Source: Ancylonema sp.
Taxonomy: Eukaryota
Length of the DNA stretch: 64,000 nt
Direction: 5' to 3'
NCBI GenBank assembly: GCA_050230475.1
Contig: JBFLGF010000200.1
Coordinates: 1 to 64,000, forward strand
Shown: positions 1 through 64,000 of the stretch, one piece after another
Position numbering within the stretch: position 1 is the first letter of the stretch
How the letters are laid out: every line of letters starts with the position of its first letter
Notes under the pieces: model-generated
Told to the model about the DNA's origin: nothing
The model's database searches: none
Seen by the model: the letters and a program-made list of their open reading frames with translations, nothing else
Position numbers and translations under genes: made by a program

Positions 1-13990: not shown

Positions 13991-14960
13991 AAACGAAGCT
14001 TAAGAGAAATGAAGGGATAAATGTATGGTGTCCTTTCAGACTCTTGTATCATATCGTGTTTGCTTTTTGTCACCACCAGGTGTGGGCAATTGGATTGCAT
14101 CCAAAAACTCAAAGGTTGCATCTCTTGTTCGTTTGTTACGATGAACCAGCCATAACTCGTGCTTTAACAAATGAGTGGATCGGAGATGAGAGAATGTTGC
14201 CATGTGTGAGACCAATACCACATATAGCAAGTTTCCCGTTATTGCGCATACACCATGTACCCGAAGAGTCGGGGAAGCTAACGAGAATATGCACAACATG
14301 CAATGCTTGAAGAGGAGCACAAGCTATCGCCAACGATGTCCGTTGTCTAGCCGACATGACAGCCACCGTTTATATCCACTCTTATAATGCTTAGACAGTG
14401 AGTGAATTGCTAACCAAGGTCGGAATGTAAGCAAAGAAAGGACAAAGCCATGGTTTGATGATGGTCAACACTGAGATGGGGACACATTTTTGGAAGTGTG
14501 ACGACGACGCTGGGAAGTGGTCCATATTCATCAATTCCCTATTCAGCAACTCTAGGTCAACATACCATGTGCATACAACATGTTTTACGTACAAGGGACC
14601 CAAAAGAGATGTGCCTTGGACATTTATATTTTCGTCCGATACGGATGTTACATACATAGACAATGTCAAGAGCATCGTAACATTTCGAGTCACATTCCCA
14701 AGTGCAAGGTGAGTTTTTTCTAACATAACTCTTGTATGCGTTGTAGGCTGGCGCGTAAACGCCACCATCGCAAATGTGATGATTGCATTTCTAACGAAAT
14801 GTACAGAAAAGAAAAGAACACGGACGAAGCATTTTCTGAGCTGATCCCCCAAAAAAAAAGCCTTCAACTTTGTCCTCGGCAATCACAAGATCACATGGCT
14901 CTGTGAAGGACATCCGCGCGTCAGCAAGAGGGGAGTGATGGACGTGTGAACCGTTTCTCC

Positions 14961-17900
14961 TCACGTCAATGCGGGGATGGTTGCGAGACATTCGTACACT
15001 CGGCTCATGCGAGTGGTGAGCATGAGTTTGTGGTCAATGGACAGACCCGGCCGAGCGATGTCTTCCAAGTCTTCTTGCAACCTGACGCCCCACCACAACC
15101 CCACCCTCTCATCCTCCAGCCTTTGTACCCTCTTCACCATCTCAAGTCCTCTCATTCTCATCATCTTATCCACAAGCCCTCTTGGCCTCTCATCCACTCA
15201 TCCACTCATCCACTCATCCACTCATCCACTCATCCACTCATCCACTCATCCACTCATCCACTCATCCACTCATCCACTCATCCACTCATCCACTCATCCA
15301 CTCATCCACTCTTTTTAATCTAATAAAATCCTTCGGTATGCAAACGGAGATCACAAATAAATAAAATATCTCATATTTTCTATATCGGGAGACTGGATGA
15401 GGTAGGGGACAAACCATCGTCTTCCAAATTGGTTTCCGTTTGCCACCGAGAACATAATTTTGTAGCAGTCTTCCAGAATGAATGCAGACATCAGACATCA
15501 GATATCTGCTGGTGCCAGCGCCTCTGAGATATGGCAAACTATTTGTTCTCGAAGCTCACCGTGACCACTCCCCAAGCGCTTCTGCTTTCCACCGGACCAA
15601 CAAATAAAGTTTGTGCAACGCGTACACAAGCTGTCCGACGCCTACAGCCCTTGGCATCGCCTCATCCTGCGACCATATAAGAAAGAAAGCCCCCTTCATA
15701 CACACACTTCAGCTGCAAGAAAGTGCCTCTAGACTGCAGGAGCTAGGAGGATGGACACGCGATTCGCTGGTTCTTAATTGACTGACCGCTCCCTCGATTC
15801 ATTTCCAAAACATGTGAGGGTAAGAAGTAGCGACAGAAACGCTGCACCGATCCACTCCTCATCCCGTTTCATCTCTATCCTGGTCCCTCTTTGTGTGTGT
15901 GTTCCATACCGCATCTGGTCTCCGGTTGATGACGCTGTCGATGAGCTGTCTCTCCACGTCAGCTAGAAGCATCCTCCGCTGCATCTGAGCGGCCCTCCCC
16001 CGTCCCTCCTCTCCCCTCCCACTCTGCACCAAAAGAAAACGAGGGTGGGATACCCCATAAGAAAACCAAAAAAAACGAACAGAAACATCATCACAACAAG
16101 GGGTTAATGTACAGCTTCGCGGCGTGTGCGCGTACGTGTACGTCAGTGCTGTCCCCCGCATCGTCGAATAAGAGGGCATGAGAATCATCCGACATTGCGT
16201 TGTGTACTCTTGTCGGTAACGTCAACAAAGTGAGCAGTTTTTTTTTTTTTGGGGGTGAGGTATATGTGGTTCACACCAGCTTTTCTGGTCACGTCTCTGT
16301 GGGGATCTTGGCGACTATATGCGGAGTCATAATGGGGGGGGACGCATACCTGGTACAACGCGTACTGGCGGGCGAGTGCGAAGATGGCTATGCTGACGAG
16401 GACAGCTGGCAGGGCGGCCAGCACAGCGAAATTGATTTCATTGGACCGTAGGATTTGGTCCATCTCCAGCATGGCCCTGCCAGGTGGCACGTGGGAAGCC
16501 ACACACGTGTCAGGATAAGACAAAACTCGATTGCGCACACAACCGCGCGGAGAAAGTGGTTTGAGAAAGTCTGGAGAGCTTTGGAGCCAATGAAAAATAT
16601 TGGATTTGATCTACTGGGGACGTTTTATTGGCGTTGATGACTGGTCAGGGAAGGGAGGGAGGCAGGTGTATGGGGCGGTATAGGTGGAGGGAAGGGGATT
16701 TTTAGCAAAGGGGTGCAATTTTTTTTGGGGTTGGGATGCCTCACGTTTCTATGTCCAGCTTCAGCTTCTGGACCTGGATTCAACCCCCCCCATCCCAACC
16801 GCCCACCCACCCAGCCCATCTCAGCACCTCTGCAGGCGGCCAAATGACTATGGACCAAAAGGTGGAGTAGAGGTTGCACTGGACATACAGCTTCTGGTCG
16901 TACAATTCTAGGCCGAGTTTTGTTTTGAAGGGATAAAGATTGACCCTGTGATGTGACCAGAGGCATTGCCGCGTTTGAAAGGAAATGCGGTCGCTGGAAT
17001 TTTATTTTTACAAATATGATGTGAAATGTATTAAAAAGTCCTGCAAAAAAAAAAAAAAAAAAAAAGGGAAAAAAAGGAAAATGAAATTCGGAAAGAAAAA
17101 GTACCTGAATGAGCATGGAGCGCATGAGGTCTCCTCCCATGAGAGACCGCACCGGGTGTGCCACTTGCTGCTCATACTTGCTCTGACAACGGGAAACCAT
17201 ATCAGGAAAGGAACAGAAGCATCAGTTTCAGTATGAGCCCAGGTAGGAATGAGAAGGGGGTACGGACACAGCCTGCATGAAAGTGTGAGAGGGTGATAGA
17301 CGCATTCGGATACCCGGTTACCCGGTTACCCGGGTTACCCGGAATGGATCTTGAGGTGAGTTGGAGCACCATCATCAACTCCATCAGCTGTTGGTCTGAC
17401 GCGTCTGGACCGCTGCTCCCGGGAGCAACTTCGGATGCGAATAACTCCAACATCCTGCCCATGGAAACGCATCAGGGAGTCAGTTTTTTTGGAAAAAACA
17501 TATATATTCACTACTTGTCTAAAACGGCTTTACTAGAACTGTATCTTGGTACGAGGGGACCTGAATGTCTGCGTCTACGTGGCATGAGTGCGTGAGACAC
17601 ACTGATCGAAACCGAACAAAACTGGCATCCGTGTTTTTTTTTTTGTGATCTGTTCTCGGGAGTGTCTGTGCCACTCACTCACAGCTGACTCCAAATTTGG
17701 CAACAGATAGCTACAGGCGCTTCTCAGTACCAGTTTCCAGTTCCCAGTTGGGGCTACAGCTACTAAGCTCCTCTGGTCTAAGCAGCAGCACACCTGCGCA
17801 GCGAGTCTGCCGTGAGCCTCACTTCCAGAGCCTCTGCCACGCCGCCTCGCCGCTTACGAAACGTGTCAAACAAATCGTCTCGTATCTGCATCAACTGCGG

Positions 17901-20313
17901 GACAGGAGGTGCCATGGAGGAAAACAGGAACAAAGTCAGCATTCACACCTCTGATCCCCCCTTACTTTGCAAACATACACACAGGTGGCTGCAACATACA
18001 CGTGGGCAAACCAAGTAGAACCTCTTCACCCCCCCCCCGAAGAAAGAAGCAGTACTCCGCCGCGAAAGCGTACCGGACTCCACGCATGATCGCGCACAAA
18101 CACCCGCACCGCTTCGATCCCCTGCTCACTCCATTTCTCTATATTGTCGCTACCACTCAGCTGGCTGTGGCGTATCACCCAGGAAGAAGCCACAGCTACC
18201 CCCGCCCCTGCAGCCGCGTACCTCAGCCAGTAGCGGGCGGCTCTGCTGGGCTGCTGGTAGTGCGACACCTGGACACCATATGCCACTCAGAACCGAGTGA
18301 CTGTGCTGAGTCGTACATTTGTAGAAAAGGACAGGTGGCTGGTAGTAAGGGTCCTACGGGAAGTGCAGATCACATAACCCGCACGATTTGCTTACCAAAA
18401 CGGCGACAAGGCTCTGGATCGTCTCAGTGTCGCTCGCAACAAGGTCGATCAACCGTCCGATTTTGTGTTCCATGGAAGCTTTCCTATCTGCTGTGGACCG
18501 GTCCTTGAGCTCAATCACGACCCGGGTGGCAGAGGAGGAGGGGGCGGTGCTGAAGACTGCATACCCACTCTGACAGGTGGAGCTACCCAATGAGGAGGCA
18601 GCCATGATGGTATCTCCTGCTACCTTCAGATTCGGTTGTGAATGTCATGACATACTGCTGCTGCTGCGTAACCTCAAAAGAGGTCCATACATGCCTGGAT
18701 GATCGACCCGATTTTTTATGCAAAATTTGTGGAGGAGGTGATGTACTCCAGTCATACAGTTGGTTGGATGGTGCAGGACATGCGGTATATGTGTATGTGT
18801 ACATATGAATATACGTTTATATATATACATATGTATATACACATGCGTATGTCTACATATGTATGTATACAGATGTATGTATACATATGTATGTATACAT
18901 ATGTAATTATGTGCAAATATGTATGTATACATGTACACATATATGCAGTATATGCGAAAAGAGGAAAAATCGAAGAGGAAGAGGAGTCCTGAAGGACAGG
19001 AACAGTGTGAGCCTCACCTGAGGCACGTCGTAAGAGCCTTCCATCCCGCGGAGGGCTGAACTCGTGGCCTCAAGGGCGCCCACAAACGGATTTGGGCTCT
19101 TGGTGTGCATTCGGGTCTCAGATTGAGCGAGCTCCTCCACATCGAGGTACATCTGGAAAGGCGAAAGGCGAGCTCCAATGTGCAACTCAGGCCACGGTAT
19201 GACTTACAGTGTGGGAGTCGGAAGGTAAGGGGCAAGGCAGAGAGACAAAGGAGTGGTGTGAGCGGATGTAAGCATGAGATCTAGTTTGCACAATTGTTTT
19301 AGAGATCCTGGATGAGAGCAGAGGTCCACTGTGGAGCAGTCATGTATGCATGGATGGCGTTAAGAACTGAGCAATGGCGGGGACTGCACGTCAGAACCTG
19401 TGTGGAAAATGCAGAGCTGCGCCGCCATGCCAGAGTCCAAAAAAACTTTCTCACCTCACCGAGCACACTGAGAAGTTTGTTTTTGAGCGATCGCAAAAAT
19501 ATCACTCGCTCTGCGATGTTTGCTTCAGCTCTGTGCGTCAAATTGAAGGCTTCCTCGGAAGGGGTAATAAACGAGTTTGCGAGCAGCGCCGCATTGACAG
19601 CTAGCGCCCACGGCCCCCTCTCCAAGACCATCACCCATAGCTGCTTTTCGGGGGACGCCTGCAAGGGCGTGCAGATGAAGAGGAAATGATGATAGATAGA
19701 GTTATATAGAGTTGTGCCAATTCTCCAATCCAATTCGTGGAAAGAGAGTACAGAAAAGGGGGAGCATGGGCGCCAGAGTAACAGGCGAGCAGGCTGATTT
19801 GACGACATCTTCTAACAATTTCTCAGCTTCACCTTATGAAGCTGTTCCCAGAAAAGAAGCTGCTTGCTGACAAGGTGGACACTGTTGAGGAGCTTCTGTG
19901 CCGAGCTTTGGATAGCACTGAGGGCCTCATTGCACACCCTTGCAATCGCCCTGCATATGCATTCCATGCCAAATGAAGTCTGTGAATGGATTCTTGGTTC
20001 GCATTCTTTGGTAAATACAAACAAAATTCCTACATGTGTCAGTTAGAGGGGATAGAGTCTGATGGATTCGTAGTTCGAATGGCAGATCATTGCCAGGCGA
20101 TGCAATCGAAGCAATTTTGTAATTAGTATCATATCTGTCGAATGCTCGCAGGGATGCAAAATTGTCATTTTACCTGGAATCCGTAGTAAATGTATCACTA
20201 CCGACGAGTTGCAGCAGCTCTACTCGCAAAGAGTCTCTGAGAATCGGGACGGTGACGATGGCGGCCTGTGCCCTTCTATCCGCGAAAAATGTCGGAAGAA
20301 AATTGAAGATCAT
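14961..20313 (-). CDS. DGS1: DGS1/NCA2-family mitochondrial membrane protein, multi-exon (start codon tentative)
   Basis: Spliced segments match plant DGS1/NCA2: VMVLERGPWAL, RYWLRYAAAGAGVAVASSWVIRHSQLSGSDNIEKW, YEQQVAHPVRSLMGGDLMRSMLIQ-VQKLKLDIETAMLEMDQILRSNEINFAVLAALPA, EDLEDIARPGLSIDHKLMLTTRMSRVYECL. Confidence 0.88.
15189..15310. repeat. (CATCCACT)n 8-mer repeat, intronic
   Basis: About 15 perfect units. Confidence 0.95.
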
Positions 20314-21397
20314 CGTCGTGCAAGAAACAGTTACAGAGTGCAGGCACCTCCAGCTTAATCGAGTTTCCCGTGCAGCAGTGCAGAGGCACCTTGAATACCC
20401 TCTCTCGATGGGGTCATTAATATGAGTGCTGACAACACGCTAAGAGAGGACGAACAGTGGGTTGTCATATTCCGCACATCTCACTAAAATTAAATATATA
20501 TTCAGCTCGTAAGTAGCTAGCCTCACACAAATATGAATGGCAGGTGCAGATCACTGCCCGCAGATTGAGAAGCCAGATAATACATGAGTCCCTGGTATAT
20601 GATACGGGCAGGGAACTCGCGAACTGCCCCTGCCGTGTCCGACACCAGCTGGATATGATATCGAAGCGCGCTTAGCGTAGACGCCTCGCTGATGAGTATC
20701 GGTCAGGAGGCAGAGGAAGGAAGGGGGTATAAAAAAAGAGGGGTTCAAATTCGTTTCAAACTCTTTTGTTATTTTGCACCTCTCAGCAGCTGCGACGTGT
20801 TACACGAAGTTGGCAACCGTGCCAGGAACCGTTCCCGCTGGGTACACATTGAACAGAAGCAAAATTCCTTCCTCTCGACTGGCCAAAAGTCACCCTTGAG
20901 ATGGGTCCCACCGGAAGTGTTGAACAACCATTCTGGTAGCTGGACATACAGCTGTTTGACCAGGCTGGAAGAGCTGGACACTGAGGATGGAAATGGGGAT
21001 CAGGGCTGTGGCTTTGTGGCTTTGTAACGAGATAACCGTGCAAATCATGATGAACAAAACCTGGGGCGCAGAATAAATCGGATAGCAAACCACCGACAGA
21101 AAACACCTCCAAGTGCTCCAAACCTGCCTGGATCCCTGCACGTGTCGCAATCGTGTCCGCAGCTGCAAGATGGTAGCTAGTGCAGACTTCAGAGAACAGT
21201 CGGGCAACAATTTTGGAGTCAACTTTGCCGCTTTTCTCATGGATACCTTACACACGTTCTCCCAAACAAGAAGTCGCGTGCTTGTCAGCGCCAGCAAAGA
21301 TAGCAGACAAAAGACAAATAGCTCTCAGTCGCCTTGAGAGCAGCTGAAGCGACAGCAATTGCGAGCAGATTGTCGCTGTCGTGACTTTGGAGAGACT

Positions 21398-23910
21398 ATG
21401 GGGCTCCCAGAGCGTAGTGCGCATGACGCCCTGGCCACCCTGGACGACTTGTTAGTTTTGCACATTCTACAGCGCATTTGCAACGGCCAGGATTTGGCTT
21501 CTCTTTCCCGTGCTAACAGACGCCTACGCTGTCTAGTAGCTCGTGTCAATCATCTCTCGTTTGAGCATAGATCCTATCACGGTGCTCCATCTCCGCTCTC
21601 TTTCCAGAGTCTTGTGAAAAGTATGGTGAAGAGGACAGTGAGGCTGGAACATCTCTCCGTGCAATTTGATGCGCGAGGGCCTAGCTCGGCGTTGTTCTTG
21701 GATGGGACAGGTGCGTGATCTTAACGTTAAGAATGAAGTCGAGAAACCAATCAGGACTTCGTGAGATGAAATGACATTATCATTCACCGAGGATTGGACA
21801 ATCTTGTGAATCAATTCACCGGTCATCTATCGTGGAGATTTTGTGGTTCGAGTTTATTTTCTTAGACTGTGTCTGGATTGCTGCCTTTAGTGTTACCAAT
21901 GAAAAGGATGCGAAGCAAAGTATTTTGTGGAGTCGGCAACGATTCGGAGGCACAGGTTGCCTGATCTGCACAGTAACTGTGGAAATGCAGAGGTGGGGAA
22001 AGAAAAACTGCACACTCTAGCGACAAGTGGGCGATCGGATCGAACACAGCCTTGCTTTGACGGCGCTCTGGTCGACATTCTTCAGTGCCCGCACCTACAG
22101 CTTCTAGAGGTATGCTACTTCTCTGGATAATTACTGTTTTTCTCGCAAGGACCGCCGAGATGTCACTTCAGATAGTTGATCGCAGGACTCTTTCCAGCCC
22201 TGTCTGGGGTGATCAAATGGCACACAGCTGAGTCTGGCAAAGCTGCAGTTCATCTGTGTTGACATTCGGCATTTTTTCGTGGTATCAGGAAGTGACACCT
22301 GTTGTTTCGATCCCTATGCAGCCACACGTGTTCGATCTGTCTTCTGTTACCAAATTGCCTCGTCTACCACCTGCAAACTTTTTTTGATAGCGAAAGTGTT
22401 GAGTCATGGGAATTTCTGCTGATGACAACGTTTCACTTGCAGCTCCATAGTCTATGGCTGTCCTCAGCGCCTCTAGTAGGCCCCAAGCTTTCCTGTTTGA
22501 GGACTCTCCATCTCTCGCAAGTAGAGCTCTGCGATGACTCCCTTGAAGACATCCTCTCGCTCTGCCCCAACCTCCAGGTCAGCATGTCAATCCAATCTCC
22601 CGAATCACCCACGCTACCCCTTCCTTCCCGAGGCAGAGTCAAGGGTACGATGGAAGATGGAAGACATGATCTTCCAAAGTAAACCGAGAGTTTTTGAAGA
22701 AAATTACGTAATCACGAGAACGGTTGCGACGCATGATTCAGGGTCTTGCTTACAACAGACACTTTGCTGACGTATTGCTGTGGGGTGGTGTGTGAGCAGA
22801 CGCTGAATCTGGAAGCAGTGACTGGGTTGGATTTCCCACACATTTGTGGTGCCAGTCTTTGAGACCTCTCTGTGGCCCTGCCTACTCCTGCTGACGGGCT
22901 CTATGTCACAGCACCACGGCTGAAGCGCCTCTGCGTCAGGTTTGTCGTCAGCTCCATCTTCGAAGTACATCATCGGCAGCCTGCTTCACGTTGAGCAGCA
23001 ACAGACATGCACATGCTATGCCGTGCCGTGGTTCATCATGTATAGAGCCAGTCAGTCTGTTTCAAAATTCAGAATTCAGAATTCAGAATTCAAAATTCAA
23101 AATTCAAAATTCAATGCATTAAGCACAGAAAACGGAACGAAGTCAACAAAATCATAGAAAGCGGAAGGGAGCGGCCATGGCAGCGGCATGAGATTGCAGT
23201 CACAGTGGAACAGATAGATAAGCATGAGGAGGGGGATGGGTAGACCACAGAGAAATGAAAGTAAGGTGGGAAAAATGAGGGCAACTTTTGAAACCAGAAT
23301 TTGTTGCTGCTGGCGCTGAGAGTTGACGCTTGTGCGCTGCAGTGGTGTGGCTGAGATAGAGTTGATCGAGGCCGCTGATTTGGAGATTCTCCACGTGAGA
23401 AGTCACTTAGAGGATCTGCGCGGATCTTTGACACTTGTGGAAGAGGTTCGGTTGGACGGCTCTGATTGGCTGTGGGAGTCAGTGGAGGCTGTGCTGTCGG
23501 CCATAGAGAGCCTGTGTCGTCTCATGCTCGATGTCAGGTCAGTTTCTTGGAGCATCCATGACTCCTGGGGAGTGGAAGTGGCGGAAGGGGTGGATTTCTC
23601 GGAACGAACTGGTCTCTGAAGACGGATTTGTGTGGGACCCACCCCTCCCTTGTGATCTCTTTCTACCAACTGATCAGGGGAGGTTGCAGAGAAAGAGGCA
23701 GTGGTTTATGTTCGGTAGTCGTTCCATGGATGGGCTGAGTGAAGGTTTAGAGATGCCGTGATGGCGTGTGTCGAGAACGAGTTTTCATCCCCTCTTTCTC
23801 GCCCCTCCAGGCTGAGAGACGGAGCGATGCTGGAGCTGCAGAGCCTGAGTGACAGCTGTCAGCGAGCAGAGGAGCTGGTGCTCACAGCTTCCTTTTTGCA
23901 ACAAGTGCAG
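21398..23910 (+). pseudogene. F-box/LRR protein, copy 1; in-frame TGA in exon 4 and 3' end lost at the N join at 24293
   Basis: F-box-like N-terminus LATLDDLLVLHILQRICNGQDLASLSRANRRLR; LRR LRTLHLSQVELCDDSLEDILSLCPNLQ; TGA at 22860-22862 where copy 2 has TGT. Confidence 0.7.
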
Positions 23911-24292
23911 GTAGGGTGCCCCCTGTTGTTCCTCAGGAAAACCCCCTCCTGGTCAATGGACACAGCGCCAAAACGTTTCTCTGTTTCCCTCCATCTGTTC
24001 CCCTCCATCTGTCACCAGAACATTCCATGTCCAATATTCGGTCAATAGACATGTGCGTCAAACTGTCCTCCCCCCCTTTTGCACCCCCTCTGCACTCAGA
24101 CACCACGTGTAGTGCTGGCAGTGCAGTGGCAGAAAACTACGACTCAATACAAAGTCACAAGAATCATCCACGGCTCACCTTCTTCACTTCCTTACCCTCC
24201 TGTACTCCACAACAAACACGGTTGCAAGATTTTTTCGGGCTTTTGCTGTCGTCTGAGAGGGCAACCAGACTGTGACCGCTCCACATCTCAGA

Positions 24293-24293
24293 N
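24293..24293. other. Scaffold join (N); further joins at 27142 and 61358
   Basis: Single n characters with abrupt sequence discontinuities. Confidence 0.95.
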
Positions 24294-27141
24294 ATAGGTC
24301 TGAGAAGCAGTGGGAGAACCATGAGAAGAGCAGGAAGCACTTAGATATGATTAACCAGCTTAGGGATGCGATGCTGGAAGAAGAAGAAGAGCTGCTGTCC
24401 GACATTGTGGATGACGCTGATGGACTCACGGAAAGTTGTGCAAAGAAGACGAGAGAAGTGAAGCAAGGGTCGGAGGTGGAAGAGGAAGGAGATGATGACT
24501 GGAGGTCTGCTGGGGAAGAGAGTGTGGAAGGGGGTGGTGATGTCAGTGATGAAGAGGAGCAGGATGGAACAGAATTTGAGCGAAATGGATCTGGAAACGG
24601 AGGGGAGGAGTGTGGGGATGTGAGGAAAGGGAGCAGAAAGGTGGTGGGAGGGTCAGGTTTGGGGGATGATGCGGGAGAGATAAGGAAGGAGGAGGAGAGT
24701 AGGAGTGGTCACAGTAGAAGGGAGGATGTTGATGGAGGTGGGGATACTGACGGTGTGGATTCACTGTTTCCGTCTGCTTTACAGCCAACGGAAAGCAATG
24801 GTGGGGGTGTGAATGAAGTGAAAGCTACTAGTAACGCCAAAGGGAGATCAGAAAAAAGGGGAAATGGCGAGGAGGAGCGGATGGGAACAGGTGTGGACGA
24901 CTCCATAAACCCCAAGGTTTATGAAGAGGCCCAAGCCGTACCTGAGGCACCCGTGAAGAGAGGGCCTGTGAATAAAAGTGCAGCCAGGAGGCTGGCCAAG
25001 CAAATGAAGAAGAGTGGGTTGGAGGGCGGGCGAAACGACAGTCTCGTCGCTGAGCTGGTTGCCTCTGCTGTGAGTTTGGGGCAGGCAGGTGGGCAGAAGG
25101 GGAGTAACAGTGAAGGGGTAGAGGGTGAGGGAGGGGGGGCCAGGGCAGGAATGGACGAGGCTCGTGTTGATGAGGGGGGAGGGGGGAGAGAAGAGGGAAT
25201 GGGAGGGGAGGAGAAGGGGCAGAAGGAGAGCAAGAAGGGGAGGCGTGGGAGGAGCAGGAGTGATGTGGATGCTGAGGCAGCGGCTAAGGAGCAACATGCG
25301 TTGAGACAGCAGCAGGAAGAGAGGAGGAGAGGGGGTGGGCGGAGAGGGAGGGAAAAGTATGGCAAGGTAAGGTGTTCGGCTCCTCCCTGTCTCACGCTCA
25401 TGTCTCCAGAACGACATTTCCAGTTCCTGGTTTTGCTGAAATGCTGTAGGGATGGGAAGCCTTACCTCTCTTCTTACCTTGCTCATGAGCTCTCACTCGA
25501 ATTGGCACGGAGCAGAAAAGCCCTGGGGGTAGGTAGGAGGGTTGTTGTTGTGTTGGTGATATGTGTGCTGTTGCCATTATGGTCTATCATCTTATGGAGC
25601 GTATGGACTCACTCGAATGCATGATGGTTAGCTATTCTGCCTTTATACCATTACTTGTGCTAGGATTGGGATGGAATATTAAGTTGTGGGCAGTGCCTTT
25701 GTGAGAGAAATTTGAGGAAAGTGCGGTCGCATCATATGTACCTTTCGTGCTTCTGCTGTCTCCTAGTTCTCAGATCACCGAGTCTGAGTTCACATGCGCA
25801 ATCTGCGCAGAGGAGCACGAGACTCGGTAATTTCACTTCACTCCATCTCCCTTCCTAATGAATCTCGAGCGATCATCGTCTTAAACATGAGGGGGATATG
25901 GATGTCAACTTTTTAATGGGGGGGAGGGAGTTCGAGGTTTTAGGGAGATTGAAAAAAATGGTATTTTGTTTTTTTCCTCGGTATTTTCGGAAGTTGTTTG
26001 AAAGATATGTTTTTTGATTGTGTCCATGTATACCAAATACCGACTGTATTTGGTGAAGTTCGATGATCTCTGCTAGAATTGCTTGGTGGAGTGCGCGGTT
26101 GTTTGTCAACATGAAGAGAGGGTGGCAAGGGGAAAACCTTCTCACCATCTTATTTTCCTTTGGCCTGTGTGCAGAAATCAGTTGTTCAAACACATTGCGG
26201 CGACGGGGCATGCTGCTCCAAAGTCTTAGAAACGAAGCTTAAGAGAAATGAAGGGATAAATGTATGGTGTCCTTTCAGACTCTTGTATCATATCGTGTTT
26301 GCTTTTTGTCACCACCAGGTGTGGGCAATTGGATTGCATCCAAAAACTCAAAGGTTGCATCTCTTGTTCGTTTGTTACGATGAACCAGCCATAACTCGTG
26401 CTTTAACAAATGAGTGGATCGGAGATGAGAGAATGTTGCCATGTGTGAGACCAATACCACATATAGCAAGTTTCCCGTTATTGCGCATACACCATGTACC
26501 CGAAGAGTCGGGGAAGCTAACGAGAATATGCACAACATGCAATGCTTGAAGAGGAGCACAAGCTATCGCCAACGATGTCCGTTGTCTAGCCGACATGACA
26601 GCCACCGTTTATATCCACTCTTATAATGCTTAGACAGTGAGTGAATTGCTAACCAAGGTCGGAATGTAAGCAAAGAAAGGACAAAGCCATGGTTTGATGA
26701 TGGTCAACACTGAGATGGGGACACATTTTTGGAAGTGTGACGACGACGCTGGGAAGTGGTCCATATTCATCAATTCCCTATTCAGCAACTCTAGGTCAAC
26801 ATACCATGTGCATACAACATGTTTTACGTACAAGGGACCCAAAAGAGATGTGCCTTGGACATTTATATTTTCGTCCGATACGGATGTTACATACATAGAC
26901 AATGTCAAGAGCATCGTAACATTTCGAGTCACATTCCCAAGTGCAAGGTGAGTTTTTTCTAACATAACTCTTGTATGCGTTGTAGGCTGGCGCGTAAACG
27001 CCACCATCGCAAATGTGATGATTGCATTTCTAACGAAATGTACAGAAAAGAAAAGAACACGGACGAAGCATTTTCTGAGCTGATCCCCCAAAAAAAAAGC
27101 CTTCAACTTTGTCCTCGGCAATCACAAGATCACATGGCTCT
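24294..27141 (+). repeat. Second copy of ~12064-14902, containing the 3' half of the DnaJ gene (CDS to 26229)
   Basis: First ~330 bp divergent with in-frame indels; remainder essentially identical at offset 12239. Confidence 0.95.
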
Positions 27142-27142
27142 N

Positions 27143-30100
27143 ATGGAGCCAATGAAAAATATTGGATTTGATCTACTGGGGACGTTTTATTGGCGTTGAT
27201 GACTGGTCAGGGAAGGGAGGGAGGCAGGTGTATGGGGCGGTATAGGTGGAGGGAAGGGGATTTTTAGCAAAGGGGTGCAATTTTTTTTGGGGTTGGGATG
27301 CCTCACGTTTCTATGTCCAGCTTCAGCTTCTGGACCTGGATTCAACCCCCCCCATCCCAACCGCCCACCCACCCAGCCCATCTCAGCACCTCTGCAGGCG
27401 GCCAAATGACTATGGACCAAAAGGTGGAGTAGAGGTTGCACTGGACATACAGCTTCTGGTCGTACAATTCTAGGCCGAGTTTTGTTTTGAAGGGATAAAG
27501 ATTGACCCTGTGATGTGACCAGAGGCATTGCCGCGTTTGAAAGGAAATGCGGTCGCTGGAATTTTATTTTTACAAATATGATGTGAAATGTATTAAAAAG
27601 TCCTGCAAAAAAAAAAAAAAAAAAAAAGGGAAAAAAAGGAAAATGAAATTCGGAAAGAAAAAGTACCTGAATGAGCATGGAGCGCATGAGGTCTCCTCCC
27701 ATGAGAGACCGCACCGGGTGTGCCACTTGCTGCTCATACTTGCTCTGACAACGGGAAACCATATCAGGAAAGGAACAGAAGCATCAGTTTCAGTATGAGC
27801 CCAGGTAGGAATGAGAAGGGGGTACGGACACAGCCTGCATGAAAGTGTGAGAGGGTGATAGACGCATTCGGATACCCGGTTACCCGGTTACCCGGGTTAC
27901 CCGGAATGGATCTTGAGGTGAGTTGGAGCACCATCATCAACTCCATCAGCTGTTGGTCTGACGCGTCTGGACCGCTGCTCCCGGGAGCAACTTCGGATGC
28001 GAATAACTCCAACATCCTGCCCATGGAAACGCATCAGGGAGTCAGTTTTTTTGGAAAAAACATATATATTCACTACTTGTCTAAAACGGCTTTACTAGAA
28101 CTGTATCTTGGTACGAGGGGACCTGAATGTCTGCGTCTACGTGGCATGAGTGCGTGAGACACACTGATCGAAACCGAACAAAACTGGCATCCGTGTTTTT
28201 TTTTTTGTGATCTGTTCTCGGGAGTGTCTGTGCCACTCACTCACAGCTGACTCCAAATTTGGCAACAGATAGCTACAGGCGCTTCTCAGTACCAGTTTCC
28301 AGTTCCCAGTTGGGGCTACAGCTACTAAGCTCCTCTGGTCTAAGCAGCAGCACACCTGCGCAGCGAGTCTGCCGTGAGCCTCACTTCCAGAGCCTCTGCC
28401 ACGCCGCCTCGCCGCTTACGAAACGTGTCAAACAAATCGTCTCGTATCTGCATCAACTGCGGGACAGGAGGTGCCATGGAGGAAAACAGGAACAAAGTCA
28501 GCATTCACACCTCTGATCCCCCCTTACTTTGCAAACATACACACAGGTGGCTGCAACATACACGTGGGCAAACCAAGTAGAACCTCTTCACCCCCCCCCC
28601 GAAGAAAGAAGCAGTACTCCGCCGCGAAAGCGTACCGGACTCCACGCATGATCGCGCACAAACACCCGCACCGCTTCGATCCCCTGCTCACTCCATTTCT
28701 CTATATTGTCGCTACCACTCAGCTGGCTGTGGCGTATCACCCAGGAAGAAGCCACAGCTACCCCCGCCCCTGCAGCCGCGTACCTCAGCCAGTAGCGGGC
28801 GGCTCTGCTGGGCTGCTGGTAGTGCGACACCTGGACACCATATGCCACTCAGAACCGAGTGACTGTGCTGAGTCGTACATTTGTAGAAAAGGACAGGTGG
28901 CTGGTAGTAAGGGTCCTACGGGAAGTGCAGATCACATAACCCGCACGATTTGCTTACCAAAACGGCGACAAGGCTCTGGATCGTCTCAGTGTCGCTCGCA
29001 ACAAGGTCGATCAACCGTCCGATTTTGTGTTCCATGGAAGCTTTCCTATCTGCTGTGGACCGGTCCTTGAGCTCAATCACGACCCGGGTGGCAGAGGAGG
29101 AGGGGGCGGTGCTGAAGACTGCATACCCACTCTGACAGGTGGAGCTACCCAATGAGGAGGCAGCCATGATGGTATCTCCTGCTACCTTCAGATTCGGTTG
29201 TGAATGTCATGACATACTGCTGCTGCTGCGTAACCTCAAAAGAGGTCCATACATGCCTGGATGATCGACCCGATTTTTTATGCAAAATTTGTGGAGGAGG
29301 TGATGTACTCCAGTCATACAGTTGGTTGGATGGTGCAGGACATGCGGTATATGTGTATGTGTACATATGAATATACGTTTATATATATACATATGTATAT
29401 ACACATGCGTATGTCTACATATGTATGTATACAGATGTATGTATACATATGTATGTATACATATGTAATTATGTGCAAATATGTATGTATACATGTACAC
29501 ATATATGCAGTATATGCGAAAAGAGGAAAAATCGAAGAGGAAGAGGAGTCCTGAAGGACAGGAACAGTGTGAGCCTCACCTGAGGCACGTCGTAAGAGCC
29601 TTCCATCCCGCGGAGGGCTGAACTCGTGGCCTCAAGGGCGCCCACAAACGGATTTGGGCTCTTGGTGTGCATTCGGGTCTCAGATTGAGCGAGCTCCTCC
29701 ACATCGAGGTACATCTGGAAAGGCGAAAGGCGAGCTCCAATGTGCAACTCAGGCCACGGTATGACTTACAGTGTGGGAGTCGGAAGGTAAGGGGCAAGGC
29801 AGAGAGACAAAGGAGTGGTGTGAGCGGATGTAAGCATGAGATCTAGTTTGCACAATTGTTTTAGAGATCCTGGATGAGAGCAGAGGTCCACTGTGGAGCA
29901 GTCATGTATGCATGGATGGCGTTAAGAACTGAGCAATGGCGGGGACTGCACGTCAGAACCTGTGTGGAAAATGCAGAGCTGCGCCGCCATGCCAGAGTCC
30001 AAAAAAACTTTCTCACCTCACCGAGCACACTGAGAAGTTTGTTTTTGAGCGATCGCAAAAATATCACTCGCTCTGCGATGTTTGCTTCAGCTCTGTGCGT

Positions 30101-30875
30101 CAAATTGAAGGCTTCCTCGGAAGGGGTAATAAACGAGTTTGCGAGCAGCGCCGCATTGACAGCTAGCGCCCACGGCCCCCTCTCCAAGACCATCACCCAT
30201 AGCTGCTTTTCGGGGGACGCCTGCAAGGGCGTGCAGATGAAGAGGAAATGATGATAGATAGAGTTATATAGAGTTGTGCCAATTCTCCAATCCAATTCGT
30301 GGAAAGAGAGTACAGAAAAGGGGGAGCATGGGCGCCAGAGTAACAGGCGAGCAGGCTGATTTGACGACATCTTCTAACAATTTCTCAGCTTCACCTTATG
30401 AAGCTGTTCCCAGAAAAGAAGCTGCTTGCTGACAAGGTGGACACTGTTGAGGAGCTTCTGTGCCGAGCTTTGGATAGCACTGAGGGCCTCATTGCACACC
30501 CTTGCAATCGCCCTGCATATGCATTCCATGCCAAATGAAGTCTGTGAATGGATTCTTGGTTCGCATTCTTTGGTAAATACAAACAAAATTCCTACATGTG
30601 TCAGTTAGAGGGGATAGAGTCTGATGGATTCGTAGTTCGAATGGCAGATCATTGCCAGGCGATGCAATCGAAGCAATTTTGTAATTAGTATCATATCTGT
30701 CGAATGCTCGCAGGGATGCAAAATTGTCATTTTACCTGGAATCCGTAGTAAATGTATCACTACCGACGAGTTGCAGCAGCTCTACTCGCAAAGAGTCTCT
30801 GAGAATCGGGACGGTGACGATGGCGGCCTGTGCCCTTCTATCCGCGAAAAATGTCGGAAGAAAATTGAAGATCAT
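27143..30875 (-). CDS. DGS1: DGS1/NCA2 copy 2, partial (3' exons lost at the N join at 27142)
   Basis: Identical to copy 1 exons over the duplicated span. Confidence 0.75.
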
Positions 30876-31331
30876 CGTCGTGCAAGAAACAGTTACAGAG
30901 TGCAGGCACCTCCAGCTTAATCGAGTTTCCCGTGCAGCAGTGCAGAGGCACCTTGAATACCCTCTCTCGATGGGGTCATTAATATGAGTGCTGACAACAC
31001 GCTAAGAGAGGACGAACAGTGGGTTGTCATATTCCGCACATCTCACTAAAATTAAATATATATTCAGCTCGTAAGTAGCTAGCCTCACACAAATATGAAT
31101 GGCAGGTGCAGATCACTGCCCGCAGATTGAGAAGCCAGATAATACATGAGTCCCTGGTATATGATACGGGCAGGGAACTCGCGAACTGCCCCTGCCGTGT
31201 CCGACACCAGCTGGATATGATATCGAAGCGCGCTTAGCGTAGACGCCTCGCTGATGAGTATCGGTCAGGAGGCAGAGGAAGGAAGGGGGTATAAAAAAAG
31301 AGGGGTTCAAATTCGTTTCAAACTCTTTTGT
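27143..31331 (+). repeat. Second copy of ~16581-20769 (5' part of DGS1 plus upstream region)
   Basis: ORF track identical at constant offset 10562; identity ends at 31331. Confidence 0.95.
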
Positions 31332-31966
31332 GAAGATAGTGGGATCGATCAGTGATTCAGACGCCTCTACGGCTTTGGCTATGAGTTGATACATGCATCA
31401 TCATGAATTCGTATGTCAAGACATACGAATTTAAGCTGATGTCGGGTGCATTTCTTGATGTAGGGCTTCAGTTTGGCATCCATGGCTTGTATGCTCTAGT
31501 GTTCTGAAGAGGTGGAGAAGAATCATCACAATGGGGATATGAGGTTTGTGGTTCGTCACATCGGTAACCACATTTAGGAAGCGTGCTTTTCGGCATGCGC
31601 ATGCATTCGGGCATCTCATCTCTCTCTTCGCGTGATCCATGTGATATCTCGTGCGTGATAAGTACACAATGATGAAACAATGCTAATGTTCAGTTGCATA
31701 TGCGAGCATCATATGCGGGCATGTGATGTTTGTCGTGTTCATTGATCACTACCATTAAAGCCTTATTCACTTGTACCCAATCTTCTACACTGTAATCTCG
31801 ATTTAAGCTGGAATGGATATGGCAAAAAAAAGATATGACTCCATAACCAAAGGATCCACATCCAATGAACAAATTGTTATAATATAATACACTAAATATG
31901 TGGTCAAAAGGTGTGGTTATAAACAGTGCTCTAATGCTACTGTGCGACAACTAGTGCTCCTCCTCC

Positions 31967-33373
31967 TTAATCCCCTCCACCTCCTCCATCGTGTGAGGTG
32001 GGCAGCTTGCGCTTCCTGGACACTTTTACCTGTGTTAACAGAGGGAGACAAAGAGGCCAGAATGATGAGCAAGGGCAGCCTTCTGCTGTGCACAATGGGT
32101 CATGTAATATATTACCTTCACCCCGATTGCCACATGGTGCAGGTCGTACGTAACATCCTTTTATAGAGTTCGCCAAGTGTTTGTCCATCTCCACCAACGT
32201 CTTCGTCTTCACCCCGTATCCTTTCTGGCATTTCAGCAAAGAGTGACCAAATGTCCGCAACTCTCTGTGCTGGCCCTCTTCCCACACTCCATAATCGAAA
32301 TGCTGGCTGAAGTAGTGATCTCACACATGGTCGATCCTGGCGAATACCGCATGATTGCAGTTCTTGCTATGGTTGAGCTCCTCTCCCTCTCTCGGTGGTT
32401 CCGGGACGGGACACCACCATCCTCCGTTTTGGCCGACCGATGCCGGCTTATCACGAAACGCTTCGTAAAGTTCTGCAATCCGACCATGAAAACACATGTG
32501 CATACTAAAGAGGTTACTTCACATGTACTCAGTACGCAACATCACATATCACATCACATGTACGCGGATAGAGATAAGGATAGGCAGCAATACACATGCG
32601 TATGTTGATAGCATGCAGCCGCGGTTTACCCTTGCGATCGTCTGGTCGTTGGCCTTCCACTTGAAAGGGATAATGGTCTCGTCTCACAACGTACGGTTTT
32701 CCGTCCTTGGTTAGCGACGGCGATCCTCTCGCCTTCCCCCCTCCTTCACGGGCAGCTACAAGGGAGCTGTTTAGGAGGGGGGCAAGTGTCGTTGCGGGAG
32801 CAGGACGGAGGTTCCGGGTCGGGAGATATCACCTGTCGGGATACGTTCCACCACTTCTTCCGCAGCAGCCCTGCACTCAGCCACCAATGTCGCGTTCACG
32901 TTTTTGATGTCATATATAGACGCCTCCAACTTCTGTCTTTTGGCGGCCTCCACCTTGATGCTCTCCTGCAATGTCCTAATGGTGGCGGATTGCGTCTGGT
33001 ACACCTCAAGTGCCGTCTTCATTTCGGCGGCGTTCGTCTTGATGACCTCCTGTAATGTCCTAATGGAGGCGGAGTTCGTCTTGATGACCTCCTGTAATGT
33101 CCTAATGGTGGTGGAGTGCGTCCGGTTCACCTCCTTTACCGCCATGATTTCGCCGGACTGCGTCGTCGCGTCTTTTTGCACGTGGTCCAGTAGAACACAG
33201 AGTCTGTTCAGATCCTCCTCGAACTTCTTTCTCTTGATCAAGGGATCCTGAGTAGGATATGAAGACAGTCCAGGCCTCCGTTTCGGGAAGACTCGGGTAA
33301 TAATAACTATCTTGTCGCGGCAATGGAGATCGGCGTCGTGGTGAATTGATGTGAGGTGCGTCCTGGTAGCCAA
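31967..33373 (-). pseudogene. Coiled-coil repeat plus C2H2-like zinc-finger gene, degenerate
   Basis: ORF 32771-33373 has repeats (IRTLQEVIKTN x2, IRTLQESIK). Downstream exon reads WWCPVP..NCNHAVFARIDHV*DHYFSQH with a stop at 32321-32323. Confidence 0.5.
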
Positions 33374-33480
33374 ATATTCTTCCTGATAGCGTGGGCGGGG
33401 TGGTTGAAGTCGGCTCCTTTCGATATCCGCGGGTCACCCTACGTATAGTACAGGCCGATACCATGACGGCCGATTTTTTT

Positions 33481-33735
33481 TTTACCTTTGCCTTTTCCTC
33501 CGCAGCGGCGGGCGGGAGTTAGAGTTTCGGCCGATAGATCAAAACCGAAAATCATTTTACCTTTGCCTTTTCCTCCGCAGCGGCGGGCAGGAGTCAGAGT
33601 TTCGGCCGATAGATCAAAACCGAAAATCATTTTACCTTTGCCTTTTCCTCCGCAGCGGCGGGCGGGAGTCAGAGTTTCGGCCGATAGATCAAAACCGAAA
33701 ATCATTTTTCATTTTTCCTTTTCCGCCGCAGCGGC
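33481..33735. repeat. Three tandem 75-bp units (plus partial) between divergent ORFs
   Basis: Unit TTTACCTTTGCCTTTTCCTCCGCAGCGGCGGGC...CCGAAAATCAT starts at 33481, 33556, 33631. Confidence 0.95.
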
Positions 33736-33887
33736 GTATTAAGAATGTCTCTTTTCGTGGCTGTTCTCTGGCTGTAACCATGCGGTGACACGTGGAAATC
33801 GGGAGGATGCGACTACATCCACATGTGACATCACTATCTGACGAGGTAGCACGGTCAATTCACGGAAACCCCCCGACAACCGTAGAA

Positions 33888-35487
33888 ATGGAGGACCCCG
33901 TGACGTTGCTCGCAGAAGGCCTCCAGCTTTATGCGGAATTGACAGACGAGGATATCGATTACATCGAATTTCAACTCGGACAAGGATGGAATCCTGACAT
34001 GGCAGGTCTGCCCCTCGTCCCGGGTCGAGACGCAGAACCCGCCGACGTCTCGATCGTCGAGGGACAGCAGTGGACAGATACGGAGACAAACGCGACGGAA
34101 GAGGCTGTCGCAGAAGGCAGTGGTCGGGGATCTGGGTCGACCGGAGGCGCCGTGGACGCTTGGATACTACAGCAGAGGGTGGAAGTGGACCGGTTCATGG
34201 AGTGGATCAAGAGAGAGGCGATTCGGTCGGGTGTCGCTCTCGCATCTTTCTCCGACTTCCGTTAGGTGAGACGGAGTGGGCGTAGGAGCTCAAAAGAGGA
34301 GCTCAGGCATCATGGATCCTTGTCCTGCCGTTCACAACCGTGATGTTGCTATCGCAATGACCTCTTCAGCACCTTCTCGGGGACACCGAGGCGGTGGACG
34401 CGCAATGCTCGTCTATCCTGGGGATGGCCGGGGTCGACAGTGTGCAGGAGGTGCGAATTGGGGTCTACCCCTTTTTCGACCACGCAACCTGGAAGTTTGT
34501 CCAGGTGGATTTCTAGACCGAGGCCGTGATCCTGTGGGGATGGGAGGACGTGAACCACGTGCGGAATGAAATTGTGAGTTGAGCCTTGGACACTTCGTAC
34601 ACTCAAGGCCCCTGACTCTTCTTTCCCCCCTCGCAGGTATCCTTTTTGGAAAACGCGTCTCACCTCGGTGACACCGCAGGTCGTGTCTCCAGTACCCCGA
34701 TCTTCAACTTTTCCCGTGCCCCCTTGTCTGGAGACACAGGGGACCAGGGATTTAGCTGGATGCTCACGATATGTTGAATCTGAGCCCACGGGCCGATGGA
34801 GTTCGCAGTAAGAGTCCTGCTCCACGTCACCTAACCCCCCTAGGAGAAAAACACACTCATCTGACACACTTATCCGATCTACAGCCAGAAGAATTGGGGA
34901 GCATTGCGGAGTCCGTCGGGACGCGGGTAACGGAGGACAGGGAGAGTCAATTCCTGGCCGCCATCGATTCTTCGTGCACTGACAAGGTGGATCTTCCACC
35001 CATGCCAGGTACCAACACCTATTCTGACACAATCCTTGATGGTACGGACAGAACGTAAACGACGCAATCCGTGCAATGCGATCTACAATGTTCGGTCAAG
35101 TGCAATACCAGGGAGCTGCCTACTATACTGTCAGCTCCTACCTGTACACAATGGTGAGTGGCTGGCGCTACAGCATCATTATTTTTTCCACAGGTGGCAG
35201 GGTTTGGTACCGCAGATGCGTTGGTGCTGTGGAGTTCGGTCCGGGAAGACATCAGAGCAGCAGGATGTAGAGTGGTATAACCCCTTACTGGTACGCACTG
35301 CATCTCTCAAAATCAGTGACTACTGGTTGTGCACACAGGTGTGGATCCCCATGAACGATGAAGGTCATTGGAGACTCCTCCGCATCAACCTGGATGCGGG
35401 AATTGTGATGACCTACGACCCTATGTGGCCTACAAACAGACTTGAAGAGGAGCCACCTAATTTCGCCTTCCTAAAGAACGTACTGGC
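33888..35487 (+). pseudogene. Ulp1/C48 (SUMO protease)-like gene, degenerate, interrupted by a copia element
   Basis: VWIPMNDEGHWRLLRINLDAGIVMTYDPM matches the C48 His/Asp region. An upstream degenerate segment GVYPFFDHATWKFVQVDF*TEAVILW looks similar. Several stops and frameshifts. Confidence 0.65.
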
Positions 35488-38444
35488 TATAGGAATAGTA
35501 GTCATTTGGCTAAGTTCCTAGTCCGGATGTTCTTGAACATGTAGTCCGGTTGAAACTCTGGATAGGAGTTATTAGATACGGGGATGATACGGGGATTAAT
35601 AAGCCCGACATAATTTGGTCGAGATATTTGGGTCGATCGGTCAATCCAGCCATTAGCTGGATTGAGTACGTATTTGTCATGCATATCGGACATGTGTCAG
35701 TTAAATGCTGGTCATGTGAGTTGCGGCCGCGAGTATCTTAGTCCGTCGAAGCACCTATTGGTTGGCTATCGCTGATTGGTGCTTACATATACGTGTTAAT
35801 TTGCATGTGCATTTAGATTCGCATTGTATCATAAAGTAGACGTGGGCGCGTAGCGAGTAGTGTGGCTCGCTATTGTGTTTGTGCGAAACATTGCTCAAGG
35901 TCTGACTTTCAGACCTTGGAGCGGTAATTGATCGAACTTGCAACTCATCTCACACCGAATCTGAAAATGCGTTGTTGTGAATGAGGAGTGTATGGGCACT
36001 TGTTCGAGATAGGATTCACGCATACATAAGAGTTCCATATCAAGATGGACTCTTACTCTTCAAATGGTAAATGGTATCAGAGCGATGATTTTCAAGGTCC
36101 AGAACTATAGGGTCTGGTGTTCTCAAGGAGAATAACTATAGGGTCTGGTCTACGGTCGTAGAACAGAGCCTTAGGGAGAAGAAGTTATGGGGGCACGTGA
36201 TGGGTACGGCAGTCAGGCCTCCTCCCCCGCGCGCCAGGGCACCGGCGGTTCGGACAATCGCCGCATCCCAAGGAGTACTTGCCGTGGCCGGTGCCGCGGA
36301 AGTTACGCATGCAATAGCGGAAAGGGAAACGAAACTCTTTGAAGACTTTGATGCATCCATGGCCAGGGCTAACAGTGTGCTTCTGTCGACGCTTGAGCCT
36401 AAGGACATCATGGCGACTGTGATGCTGCCCTCTCCGGCTGAGAAATGGGCTCAGTTGGCCAGGATTATGCCGCGGTTTCCATGGCTAAATGCTAGGTCAA
36501 GGTTCAATGATTTCAGGATGCATGATGGGGACTCCGTGGTGACTACTCAGCTTCGCTTCGACGAAATGGAAAATGAATGTGCCATACAAGGGGTTTCAAG
36601 CACGGAGGATAACAAAACGATGATCCTTTTTACTCAACCCTCCGAAGCGTGGAGAGATTTCATGGATGCATATGCTACAAGAACACCCTTACCGGCGGTT
36701 GCGGAGATTTTCCGAGCTATGAAAGCGCTAGAGGAGCGGAGGAACATGCGGAACGATCGTGAGTATGCCGAGGCAAATTATGTGGGACGATCTGGTGGAG
36801 GGGGCAGCAATGGCGGCTACAAGCCGAAGGTGACTGGCCGCTCGGAGATGAGTGGAGGGAGTGAATCAAGAATTTCTACTGTTGCGGGAAGACGGGGCAC
36901 TTTGCTCGAGAGTGCCCCATGCGGGAGAAGACATGCAACGTCTGCAGTCTGAAAGGACACCTTGCCAACATGTGCCGGTCAAAGAGTGGGGAGGAGGATG
37001 TCCAAGAGGATGCAGCCGATAAAGCGGAGAAGCCGACGGAGACTTCGGGGAGGCCAAAGTCGCAGACTTATGTGGAAAGGCCGAAGTTGCTGAATCCTAA
37101 GGCGACCAAGTTTCAGTTGGCAAAGCAAAATGTTGAGGGGATGGTGGTGGCCGAGTCGCCCTGCCAGATGACCTTTCCTTTTCGTCAAGTGAAGAGGCCG
37201 AGTGGCTCGCCGATTTAGGTGCATGCCGCCATGTTTGTACAAACTTACAAACTTGAGCCTCATGTGATGAGCTGAGTGAGCCTGTTAAACTTACTCACCT
37301 TGCCGGTGAGATCGATGTACATCTAGAGGGGACAGTGAAATTGGAATGTGCGGATGACCTCGGTTCAGAGGTGTTGTTCTTGTATGAAACCCTCTATGTA
37401 CCTCAGGCTACTACAAATCTGTTTAGTGTTCAAAATATGAGAAAGGCGAAATGCAGGATTGTGCAGCAAAAGAGGCTTGGAGTGCAGTGGATGAAGAACA
37501 AAAGGGGAAAGGTGAGAGGCAGTTTGGTTGAGGACTGTAATGGTAGAGCAACTGTGAATTGTAGGACCATGCTTCCCCCTCTTATAGACCTGATTAGGAT
37601 TCTGAAACTAGCATCACATGATGGTGGAAACATTGGAGTGGTTTCGGGAGTCTTGCCGGGATTTATGCCAACTCCGGGGTTTGATGGGGTGTAGTCCCAA
37701 CCGAGGGGGCTGATCATAACTTTGAAGTTATGATTGCTGAGGTAGGGAATTGTGGAAGAGTGTGGTGCGCTGTCCCAACCATTTTCAGAAGGAGAGGGAG
37801 AGCAACTCCCAGTCGAGGGGGCTGAAGATTCGCCAACCTTGGGGAAGACGTTCCTCCCGATCGATTGTGATGAGACATTGCCAGCCTGGAATGAAGTAGT
37901 GGCAACAAGGTCGGAGCCGGTGCTCTTTCCATCTAAAGTGGAGGTGGTTACGCAGTCCCCGGCCGCGGGGAGAGGAGCTGGATATTCACCCTCGGGGGGG
38001 GAACTCCCAACCATTGTGATGGCGTTGCCAGCCGCACAAGTGGGAGTGCACATCGATTGGGGGAGTAGTGAGACTTCCACCGATAGTGATGACATGCTGA
38101 GTGTTGAGAAGGTCGATGAGATCTCATTGGACACTTCTGATTCTATCAGGAAGATTACAAGTGGCATTGCTGACGTCACTAAAAGAGGCATTGTTCCATT
38201 GGGAGGGAAGGCAAATTTTGTGATGCTCGAGATCGGCTTCGGTCTGAAGCGACCTCCTACTGTTTGGGATGATGTGCATGGAATGAAGAGAGTTAGTCAC
38301 CTTAGTGGGGCTGGCTAATTGATCATGAATAGTGGCTAGGGATTAGCCAATGAGAGGGGGATTGTAGGATAGTAGTCATTTGGCTAAGTTCAGTCCGGAT
38401 GTTCTTGAACATGTAGTCCGGTTGAAACTCTGGATAGGAGTTAT
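35488..38444 (+). mobile_element. Ty1/copia element A, non-autonomous (gag plus protease only); 5' LTR 35488-36062, 3' LTR starts at 38363 and is interrupted
   Basis: PBS TGGTATCAGAGC at 36072-36083; gag ORF 36197-36952; zinc knuckles CGKTGHFAREC and CNVCSLKGHLANMC; protease EWLADLGACRHVC...LYVPQATTNLFSV; PPT GAGAGGGGGAT before 38363; TSD CTGGC. Confidence 0.9.
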
Positions 38445-40845
38445 TGTGGACGCCATTGTGACGTCCACTCAACTCAACTCTTTACACTTGAGTAATACCC
38501 AACTCAAACTCAGAACTCAACTCTTACTCAGATTGCGCTCAACACAAACGCAGACTCAGACTCATTCACATACACATTAAACTCATTCACATATGGCGCA
38601 GCTCATAGACAAAGCTTCTTTCATATACAAGCAAGTAAAAAAACAACACCGGAGAAGAATTGTACCTATACCCATTGTATGAAAATCTCAATCAACTAGC
38701 CAAAAGTAAGACCTTTGTCATCAAGTTGACATCTCATGACTACTGACCCTAGATTAACCGAACGAGTAAATCTAATTCGTCAACTATTGATTTATTGCGC
38801 GCCGAGCCAATAACGCGACTACTGCATTTCACTGACACACGTCACTTTTCTACCGATACAACTAATCATTCTAAACAAGAGCGAAAAACAACACGTTCAT
38901 TATTCTAAATATTCCCAAAGACAAAACGTCACTTCAAGTCATAGACGCGAATAACCAAAAACACGAAAAACAAACCAAAAACCAAAAGCGTCAAAGAACC
39001 GCGCACTATTACGGCAACAACTTTGGTCGAACTAATTAACACATCATAATATACAAATATGTTGCAGAAAATACTCCACATTCCCCCTCCCTGCAACATC
39101 CATCGACACATTTTACCCACTTTTCTATCATCCCCACCAATCCCTTGCAGACTTTTAGAACTCCTACTCCAACATTTTTGTAACATGTCTGCTGCATTCA
39201 ATCCCGGTCGACCTTCCCTAATTCAATAAGACTTTTCAACCCTGTCCCTGAGTGAATGATACTTGATTCTGATTGCTTAGACCTCTGATGAAAGACTGGA
39301 TTCATCGCCAATTTAAGTGGAGACTCATTATCACCTAGCAACAGAACTTTTTCTGTGCCAATTCTCATTTCCCCCTGGAGCTGTTGCAAATAGATGGCCT
39401 CATTCCCTGCCTCACTCAGTCCCACATACTCTGACTCACAACTGCTATGAGTAACAACTATCATCATCGATGACCTCCAGATCACTGCTGCACTAGCACT
39501 CATAAACACGTAACCATTTCTGCCCCTGGATGTCTCTCTGTCTCCAGCATGTCCAGCATCAGAATACCCCCACACCCCCACCTGCGCACCTCTCTTATAA
39601 AGCAACCCCTCTCCAGCTGTACCATTCACGTACCTCAGTACACGTTTTACCCCCTCCCAATGTGCTATTCCAGGGTTCTGACTAAACTTGCTAAGTTCAG
39701 ACACTGATGCTGACAAGTCTGGTCGAGTACAAGTTGCGAGATCCATCAAACTCCCAATTGCAGACCTGTAAGGCACATTCACCATTTCACTCCTCTCCTC
39801 ATCGGTGACTGGTTGCTGAGAGATGTCCAGATGAGTTCCCAGCTCCATTGGTGTCGACACTGTCTTGCTCCCCTCCATGCGCGCTGAAACGTTTGACGAC
39901 ATCTCCTGCATACTTCTCTTGCACCAGAAGCACATCGCCATTCGCCCGCCTTCGAATCTCTATACCCACCAAGAATCTAGCCTCCCCAAGATCTTTCATT
40001 TTGAATTCTGTATTCGCTGACGTGTTGTCTGCGTTCAGCACTACGGCTATCTCAACCGGCTCAAGTTCTGTTCCGTTCACTATCTCAAGACTGTCTTCTG
40101 CGTCCAAGACAGCGGTGAGATTTGTGCGCCATGGCCCATACGTAATTGAATCTTTCAGCACTGTTTTCTTTGTGTACTCTGATGATCCAGAGCCTGATGC
40201 TCTGATGGACGCCATTGTGACGTCCACTCAACTCAACTCTTTACACTTGAGTAATACCCAACTCAAACTCAGAACTCAACTCTGACTCAGATTGCGCTCC
40301 ACACAAACTCAGACTCAGACTCATTCACATACTCATTGAACTCATTCACATATGGCGCAGCTCATAGACAAAGCTTCTTTCATATAAAAGCAAGTAAAAA
40401 ACAACACCGGAGATGAATTGTACCTATACCCATTGTATGAGAAAAAAATCTCAATCAACTAGCCAAAAGTAAGACCTTGTGTCATCAAGTTGACAATATC
40501 TCCAAATGACTAAGACCCTAGATTAAAACGAGATCTAATTCGTCAATATTGATTGAGTTATTGCGCGCCGAGCCAACACTACTGCACATTTCACTGACAC
40601 ACGTCATAACTTTTCTACCGATACAACTAATATTCTAAACAAGAGCGAAAAACAACACGTGTCGTTATTCTAAATATACCCAAAGACAAAACGTCACTTC
40701 AAGTCATAGACGCGAATAACCAAAAACACGAAAAACAAACCAAAAACCAAAAGCGTCAAAGAACCGCGCACTATTACGGCGGCAACTTTGGTCGAACTAA
40801 TTAACACATCATCATATACAAATATGTTGCAGAAAATACTCCACA
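38445..40845 (-). mobile_element. Ty1/copia element B nested in the 3' LTR of A; LTRs 38445-39080 and ~40206-40845; internally deleted (gag N-terminus fused to RT/RNaseH)
   Basis: LTR termini TGTGGA...TCCACA; PPT GGGAGGGGGAA; RT FKMKDLGEARFLVGIEI and PYRSAIGSLMDLATCTRPDL; RNaseH GYSDAGHAGD..SSCESEY..GDNES; PBS remnant TCAGAGC. Confidence 0.92.
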
Positions 40846-41606
40846 GTCTACCCCCACTCCACCCACCCACCGAGACGCGCGTACAATTTTGTTCTGGGAA
40901 TGCGAGGACTCCGACGACCAGTGCACCATTGTCGTCCTCCTCCGAGGAGGTAAGCAAATGTCACCAGCCTGGCAGCGGTGTATTCCCTGGCAGCGGTGTA
41001 GTCCTCGCATGTTTCGAGAAATGTTGTCATTGTCGCGCGGGGCTGGGCTCCACAAATACCCAAATGGAAAAATATAGAACTATGTGTGTGGAAAACGAAT
41101 GGCTGCGCTGGAATGGTGGAATGCAGTGGACGTACAATGTAGGGTGTACGGAGGGGAGGTGTGGTGGGGGGGGGGGGGGGGGGATGGGGTAGGAATTTTG
41201 CAGGCCCGCCTTCCGTTTGCCCAGGTGGGATTAGTGGCTGCAGTTGGGATTTTTCGGCGGGCTTGTCTCCGATCCCACCCATGCACCCAAAAAACACCCC
41301 CACCACCTTACTCCCCACTATGTTGTCTACCAGAGGTGTGGCCAATATTTTGGCGACCTCCTTGCAGCGTCCTTGCTTGAATGTAGTCATGTATTTCTGT
41401 AACCCAGAACAAATCACTTTAGTTACTCCTCACCGGGGCTTACGTCACATAAGTTACGAGGTATACACCTCGCCCAAACTCAATTTCTGATTCCTGAGGA
41501 TGCAATCCAGGGTCCTCAGGATCCACGCACCCGTCTGTTTGATAGACGTGATTATATTGGGGTATAATCCATATATGTGGCACCACTCCATGGCTTCTGG
41601 GGCCAG
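40846..41606 (-). pseudogene. Inverted continuation of the Ulp1-like gene
   Basis: Starts with TSD CTGGC and continues the 35036-35487 frame: (KNV)LAPEAMEWCHIYGLYPNIITSIKQTGAWILRTLDCILRNQKLSLGE. Confidence 0.7.
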
Positions 41607-42107
41607 TGAAGAGTCCATCTTGATATGGAACTCTTATGCGTGAATCCTATCTCGAACAAGTGCCCATACACTCCTCATTCACAACGCATTCAGATCGATG
41701 TGAGATGAGTTGCTAGTTCGATCAATTACCGCTCCAAGGTCTGAAAGTCAGACCTTGAACAATGTTTCGCACAAACACACTAGCGAGCCACACTACTCGC
41801 TACGTGCCCACGTCTACTTTATGATACAATGCGAATCTAAATGCACATGCAAATTAACAACGTATATGTAAGCACCAATCAAGCACACAGCGATAGCCAA
41901 CCAATAGGTGCTTCGACGGACTAAGAGACTCGCGGCCGCAACTCACATGACCAATACGAATCCGGCATTTAACTGACACATGTCCGATATGCATGACAAA
42001 TACGTACTCAATCCAGCTAACGGCTGACGGCTGGATTGACCGATCGACCCAAATAACTCGACCAAATTATGTCGGGCTTATTAATCCCCGTATCCGTATC
42101 TAATAAC
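41607..42107 (-). repeat. Remainder of the copia A 3' LTR, inverted
   Basis: Reverse complement matches 35568-36062 and ends ...ACTCTTCA followed by TSD CTGGC. Confidence 0.9.
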
Positions 42108-42112
42108 TTAAC

Positions 42113-42744
42113 TGGAGTATTTTCTGCAACATATTTGTATATTAATGATGTGTTAATCAGTTCGGCCAAAGTTGCCGTAATAGTGCGCGGTTCTTTGACG
42201 CTTTTGGTTTTGGGTTTGTTTTTCGTGTTTTTGGTTATTCGTGTCTATGACTTGAAGTGACGTTTTGTCTTTGGGAATATTTAGAATAATGACACGTGTT
42301 GTTTTTCGCACTTGTTTAGAATGATTAGTTGTATCGGTATAAAAGTTATGAGTGTGTCAGTGAAATGTGTCAGTAGTCGCGTTATTGGCGGCGCGCAATA
42401 ACTCAATCAAGTTGACGAAAGTTTCTCGGTTAATCTAGGGTCGATTTGGAGATAATGTCAACTTGATGACAAGACAAGGTCTTACTTTTGGCTAGTTGAT
42501 TGAGATTTTCTCATACAATGGGTATAGGTACAATTCTTCTCCGGTGTTGTTTTCACTTGCTTTTATATGAAAGAAGCTTTGTCTATGAGCTGCGCCATAT
42601 GTGAATGAGTTTAATGAGTATGTGAATGAGTCTGAGTCTGAGTTTGAGTTGAGCGCAATCTGAGTAAGAGTTGAGTTTGAGTTTGGTTGGGTATTACTCA
42701 AGTGTAAAGAGTTGAGTTGAGTGGACGTCACAATGGCGTCCACA
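42113..42744 (+). repeat. Third LTR-B copy, in opposite orientation to the other two
   Basis: Reverse complement of 38445-39078. Confidence 0.92.
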
Positions 42745-44359
42745 GTCAGCATTAGTCGACTCGTGACCCTCGGACTTGTCCCTATGTGTTGACCTATCCG
42801 ACTTCTTTTTTGGGTGGCTGCAGTGCTCACCAGAAGAGTGTCAAGCGAATGATGACTTGCACTCTCGAGCGATCGAGGAAAATAAGTTTGCGGTTGGTTG
42901 GATACATGTGAGAATTTTGGTCTTATGGTGGCAATGGTTCCTCTTTTTCTTTTGACTTCTTTGGATTCTTTGCTCTTTTCTGGAAAAGTACTTCACCTCT
43001 TGTGTATGCATCCTACATCCAACCCACCTCCCATCCTCCCATGTTGTTGTTGTGTCATCCCCTTCAGACACACCCCGACTTTGAGCATTTCATGTCCAAC
43101 ATCGACATACACACGTCGGTGAAAATACAGGTGTGTAACGGGTCCGCATTAGGCAGTAAAGTCGCCTTGTAGTGATTGGTAAATTTGATATGATATTGGG
43201 AAGCGTGGATTTACAGAGAGACACGGCAGAGTCTGTGGCCATCGTCTTGGCGCCCAAAAAGGGAGATACCCCGAAAGGGTGAGCAACAATGCCCCTCCCT
43301 ACCTCGTCCCCGGTATTCTTGATTATCCAATGTAGCAGAATGGAAATAGAAGCCATGCTGACAATAAACCTTGCACTGGCGGTGGGAGGAGGGGAGGGAG
43401 AGGCTAGGAGATCAAGTGTGGCGAGTAGACTCCGGACACAGGGATAGAGGTTCAAAATGGGGACGCCATAGGGGAAGGTGGTAGTGGGGAGCTGTCCCCC
43501 AAGAAGAAGAGGAGTAGAAAATAATGGTGTGGACACATGTGTGTGTGGTGTCCATGTGGCAATTTAGAGTGCTACCATCTGCGTAAGCATGATTTATAGT
43601 GAACAGTGCACTACTTACATAGAGAGGAGGATGCACTAACCATCATAATTGTGACGATGATGGTGAACATTTGAATGACTCTAATCGAAGATTGATCATA
43701 GTGTCTGGGTCAGATGTATCAAGAATCTTATTGAAGTTTGACTTTCTTGTTCTCGGTCCAAAGCCAAAATGAAGATGTGTATTGATGCTTACTATACCGA
43801 ATTGTTGCTTACTCTCCACGGTATGCAAACAATTATATATGGGATGAGATTATTTTGGTCACAGAATTATGAAACCCACTTGCGCAGTGTCTGAATATAA
43901 AAAACATCACGCATCCTTCGCGAGATTTGAGATATCGCGCTATAAACGAGAAGACAAATGACATACCGCGATCTTCAAGAGTAATTCAGATATCGCGCGT
44001 AGTGGTGGTCAACACTAGATGAGGAAGTATTATTTTCATAACATGAAGAAGCTTATTATGTAATACTTAATGCGAAAGAGAAAGACTGAAAAAATATAGA
44101 TAGAACGCAATTTACATTTCACACCTCGAAAATTACTATGAAAGTGCAAAAACACCCATGGACATGAAGTTATGATCAAGGTCTCGACATTGCTAAATCA
44201 AGTCTACTGTCTGGTGGACGTCGATACTGCCCAAGGGTTGGGACTGCTTTTGGGATCGGGCTACTTAACCATACAGACTTCCTAACACACGGACCTTCCA
44301 CACCATACCATGAACCGCATAAAAAATATTTCCTCTACCTCCTCCTCCTCCGCCGAGTT

Positions 44360-47134
44360 CTACACGTCCTCTACCAACACCCCCTCTACCCCCAAGTTCT
44401 CTTCCTCCCACTCTTCCAGCCCGACATCCTCCACATCCTCGCCTTCACCACCATCTCCGATCCCCCTGGGACTCCCACGGTGACCCATTTTGGGCAGGCA
44501 CTCGAGCATCAACGACTCGAGCTGCTGCATCGGACCGGCTCTATCACTTTCAGGGTAGGATGACTCGTCGAATAAGATGGGCCATTCATCCAAAACCGAT
44601 ACAGCGTAAGGAAGAGACGTGGCCTCGGTGGCATCATCCAGTGCGATCTGTTCCGCATAATCCAGGGGTCGCCCGACTTGTAAGGCCCACACCCGTTTGC
44701 AATCCCCGACTGCCATATGGTCCACCCTGTCCATCGAGGTGTACCACTTGGCCATCTCCAACTTCCTCACAAAGCGGCGTCTTGACAAGTCGATGCGTTT
44801 GTAAACACTGCAAATAAGGGTGGGATAAGAGGACACACTGTACGTAAGATCACCCATACAAAGTCAAGGAGAAGGTGACTCGAGTCGTATTGGCTAGAGT
44901 GTATGTTCCCACCTTGTCCACACTCTCCTGTACGACTCCAGATCCGCCTCCTCTCTCGATCCCACACCGACAACGCAGTCACCACTTGCGTCTGGTCCAG
45001 TCAAGTGGATGGGCATTGAGTTCATATCGGACCACACACACAAAAGACACATGCAAAACCAATTGTTGGGCTGTGAGGCGAAGTTATGTGTAGAGGATTA
45101 AGCAAGATATGCAATAACCATACCAGATGACTCTCGTTCTCGATGGTACTCTTCGAGTATGTTCACAGTCTTGCGTAAGATGTCGGGGTTGAATCTCATG
45201 ACTAGAAAGCCCTGTTCACGTGCTTCTCTATTGGCATCGCTATTTCTGGCCAATCGCGACAGGGATTTCACACGGACTCGAGTGTGGGTCTTGTTCACCA
45301 CCACCAATTGAGCAAAAAATGCATCGGTTGCAGCCTTCGAATGACCACCCCCCCTTCCCTCTTTCTCCGGGTCTTCCTCACGCAGACAAGGTGGCACCAA
45401 ATCTGCCTCTCCCGCGTTCTCAATCAGGCGTTCCCTCCACCCTGCTCTCCTGCACTCGTCATCCACACTTGCCCTCACTCTACGTGCGGCCACCACTGCT
45501 GGGTCTGCTTCCACCACGACTGCAATATCCGGGGGAAGCTTGGGGAGGTGAGGAATGGCCCTTTCTTGCGCCTTCTCCGCCATCTCCTCGTTCGACCCAG
45601 CCCGACGCGCACTAAAGGGAACATATTGAGGAAGGCGGGCTATCCGGGCCACAAGATTCAGGGTTGCCACCAAAAACACCCTCCTCCTCTCCAAATAAAA
45701 CCGCGTTGTTGTCGAAAAGGAGGTTCCCGAGGGGACCAATGTACGACTCCATCGTGACACGTGTTAGATTAGTGTGTCCGAGAGCACGCGCTAAGGACTG
45801 ATAGTGGTAGGCTTTCGGTACCCCGCCACTCTAGGACGTGAGGTTGACAAGGGCTTGGCCGGCCGCGCCTGACCTAAAGCTGCGCATGCCAAATTTGATG
45901 ACCGCATCCTCCGACATCCCGAGTTGATGAAGTAGGTCTCGCAACTGACGAGACTTCACATCCGGGGGGAACCTACAATAGGGTAGATGGGTAGTGTGTG
46001 AGATGTAGGTGTGCAGGTAGGAGGAGGAGCAAGAAGGGGGGGGGGGGAAGAGGGCTAATTAGGGCAATGAAGAAGAGACTCCACAGAAAAATGTATGCAC
46101 CTCCTCCCACCCAACTCACCGTCTTCTGGGGTGAGAGTACTCCTCCCTCCACAGCTGGAAAAACAAAATAATCAAGGCACTCCGGCTTCACCACAAACCT
46201 TTGCTTTCGACACGCTTCTGGCAATTCCAGGTCTAGTACCCCCATCTTCACCGCCAAGGCAACGAGAGTGCGAACCAAGCACAATTCCCGGACCTCGAAC
46301 TCCTTCAATTTTACAGATCTCCCCTTTCCCCCCAACGCAGCCGCGAAACCCACCGACTTACTATCTGGAACAACCACCACCACCTCCACATGTCGATTTT
46401 CCTCCTCATCAACATGGGCCTGGAAAGTAACATGTCGCCACTTCAGCGCTTGATACGAGTTGGGGCGGCATAGGCAGGTAAAGCCGGTCAACATCACCGC
46501 ACGAAGTACCAGGTCCGATACACTCATGGGGTCCAACAATTGAACCATTGTACGAACAGCCATTGCGGGAAGAGGGGTTTGTCGATGACACCTGTCAGCC
46601 CCAAGGGCCCTGAAACAATCAAAGACATTTGAAGGGAGGTTGATCCATTGAGCTCCAGGTTTACAAGAGCGCTTTGTGAGGGTGTTAAGGATCTCACGGT
46701 GCAATACTTTTCATCACCAGTGATGACTCCCGTCTGAGAACCGACACGTCACCACTGCCAACAAACTTTCCCTCCTCCACCATCGACCATTCCTTCTCCT
46801 CAACGAATGATAACAGGTTGTAAGACAAAACGCGCATATATGTGAAGCTATGACCACGAGGCCCCATAGCGAATCCAAGTGGATCAGTGTGAGGGTCCTT
46901 CCCCACAGAGGGTATGGCCAACCACCATAAGAAGTACTTTAACGTCTTTGGTGTGACGGGGAAGTCTTGGTCACTCCACAGGCCATCATCCATCCCATAC
47001 GGACCTAAAAAGGACACACGATCTTCCTGTCTGGCAACCCTCATCATGTGATTAAAGACTATCCACTTCCGAGTTGCACGGCCCTGCAGATCGGCCTTCT
47101 TCAACACGGCATTATCCATCACTTTTTTTTTCTC
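44360..47134 (-). pseudogene. Tyrosine recombinase YR-2 (Crypton/DUF3435-like) with long C-terminal extension; spliced, with stops and frameshifts
   Basis: LRAVMLTGFTCLCRPNSYQALKWRHV (R at ~46466), VPDSKS (K), CLVRTLVALA, intron ~46119-45973, then LRDLLHQLGMSEDAVIKFGMRSFRSGAA (R), RALGHTN (H), TMESY (Y at 45741-45743). Confidence 0.85.
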
Positions 47135-47187
47135 CTAACAAAAAGAAATAGGTCGACGCGCGGAATTACACAACCATTATACACAAT

Positions 47188-50100
47188 TTATGCCACAGGA
47201 CATTTTTGTGCACACACAAAATTGCAGGTCAACCAACATGCACCCATCTTGCCATGTTCTAGCATACATGTAACATGAAATGCGGTTGCACCCCCACCCT
47301 GGCCCACCTCATCATCCATAGAGGTTAACAAGGACGTGAGTTCCTCTTGCAACAATTCCTTGAGCGAATTGACAAAGTCGCTCGACTTGGTTCTTCTCTT
47401 GACGACCTCCAATTCTGAAGCACACTTCTTGAAATACGCTTGCATCCGCACCCAATCACCGTGTGCCTCTAAATCAACAAGGGGGGACTCCGATGACCTG
47501 TACCGCTGCAACTGTGCGATGGCGAACGACAGTTCCCTATGCACAACAGCGTGTGATCGATGTTCGCCCATTTGAACATCGGACATCGTGAGAGTAGGTA
47601 TCGATGGAGGCACATCTGGGAATAAAAACAAGGACAACATTGAGAACATGAGCAAATAGAGGGAGGAAAGAGGAGGAAGGGATAAATACGGTTAGCGCTA
47701 ACAATTAAACAGTTGTGTTCGATGGGAAACAGGAGTGGAAAGGAAGTCACCTATGTGCTTTGCCACAGTTGGAACAACCTCGACACCTTGGCGCCATGAC
47801 ATTGCCCACACCCCCTTCCCCTCTCTCCCGTACACCATCTGATAACCAGCACTCGAAGGAGCAACTCTTCCGCCTCCCACCCTCAGTATCCTCGACAATC
47901 AGATCCAGGTCCACACCCTCCACACACATATCATCGACTTGAGCATCTGCTGGGGGGTGGGTGAAGATTGGGTGATGGTCCAGTAGAACTGAAGACTCCG
48001 CACCACGGGAGCAGTACTGATATCGTCACCGCACCCCGCCAGCAACTTTATTTGTGGAACATGGGTGTTCTGACCCACGAACCATCTCGCATATTTCCGG
48101 GCCACGGTCTGTCTCGCATTGCACAGGCTGCAAGGCACAGGTTCTCAACCTATTGGACATCAGAAACAATCACACTTCCTTCACATGAGAGGGAAGAGAA
48201 CATACTTATGCACAGCCTTAGAGCGGGCTGCCTTCGTGTGAGGGACTCCCCCTTCATTGTTTTTGTAATTATTTGCTGGCCCTTCTAGCTCCTGGATAGT
48301 CTTCACCCACTTGTGGTATGCGGGGAGAACTTTAGAACCCTCTATATCAGCACGTCCCTCCTGTTCTTGCTCCCATGGTAGAATAATAGTGAAGAAGTGC
48401 TCAGGTGTTTCATCTGCATATAGCAACGCAATCAAATGAACAGTTAAAATTGGCAAAAAAGACAGGTTGCATTCAACCCGAACCCACCCAAGTATTACCT
48501 GAGAGTTTACTTATAACTTCATCCAACGCTTTTCTCAAGAAAGAATCCTTTTGATTCTGGGTGTCCCGTGCACACAACTCCTCCTCCGCAGTAGCCGACT
48601 TTTACGGATAACAGCGTACCGTCAGGTCTAAAGACTCCGCAGCACGGATTCTCTGCTCTGATCTGTCGACAAGAACCTTTCTGTTCTGTTCCTTAAAAAC
48701 CTGCCCAATCTGGACACGAAGCACACTGGGCACATTTCCACGGCCCCGTTTGAGGCCCGGTTTGGTAGGAGGCCCCGGAAGGAACAATCCTCCGGACTGG
48801 GCAGGAGTCAATACACCGGGTCCTCCCAGCACACCTTCAGACAGGATCTTCTCACCACCAAGCGTGACCAACCCCTCTACCCCAGTAACCTGGTTGGACA
48901 CATCCCCCCCTTGCCCCACACCATCCGGGGTGACTTCCATGCATATCTTGTGGGGTCGACACCCACTAACTCCAACCTTCTCTTCAATGCGCAGGAGAGA
49001 TAATAAATATTCAGCTACAAGCGAAAGAAAGGGGAGGAAAATGAACAAGCTTGGTTACCATTAAGTTCCCATTAAAATGTTTTTCTTCAAAATAAAAAAC
49101 CGGCTGATCGGAGAAGAGAACTTCGTCACAATCACGAGGGCATAAAAGCATCTCCAAGCAGCCGACCTTAACACTGCAGTCTTTTTCGAATACATCTTGA
49201 CGACGACCGATTTGAAGCACTTGCTCAACTAAGCAAATCTGTGAAGAGAAGATGGGAATTAAAAAGGTGGGAAATAAATGCCAACTTCTACCACATTGAA
49301 TTCAGCTTAAAGAACTCAAGCAGAAAAAACATAGCGGCATTGCTTGATACACAACCACATCTCTTGTCGCATACAAAATCAGACCTGCGGGTGTGACCGA
49401 CGCCCAATTTGACAGAGGTGGGTGGAACCCATGTTGGAGGAGTTTTTGAAAGGACGGATGGCCACATTAATAGCAGTCCCCCCATCCAACATAGTGACGT
49501 CTTTCCAAGTAATGTTGATGATTTCTTTTGAACGAGGACCACACACGAATGAAAGTATGAAGAGAATGGAATCTCGGAGATCAACATCGATACAAAGGTC
49601 GAGTGAATTTAATAATGGAATTAAAACATCCAGCAAGAGTGACTTCTGTGTCTTGAAGGGGCGAAGCACCCCAGATGCTCTATTCCAATGCCTCTTGGAT
49701 ATCTCCATCACCTCACGCAAGCGTCCGATACGGGCTTCGGGTGGGCCTTCGCCCCCAACCACATCGGGACGAACAATGGCCCATGCAAGGAGGGCCCATA
49801 AACACTGTGAATAATGTGGAATGGGGGTGGAGAGGGAGGGGGTCGGGGGGGGGGGGTTATTTCATACAATTGTCTCCACTAATGTGACAGAAGGGACACA
49901 GTTCTCACCTTGATAGACGTATTGTATGACAAGCCAAGTTGCTCCCGTAGGTGTCCCAAGTATATGAAGATGACGTCAGGATCGATGGCAGTCAACGATT
50001 TCCCGGACATCTCCAAAAATTGACAATAGGAGAAAAATGGCGCTAGTCCATCACGCAAAAAAATAACTGTGCAGGGGATAAACAATGTCATTAATTTATA

Positions 50101-50606
50101 TCCGGTACCATACACATATTTGGGGCAAACTACTCTGCTCACCCTTATTCCGGGTTTTAATGACGTCAGAAGCGCCAATGGTAGCATCTAAAAATCGACG
50201 CAGATCCGGCAGATTCTCTGTCGCCCCCCCCTGTCTACCAACATCAGTTAACAACTTCACTGCATCGCCCTTCCAGTCCTTGGCCCTGCTAAAACGACGG
50301 CCACTTCGTTTCGAGCACGTCGGGTGTGGCTAGCAACAATAAGGAATAGAAAAAAGAAGGAAATTAAAAAAAAGTAACAAAATACGCAGGCTCGCATAAA
50401 ATCCTTTCAATAACCGAACAAGGATCAAAACAATTTCAGGGGCGAAAACCAACCAAAACAAGCACAGCCTCCGAATGGGGGGGCAAGTTCTCATCTCCAT
50501 CGACTGGCAAGCCAGAAGAGGCGGTACACAAGTTATGACCGACATTCGTCGGCAGCTCCCCCAACGGGTTGCGCAACTGAAGGGGGCGGGGGGGGCCAGT
50601 AGTCAT
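47188..50606 (-). pseudogene. Tyrosine recombinase YR-1 with core-binding domain and C-terminal extension; spliced, degenerate (start tentative)
   Basis: Integrase N-domain-like FFSYCQFLEMSGKSLTAIDPDVIFIYLGHLREQLGLSYNT; box I LRDSILFILSFVCGPRSKEIINITWKDV (R at ~49533); RPFKN; ICLVEQVL; RRLELVGVDPTRYAWKSPR. Catalytic H/W and Y not recognisable after a frameshift. Confidence 0.78.
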
Positions 50607-50952
50607 GATCTCACATCTGCACACAATCCATCCAGATCCAGGGTTGGGATACAACGAGTAAAACAAGTACAGTGCGAGTTGAACACGTACCCAACGTCTA
50701 CAACATCGGGAATACCGGTTGGTATTGTGGACTCGGTGGTTGCAGGCATAGAATTCGGCAACAAAACAATACGACCTTCAAAAAAAAGGAGAAAACGTGT
50801 CGCAACAATCGGATGAGAAACAATATGTCCTACAGGATTCCCAGATTCGTGTGCTATCAACCACAATAATGTAACTAGAAAAAGGAACGGTCAATAACAA
50901 CACATCATTTTTTGGTGCTTGAGTTACAGCAGCCAAGAGGGTATACGGTTCA

Positions 50953-52017
50953 TAATCGCCTAAATCCTCTGGTACACAGGCTGGTACTTGTGGTCCATCT
51001 GCAAATATATTTATCGTATAAATACAATGAGAAAAATCTAGCAAGGCAAAACGAGATTCATGGATCTTTTTGGTAAGTCGGACCATTCCTGAACACGGTA
51101 GGAGGGGTAACATACCATGATTCTCCGGTGACACAGGTGAAGGAGGGACTGTGAGTGCCTTCACCGATTGGATAGGTCGATTCGGTAATGAGTGAGGCCA
51201 ATTCAGGGAGTGAAGACCGATAATAAGGCGGAGGAAATTAATACCATCGTAAGTGGAACAAAACAAATCGTATTTCTTCCGTTTTATGGAATCACGTTAC
51301 AAATCCGAGGCCGGATAATGTAGGTATTGATTACTAGTATAATGGACCAGCACAATACAAACAGTTTATAACTCGTTGGAAGACAGACAACGAGGCATTC
51401 GAGCTCCAAATAATTTAGTAGTTTGCTGTAATACATACCTGCCTCTCATTTTATTGAATCTCGTTAGATGTCCGAGGCCGGATTATATACGTACTGGTTA
51501 CTTGCATACTAAACCAGTGTCATACCATGGTGTGTCCCGGACAGAGAATGTCGCAAACCGGCGATAGGCCACCACAAGTCCGACAAGCTACGGAATGCAG
51601 ATTTCTAAAAATATGGGAATCAAAGCTGTAACGGGAACGCAGATCGAAGGAGGTATACACCAGGAAAGGGTGGTCATGCTAGCCTAAGAGGACACTAACA
51701 GGGAGAATCCTGGCATTAATTCTTCCGAGGAATCTGCATGTTTTGACAAATTTGCGAGCAATGAATCTTGGCGACGACTGACACTATTTGGTGCGCTGGA
51801 CAAGGAATACACGGCACGTAGGACCATACAACGAATACATTATAACACGGTAAATGTGATATGTACACGATACAACGTCTGGACACATGGACGTCGACGT
51901 CAACAGACGTACCCGTACATTGGCAGGTCGTCAAATAAAATAATAATACATCATTCTGAACCGGTTAATTTAAAACTTGGAAATAAACCGACAATATTCC
52001 GACAATATTCCCATATA
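50953..52017. repeat. ~1.05 kb non-coding repeat forming the right end of the insertion
   Basis: Collinear similarity to 62205-63251; similarity stops at CCCATAT, about 8 nt before the junction. Confidence 0.85.
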
Positions 52018-52694
52018 TGGAGTGGATGTTGCACCTCTCTGCAGCTGCAACGTGTTACACGAAGTTGGCAACTGTGGCAGGATTGGCCCGTTCCCGCTGG
52101 ATACCCATTGAACAGAAAGAAAATTGACTGCCCGCAACTTTTGAGCCAAAAGTCACCCTTGAGATGGGTCCCACCGGAAGTATTGAACAGCCATTATGGT
52201 AGCTGGACATGCAGCTGTTTAATCAGGCTGGAAGAGCTGGATACTGAGGATGGAAATGGGGATAAGGGCTGTGGCTTTGGCGAACCCGACAAGATTTGCA
52301 TATCAAATCCGTGGCTTCGGATAACCGTGCAAAACATGATGGACAAAACCTGGGGCGCAGAATAAATCGGACTCCTAAACTCTAAACCTCCGACAGAAAA
52401 CACCTCCAAGTGCTCCAAATCTGTCCGAAATCCTGCGCGTTCCGCAATCGTGTCCGCAGCTGCAGAAGGGTAGCTAGTGCAGATTTCAGAGAGCAGTCAG
52501 GCAACTAACTTTAGAGTCAACCTTGCCACTTGTCTCATGGTCAGTTTACACACGGTCGCCCGAGGATCAAGTCGCGTGCCTGTTAGCGCCAGCAACGGAT
52601 AGCAAACGAAAGACAGAGCACTCTGTTGTCCTTGAGGCAGCTGAAGAGACAGCGATTGCGAGCATCTTGTCGCTGTCGTGACTTCGGAGAGACT

Positions 52695-55600
52695 ATGGGG
52701 CTCCCCGAGCGTCGTGCGCATGACGCCCTGGCCACCCTGGACGACTTGTTAGTTTTGCACATTCTACAGCGCATTTGCAATGGCCAGGATTTGGCTTCTC
52801 TTTCCCGTGCTAACAGACGCCTACGCTGTCTAGTAGCTCGTGTCAATCATCTCTCGTTTGAGCATAGATCCTGTCATGGTGCTCTATCTCCGCTCTCCTT
52901 TCAGAGTCTTGTGAAGAGTATGGTGAAGAGGACAGTGAGGCTGGAATATCTCTCCGTGCAATTTGATGCGCGAGGGCCTAGCTCGGCATTTTTCTTGGAT
53001 GGGACAGGTGCGTGACCTTAACGTTAAGAATGAAGTCGAGAAATCAGGACTTCGTGAGATGAAATGTCATTATCAGTCACCAAAGATTGGACAATCTTGT
53101 GAATCAATTCACCAGTCATCTATTGTGGACATTTTGTGGTTCGAGTCTATTTTCTTAGACTGTGTCTGGGTTGCTGCCTTTAGTGTTGCCAATGAAAAGG
53201 ATGCAAAGCGAACTATTTTGTGGAGTCGGCAATGATTCGGAGGCGCAGGTTGCCTAATCTGCTCAGTAACTGTGGAAATGCAGAGGTGGGGATAGAAAAA
53301 CTGCACACTCTAGCGACAAGTGGGCGATCGGATCGAACACAGCCTTGCTTTAATGGCCCTCTGGTCGACATTCTTCAGTGCCCGCACCTACAGCTTCTAG
53401 AGGTCTGCTCCATATCTGGATAATTACTGTTTTTGTCGCAAGGACCGCTGGGATGTCACTTCAGATAGTTGATAGCAGGACTCTTTCCAGCCCTGCCTGG
53501 GGTGATCAAATGGCACAGGGCTGAGTCTGGCAAAGCTGCGGTTCATCTGTGTTGACAATCGCCATTTTTACGTGGTATCAGGAAGTGACACCTGTCGTTT
53601 CGATCTCCTTGCAGCTACACGTGTTCGATCTGTCTTCTATCACCAAATTGCCTTGTCCACCACCTGCATTTTTTTTTTGATAGCAGATGCATTAAGTCAT
53701 GTAATTTCTGCTGATGACAACGTTTCACTTGCAGCTTCATAGTCTATGGCTGTCCTCAGCGCCTCTAGTAGGCCCCAAGCTTTCCTGTTTGAGGACTCTC
53801 CATCTCTCGCAAGTAGAGCTCTGCGATGACTCCCTTGAAGACATCCTCTCGCTCTGCCCCAACCTCCAGGTCAGCATGTCAACCCTATCTCCCGAATCAC
53901 CCACGCTACCCCTTCTTTTCCGAGGCCGAGTCAAAGGTACAATGGAAGATGACGTGAAAACTAAAGTAAAGCAAAACCGAGAACTTTTGAAGAAAATTAC
54001 GTAATCACGAGAACGGTTGCGATGCATGATTCAGGGTCCTGCTTACGACAAACACATTGCTGACGCATGTCTGTGGGGTGGTATGTGAGCAGACGCTGAA
54101 TCTGGAAGCAGTCACTGGGTTGGATTTCCCGCACATTTGTGGTGCCAGTCTTTGTGACCTCTCCGTGGTCCTGCCTACTCTCGCTGACGGGCTCTATGTC
54201 ACTGCGCCACAGCTGAAGCGCCTCTGCGTCAGGTATGTCGACAGCTCCATCTTCGAAGTACATCATCGGCAGCCTGCTCCACGTTGAGCAGCAACAGGCG
54301 TGCACATGCCATGCTGTGGTTCATCATGTATAGAGCCGTTTTGTATATCTCAAAATAAGGTAATGAAGCACAAAAAACGGAAAGAAGTCAACAAAATCAA
54401 ATAAAGCGGAAGAGAGTGGCCATGGCAGGGGCATGAGATGCAGTCATTGAAGGGGGAGTGTTAGACAATGTAGAAATGAAAGAAATGTAGAAAAATGAGG
54501 GCGACTTTTGAAACCAGAATTTGTTGCTGCTGGCGCTGAGACTTGATGTTTGTGCCCTGCAGTGGTGTGGCTGAGATAGAGTTGATCGAGGCCGCCGATT
54601 TGGAGATTCTCCACGTGAGAAGTCACTTGGAGGATCTGCGAGGATCTTTGTCTCTTGTGGAAGAGGTTCGGTTGGACGGCTCTGATTGGCTGTGGGAGTC
54701 AGTGGAGGCTGTGCTGTCGCCCATAGAGAGCCTGCGCCGTCTCATGCTCGATGTCAGGTCGGTGTCTTGGACCATCCATGACTCATGGGGGGAGTGGAAG
54801 TGGTGGAAGGGGTCAATTTCTTGGAACAAACTGGTCTTTGAAGACGGATTTGTGTGGGACCCACCCCTCTCTTGCATTCTCTTTTAACCAACTGATCAGG
54901 GGAGGTTGTAGAGAAAGAGGCAGTGGTTTCTTTTCGGGAGTCGATCCATGGATGGGCTAAGTGATGGGTCGGAGTGTATCAAGAACGAGTTTTCATCCTC
55001 TCTTTCTCGCTCCTCCAGGTTGAGAGATGGAGCGAAGCTGGAGCTGCAGAGCCTGAGTGACAGCTGTCAGCGAGCACAGGAGCTGGTGCTCACAGCTTCC
55101 TTCCTGCAACAAGTGCAGGTAGAGTGGGGGGATTGAAGTATCTCTTGTCCTCCGTGCCCCGGTCTTAAGCGGAACCCCCTCCTGATCAGTGGACACAGCG
55201 CCAAACTATTCTCAGTTTCCGTCTTTCTGTCACCGGATTACTCTGTCACCAGAACATTCCAATATTCGGTCAATAGATATGTGCGTCAAACAGTCGTCCC
55301 ACCCTTTTGTACCCTCTCTGCACTCGGGCTCCAGGAGCAGTGCTGGCAGTGCAGTGTCGTGAAACTACGATTCAATACAAGGTCACAAGAATCATCCACG
55401 CTTCACTTTCTTCATTTCCTTACTCTCCTGTACTCCACGACAAAAAAAGGGTGCCAAAAAAAAGGGTTTTTGCTGTCGTCTGAGAGGGCAACCAGACTGG
55501 GACCGCTCCACTTCTCAGAATGTAAAACATGCTTTGCATCCACTCGCTACCTGTCCATCCATGGTTCATCCGCCCTCTGTTAGCCCTAGATGTCGCATTC

Positions 55601-56330
55601 CACAAACTTAACACCTGCCTCTTGTCCCGTTGACCGATTGACTTATTGACTTATTGACTCATTGACTCATTGACTCATTGACTTATTGACTCATTGACTC
55701 AGTGACTTATTGACTCATTGACTCATTGACTTATTGACTGATGGACTTAGTGACTTATTGACTCATTGACTCATTGACTTATTGACTTATTGACCTATTG
55801 TTTTATGCAGAGTGAGTTCGAGGAGGTGTCGAGCTGCATGGAGGTGTCCATGGGGTCTCTCCTGTTGTCAGAGTACGAGGAGGATGAGGCGCCTGTGATG
55901 AGGCATCTGAAAGAACTCACTCTCACTTGGGATTCCAGCAGCGCAGCCACTTGGGATGTACTGATTCAGCTGCTCAATAAGGCCCCAAATCTGGCCTCCG
56001 TCCAGGTACAGCTCGCCTCAGAGGATGTGAGGCGCTGCGTGTGTCGTTTATTTTTTATTATTGGAGGAGGAATGGAGTGAAGCCATTCACTTGCTGGCGG
56101 TTTCAGTGGGGATGGAGAGAGTGGGCAAAAGATGCGGTAGATGACTGCATTTTGTGTCGTCTCAGTAGACAGAATGGTGGATGACCCTAACTTTTTTTAA
56201 ATGGCTGCAGGTGGTTGCCCTGCAGAGGTCCCTAGGACCTGATGTGGACGCAGGAGGTCTGGCAGCGATTCTCTCAGAGTTATGCTCCGGACAAGGCCTC
56301 AAATGGTCTCTACACGTCGTTCAGATATGA
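52695..56330 (+). CDS. F-box/LRR (FBD-like) protein, copy 2, apparently intact, ~8 exons
   Basis: Same exons as copy 1 with no stop in exon 4; extra 3' exons 55811-56025 (MRHLKELTLTW..LIQLLNKAPNLASV) and 56211-56330. Confidence 0.8.
55635..55800. repeat. 7-mer tandem repeat (ATTGACY)n, intronic
   Basis: Direct reading. Confidence 0.9.
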
Positions 56331-57363
56331 ACGCAACCATGATGACATGATGATGTATACTTATGATGATATTTACTTATGATATGACATAAACTTATGA
56401 TGATGTATATATATATACATACATCCAGAAAACATTGTTATGAAGGGTAGCAAATAGGCGTGGCGTTTTGGTAGTTTTGTCTCTAAAAGGGTCCCTGAAA
56501 TTGGGGTGAATAATCAATTACTTACAGTAGGTATCAGAGTGCTCATGATAAGGGTACCAGTTGATTCAAAGGGGGTAGGAAAAAGGCATATGTATATATA
56601 GATATATGTACATGAGGTGTTATTTATATTAATTATTAGACTACCCTAGAAGCGCCCTGGGTGATTGTTCAAGCACCATGACCCTCACTATCTTCTGGCG
56701 CTTGATCCTGTGGCTGGTATATCGGACCTTCATCTATATGCGGAAAGCAAGAGAACGCGTCACAATCTGCATTGGATATCATGTGCTTTAACAGACAACC
56801 TAGTGCCGACTACACGTATGAAAGCAGCGTTTATTGTCGAAGTTGCATGAAACAGAGACACAGTTTTTACTTGCTTAGATGCGCTGATTGCTTATGTTTT
56901 CTAGCTAGGGCAGGCACTTGCTATTTCTGGCGGTCACAGTCACAGAAGTGTGCATGTGGTTGATAAGGATGTGGATAAAATACAGTAGACTCCTGGGAAT
57001 GTGTAGAAAGTTGAAACTGATCCTAAAACGGATCCAGACACATTTTATACAGACACTCTGCCTCGATCAATTGATTATGAAGATTTTGTTGCTGGGAGGT
57101 ATTGATTTCGCATGTGGCTAGCCCTAATAGCGCTCACAATTACATACCGAGTCAAAAGGACACTACTCTTTAGCAAGCTGTTAGGTGCTGAGAAAAAAAT
57201 CCACACCTCATATCAGCACCACATACAGCAAACATCGAACGTACATCATTTGTCATTACGGGAAAGGGAAGACATCACTCCCTTTCCGTGCACAGATAAT
57301 GGCAGAATAGAAACGGAATGTGGGTCTCATCGCTGGTTGGTTTTCGGACACTTCGAGGAGCGG

Positions 57364-59174
<1,811 letters not shown>

Positions 59175-59502
59175 TCAAACACTCTGTTTCATTTTATTAC
59201 GAAGATAAATTTCGTCATCAGCAGACACACTCAGCAATATCAATTTCGCACATGGCTAGCTCTAATAGCTCTCACAATTGCGTGCTGAGTTACAAAAGGG
59301 CACTAATATTCAGCATGCTGATAAGTGCTAAGAAAATATCCACACCTCGTACCAGCACCACATAAAGCAAACGTCGAACATACATCATTTATCATTACAG
59401 AACAGGAAAGATATCACTCCTTCCCTGCGCACAGGTGATGGCAGTAAAGAAACGGAATGTGGGTCTCATCGCTGATTGGTTTTCGGACACCTCCGGAAGC
59501 GG

Positions 59503-61357
<1,855 letters not shown>

Positions 61358-62204
61358 NAACAAGGCAAGGTATCGCGTGAGTTCTGAACGTGAGTGTTTG
61401 AAACTATGATGTGTGTCATACTCTGAACTCTACCCTTGGCTCTACCATCGCCAAATCAATCGATATGCAGCTCGTAAGAATCTTAGTTAAAGATGTTATG
61501 GATGTTCTAGCCAAAATGCAGACAACGCAGTAAAAATGCTCAGTGTATGCAAGGAAAGCGTTGAATGCCTGTAAGGTCCCGAGCTGCAGCTAGGGCCAAG
61601 ATCCGTTGGCACACTAACTTGTTATCTAGCAATTTCATGATTACGTCTTGACCAAGTATTCCGCACGCGTGTGACAAACGCAACTGCGTATCGCTATCGT
61701 TCTCAATCGACCTATACTGTGCATCGACAACACATTATCGACAGGTGCGCACGTGTGCGACATCACGCACCGCCGCCTAAAGATCTGCCGGGTTTCCCGT
61801 TATTGCCCCTACAACATCTTCATACCCCAATATCGGGAAAGAACCTCCGCCATACTATCGCACGCTCTCAATTGCAATCGGCGGCGCAACTACCATTATG
61901 CGCACGATCATATACGGACCGACATTGTCAACTTCATATACATATATCACCACTTGCCTCATAATACATTTATGTTTCCTTTCCACCCATAATTATATCG
62001 AAATAAGAAGAACACGACAGGTCTCCCTTCCTTCTCCGTTAAGCGTGTATGTAACGAAAATGCGGCGACACTCTCGGACACGTCTTGATCCTGTCGTTAT
62101 ATTGAGAAAAAAAAATGGAAAAAATATGGTGGCAAATTTTTTCAACATCTTTTTTTTTAATCAAAGAAAGAATCAAAGAGAGGGTTTATTATTGAATACA
62201 ATAT

Positions 62205-63251
62205 ATAATCGCCTAAATCCTCTAATACACAGGCTGGTCCTTGTGGTCCATCTGCAAATATATCGTATAATACAATGGGAAACATCTATTAAGGTATAAC
62301 GAGTTTCGTGCATCTTTTTGGTATGTCGAACCATTCCTGTACACAGTAGGAGGGGTAACATACCAGGTAACATACCATTCTCCGGTGCCACAGGTGAAGG
62401 AGGGACTGTGAGTGCCTTCACCCCTTGGATAAATCGATTCGATAATGAGTTAGGCCAATTGGGGGAGTGAAGACAGATAATAAGGCGGAGGAAATTAATA
62501 CGATCGCAAGTAAAAAATCGTATTACTTCTCATTTTATGGAATCTCGTTACAATTCCGAGGCAGGATAATGTACGTATTGATTACTAGTAAACTGAACCA
62601 GTACAAAACAAACATTTTATAACTCACTAGACAACAGACAACGAGGCATTCGAGCTCCAAAAATTTTAGGAGTAGTTTGCTGTAATACATACCTGCCTCT
62701 CATTTTAATGAATCTCTTTACAAGTCCGAGGCCGGATAATATGCGTATTGATTACTAGTATACTGAACCAGTGTAATACCATGGTGTGTCTCGGACATAG
62801 AATGTCGCAAACTGGCGATAGGGCAACACAAATCCGACAAGCTACGGAATGCAGATTTCTAACAATATGGAAAGCAATGCTGTAAAGAGAACGCAGATCG
62901 AGGGAGGTATACACCATGAAAAGGTGGTCATGGTAGCATAAGAGGACACTAACAGGGAGAATCCCAGCATTAATCTTCTGCCGAGGAATCTGCATATTTG
63001 ACAAATTTGCGAGCAATGAATCTCGGCGACGACTGACACTATTTGCTGCGCTAGACCTGGAGTTCACGGCACGTAGGACCATACACCGAATAAATTATAA
63101 CACGGTAAATGTGGTATGTACACGATACAACGTCTCGACACAGTGACGTCAACAACCGTACCCGTACAATGGCAGGTCACCCAAACGTAAAATAAATAAT
63201 TCTGAACCGGTTAATTTAAAACTTGGAAATAACCCGACAATATGCCCATAT
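62205..63251. repeat. Second copy of the insertion's right-terminal ~1.05 kb sequence
   Basis: Collinear with 50953-52017, with substitutions and small indels. Confidence 0.85.
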
Positions 63252-64000
63252 CAGGATTACCACTTGCCACTTGCGGCAACGGAAACGAAACGTCCGACGA
63301 CCGACGACAGACGACGATCGTCAGTCCTTTACACGTGTCGAAATGGCGTTGTAGGCACGCTCCGACGGACCCATTGGTCTCTGGTGATACGGTTGACTTT
63401 CCACAGGAAAGCAACAGGCTTCTAGTCACATGAATCACAGCAATACCATCTTGCCACGTCACCCTCAAAAGCGCCAGAAATGTTTAATTGGCGCAAAAGA
63501 GGCAGTCATGTCAAAAATGTGTCAGATGTTGCGTGCGATCTCGGCTATACCGAGAAAAAAATCACCTGCCACGTGTAGGCGCACTATATCAAAGACACAG
63601 CCCCCTTTCACTGTTATTTCACTGCGTCTGACTGACGATTATCTCAAAGCAGAGAACACCAGTCGAAGTAGGTACTGCCATCGAAGACGATTAAACAAAC
63701 AAGGTTTGGGCAGATCAGTTTTTTTCAACCATGGGTGGCGGGAGACTGGCTGTGGGGCCGACGCAGGCTTCTCGGTCGCCTGAGGTGAACCGTCAACTCG
63801 GGGTGCTTCAGAATATTTAGTTCGATTCTATGTCGAATTAGCACGACAACGCTGGCACTCGTCCGGAAGTCCTACACAGAGCAAACATGATAATAACTCG
63901 ACCTTGAATGTGAACATGTCCTTTGAGAACGAACCTGAATTATACCTACAGATCTTGTGTGGAACCTGAACTTCCCAGCCCTTACCATTGCAGGTGCCGC

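What the first reader, a model, noticed from the sequence alone, without database searches (positions are those of the whole stretch)
31332..52025. Candidate large cargo-carrying tyrosine-recombinase transposon (Starship/Crypton-like) in a green-lineage genome, with filled and empty sites in one window
Seen: the paralogous block reads ...CTCTTTTGT|T|ATTTTGCACC (20761-20780). The second copy has CTCTTTTGT ending at 31331 and ATGTTGCACC resuming at 52026, so ~20.7 kb sits at a near nucleotide-precise point with no TSD or TIR. Removing nested copia DNA leaves ~14 kb holding YR genes as the first genes from the right end, plus Ulp1-like and coiled-coil/ZnF genes. Known: YR-mobilised DNA elements (Cryptons, fungal Starships with a 5' captain YR and cargo) lack classic TSDs. 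Inference: this is such an element in a lineage where I do not know of them being described.
Basis: partly seen in the sequence, partly recalled or inferred. Interest (0 to 1): 0.9.

Follow-up and report, generated by a model that had tools for sequence, protein, structure and literature searches.

The report
Twin-recombinase transposon in a glacier alga
A roughly 14 kb piece of repeated DNA with two broken, unrelated recombinase-type genes sits in one genotype of what is likely a glacier alga and is likely missing from a second genotype, so it is probably a decayed jumping element of a kind known from fungi, water moulds and Chlamydomonas, here in an unusual two-enzyme form.

Summary
The junction letters are as reported, and the 20.7 kb insert is real. 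Contigs bridge its left junction. Contig depth rises 3- to 12-fold inside it in four of five runs. Each end is seen once with another flank. Without nested copia DNA, about 14.2 kb remains. It holds two intron-containing tyrosine recombinase (YR) genes unlike each other: one matches phage integrase profiles, the other folds like Cre. It also holds a Ulp1-like protease gene and unknown ORFs. Both YRs are broken in this copy.

(1) The empty site is probably not a paralog but a second, about 9%-divergent genotype scaffolded alongside; the ratio is about 4:1 in one run and 1:2.6 in another. (2) No DUF3435 match and no host-derived cargo were found, so it is not a Starship. (3) Cryptons with Ulp1 (oomycetes) and active Cryptons in Chlamydomonas are published.

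Best reading: a Crypton-like YR DNA transposon of a likely streptophyte glacier alga, new in its YR family, its two-YR layout and its host group. Untested: a contig across the right junction, and whether left and right halves always travel together.

The parts
31332..52025 (-). Whole insert: about 14.2 kb YR element plus about 6.5 kb nested copia DNA; strand given is that of the YR genes
   Evidence: Flank register against 20761-20780; depth steps at both ends
31332..31344 (+). Left terminus. Bridged by contigs; two contigs of run X3 begin matching exactly here with another flank
   Evidence: table 8 (X1 record 5, X2 record 7) and table 7 (X3, place 31332)
31396..31441 (.). Subterminal hairpin, 22-nt arms, 86% complementary, 64 nt inside the left end; role unknown
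32774..33433 (-). Open frame of 220 codons with coiled-coil-like repeats; only weak coiled-coil profile hits
33480..33736 (.). 75-nt tandem repeat, 3.4 copies; the highest summed depth in the left part
34931..35487 (+). Ulp1/C48 peptidase-like frame (His in GHW and Asp in YD seen; no Cys motif found), cut by a copia LTR
   Evidence: PF02902 E 8e-5
35488..42744 (.). Nested copia DNA: one LTR pair with gag/pol remnants and a 5-nt target duplication (CTGGC), three copies of a second LTR (97-98% alike), and an inferred internal inversion
40849..41606 (-). Inverted piece of the element; the Ulp1-like frame runs on into it across the LTR's target duplication
44363..45025 (-). Unknown frame with two internal stops and an acidic tail; no convincing family hit
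45101..45583 (-). Unknown open frame of 161 codons; may be a tail of YR2
45612..47586 (-). YR2 gene model, 4 exons, GT-AG introns. Motifs: R (LCRPNS), K (PDSKS), RSFR in place of HxxR, LGH, ESY. Frame break at the start of the last exon and an in-frame TAG at 45833-45831
   Evidence: fold like Cre; 13 homologues at E<=1e-10
47774..48601 (-). Cys-rich and unknown exon-like frames between the two YRs; they may belong to either gene or join them into one
   Evidence: no Pfam hit
48811..50749 (-). YR1 gene model, up to 7 exons (first two uncertain), GT-AG introns. Motifs: R (CGPRSKE), K (RPFKNS), KSPR in place of HxxR, W; Cys where the Tyr is expected. In-frame TAG at 48879-48877
   Evidence: PHROG integrase E 1.2e-4; homologue P0023 PF00589 E 5.1e-5 and phrog_1 E 8.7e-8
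50952..52025 (.). Right terminal region of about 1.07 kb; a second copy ends within about 4-9 nt of this boundary
   Evidence: summed depth falls from 6053 to 278 in the next bin in X1
62205..63257 (+). Second copy of the right end, 86.7% identical, with different flanks on both sides (truncated or non-autonomous), on its own contig
27144..31331 (.). Left flank of the filled site (host DNA; its copy at 16582-20769 holds NCA2-family exons)
52026..55519 (.). Right flank of the filled site (host DNA with an F-box-type LRR gene), major genotype in X1
20761..20780 (.). Empty site as assembled. The right half is the minor genotype; the left half is likely major-genotype sequence joined on by the assembler
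20771..24292 (.). Right flank of the empty site; matches the low-depth divergent contigs of X1
   Evidence: 4 of 4 checked variant letters; 21/4 and 34/1 mismatches/gaps against 21/4 and 33/1 in the contigs

Best explanation
The insert is a repeated stretch of about 14 kb with sharp ends, two broken tyrosine-recombinase-type genes and a Ulp1-like gene, and it is likely a decayed Crypton-like DNA transposon of a likely streptophyte glacier alga that would move by recombinase-driven excision as a circle and re-insertion at a few bases of matching sequence. Shown: the ends, the repeated state, the YR fold and profile matches, the later copia insertions, and the broken frames. Inferred from Crypton and Starship studies: the recombinase binds both ends, recombines them across a 2-5 nt core (GA or GTG(A/G)A here), and integrates the circle at a similar short sequence, leaving no true target duplication. 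Inferred: YR2 keeps the full R-K-(R)xxR-H-Y set and is the likelier catalytic enzyme in intact copies. YR1 is either a second catalytic partner or an accessory end-binding protein; the two-YR bacterial element Tn554 is a recalled analogy. The Ulp1-like protein would act on host SUMO-dependent silencing (inferred, untested). This copy is dead and would need an intact relative to move. The empty site likely comes from a second genotype, about 9% divergent, co-occurring in the sample and scaffolded next to the first.
For: Left junction bridged with 0 and 2 differences by X1 record 5 and X2 record 7 (one sample, possibly the source). Median summed depth inside versus outside: left half 9.1x (X1), 10.4x (X2), 3.4x (X3); right half 7.3x (X1), 5.7x (X3), 12.3x (X6). 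Two X3 contigs start at 31332 with another flank. The second right-end copy loses likeness at 52016-52021. The YR2 core model (pLDDT 80) matches Cre: Foldseek E 2.9e-4; VIA Z 9.4, rmsd 6.0, 127 aligned, and the first 28 rows are recombinases, IB topoisomerases or relatives (four of those labels recalled). YR1 matches integrase profiles. 13 YR2 homologues at 36-74% identity; several of the closer ones begin or end near the same exon borders. No reverse transcriptase, DDE, helicase or capsid hit outside the copia nest among 144 ORFs. Genotype depths: exact type 161 versus divergent type 38 in X1, 6.8 versus 17.5 in X3. Host JJJ1 best hits are a lycophyte and liverworts at 45-50%; 5 of the 7 listed holders are glacier or ice metagenomes.
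Against: No listed contig bridges the right junction; table 8 showed 32 pieces, 23,357 were cut. In X7 the depth ratio is reversed (0.3x). This fits a different dominant genotype without the family, but that was not checked. The tool warns that summed contig depth is no copy number. No contig links the left (Ulp1) and right (YR) halves. The end repeats are only 2-5 nt, and the joined ends fold at P 0.02, 0.05 and 0.20 for three window sizes, which is not robust. The 142 letters by which X1 record 6 leaves the window at 31331 were not printed, so that they are the empty-site flank is inferred. YR2 has no Pfam, PHROG or NCBIfam hit, and both YRs lack the His of HxxR. The host assignment rests on one gene and on run labels.
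Confidence: 0.68

Rival explanations
1. The insert is two different repeats side by side: a Ulp1/coiled-coil element on the left and a smaller YR element on the right. They meet somewhere between 40849 and 44300.
For: No contig joins the halves. The second LTR family shows no clean target duplication at the 40849/42745 join. The two ends share no significant sequence. Ulp1 genes ride on many transposon types (recalled).
Against: Both halves have similar depth ratios in X1 (9.1x and 7.3x). The outer ends rejoin the empty site without an indel. YR plus C48 peptidase in one element is published (PMC3212892).
Confidence: 0.14
2. The element is a non-autonomous derivative of a DIRS/Ngaro-type YR retrotransposon that has lost its reverse transcriptase.
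For: YR2's closest solved fold is Cre. Homologues carry CPVR and YSFRSGG-like motifs that resemble DIRS recombinases (resemblance recalled, not tested).
Against: No RT or RNase H hit outside the copia nest. No split direct or terminal inverted repeats in the self-comparison. Two YR genes with many introns.
Confidence: 0.08
3. The segment is old resident DNA at this locus, and the second genotype lost it by a precise deletion.
For: The copy is old: stops, a frame break, nested LTRs 97-98% alike. No outgroup could be examined.
Against: Both ends recur with other flanks and the segment is repeated. A deletion that removes exactly a repeat's two ends would itself be excision.
Confidence: 0.04
4. 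The filled site is an assembly chimera: the repeat was glued between unrelated flanks.
For: The assembly is a mosaic here: Ns at block edges, 100% versus 86% flanks, and 26 of 27 mismatches of another duplicated block packed into its first 320 nt. The right junction was not seen bridged.
Against: Two independently assembled contigs span the left junction. A divergent contig leaves at exactly 31331. The flanks rejoin in register.
Confidence: 0.04
5. It is the remnant of an endogenous virus or Polinton-like element that used a YR as integrase.
For: The size is in the 14-40 kb range given for such elements (PMC12220804, start of abstract only). Several ORFs are unknown.
Against: No capsid, polymerase, primase or packaging ATPase hit in Pfam or PHROGs (18 proteins). 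The genes have spliceosomal-type introns.
Confidence: 0.02

Closest known systems
Crypton elements with a C48 peptidase (CryptonF-2_PS, some CryptonS; PMC3212892, passages read)
   Same: YR-encoding DNA element without TIRs, with at most a few bases of direct repeat at the ends and a second gene for a Ulp1-type peptidase
   Different: Those are from oomycetes and are drawn with one YR, with 5-6 nt terminal repeats (TATGG in most CryptonS). Here: two unrelated YRs, no GCR1_C or DUF3504 hit, about 14 kb, extra unknown ORFs, streptophyte host. TATGG occurs once at 52016-52020, just inside the right end, but not at the left end.
CryptonF-1_cRei of Chlamydomonas reinhardtii (PMC9977147, passages read)
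   Same: Green-alga YR DNA transposon; its demonstrated insertion at a 5-nt look-alike target and clean excision are the model used here
   Different: Chlorophyte host, fixed CACCG/CAYCG motif, GCR1_C listed in the figure legend. No such motif is established here, and sequence relation was not testable.
Starships (PMC10104507, PMC11162782, passages read)
   Same: YR gene first from one end and reading inward; extra genes behind it; short direct repeats; size just under the smallest listed (15,020 bp)
   Different: No DUF3435 match, no host-derived beneficial cargo seen, not a fungus, and a second YR gene
Bacterial two- or three-YR elements such as Tn554 and RIT (recalled, no call)
   Same: More than one tyrosine recombinase gene in tandem, no TIR or true target duplication
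   Different: Prokaryotic and intron-free; no sequence relation was shown here

Membership tests
Crypton (broad sense, PMC13465315) | Encodes a tyrosine recombinase | tested here: met
   Fold match to Cre; integrase profiles for YR1 and its homologue
Crypton (broad sense, PMC13465315) | DNA element: no reverse transcriptase of its own | tested here: met
   The only RT hit among 144 ORFs is in the nested copia; this copy is decayed, so a lost RT is not excluded
Crypton (broad sense, PMC13465315) | Interspersed repeat with defined ends | tested here: met
   Depth steps in X1, X2, X3, X6 but not X7; one other flank at each end
Crypton (broad sense, PMC13465315) | No terminal inverted repeats | tested here: met
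   Best inverted match 10 of 13 nt; P 0.12, 0.59, 0.97 for 30, 60, 100 nt
Crypton (broad sense, PMC13465315) | 4-6 nt direct repeats at the ends | tested here: inconclusive
   GA (2 nt) or GTGAA/GTGGA (4 of 5), depending on register; too few sites
Crypton (broad sense, PMC13465315) | Excision and circular intermediate | not testable with these tools
   Both ends do not fit in one 20 kb read-laying run, and only contigs were served
CryptonF / CryptonA subgroups | GCR1_C domain (F) or DUF3504 (A) | tested here: not met
   No such Pfam hit in exon frames or homologues; only exon pieces, not spliced proteins, could be scanned
CryptonS and other Repbase Crypton groups | YR falls in the group's clade | not testable with these tools
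   No Repbase sequences at hand
Starship | Captain YR with DUF3435 (PF11917) | tested here: not met
   No PF11917 hit at E<=0.05-0.1 for the YR exons or for 15 database proteins of up to 438 aa
Starship | YR is the first gene at the 5' end | tested here: met
   YR1 model starts about 1.3 kb from the right end, reading inward
Starship | Carries variable cargo genes | tested here: inconclusive
   Extra genes are Ulp1-like, coiled-coil or unknown; no host gene recognised; variation between copies not seen
DIRS / Ngaro YR retrotransposons | RT-RNase H gene plus split direct or inverted terminal repeats | tested here: not met
Polinton-like virus / Maverick | Capsid, packaging ATPase or polymerase genes; long TIRs | tested here: inconclusive
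   No profile hits and no TIR, but the unknown ORFs were not folded
Helitron / Replitron | HUH Rep (and helicase) gene | tested here: not met
   No Pfam hit; motif scan gave no convincing HUH or Walker A motif; only the left-end hairpin is reminiscent

The most novel reading that the evidence does not exclude
This is the first seen member of an undescribed superfamily of eukaryotic DNA transposons, spread in streptophyte algae, that uses two unrelated tyrosine recombinases (possibly one tandem protein) and carries further genes. It would be an independent origin of large YR elements next to land plants, separate from Cryptons and Starships.
Probability: 0.3. Interest if true: 0.82.

Novelty: new variant of a known kind. 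Interest (0 to 1): 0.57.

Why it matters
YR-driven DNA transposons are known from fungi, oomycetes, animals and Chlamydomonas. Nine paper searches listed none from streptophyte algae and none with two YRs in a eukaryote; the library lacks most subscription journals and Repbase reports. A family in the algal group nearest land plants would show that such elements reached that lineage. It would also give a candidate source pool for YR-derived plant genes: ALOG domains derive from a YR element, and complete copies of it were unknown in streptophytes (PMC3537659). And it offers a eukaryotic recombinase family that no profile library used here recognises (YR2). The case also warns that filled/empty pairs in assemblies from mixed samples can be two genotypes.

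Tried and rejected
No whole genome was held, so no genome-wide search of the ends was possible. Rfam: 0 matches in the window, so no 5S or tRNA target. A 21-nt conserved right-end motif gave 0 matches in JGI metagenome contigs. The YR2 alignment found no relative in viral contigs (8 pattern matches, none confirmed), metagenome contigs (80, none) or prokaryote genomes (57, none). No YR2 relative of 565-2000 aa among 7996 candidates, which is weak evidence. Sequence searches of solved structures gave nothing meaningful. The first fold model (P0004, pLDDT 49) gave only weak Cre and topoisomerase matches. The viral fold library gave no match at E<=0.001. The ESM Atlas gave no answer. No RNA holder was listed, which says nothing on expression. 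Four look-ups of earlier findings returned nothing. YR1 and YR2 show no significant likeness, so a recent tandem duplication of one YR is rejected. Tandem paralogs as the source of the empty site were rejected because the ratio of the two types differs between runs. No supplementary files of any paper were read; Repbase-type tables there could hold a relative.
Full report
1. The observation. Self-comparison shows that the pair of blocks is lopsided. 16582-20769 and 27144-31331 are identical over 4188 nt, while 20771-24292 and 52026-55519 are 85.6% identical by BLAST (317 mismatches in 3400 aligned columns). The window has three single Ns, at 24293, 27142 and 61358; the first two lie at the edges of duplicated blocks, which marks them as contig joins (inference). 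The piece between the first two Ns repeats 12066-14902, with 26 of 27 mismatches in its first 320 nt. No whole genome was held.

2. Host. Flanking genes hit Vps36/EAP30, DnaJ-zuotin, NCA2, F-box-type LRR and Ras families (133 ORFs). The DnaJ protein's best named hits are a lycophyte and liverworts at 45-50% identity; the chlorophyte Sanguina ranks far lower (114 hits). Seven of 12 listed runs hold the stretch: two of organism A (one sample, possibly the source) and five glacier or ice metagenomes from three studies. A streptophyte glacier alga is therefore likely. That such algae are Zygnematophyceae is recalled; a reference title seen in PMC13519894 agrees.

3. The empty site is likely a second genotype. 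On the right flank, run X1 has exact contigs at depth 121-189 and divergent ones at 38-49. The two divergent X1 pieces listed differ from the filled flank by 21 mismatches/4 gaps and 33/1. The window's empty-site flank differs by 21/4 and 34/1 over the same stretches, and all 4 variant letters I checked equal it. The five X3 and X7 pieces compared were similar but not identical in count. On the left flank, X1 also has divergent contigs at depth 36-45 with about 8-12% differences, yet the window shows that flank twice without a difference. X1 record 6 (depth 36) aligns to 31073-31331 with 31 differences and leaves the window sequence at 31331; its remaining 142 letters were not printed. Median depths of exact versus divergent pieces are 161 to 38 in X1 and 6.8 to 17.5 in X3 (from the listed pieces only). 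Paralogs in one genome would keep a fixed ratio. So the assembled empty site is likely a mosaic of two co-occurring genotypes, strains or sister species, and the insert is a presence/absence difference between them.

4. The insert is real and repeated. X1 record 5 (31073-31435, 0 differences) and X2 record 7 (30200-31435, 2 differences) bridge the left junction. No listed piece bridges the right junction, but only 32 pieces were shown and 23,357 were cut. Median summed depth inside versus outside is 9.1, 10.4 and 3.4 for the left half (X1, X2, X3; 23 versus 6 bins). For the right half it is 7.3, 5.7, 12.3 and 0.3 (X1, X3, X6, X7; 13 versus 14 bins). The bins holding a junction and the two copia bins were left out. 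The tool warns that this is no copy number; I use it only as a sign of repetition. X7 goes against the pattern; there the flank appears dominated by divergent sequence. Two X3 contigs begin matching at exactly 31332 with another flank. A second copy of the right end lies at 62205-63246 (86.7%); likeness ends at 52016-52021 of the first copy, and its left side has no match in the element.

5. Ends. There is no significant inverted repeat. Shifting the boundary by one base puts GA at both ends and aligns filled and empty sites without an indel. Shifting by two gives GTGAA/GTGGA. Folding of the joined ends gave P 0.02, 0.05 and 0.20 against shuffles for three window sizes, which I do not count as evidence. 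A 22-nt-arm hairpin lies 64 nt inside the left end.

6. Genes. Of 144 frames of at least 62 codons in the insert, clear Pfam hits were copia gag, zinc knuckle, Pol_BBD and RT, and Peptidase_C48. Two hits in the 75-nt tandem repeat are likely artefacts. The copia DNA (35488-42744) cuts the Ulp1-like frame with a CTGGC duplication, and the frame continues in an inverted piece at 41606. The protease shows His and Asp motifs; no Cys motif was found. YR1 (model 50749-48811) has GT-AG introns, R, K and W motifs, KSPR for HxxR, a Cys at the expected Tyr and one in-frame stop. Its main exon hits two PHROG integrase families at E about 1e-4; its one homologue (70% identical) hits PF00589 at 5e-5 and phrog_1 at 9e-8. 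YR2 (47586-45612) has R, K, RSFR, LGH and ESY motifs, a frame break and one stop in the last exon. The assignment of these motifs to catalytic positions rests on recalled YR consensus. No Pfam, PHROG or NCBIfam family matches it. A model from 22 sequences (pLDDT 80) matches Cre by Foldseek (4 matches at E<=0.001, all Cre) and by VIA-align (Z 9.4; type IB topoisomerase 9.0 and QRICH1 8.3 are near). The last exon aligns with the most distant homologue across the SFRSG motif (E 3e-6). YR1 and YR2 are not detectably alike.

7. Mechanism. By analogy with Cryptons and Starships, the recombinase would join the two ends, release a circle and integrate it at a short matching core. PMC9977147 (passages) reports insertion at a 5-nt look-alike and clean excision for a Chlamydomonas Crypton. 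PMC10104507 (passages) reports footprint-free excision for a Starship. A 2026 preprint, 10.64898/2026.09.21.753150, seen as a search listing only, reports circles for Starships. None of this is shown for this element. I put the whole reading at 0.68. The main rival is two adjacent repeats (0.14).

8. Comparison with what is known. PMC3212892 (passages) describes Cryptons without TIRs, with 4-6 nt direct repeats, and oomycete CryptonF and CryptonS members with a C48 peptidase; so the Ulp1 gene is a known Crypton partner, not novel cargo. PMC13465315 (passages) uses Crypton for any eukaryotic YR DNA transposon and calls the group non-monophyletic; in that sense this element qualifies. PMC11162782 (passages) defines Starship captains by DUF3435 and finds none outside Dikarya; that test fails here on exon pieces. 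PMC3537659, PMC11630846 and PMC13519894 were read as passages; the last, a Spirogyra genome paper, has no occurrence of Crypton, DIRS or recombinase in its main text. PMC12220804 was seen as a listing only.

9. Verdict. A real, decayed, repeated YR element. It works like a Crypton, is not a Starship, and is not the first YR DNA transposon in green algae. What looks new is the YR2 family, the pairing of two unrelated YRs, the size and the streptophyte host. Novelty: new variant of a known kind. Interest 0.57.

Noticed in passing
window 24294-27141: A contig between two Ns repeats 12066-14902; 26 of 27 mismatches fall in its first 320 nt, another sign of a two-genotype mosaic assembly
   Followed up: partly
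window 57105-61357: Two tandem Ras/Rab-family gene copies, 85.5% alike over about 2.1 kb; true tandem pair or genotype mosaic not resolved
   Followed up: no
window 38445-42744: Three copies of one LTR, one inverted; an inversion between them appears to have flipped part of another LTR and about 0.76 kb of the element
   Followed up: partly
window 85-141, 4740-4876, 7655-7831, 15189-15311, 55637-55800: Many tandem arrays with an 8-nt period and different units, an unusual microsatellite bias
   Followed up: no
window 33480-33736: A 75-nt tandem repeat between divergently oriented frames has about ten times the depth of the rest of the left half; it may be a separate small repeat or a binding array
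   Followed up: no
window 47774-48144: Cys clusters (SCSFEC, CRGCSNC, PCSLC) upstream of YR2 resemble zinc ribbons seen ahead of some YRs (resemblance recalled; no Pfam hit)
   Followed up: partly
proteins P0001 and P0015-P0022: A nine-member cluster 71-75% identical to the YR2 core with the same exon borders, from short ENA/Logan contigs: probably a sister family of the element
   Followed up: partly
window 7014-7304: A 12-nt repeat encoding a Gly/Tyr/Pro/His-rich peptide
   Followed up: no

What the first reader, a model, noticed from the sequence alone, without database searches (positions are those of the whole stretch)
44360..50606. Two divergent tyrosine recombinase domains in tandem, possibly spliced into one dual-YR protein
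Seen: YR-1 (LLNSLDLCIDVDLRDSILFILSFVCGPRSKEIINITWKDVT...CLVEQVL..VKVGCLEMLLCP) and YR-2 (MVQLLDPMSVSDLVLRAVMLTGFTCLCRPNSYQALKWRHVT...CLVRTLV..VKPECLDYFVFP) are collinear distant paralogs on the same strand. A phase-0 donor (GAG|GTGGGC at 47307) and a strong acceptor (TTTCTTTTTGTTAG at 47135) would join them in frame (...SMDDE-EKKKVMDN...). Known: paired YRs occur in bacteria (XerC/XerD, Tn554 TnpA/TnpB), while Cryptons and Starships typically have one. Inference: a heteromeric or covalently linked recombinase, perhaps with one non-catalytic partner.
Basis: partly seen in the sequence, partly recalled or inferred. Interest (0 to 1): 0.85.

Follow-up and report, generated by a model that had tools for sequence, protein, structure and literature searches.

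The report
Decayed transposon with two recombinase genes
A mutation-damaged copy of a many-copy mobile DNA family in a eukaryote from glacier and ice samples carries two very different tyrosine-recombinase genes one behind the other, which likely act together as one cut-and-rejoin enzyme; that layout is known from bacteria, and my literature searches found no eukaryotic transposon described with it.

Summary
The quoted donor (47307) and acceptor (47135) exist and join in frame. That junction, however, links the first two exons of the downstream gene (YR-2). It does not link YR-1 to YR-2.

YR-2 belongs to a small, very divergent family: 14 relatives among 1.84 billion representative proteins, and no Pfam hit. 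A relative's model matches type IB topoisomerases and Cre/Xer recombinases (Z 9.2 to 6.4). YR-1 has a canonical arginine box (Pfam Phage_integrase, E 5e-5 in a relative, below cut-off). Profile comparison links the two only weakly (E 2.4e-4).

The copy is broken. YR-2 has a private TAG stop and a frameshift. YR-1 changes frame at a G7 run, and no tyrosine nucleophile is visible.

DNA runs show that the whole 8.4 kb is repeated. No reverse transcriptase is present, so this is a Crypton-like element.

Best reading (0.45): one element with two recombinase subunits. Rivals: two separate Cryptons lying head to tail (0.3), or one fused protein (0.2). For the fused reading, an in-frame intron path exists with only two stops. 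No RNA data could be obtained.

The parts
49909..50329 (-). YR-1 upstream exons. Exon 0 runs ...50329-50143 (donor AAGG|gtgagc, phase 1). Exon 1 runs 50066-49909 (FLRDGLAPFFSYCQFLEMSGKSL...NTSIK), likely the N-terminal core-binding-type domain.
   Evidence: and phases checked by joined translation without stops. The domain assignment is inference from position only.
49385..49804 (-). YR-1 exon 2 (140 aa). It holds the Arg box ...SFVCGPRSKEIINITWKDVT... and the Lys strand ...IRPFKNSS...
   Evidence: Pfam Phage_integrase E 0.019. Relative P0002 (71% identical) gives E 5.1e-5, 23.5 bits against cut-off 27.1. The only PDB sequence hit is XerH, E 1.4, aligned on the Arg box. 15 of 29 residues are identical to the Arg box of a true bacterial integrase. 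Language-model neighbours carry DUF3435, DUF3504, Phage_integrase and ResT-TelK_cat.
49059..49238 (-). YR-1 exon 3 (ICLVEQVL...VKVGCLEMLLCP...NGNLM), joined to exon 2 in phase 0.
   Evidence: Best non-self hit of the YR-2 family profile in the six-frame ORFs of the window, E 0.21, profile positions 126-185.
48605..49014 (-). YR-1 exon 4. Residues 49014-48880 continue exon 3 in phase 0 and read ...LELVGVDPTRYAWKSPRMVWGKGG..., a box II of K-x-x-R type, up to a stop at 48877-48879. After the G7 run at 48904-48910 the only long open frame is shifted by one base and runs 48903-48605 (Gly/Pro-rich, no Tyr). A TAA follows at 48602-48604.
   Evidence: The one-base loss in the G run is inference. Box II is read by eye, with no profile support (0 families for 48880-49014).
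47836..48601 (-). Stretch between the two recombinase parts. Candidate exons are 48601-48499, 48413-48206 and 48149-47836, whose GT-AG sites keep one frame, with a TGA at 48026-48028. 20-nt direct repeats lie at 48628-48647 and 47989-48008. The 639 nt between them (48004-48642) is missing in some copies.
   Evidence: The joint 48003>48643 appears in one contig each of runs X1 and X2 (table 5). Codon-position GC of 48025-47837 is coding-like at 0.63/0.43/0.56. Whether this stretch is coding is inferred.
47308..47615 (-). YR-2 first coding exon. ATG at 47584-47586 (MSDVQMGEH...SMDDE), preceded by a strong acceptor at 47616-47617. Donor GAG|gtgggc at 47307.
46707..47134 (-). YR-2 exon 2 (EKKKVMDN...KYFLWWLAIPSVG...SLVMK), the N-terminal domain. 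Phase-2 donor AAAAG|gtattg.
   Evidence: In relative P0006 this part runs on uninterrupted into the Arg-box part, which supports the splice.
46120..46609 (-). YR-2 exon 3, the first half of the catalytic domain: Arg box ...GFTCLCRPNSYQALKWRHVT... and Lys strand ...VVPDSKSVG...
   Evidence: 14 relatives in 1.84 billion representatives. AlphaFold model of relative P0006 with alignment A3: residues about 145-280 mostly pLDDT 70-95. VIA-align: variola topoisomerase IB Z 9.2, Cre 8.1, human topoisomerase I 8.0, QRICH1 7.7, XerH 7.2, XerD 6.8. All 22 rows that cover this half are topoisomerase IB or tyrosine-recombinase folds. Foldseek's top rows are Cre, E 0.02-0.09.
45098..45972 (-). YR-2 exon 4. 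Box II ...GMRSFRSGAAG..., then ...ARALGHTNLTRVTMESYIG... (His and the likely Tyr nucleophile), then a C-terminal extension of about 170 aa to TAA at 45098-45100. Lesions in this copy: TAG at 45831-45833, a one-base frameshift near 45657, and a one-base phase mismatch at the acceptor beside the C6 run 45965-45970.
   Evidence: Read with TAG=X. 3 of 3 relatives (P0018-P0020) have Gln at the stop and continue into the window's other frame. table 4 lists a 1-nt difference at 45657. The residue roles are read from motif order and spacing (inference).
44363..44863 (-). Downstream open frame of 167 aa with a coding-like GC pattern. No family found, and its link to YR-2 is not established.
42745..52025 (.). 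Likely extent of the repeated DNA that holds both genes. The left side abuts a hugely abundant repeat that ends at 42744. The right side ends where a paralogous unit shows an uninterrupted junction. The last 1.06 kb (50952 to about 52015) has a second copy at 62205 to about 63260, so the true right end may be about 50951 instead.
   Evidence: Self-BLAST, junction alignment, end alignments, read cover. The termini are not determined.

Best explanation
This stretch is a mutation-damaged copy of a repeated, Crypton-like DNA element whose minus strand carries two very divergent tyrosine-recombinase genes in tandem, which are likely two subunits of one recombinase and not two domains of one spliced protein.

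Shown:
- Both genes exist, each split by short GT-AG introns.
- YR-2's family has the topoisomerase IB / tyrosine-recombinase catalytic fold, and in intact relatives an unbroken box II-His-Tyr tail.
- YR-1 has a canonical Arg box.
- The whole 8.4 kb is multi-copy.
- No reverse transcriptase or other transposase domain is present.
- This copy is dead.

Inferred: the element would move as Cryptons are thought to, by recombinase-made excision to a circle and re-insertion at a short shared sequence. YR-2 would supply the tyrosine that cuts DNA. YR-1 keeps Arg, Lys and K-x-x-R but shows no tyrosine. It would act as the second, DNA-binding or site-selecting half of a mixed tetramer. Comparable cases are XerC with XerD, Tn554 TnpA with TnpB, and a Flp-type active site completed in trans by the partner's tyrosine.
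For: Gene anatomy: exon junctions keep frame. Relative P0006 runs uninterrupted across the YR-2 exon 2/3 junction.

YR-2 fold: one search gives Z 9.2 to 6.4 to topoisomerase IB, Cre, QRICH1, XerH and XerD, and 22 of 22 rows on that half are this fold. In one search the top Foldseek rows are Cre.

YR-2 tail: it is intact in 3 of 3 relatives.

YR-1 Arg box.

Faint kinship between the two.

Multi-copy: four DNA runs from four studies cover all 30 bins. Up to 12 different contigs lie over one position in X1 and 11 in X2, at 85-100% identity. Depth is of one order across both genes in every run: in X1, 853-3492 in 27 of the 28 bins from 42791 on.

Linkage: some copies carry a 639-nt deletion that joins YR-1's 3' part to the DNA in front of YR-2. 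YR-1's open frame then reaches 47750, about 160 nt from YR-2's ATG.

No RT, RNase H or DDE domain in 42.7-52 kb.

Both genes carry similar loads of disabling changes.
Against: - No contig or other locus shows both genes together. Relatives lie on contigs of 544-2142 nt, and no listed read piece spans the gap.
- Depth of contigs is not copy number (tool's own warning). The two bins between the genes (47738-48319) are the lowest, or among the lowest, in each run.
- Each half is about the size of an ordinary Crypton.
- Termini and target repeats were not found.
- YR-1's fold could not be modelled (pLDDT 49.6). Its missing tyrosine may be decay of this copy.
- No binding or expression evidence exists.
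Confidence: 0.45

Rival explanations
1. These are two unrelated Crypton-like elements, each with one recombinase gene, lying head to tail by chance or because one integrated at the end of the other. One spans about 48.0-51/52 kb with YR-1, the other about 42.7-47.9 kb with YR-2. There is no functional partnership.
For: Each half has the size usual for Cryptons. The two proteins are almost unrelated in sequence. Read depth dips between them at 47738-48319. Head-to-tail Crypton arrays were reported for other genomes by earlier agents of this scan (unchecked leads). No locus with both genes was found elsewhere.
Against: Depth is similar over both halves in all four runs. There is no repeated end sequence at a putative inner junction. 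Open, coding-like frame continues from YR-1 to within about 160 nt of YR-2's ATG in the deletion form. YR-1 shows no tyrosine of its own in this copy.
Confidence: 0.3
2. One gene, one protein. Further introns link YR-1's last exons to the exon at 47615-47308, giving a covalently fused dual-recombinase protein of more than 1300 aa.
For: With GT-AG introns of 85, 56, 220, 173 and 97 nt, the window reads as 768 codons from 49054 to 46120 with only two stops: TAA 48602-48604 and TGA 48026-28. With the 639-nt in-frame deletion seen in runs X1 and X2, 602 codons are fully open. The exon that holds YR-2's ATG is preceded by a strong pyrimidine-rich acceptor in the phase of the upstream donor at 47836. 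The copy is known to carry private stops elsewhere.
Against: GT and AG sites are plentiful, and I chose among them by eye. Each phase match has a chance of about one in three. Two stops and a frameshift must be blamed on decay without proof. An ATG opens the YR-2 exon. The deletion form is a minority (joint depth 170.5 against 850-1760 around it in X1). No RNA.
Confidence: 0.2
3. These are host genes or domesticated recombinase relics, not a mobile element.
For: Domesticated Crypton recombinases exist (Kojima and Jurka 2011, PMC3212892, passages read). QRICH1 and Ndc10 are among the structural matches.
Against: Many diverged copies exist in four runs. This copy is riddled with stops and frameshifts. 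It sits in a 20.7-kb block of inserted repeats that is absent from the paralogous unit.
Confidence: 0.03

Closest known systems
Crypton DNA transposons (Goodwin et al. 2003, recalled; Kojima and Jurka 2011, PMC3212892, passages read)
   Same: Eukaryotic, multi-copy, and encoding a tyrosine recombinase in an intron-bearing gene. No reverse transcriptase and no long terminal repeats. Structural neighbours include the Crypton-derived QRICH1 (DUF3504) and Ndc10.
   Different: Two very divergent recombinase genes in tandem in place of one. No Pfam match for YR-2. Box II reads R/K-x-x-R, as in type IB topoisomerases, and not H-x-x-R. No GCR1_C domain was found. The unit is at least 8.4 kb. Ends and target repeats are not defined.
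Bacterial multi-recombinase systems: XerC/XerD, Tn554 TnpA/TnpB, recombinase-in-trio (RIT) elements (Smyshlyaev et al. 2021, PMC8138268, passages read; details of Tn554 and Xer recalled)
   Same: Two or three divergent tyrosine recombinases encoded side by side on one strand and working as a mixed complex.
   Different: Those are prokaryotic operons without introns. No sequence kinship to them was tested or seen here. Partnership is inferred here, not shown.
Flp of the yeast 2-micron plasmid (recalled)
   Same: A eukaryotic tyrosine recombinase whose active site is completed by a tyrosine from the neighbouring protomer. It is the model for how a tyrosine-less YR-1 could still take part in cutting.
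   Different: Flp is a homotetramer of one protein. It was only a weak structural match (Foldseek E 0.31).
DIRS/Ngaro retrotransposons and fungal Starships
   Same: Eukaryotic elements that use tyrosine recombinases. DUF3435 clusters are among the language-model neighbours.
   Different: No reverse transcriptase or RNase H, so not DIRS/Ngaro. No Pfam DUF3435 hit and no cargo shown, so not a Starship. Each of those carries one recombinase.

Membership tests
Tyrosine recombinase / topoisomerase IB catalytic fold (YR-2) | Catalytic-domain fold | tested here: met
   Model of relative P0006 (51% identical to the window's exon 3), residues 138-282: Z 9.2 (rmsd 2.9, 103 aligned) to variola topoisomerase IB, 8.1 to Cre, 7.2 to XerH, 6.8 to XerD. 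22 of 22 rows on this half are this fold. Only the first half of the domain was modelled.
Tyrosine recombinase (YR-2) | Match to Pfam PF00589 Phage_integrase | tested here: not met
   0 of 12 YR-2 family sequences scanned gave a hit, at thresholds of E 1 to 10. PDB sequence profiles A1 and A4 found no recombinase.
Tyrosine recombinase (YR-2) | Catalytic residues Arg, Lys, His/x-x-Arg, His/Trp, Tyr in order | tested here: inconclusive
   RPNS, PDSKS, RSFRSGAAG and LGH(T/S)xLTRVTxxSY are conserved in family alignments A1 and A4. Arg-to-His spacing is 33 and His-to-Tyr 11, against about 23 and 9 in Cre and XerD (recalled). No residue-level alignment to a solved enzyme was made.
Tyrosine recombinase (YR-1) | Match to Pfam PF00589 | tested here: inconclusive
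   Window exon: E 0.019, 15.2 bits. Relative P0002: E 5.1e-5, 23.5 bits. Both are under the 27.1-bit cut-off and cover only profile positions 18-59, the Arg box.
Tyrosine recombinase (YR-1) | Catalytic-domain fold | tested here: inconclusive
   AlphaFold model of exon 2 from 2 sequences: mean pLDDT 49.6. The search gave only helical chance matches, best Z 5.1.
Tyrosine recombinase (YR-1) | Tyrosine nucleophile about 30-45 residues after box II | tested here: inconclusive
   No Tyr in the 130 residues of the only long open frame after K-S-P-R. The copy is frameshifted at that point, and other copies could not be read.
Crypton | Tyrosine recombinase as the only mobility enzyme; no RT, RNase H or DDE transposase | tested here: met
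   Pfam scans of ORFs across 42.7-52 kb on both strands found none.
Crypton | Dispersed repeated copies | tested here: met
   Contigs at 85-100% identity cover all 30 bins in 4 of 4 runs. Up to 12 variant contigs lie over one position. Metagenomes may mix strains.
Crypton | Defined ends with short direct repeats at the crossover site | tested here: inconclusive
   A paralogous uninterrupted junction places the right end of the inserted block near 52025, with TGT on both flanks. No terminal repeats were found. The left end is masked by a copia nest.
Crypton | One recombinase gene per element | tested here: not met
   Two genes lie about 0.2-1 kb apart, if they are one element.
DIRS / Ngaro | Reverse transcriptase and RNase H beside the recombinase | tested here: not met
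   No RVT or RNase H hit in 42.7-52 kb. The only RVT_2 hit (39802-40227) belongs to copia fragments outside it.
Bacterial paired/trio recombinase elements (Tn554, RIT) | Tandem same-strand divergent recombinases | tested here: met
   Layout only. Homology to TnpA/TnpB/Rit proteins was not tested, so this is an analogy, not membership.
Starship | DUF3435 captain at one end of a large cargo-bearing element | tested here: not met
   No Pfam DUF3435 hit. Only language-model neighbours carry it. Cargo was not examined.

The most novel reading that the evidence does not exclude
A new class of eukaryotic DNA transposon whose transposase is a two-part tyrosine recombinase. YR-2 is a catalytic subunit with a topoisomerase-IB-like R-x-x-R box. 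YR-1 is a tyrosine-less partner whose active site is completed in trans. The two are made either as separate proteins or as one fused chain of more than 1300 aa. This would be the eukaryotic counterpart of XerC/XerD or Tn554 TnpA/TnpB.
Probability: 0.3. Interest if true: 0.8.

Novelty: new variant of a known kind. Interest (0 to 1): 0.55.

Why it matters
Eukaryotic tyrosine-recombinase transposons (Cryptons, DIRS, Starships) are each described with a single recombinase, and their mechanism is still largely inferred.

A family that needs two different recombinase subunits would show that the division of labour known from bacterial Xer, Tn554 and RIT systems also arose in eukaryotic mobile DNA. 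It would also give a natural test of trans-completed active sites, and a possible source of asymmetric, site-directed recombinases.

If the rival holds and these are two ordinary Cryptons side by side, the find is only two new, very divergent Crypton lineages from a little-studied cold-habitat eukaryote.

Tried and rejected
RNA evidence: no RNA holder was listed. As a result the state of the stops and frameshifts in other copies, and any splice junction, could not be checked.

YR-1 structure: the model is too poor (pLDDT 49.6) and its search uninformative.

Sequence searches that found no recombinase for YR-2: Pfam and PDB profiles.

Searches for other loci:
- JGI metagenome contigs gave one spurious hit on a GC-rich bacterial contig.
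- Viral contigs gave none for YR-1. The YR-2 alignment was too loose to scan with.
- Prokaryote genome contigs gave none for YR-2. For YR-1 they gave only a bacterial integrase that shares the Arg box. It was picked by pattern, so its E value of 8e-7 overstates the case.

No whole genome is held. There are no tRNA or Rfam matches in the window, and no earlier notes on this genome or look-alikes.

Terminal inverted or direct repeats were not found.

An intron exactly between the 20-nt repeats was rejected: GT...AG there gives 647 nt and runs into a stop.

Literature: five searches and passages of four papers gave no eukaryotic transposon with two tyrosine recombinases. Subscription journals and Repbase entries are not covered.

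Complex prediction was not used. Only half-domain fragments could be sent, and any two recombinases might pass by likeness to solved tetramers.
Full report
WHAT IS THERE

The window is eukaryotic DNA. It has short GT-AG introns, host genes for Vps36, a DnaJ/zuotin protein, NCA2 and a plant-type F-box LRR, and copia fragments. No whole genome is held. Near-identical DNA occurs in runs labelled glacier or ice metagenome and in runs of one coded organism. Seven rows from four studies hold part of it, and none is RNA.

YR-2 (DOWNSTREAM GENE)

Exons, located:
- 47615/ATG 47586 to 47308
- 47134 to 46707
- 46609 to 46120
- 45972 to 45101

The join is in frame.

A search of 1.84 billion representative proteins found only 14 relatives. 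A word-based search found one. None of 12 family sequences scanned hits Pfam, and PDB sequence profiles find no recombinase.

Relative P0006 runs uninterrupted from the N-terminal domain into the Arg box, which supports the exon 2/3 splice. Its AlphaFold model is confident over residues about 145-280. That part matches:
- variola topoisomerase IB, Z 9.2
- Cre, 8.1
- human topoisomerase I, 8.0
- QRICH1, 7.7
- XerH, 7.2
- XerD, 6.8

All 22 rows that cover it are this fold. Foldseek's top rows are Cre but weak, E 0.02-0.09.

The last exon, read with X at its stop, has three relatives. All have Gln where the window has TAG, and all carry ...G[ML]RS[FL]RSGAAG...LGH[TS]xLTRVTxxSYIG.... They then continue into what is another frame in the window.

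This copy therefore has a private nonsense change at 45831-45833 and a one-base frameshift near 45657. There is also a one-base phase problem at the exon 3/4 acceptor, beside a C6 run.

The roles of the residues (Arg, Lys, R-x-x-R, His, Tyr) are read from order and spacing. That is inference.

YR-1 (UPSTREAM GENE)

Exons 50066-49909, 49804-49385 and 49238-49059 join in phase.

Exon 2 holds ...CGPRSKEIINITWKDVT... and ...IRPFKNSS.... Evidence that this is a recombinase Arg box:
- Pfam Phage_integrase scores E 0.019 here, and E 5.1e-5 (23.5 bits, cut-off 27.1) in the one relative found, P0002.
- The only PDB sequence hit is XerH, E 1.4, on the Arg box.
- A true bacterial integrase shares 15 of 29 residues there. 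It was picked by pattern, so its E value is inflated.
- Language-model neighbours of both genes carry DUF3435, DUF3504, Phage_integrase or NDC10_II. These are leads only.

The model of exon 2 was too poor to use.

Exon 4 starts at 49014 in the phase of exon 3 and reads ...VGVDPTRYAWKSPRMVWGKGG..., a K-x-x-R box II. This frame stops at 48877. After a G7 run (48904-48910) the only long open frame is shifted by one base. It is Gly/Pro-rich and has no tyrosine for 130 residues.

I infer a one-base loss in this copy. Whether intact YR-1 has a tyrosine is open.

ARE THE TWO RELATED?

Only faintly:
- BLASTP E 0.04
- Joined exons: z 1.2 local, z 2.7 collinear
- Profile-profile E 2.4e-4, probability 43%
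- YR-2 profile against YR-1 exon 3: E 0.21, the best non-self hit in the window

They are two old lineages of the same enzyme class.

BETWEEN THE GENES

In the window as it stands, the frame from 49054 to 47836 has 12 stops. Two observations complicate this.

First, canonical GT-AG introns of 85, 56 and 220 nt link 48499>48413, 48206>48149 and 47836>47615 in phase. The whole path from 49054 to 46120 is then 768 codons with two stops, TAA 48602-48604 and TGA 48026-48028.

Second, 20-nt direct repeats at 48628-48647 and 47989-48008 bound a 639-nt piece. One contig each of runs X1 and X2 lacks this piece. The deletion is in frame and removes both stops, leaving 602 open codons.

Codon-position GC of 48025-47837 looks coding.

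A fused protein is therefore possible. But I chose the splice sites by eye, each phase match has about a one-in-three chance, and an ATG opens the YR-2 exon.

A MOBILE ELEMENT

Four DNA runs cover every bin of 42500-51200 with short contigs at 85-100% identity. Up to 12 variant contigs lie over one position. Depth is of one order over both genes, with a dip at 47738-48319. At 40 listed positions nearly all contigs differ from the window. The tool warns that such depth is not copy number.

The stretch 42745-50951 is unique within the window. It lies in a 20.7-kb block (31332-52025) that interrupts a duplicated host segment. The paralogous copy is uninterrupted at 20769/20771. The block also holds nested copia pieces and a Ulp1 peptidase ORF.

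No reverse transcriptase, RNase H or DDE domain lies in 42.7-52 kb. This fits a Crypton-like DNA element. The ends were not defined.

READING

Most likely (0.45) this is one element with two recombinase subunits: YR-2 catalytic, and YR-1 an accessory or trans-completed partner.

Rivals:
- Two separate Cryptons head to tail (0.3)
- One fused protein (0.2)
- Host relics (0.03)

LITERATURE

Five searches and passages of Kojima and Jurka 2011, Smyshlyaev et al. 2021, Gluck-Thaler and Vogan 2024 and Craig 2023 gave no eukaryotic transposon with two tyrosine recombinases. Bacterial RIT and Tn554 systems are the nearest layout. Goodwin et al. 2003, and the details of Flp, Xer and Tn554, are recalled and were not read.

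Noticed in passing
window 31332-52025, compared with 20769-20771: A 20.7-kb block of repeats (Ulp1 ORF, nested copia pieces, the recombinase element) interrupts one copy of a duplicated host segment. The other copy is uninterrupted at the same point, with TGT on both flanks of the block.
   Followed up: partly
window 34931-35521 (+): An ORF with a Ulp1/C48 peptidase domain (E 8e-5) ends just before the copia nest. Kojima and Jurka 2011 note that some CryptonS and CryptonF elements carry such a peptidase, so it might belong to the same element, split by the copia insertions.
   Followed up: no
window 16582-20769 = 27144-31331; 12066-14902 = 24296-27141; 20771-24292 ~ 52026-55519: Segmental duplicates of very unequal age: 100% identity over 4188 nt, 98.6% over 2846 nt, but only 84-91% for the third part. 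This points to recent conversion or duplication, or an assembly artefact.
   Followed up: no
window 42113-42744 (-), 38445-39078 (+), 40202-40843 (+): A 630-nt repeat with summed contig depth about a thousand times that of its surroundings in all four runs (1.55 million against 1-3 thousand in X1). It ends sharply at 42744. It is probably part of a copia LTR together with 35567-36057 / 41605-42108.
   Followed up: no
window 50952-52015 and 62205-63260: A 1.06-kb repeat (87% identical) forms the right end of the inserted block and occurs again 11 kb away without recombinase genes. It is either the terminal part of the element or a separate small repeat.
   Followed up: partly
window 44363-44863 (-): An open frame of 167 aa downstream of YR-2 with a coding-like codon-position GC pattern (0.60/0.41/0.64). 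No family match, and no in-phase splice from YR-2 was found.
   Followed up: partly
window 49856 joined to 43385 (run X1, table 5c): One low-depth contig (27.3) joins 49856 back to 43385 with 12 other letters between. This is a rearranged or head-to-tail copy. The breakpoint lies in a C-rich intron, so it may be an assembly artefact.
   Followed up: no
window 7600-7850, 15180-15320, 55640-55810: Long octamer microsatellites, (TCCATGTG)n/(TCTATGTG)n, (TCCACTCA)n and (TTGACTCA)n, recur across the window.
   Followed up: no
window 57105-59171 and 59243-61357: A tandem duplication of a unit of about 2.1 kb (85-92% identical) with no Pfam match in its ORFs.
   Followed up: no

What the first reader, a model, noticed from the sequence alone, without database searches (positions are those of the whole stretch)
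45440..46960. YR-2 motif layout resembles DUF3435 (Starship captain) recombinases
Seen: N-terminal TPKTLKYFLWWLA; first catalytic Arg in an RP context (CRPNS); CLVRTLVALA; MRSFRSGA in place of canonical HxLR; LGH-x9-Y; then DNNAVLFG and, after a frameshift, PKLPPDIAVVVEADPAVVAAR. Inference from recalled family patterns: this order of motifs, especially the post-catalytic tail, looks more like DUF3435/Crypton than DIRS or phage integrases. By-eye assignment only.
Basis: inference. Interest (0 to 1): 0.7.

Follow-up and report, generated by a model that had tools for sequence, protein, structure and literature searches.

The report
Algal transposon with two tyrosine recombinases
This is a broken copy of a repeated DNA element, likely from a glacier alga, whose Cre-like recombinase gene sits directly behind a second, very different recombinase gene; it likely moves by cutting out and rejoining like Crypton transposons, and it does not match the fungal Starship family profile.

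Summary
All eight motifs are present, but the spacing is LGH-x10-Y, not x9. They belong to a five-exon gene of about 763 aa on the minus strand (47119-44360). A relative's N-half is predicted to fold like Cre (Z 9.8). This copy is a pseudogene. Its stop codon and two extra bases are absent from contigs of all 4 runs laid, and 11 of 12 relatives cover exon 3 in one open frame. The whole 43.0-51.5 kb stretch is multi-copy. It holds a second, highly divergent recombinase gene (YR-1) head-to-tail upstream, and no reverse transcriptase or viral gene. DUF3435 membership fails: no PF11917 match in 41 scanned rows. The Atlas ranks DUF3435 16th of 30 for exon 2 and shows no such row for exon 3; oomycete/diatom and Ndc10-type clusters rank higher. 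The box II motif is RxxR, not the Starship H/YxxR. Verdict: an undescribed Crypton-like DNA transposon family carrying two recombinases. Its ends, the linkage of the two genes in other copies, and its tree position remain open.

The parts
46698..47119 (-). YR-2 exon 1 (140 codons): N-terminal, predicted core-binding region, holds TPKTLKYFLWWLA
   Evidence: matches P0033 residues 1-107 from an equivalent start, E=4e-11
46610..46697 (-). YR-2 intron 1 (88 nt, GT-AG, phase 2; inferred)
   Evidence: conservation among relatives starts at the acceptor; no indel listed in other copies
46120..46609 (-). YR-2 exon 2: first half of the catalytic domain, with the catalytic Arg (RPNS), the Lys (PDSK) and the CxVxxL motif
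   Evidence: R and K invariant in 18 of 18 rows; the model of relative P0033 matches Cre with Z 9.8, rmsd 4.2, 128 aligned
45973..46119 (-). YR-2 intron 2 (147 nt, GT-AG, phase 0; inferred)
   Evidence: relatives' similarity stops at KT|V
45124..45971 (-). YR-2 exon 3: RSFR box, LGH-x10-Y, conserved acidic-Gly stretch, predicted helical tail. Carries copy-specific lesions (extra base 45971/2, TAG 45833-45831, extra base 45655-7)
44913..44997 (-). YR-2 exon 4 (inferred; its acceptor may be damaged in this copy)
   Evidence: P0026 and P0028 align through to 44924
44360..44807 (-). YR-2 exon 5 with acidic C-terminus and stop (inferred)
   Evidence: open frame and AG acceptor; not checked against relatives
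47250..50330 (-). YR-1: second, divergent tyrosine-recombinase gene, head-to-tail upstream. Inferred exons 50330-50143, 50042-49909, 49804-49385, 49238-49101, 49014-48942, then tail exons to about 47260. The HxxR..H..Y part is missing in this copy, probably deleted at 48941
   Evidence: PHROG integrase E=1.6e-4; PF00589 E=0.019; open exons with fitting phases; loose ends at 48941 in 3 contigs each of X1 and X6
42746..43526 (+). 3' part of a third, convergent, degenerate gene ending in a basic PKKKRSRK stretch; cut by a copia LTR at about 42745
   Evidence: covered by the same multi-copy contigs from 43000 on; no Pfam match
50952..52020 (.). Probable 5' terminal region of the element, with two internal 69-77-nt repeats; ends at the palindrome CCATATATGG (52011-52020), a candidate end
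   Evidence: 87% identical to 62205-63246, similarity stops at 52000; host duplication starts at 52026; an X7 contig bridges 50753-51261; end not proven
43000..51500 (.). Stretch shown to be multi-copy over its whole length
   Evidence: 30 of 30 bins covered in 4 of 4 runs; 1580 pieces in X1, mostly 85-99% identical; up to 11-12 contigs at one site

Best explanation
The stretch is a decayed copy of a multi-copy element that carries two divergent, intron-containing tyrosine-recombinase genes head-to-tail, and it likely moves as a Crypton-like DNA transposon. Shown: YR-2's fold class (through a relative), the family's conserved R, K, R, H and Y, the copy-specific lesions, the multi-copy state, and no Pfam match to RT, DDE or viral genes. 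Inferred from the Crypton model (PMC3212892, PMC9977147): the recombinase cuts with its tyrosine at a short core sequence at each end, excises the element as a circle and recombines that core into a matching host site. Inferred and untested: YR-1 and YR-2 are ancient paralogues that would act together, each on a different end or half-site as XerC and XerD do, or one for excision and one for integration. Arg replaces the box II His in YR-2, a position reported as not essential in Cre (PMC10104507 passage). This copy cannot supply either enzyme.
For: Fold: Cre fills the top Foldseek rows (best E 2.5e-3, prob 0.98). VIA ranks 1-26 are recombinases, type IB topoisomerases or their derivatives: Cre Z 9.8, the Crypton-derived QRICH1 Z 8.2. 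Catalytic residues: R and K in 18 of 18 rows; H and Y in 13 of 13; second Arg in 10 of the 11 rows that cover it. Family under selection: relatives at 40-90% identity, 11 of 12 covering exon 3 in one open frame. Lesions are absent from contigs of 4 of 4 runs. Multi-copy across both genes and their spacer, with no pile of unrelated loose ends between them among the rows shown. Nearest Atlas clusters are oomycete/diatom hypotheticals and NDC10_II. YR-1 exons align colinearly with P0033 over 129 columns (4 of 2000 shuffles reach the score) and with the YR-2 profile (1 of 1000). Both genes have a phase-0 intron 24 residues after the same VK/MK motif (YR-1, YR-2 and 4 of 5 relatives checked).
Against: No terminal direct repeat or empty site was found, and TATGG/CCATA occurs 22 times in 9.5 kb. 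No single contig spans both coding regions, so one-element status rests on tiled short contigs. No Pfam Crypton family (NDC10_II, GCR1_C, DUF3504) is matched either. Foldseek gave no match at E<=0.001 and the models are partial (pLDDT 62 and 54). The YR-1/YR-2 similarity is weak and was picked after inspection: exon d alone was reached by 55, 170 and 739 of 2000 shuffles, and the comparison with P0040 by 1280 of 2000. YR-1's catalytic Tyr was not seen. Contig depth is not a copy number.
Confidence: 0.62

Rival explanations
1. YR-2 is a remote Starship-captain (DUF3435) relative outside fungi, and the element is a small or eroded Starship-like unit.
For: About 763 aa with a long predicted helical tail, similar in size to HhpA (aligned to residue 671 in PMC10104507). 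The box II His is substituted, and the distant relative P0040 has YxxR, as Starship clades 1 and 3 do (PMC11162782 section 20). One DUF3435 cluster appears at 0.93, rank 16 of 30. The by-eye likeness of the CxVxxLxAL and tail motifs to captains is recalled and was not tested.
Against: No PF11917 match in 18, 13 and 10 scanned rows or in window frames. No DUF3435 row for exon 3. RxxR in 11 of 11 rows. No DUF3723, FRE, patatin or NLR match. YR-2 is not the first gene. The host looks green-lineage: plant-type primer site at 36072 and glacier/ice holders.
Confidence: 0.13
2. Two unrelated YR elements, each a one-gene Crypton, lie side by side or nested here, and the tandem is an accident of this locus.
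For: The two proteins are very divergent (profile i-E 6 on the unspliced window). YR-1 matches phage-integrase profiles and YR-2 does not. The tails share no similarity. No contig spans both coding regions.
Against: The spacer is only about 130-180 bp. Multi-contig cover runs through it in 4 of 4 runs, and the loose ends shown there resemble the window sequence. The genes share a likely intron position.
Confidence: 0.15
3. The genes are remnants of a DIRS/Ngaro retrotransposon or of an endogenous DNA virus (Polinton-like or giant virus).
For: YR-1 has weak integrase matches. The best BFVD rows for the YR-2 relative include integrases (best E 1.5e-3).
Against: No RT, RNase H, gag, capsid or polymerase family in six frames of 42.7-52.05 kb. 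No relatives in viral contigs, phages or prokaryote genomes. Several spliceosomal-type introns. No long terminal inverted or split repeats.
Confidence: 0.06
4. YR-2 is a domesticated or non-catalytic recombinase-fold DNA-binding protein, and YR-1 alone is the mobiliser.
For: The box II His is replaced by Arg throughout the family. QRICH1 and Ndc10, both domesticated, are among the fold matches.
Against: R, K, second R, H and Y are conserved across relatives as distant as 40-60% identity. Many divergent copies are present rather than one conserved locus.
Confidence: 0.04

Closest known systems
Crypton DNA transposons, especially CryptonS and CryptonF of oomycetes and diatoms (Kojima & Jurka 2011, PMC3212892; parts 1-2 of 7 read) and CryptonF-1_cRei of Chlamydomonas (PMC9977147; section 7 and passages read)
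   Same: YR without RT or DDE enzyme; multi-copy; no long terminal repeats found; C-terminal extension; nearest Atlas clusters are oomycete/diatom and NDC10_II-bearing; a TATGG-containing palindrome lies at the candidate 5' end
   Different: Two YR genes; no GCR1_C, NDC10_II or DUF3504 Pfam match; RxxR box; unrelated predicted helical tail; terminal direct repeats not shown
Starship captains, DUF3435/PF11917 (PMC9156397, PMC10104507 and PMC13486527: passages; PMC11162782: section 20 and passages)
   Same: Cre-like fold; similar length; long tail after the catalytic Tyr; box II His substituted
   Different: No PF11917 match; RxxR instead of HxxR or YxxR; not the first gene; no auxiliary genes; host apparently not a fungus; about 9-10 kb seen, against tens to hundreds of kb
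Cre recombinase (PDB 1kbu, 1pvq)
   Same: Best structural match of the first half of the catalytic domain
   Different: 11-12% identity; eukaryotic introns; C-terminal extension of about 370 aa
Two-recombinase prokaryotic systems: XerC/XerD (search listing of PMC2673442 and PMC2731167); Tn554 TnpA/TnpB and RIT elements (recalled, no call)
   Same: Two divergent tyrosine recombinases that may act together; adjacent head-to-tail genes in Tn554 and RIT (recalled)
   Different: Eukaryotic and intron-bearing; no sequence match to prokaryote genomes; cooperation not shown

Membership tests
Starship captain (DUF3435) | Match to PF11917 | tested here: not met
   0 of 18, 0 of 13, 0 of 10, plus window segments. 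Exons were scanned separately, and HMMER's filters drop most hits above E of about 0.1.
Starship captain (DUF3435) | HxxR or YxxR in box II (PMC11162782 section 20) | tested here: not met
   First position is R in 11 of 11 covering rows; only the distant P0040 has YxxR
Starship captain (DUF3435) | Catalytic R, K, R and Y retained | tested here: met
   R and K 18 of 18; second R 10 of 11; Y 13 of 13
Starship captain (DUF3435) | [quoted passage not shown] | tested here: inconclusive
   YR-2 lies behind YR-1; ends not established
Starship captain (DUF3435) | Auxiliary genes (DUF3723, ferric reductase, patatin, NLR) | tested here: not met
   No match in six frames of 42.7-52.05 kb
Starship captain (DUF3435) | Host is a dikaryotic fungus | tested here: inconclusive
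   The plant-type copia primer site at 36072 (assignment from my own knowledge) and the glacier/ice holders point to a green alga. Host genes could not be placed.
Starship captain (DUF3435) | Placement in the captain clade; structural match to an HhpA model | not testable with these tools
   No captain sequences or AlphaFold DB on hand
Crypton (broad sense) | Eukaryotic DNA element with a YR and no RT or DDE transposase | tested here: met
Crypton (broad sense) | Multi-copy repeat | tested here: met
   dispersal to distinct sites not shown
Crypton (broad sense) | Short terminal direct repeats, no TIRs | tested here: inconclusive
   No long TIR; one candidate end; the other end is lost in a copia cluster
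CryptonF | GCR1_C domain after the YR | tested here: not met
   No Pfam match; the tail is modelled as a helical hairpin
CryptonA | DUF3504 match and no C-terminal domain | tested here: not met
   No PF12012 match; long tail present
CryptonS | TATGG termini and the CryptonS C-terminal region | tested here: inconclusive
   TATGG at 52016, but 22 such sites in 9.5 kb; Atlas neighbours are unnamed stramenopile clusters; no CryptonS sequences to compare
DIRS/Ngaro retrotransposon | RT, RNase H and gag genes | tested here: not met
DIRS/Ngaro retrotransposon | ITR/ICR or split direct repeats | tested here: inconclusive
   None seen in 42.7-52.1 kb, but one end is missing
Endogenous DNA virus integrase | Capsid, packaging or polymerase neighbours; viral relatives | tested here: not met

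The most novel reading that the evidence does not exclude
A eukaryotic transposon family that moves with a pair of different tyrosine recombinases, a XerC/XerD- or Tn554-like division of labour not found in my searches of the eukaryotic literature. Its YR-2 branch, with an RxxR active site and a captain-like tail, could be the nearest non-fungal relative of Starship captains.
Probability: 0.3. Interest if true: 0.78.

Novelty: new variant of a known kind. Interest (0 to 1): 0.5.

Why it matters
Eukaryotic tyrosine-recombinase transposons are few and their mechanism is barely tested. The Cryptons and Starships in the papers I read carry one recombinase each. A family with two intact, divergent recombinases would offer a natural test of asymmetric end recognition and a possible two-part integration tool. 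It also adds an unclassified YR lineage, matched by no Pfam family, from a probable green alga. That lineage is a useful outgroup for the open question of where Starship captains came from.

Tried and rejected
No whole genome is held for this window, so copies, flanks and empty sites could not be mapped.
Search for longer relatives of exon 2: 0 of 1183 candidates (weak evidence).
Metagenome scan: 1 locus from 90 stretches, L001, a chance antisense match in a bacterial smpB region, dropped.
P0043, a repetitive protein, was dropped from the 14 hits.
PDB sequence searches with both profiles found no recombinase. NCBIfam gave nothing relevant.
The exon-3 model matched only generic coiled coils over residues 149-246 (best Z 7.9). 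Its catalytic part was low-confidence and barely tested.
No RNA holder was listed.
A TAG=Gln code was considered and rejected: other copies read CAG, and a 606-aa host frame has no TAA or TAG.
A frameshift at 46710 was considered and rejected in favour of an intron.
The idea that the C48 peptidase gene at 34.9-35.5 kb is this element's partner, split off by the copia cluster, could be neither supported nor excluded.
Host placement by cluster look-up and PDB search failed.
A PF11917 genome search was not possible.
No complex prediction was run, because the available fragments lack the expected interface.
Literature: 'second tyrosine recombinase' + eukaryot + transposon gave 0 papers. Listings showed no two-YR eukaryotic element and no DUF3435 outside fungi. 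Repbase, most subscription papers and all supplements were not seen and may hold such a family.
Earlier scan notes: nothing by place or sequence; the word hits concern other elements.

Full report
Setting. The window comes from an intron-rich eukaryote. It has a DnaJ-like gene with a C2H2 finger, VPS36, and copia fragments at 35.5-42.7 kb. No genome is held. The DNA of 43.9-50.9 kb is held by 7 of 12 listed runs from 4 studies: coded organism A and glacier or ice metagenomes. A copia primer site TGGTATCAGAGC at 36072 is of the plant type (my own knowledge). The host is therefore probably a green-lineage ice alga; this is inference, and direct placement failed.

Observation. All eight motifs are present in order on the minus strand. 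The gene model is exon 1 47119-46698, exon 2 46609-46120, exon 3 45971-45124, exon 4 about 44997-44913 and exon 5 44807-44360, about 763 aa in all (splice sites inferred). The relative P0033 holds exons 1 and 2 in one frame. Relatives lose similarity at the inferred donors of introns 2 and 3, and P0026 and P0028 align into exon 4. The H-to-Y spacing is 10 in 13 of 13 rows.

State of this copy. Contigs from four runs of four studies were laid on 45050-47250. The TAG at 45833-45831 is read as CAG at full depth in 4 of 4 runs. One base is left out at 45971/45972 and at 45655/45657 in 4 of 4 runs (one shallow contig only in X7 for the latter). The Cys of CRPNS is Phe in all four. Of the 35 best-supported exonic differences, 23 change the residue and 12 do not, as expected for a decaying copy; 385 further rows were not shown. 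So this copy is a pseudogene of a family with open members. All 12 relatives found with exon 3 are stop-free proteins at 40-90% identity, and 11 of them cover it in one frame; P0027 diverges half-way. All relatives come from unnamed ENA or Logan contigs, mostly 1-3 kb. A full HMMER scan of 1.84 billion representatives gave 14 hits: 13 relatives, the most distant being P0040 at 36%, and one repetitive artefact.

What the protein is. The model of P0033 is confident over about residues 141-290. Foldseek's top rows are Cre variants, with QRICH1 at rank 15 and Flp and XerA lower; none reaches E 0.001. VIA gives Cre Z 9.8 (rmsd 4.2, 128 aligned), variola topoisomerase IB 9.3, QRICH1 8.2, XerH 7.9 and Ndc10 6.3. 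This fixes the superfamily but not the subfamily. The catalytic Arg and Lys are invariant in 18 of 18 rows, His and Tyr in 13 of 13, and the box II motif is R-x-x-R (first R 11 of 11, second R 10 of 11). The tail is modelled as a helical hairpin and matches only generic coiled coils.

DUF3435 test. No PF11917 match appeared for 18, 13 and 10 rows or for window frames. The only YR-type Pfam row for YR-2 was PF00589 at E 0.26 in 1 of 18. In the Atlas, exon 2 is nearest to an oomycete hypothetical cluster (0.97), then NDC10_II (0.96), DUF3504 (0.95) and PF00589 (0.94), with a single DUF3435 cluster at rank 16 of 30 (0.93). An exon-3 relative is nearest to unnamed, diatom and oomycete clusters (0.92) and NDC10_II-bearing ones (0.91, family on 16% of members), and no DUF3435 row is shown. 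Starship YRs have HxxR or YxxR (PMC11162782, section 20), sit first in the element, and were found only in Dikarya among the fungal genomes surveyed. The protein therefore resembles these eukaryotic DNA-transposon YRs but is not a DUF3435 member by the tests I could run. The score gaps are small and exons were tested separately, so a remote relationship remains possible.

The element. Contigs cover 30 of 30 bins of 43.0-51.5 kb in all four runs. X1 alone gives 1580 pieces (208 at 99% or more, 327 at 95-99%, 535 at 90-95%, 510 below 90%), with up to 11-12 contigs at one site. Depth is not a copy number, and no piece spans the stretch. About 130-180 bp upstream of YR-2, on the same strand, ends a second multi-exon gene, YR-1. 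It has GPRSKE and PFKN motifs, a PHROG integrase match at E 1.6e-4 and open exons with fitting phases. Its HxxR-H-Y part is absent here, and six contigs of two runs carry other sequence at 48941, which suggests a deletion in this copy. YR-1 aligns colinearly with the YR-2 profile (1 of 1000 shuffles as good) and with P0033 (4 of 2000). The two genes share a phase-0 intron 24 residues after the same motif. Four other pairings were weaker or not significant (55, 170, 739 and 1280 of 2000). A third, convergent gene fragment ends at 43526 and is cut by a copia LTR at about 42745. No RT, RNase H, DDE, capsid or Starship auxiliary family is found in six frames of 42.7-52.05 kb, and no relatives occur in viral contigs, phages or prokaryote genomes. 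The 50952-52000 segment recurs at 62205-63246 (87%). It ends just before a CCATATATGG palindrome next to host-like sequence, a candidate 5' end. TATGG is the CryptonS terminus (PMC3212892), but the motif occurs 22 times in 9.5 kb.

Mechanism. Shown: fold class, conserved catalytic residues, copy-specific decay, multi-copy state, and two YR genes in tandem in this copy. Inferred from the Crypton model: excision as a circle by recombination between short end cores, then integration at a matching target. Inferred and untested: both recombinases act together on unlike ends or split the two directions of the reaction. Confidence is 0.62 for a two-YR Crypton-like transposon, 0.15 for two chance neighbours, 0.13 for a remote Starship relative, 0.06 for a retro or viral remnant, and 0.04 for a non-catalytic YR-2.

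Novelty. Cryptons are known from fungi, stramenopiles, animals and Chlamydomonas. My searches found no eukaryotic element with two YRs (0 papers; listings). Repbase, subscription papers and supplements were not seen. Papers consulted: PMC3212892 (parts 1-2 of 7), PMC9977147 (section 7 and passages), PMC11162782 (section 20 and passages), and passages only of PMC10104507, PMC9156397, PMC13465315, PMC13236599 and PMC13486527. Tn554 and RIT are recalled. Verdict: new variant of a known kind, interest 0.5.

Noticed in passing
window 43919-43939 and 43967-43997: Two imperfect palindromes that share the 10-mer AGATATCGCG, 58 bp apart, in the AT-rich spacer between YR-2 and the convergent gene. They could be protein-binding or recombination-type sites.
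   Followed up: no
window 33790-35500 (+) and 32774-33433 (-): A degenerate gene with a Ulp1/C48 peptidase domain (E=8e-5), cut by a copia LTR at about 35490; a divergent coiled-coil ORF; 75-bp tandem repeats at 33480-33736. Some Cryptons carry C48 genes (PMC3212892), but a link to this element was not shown.
   Followed up: partly
window 35490-42755: Nested copia cluster with two LTR types, three copies of a 640-bp LTR (one inverted) and signs of an inversion between LTRs.
   Followed up: partly
window 24293, 27142, 61358: Single Ns border large near-identical duplications (16582-20769 = 27144-31331 at 100%; 12066-14902 vs 24296-27141 at 98.5%), probably scaffolding or haplotig artefacts.
   Followed up: no
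window 40851-41429 (-): A 193-aa open frame with no Pfam match, trapped between LTRs; possibly a displaced part of the third gene.
   Followed up: partly
P0040 (19-kb ENA contig): The most distant YR-2 relative (36%), with a YxxR box and apparently from another, GC-richer genome. It suggests the family spans more than one host lineage.
   Followed up: partly
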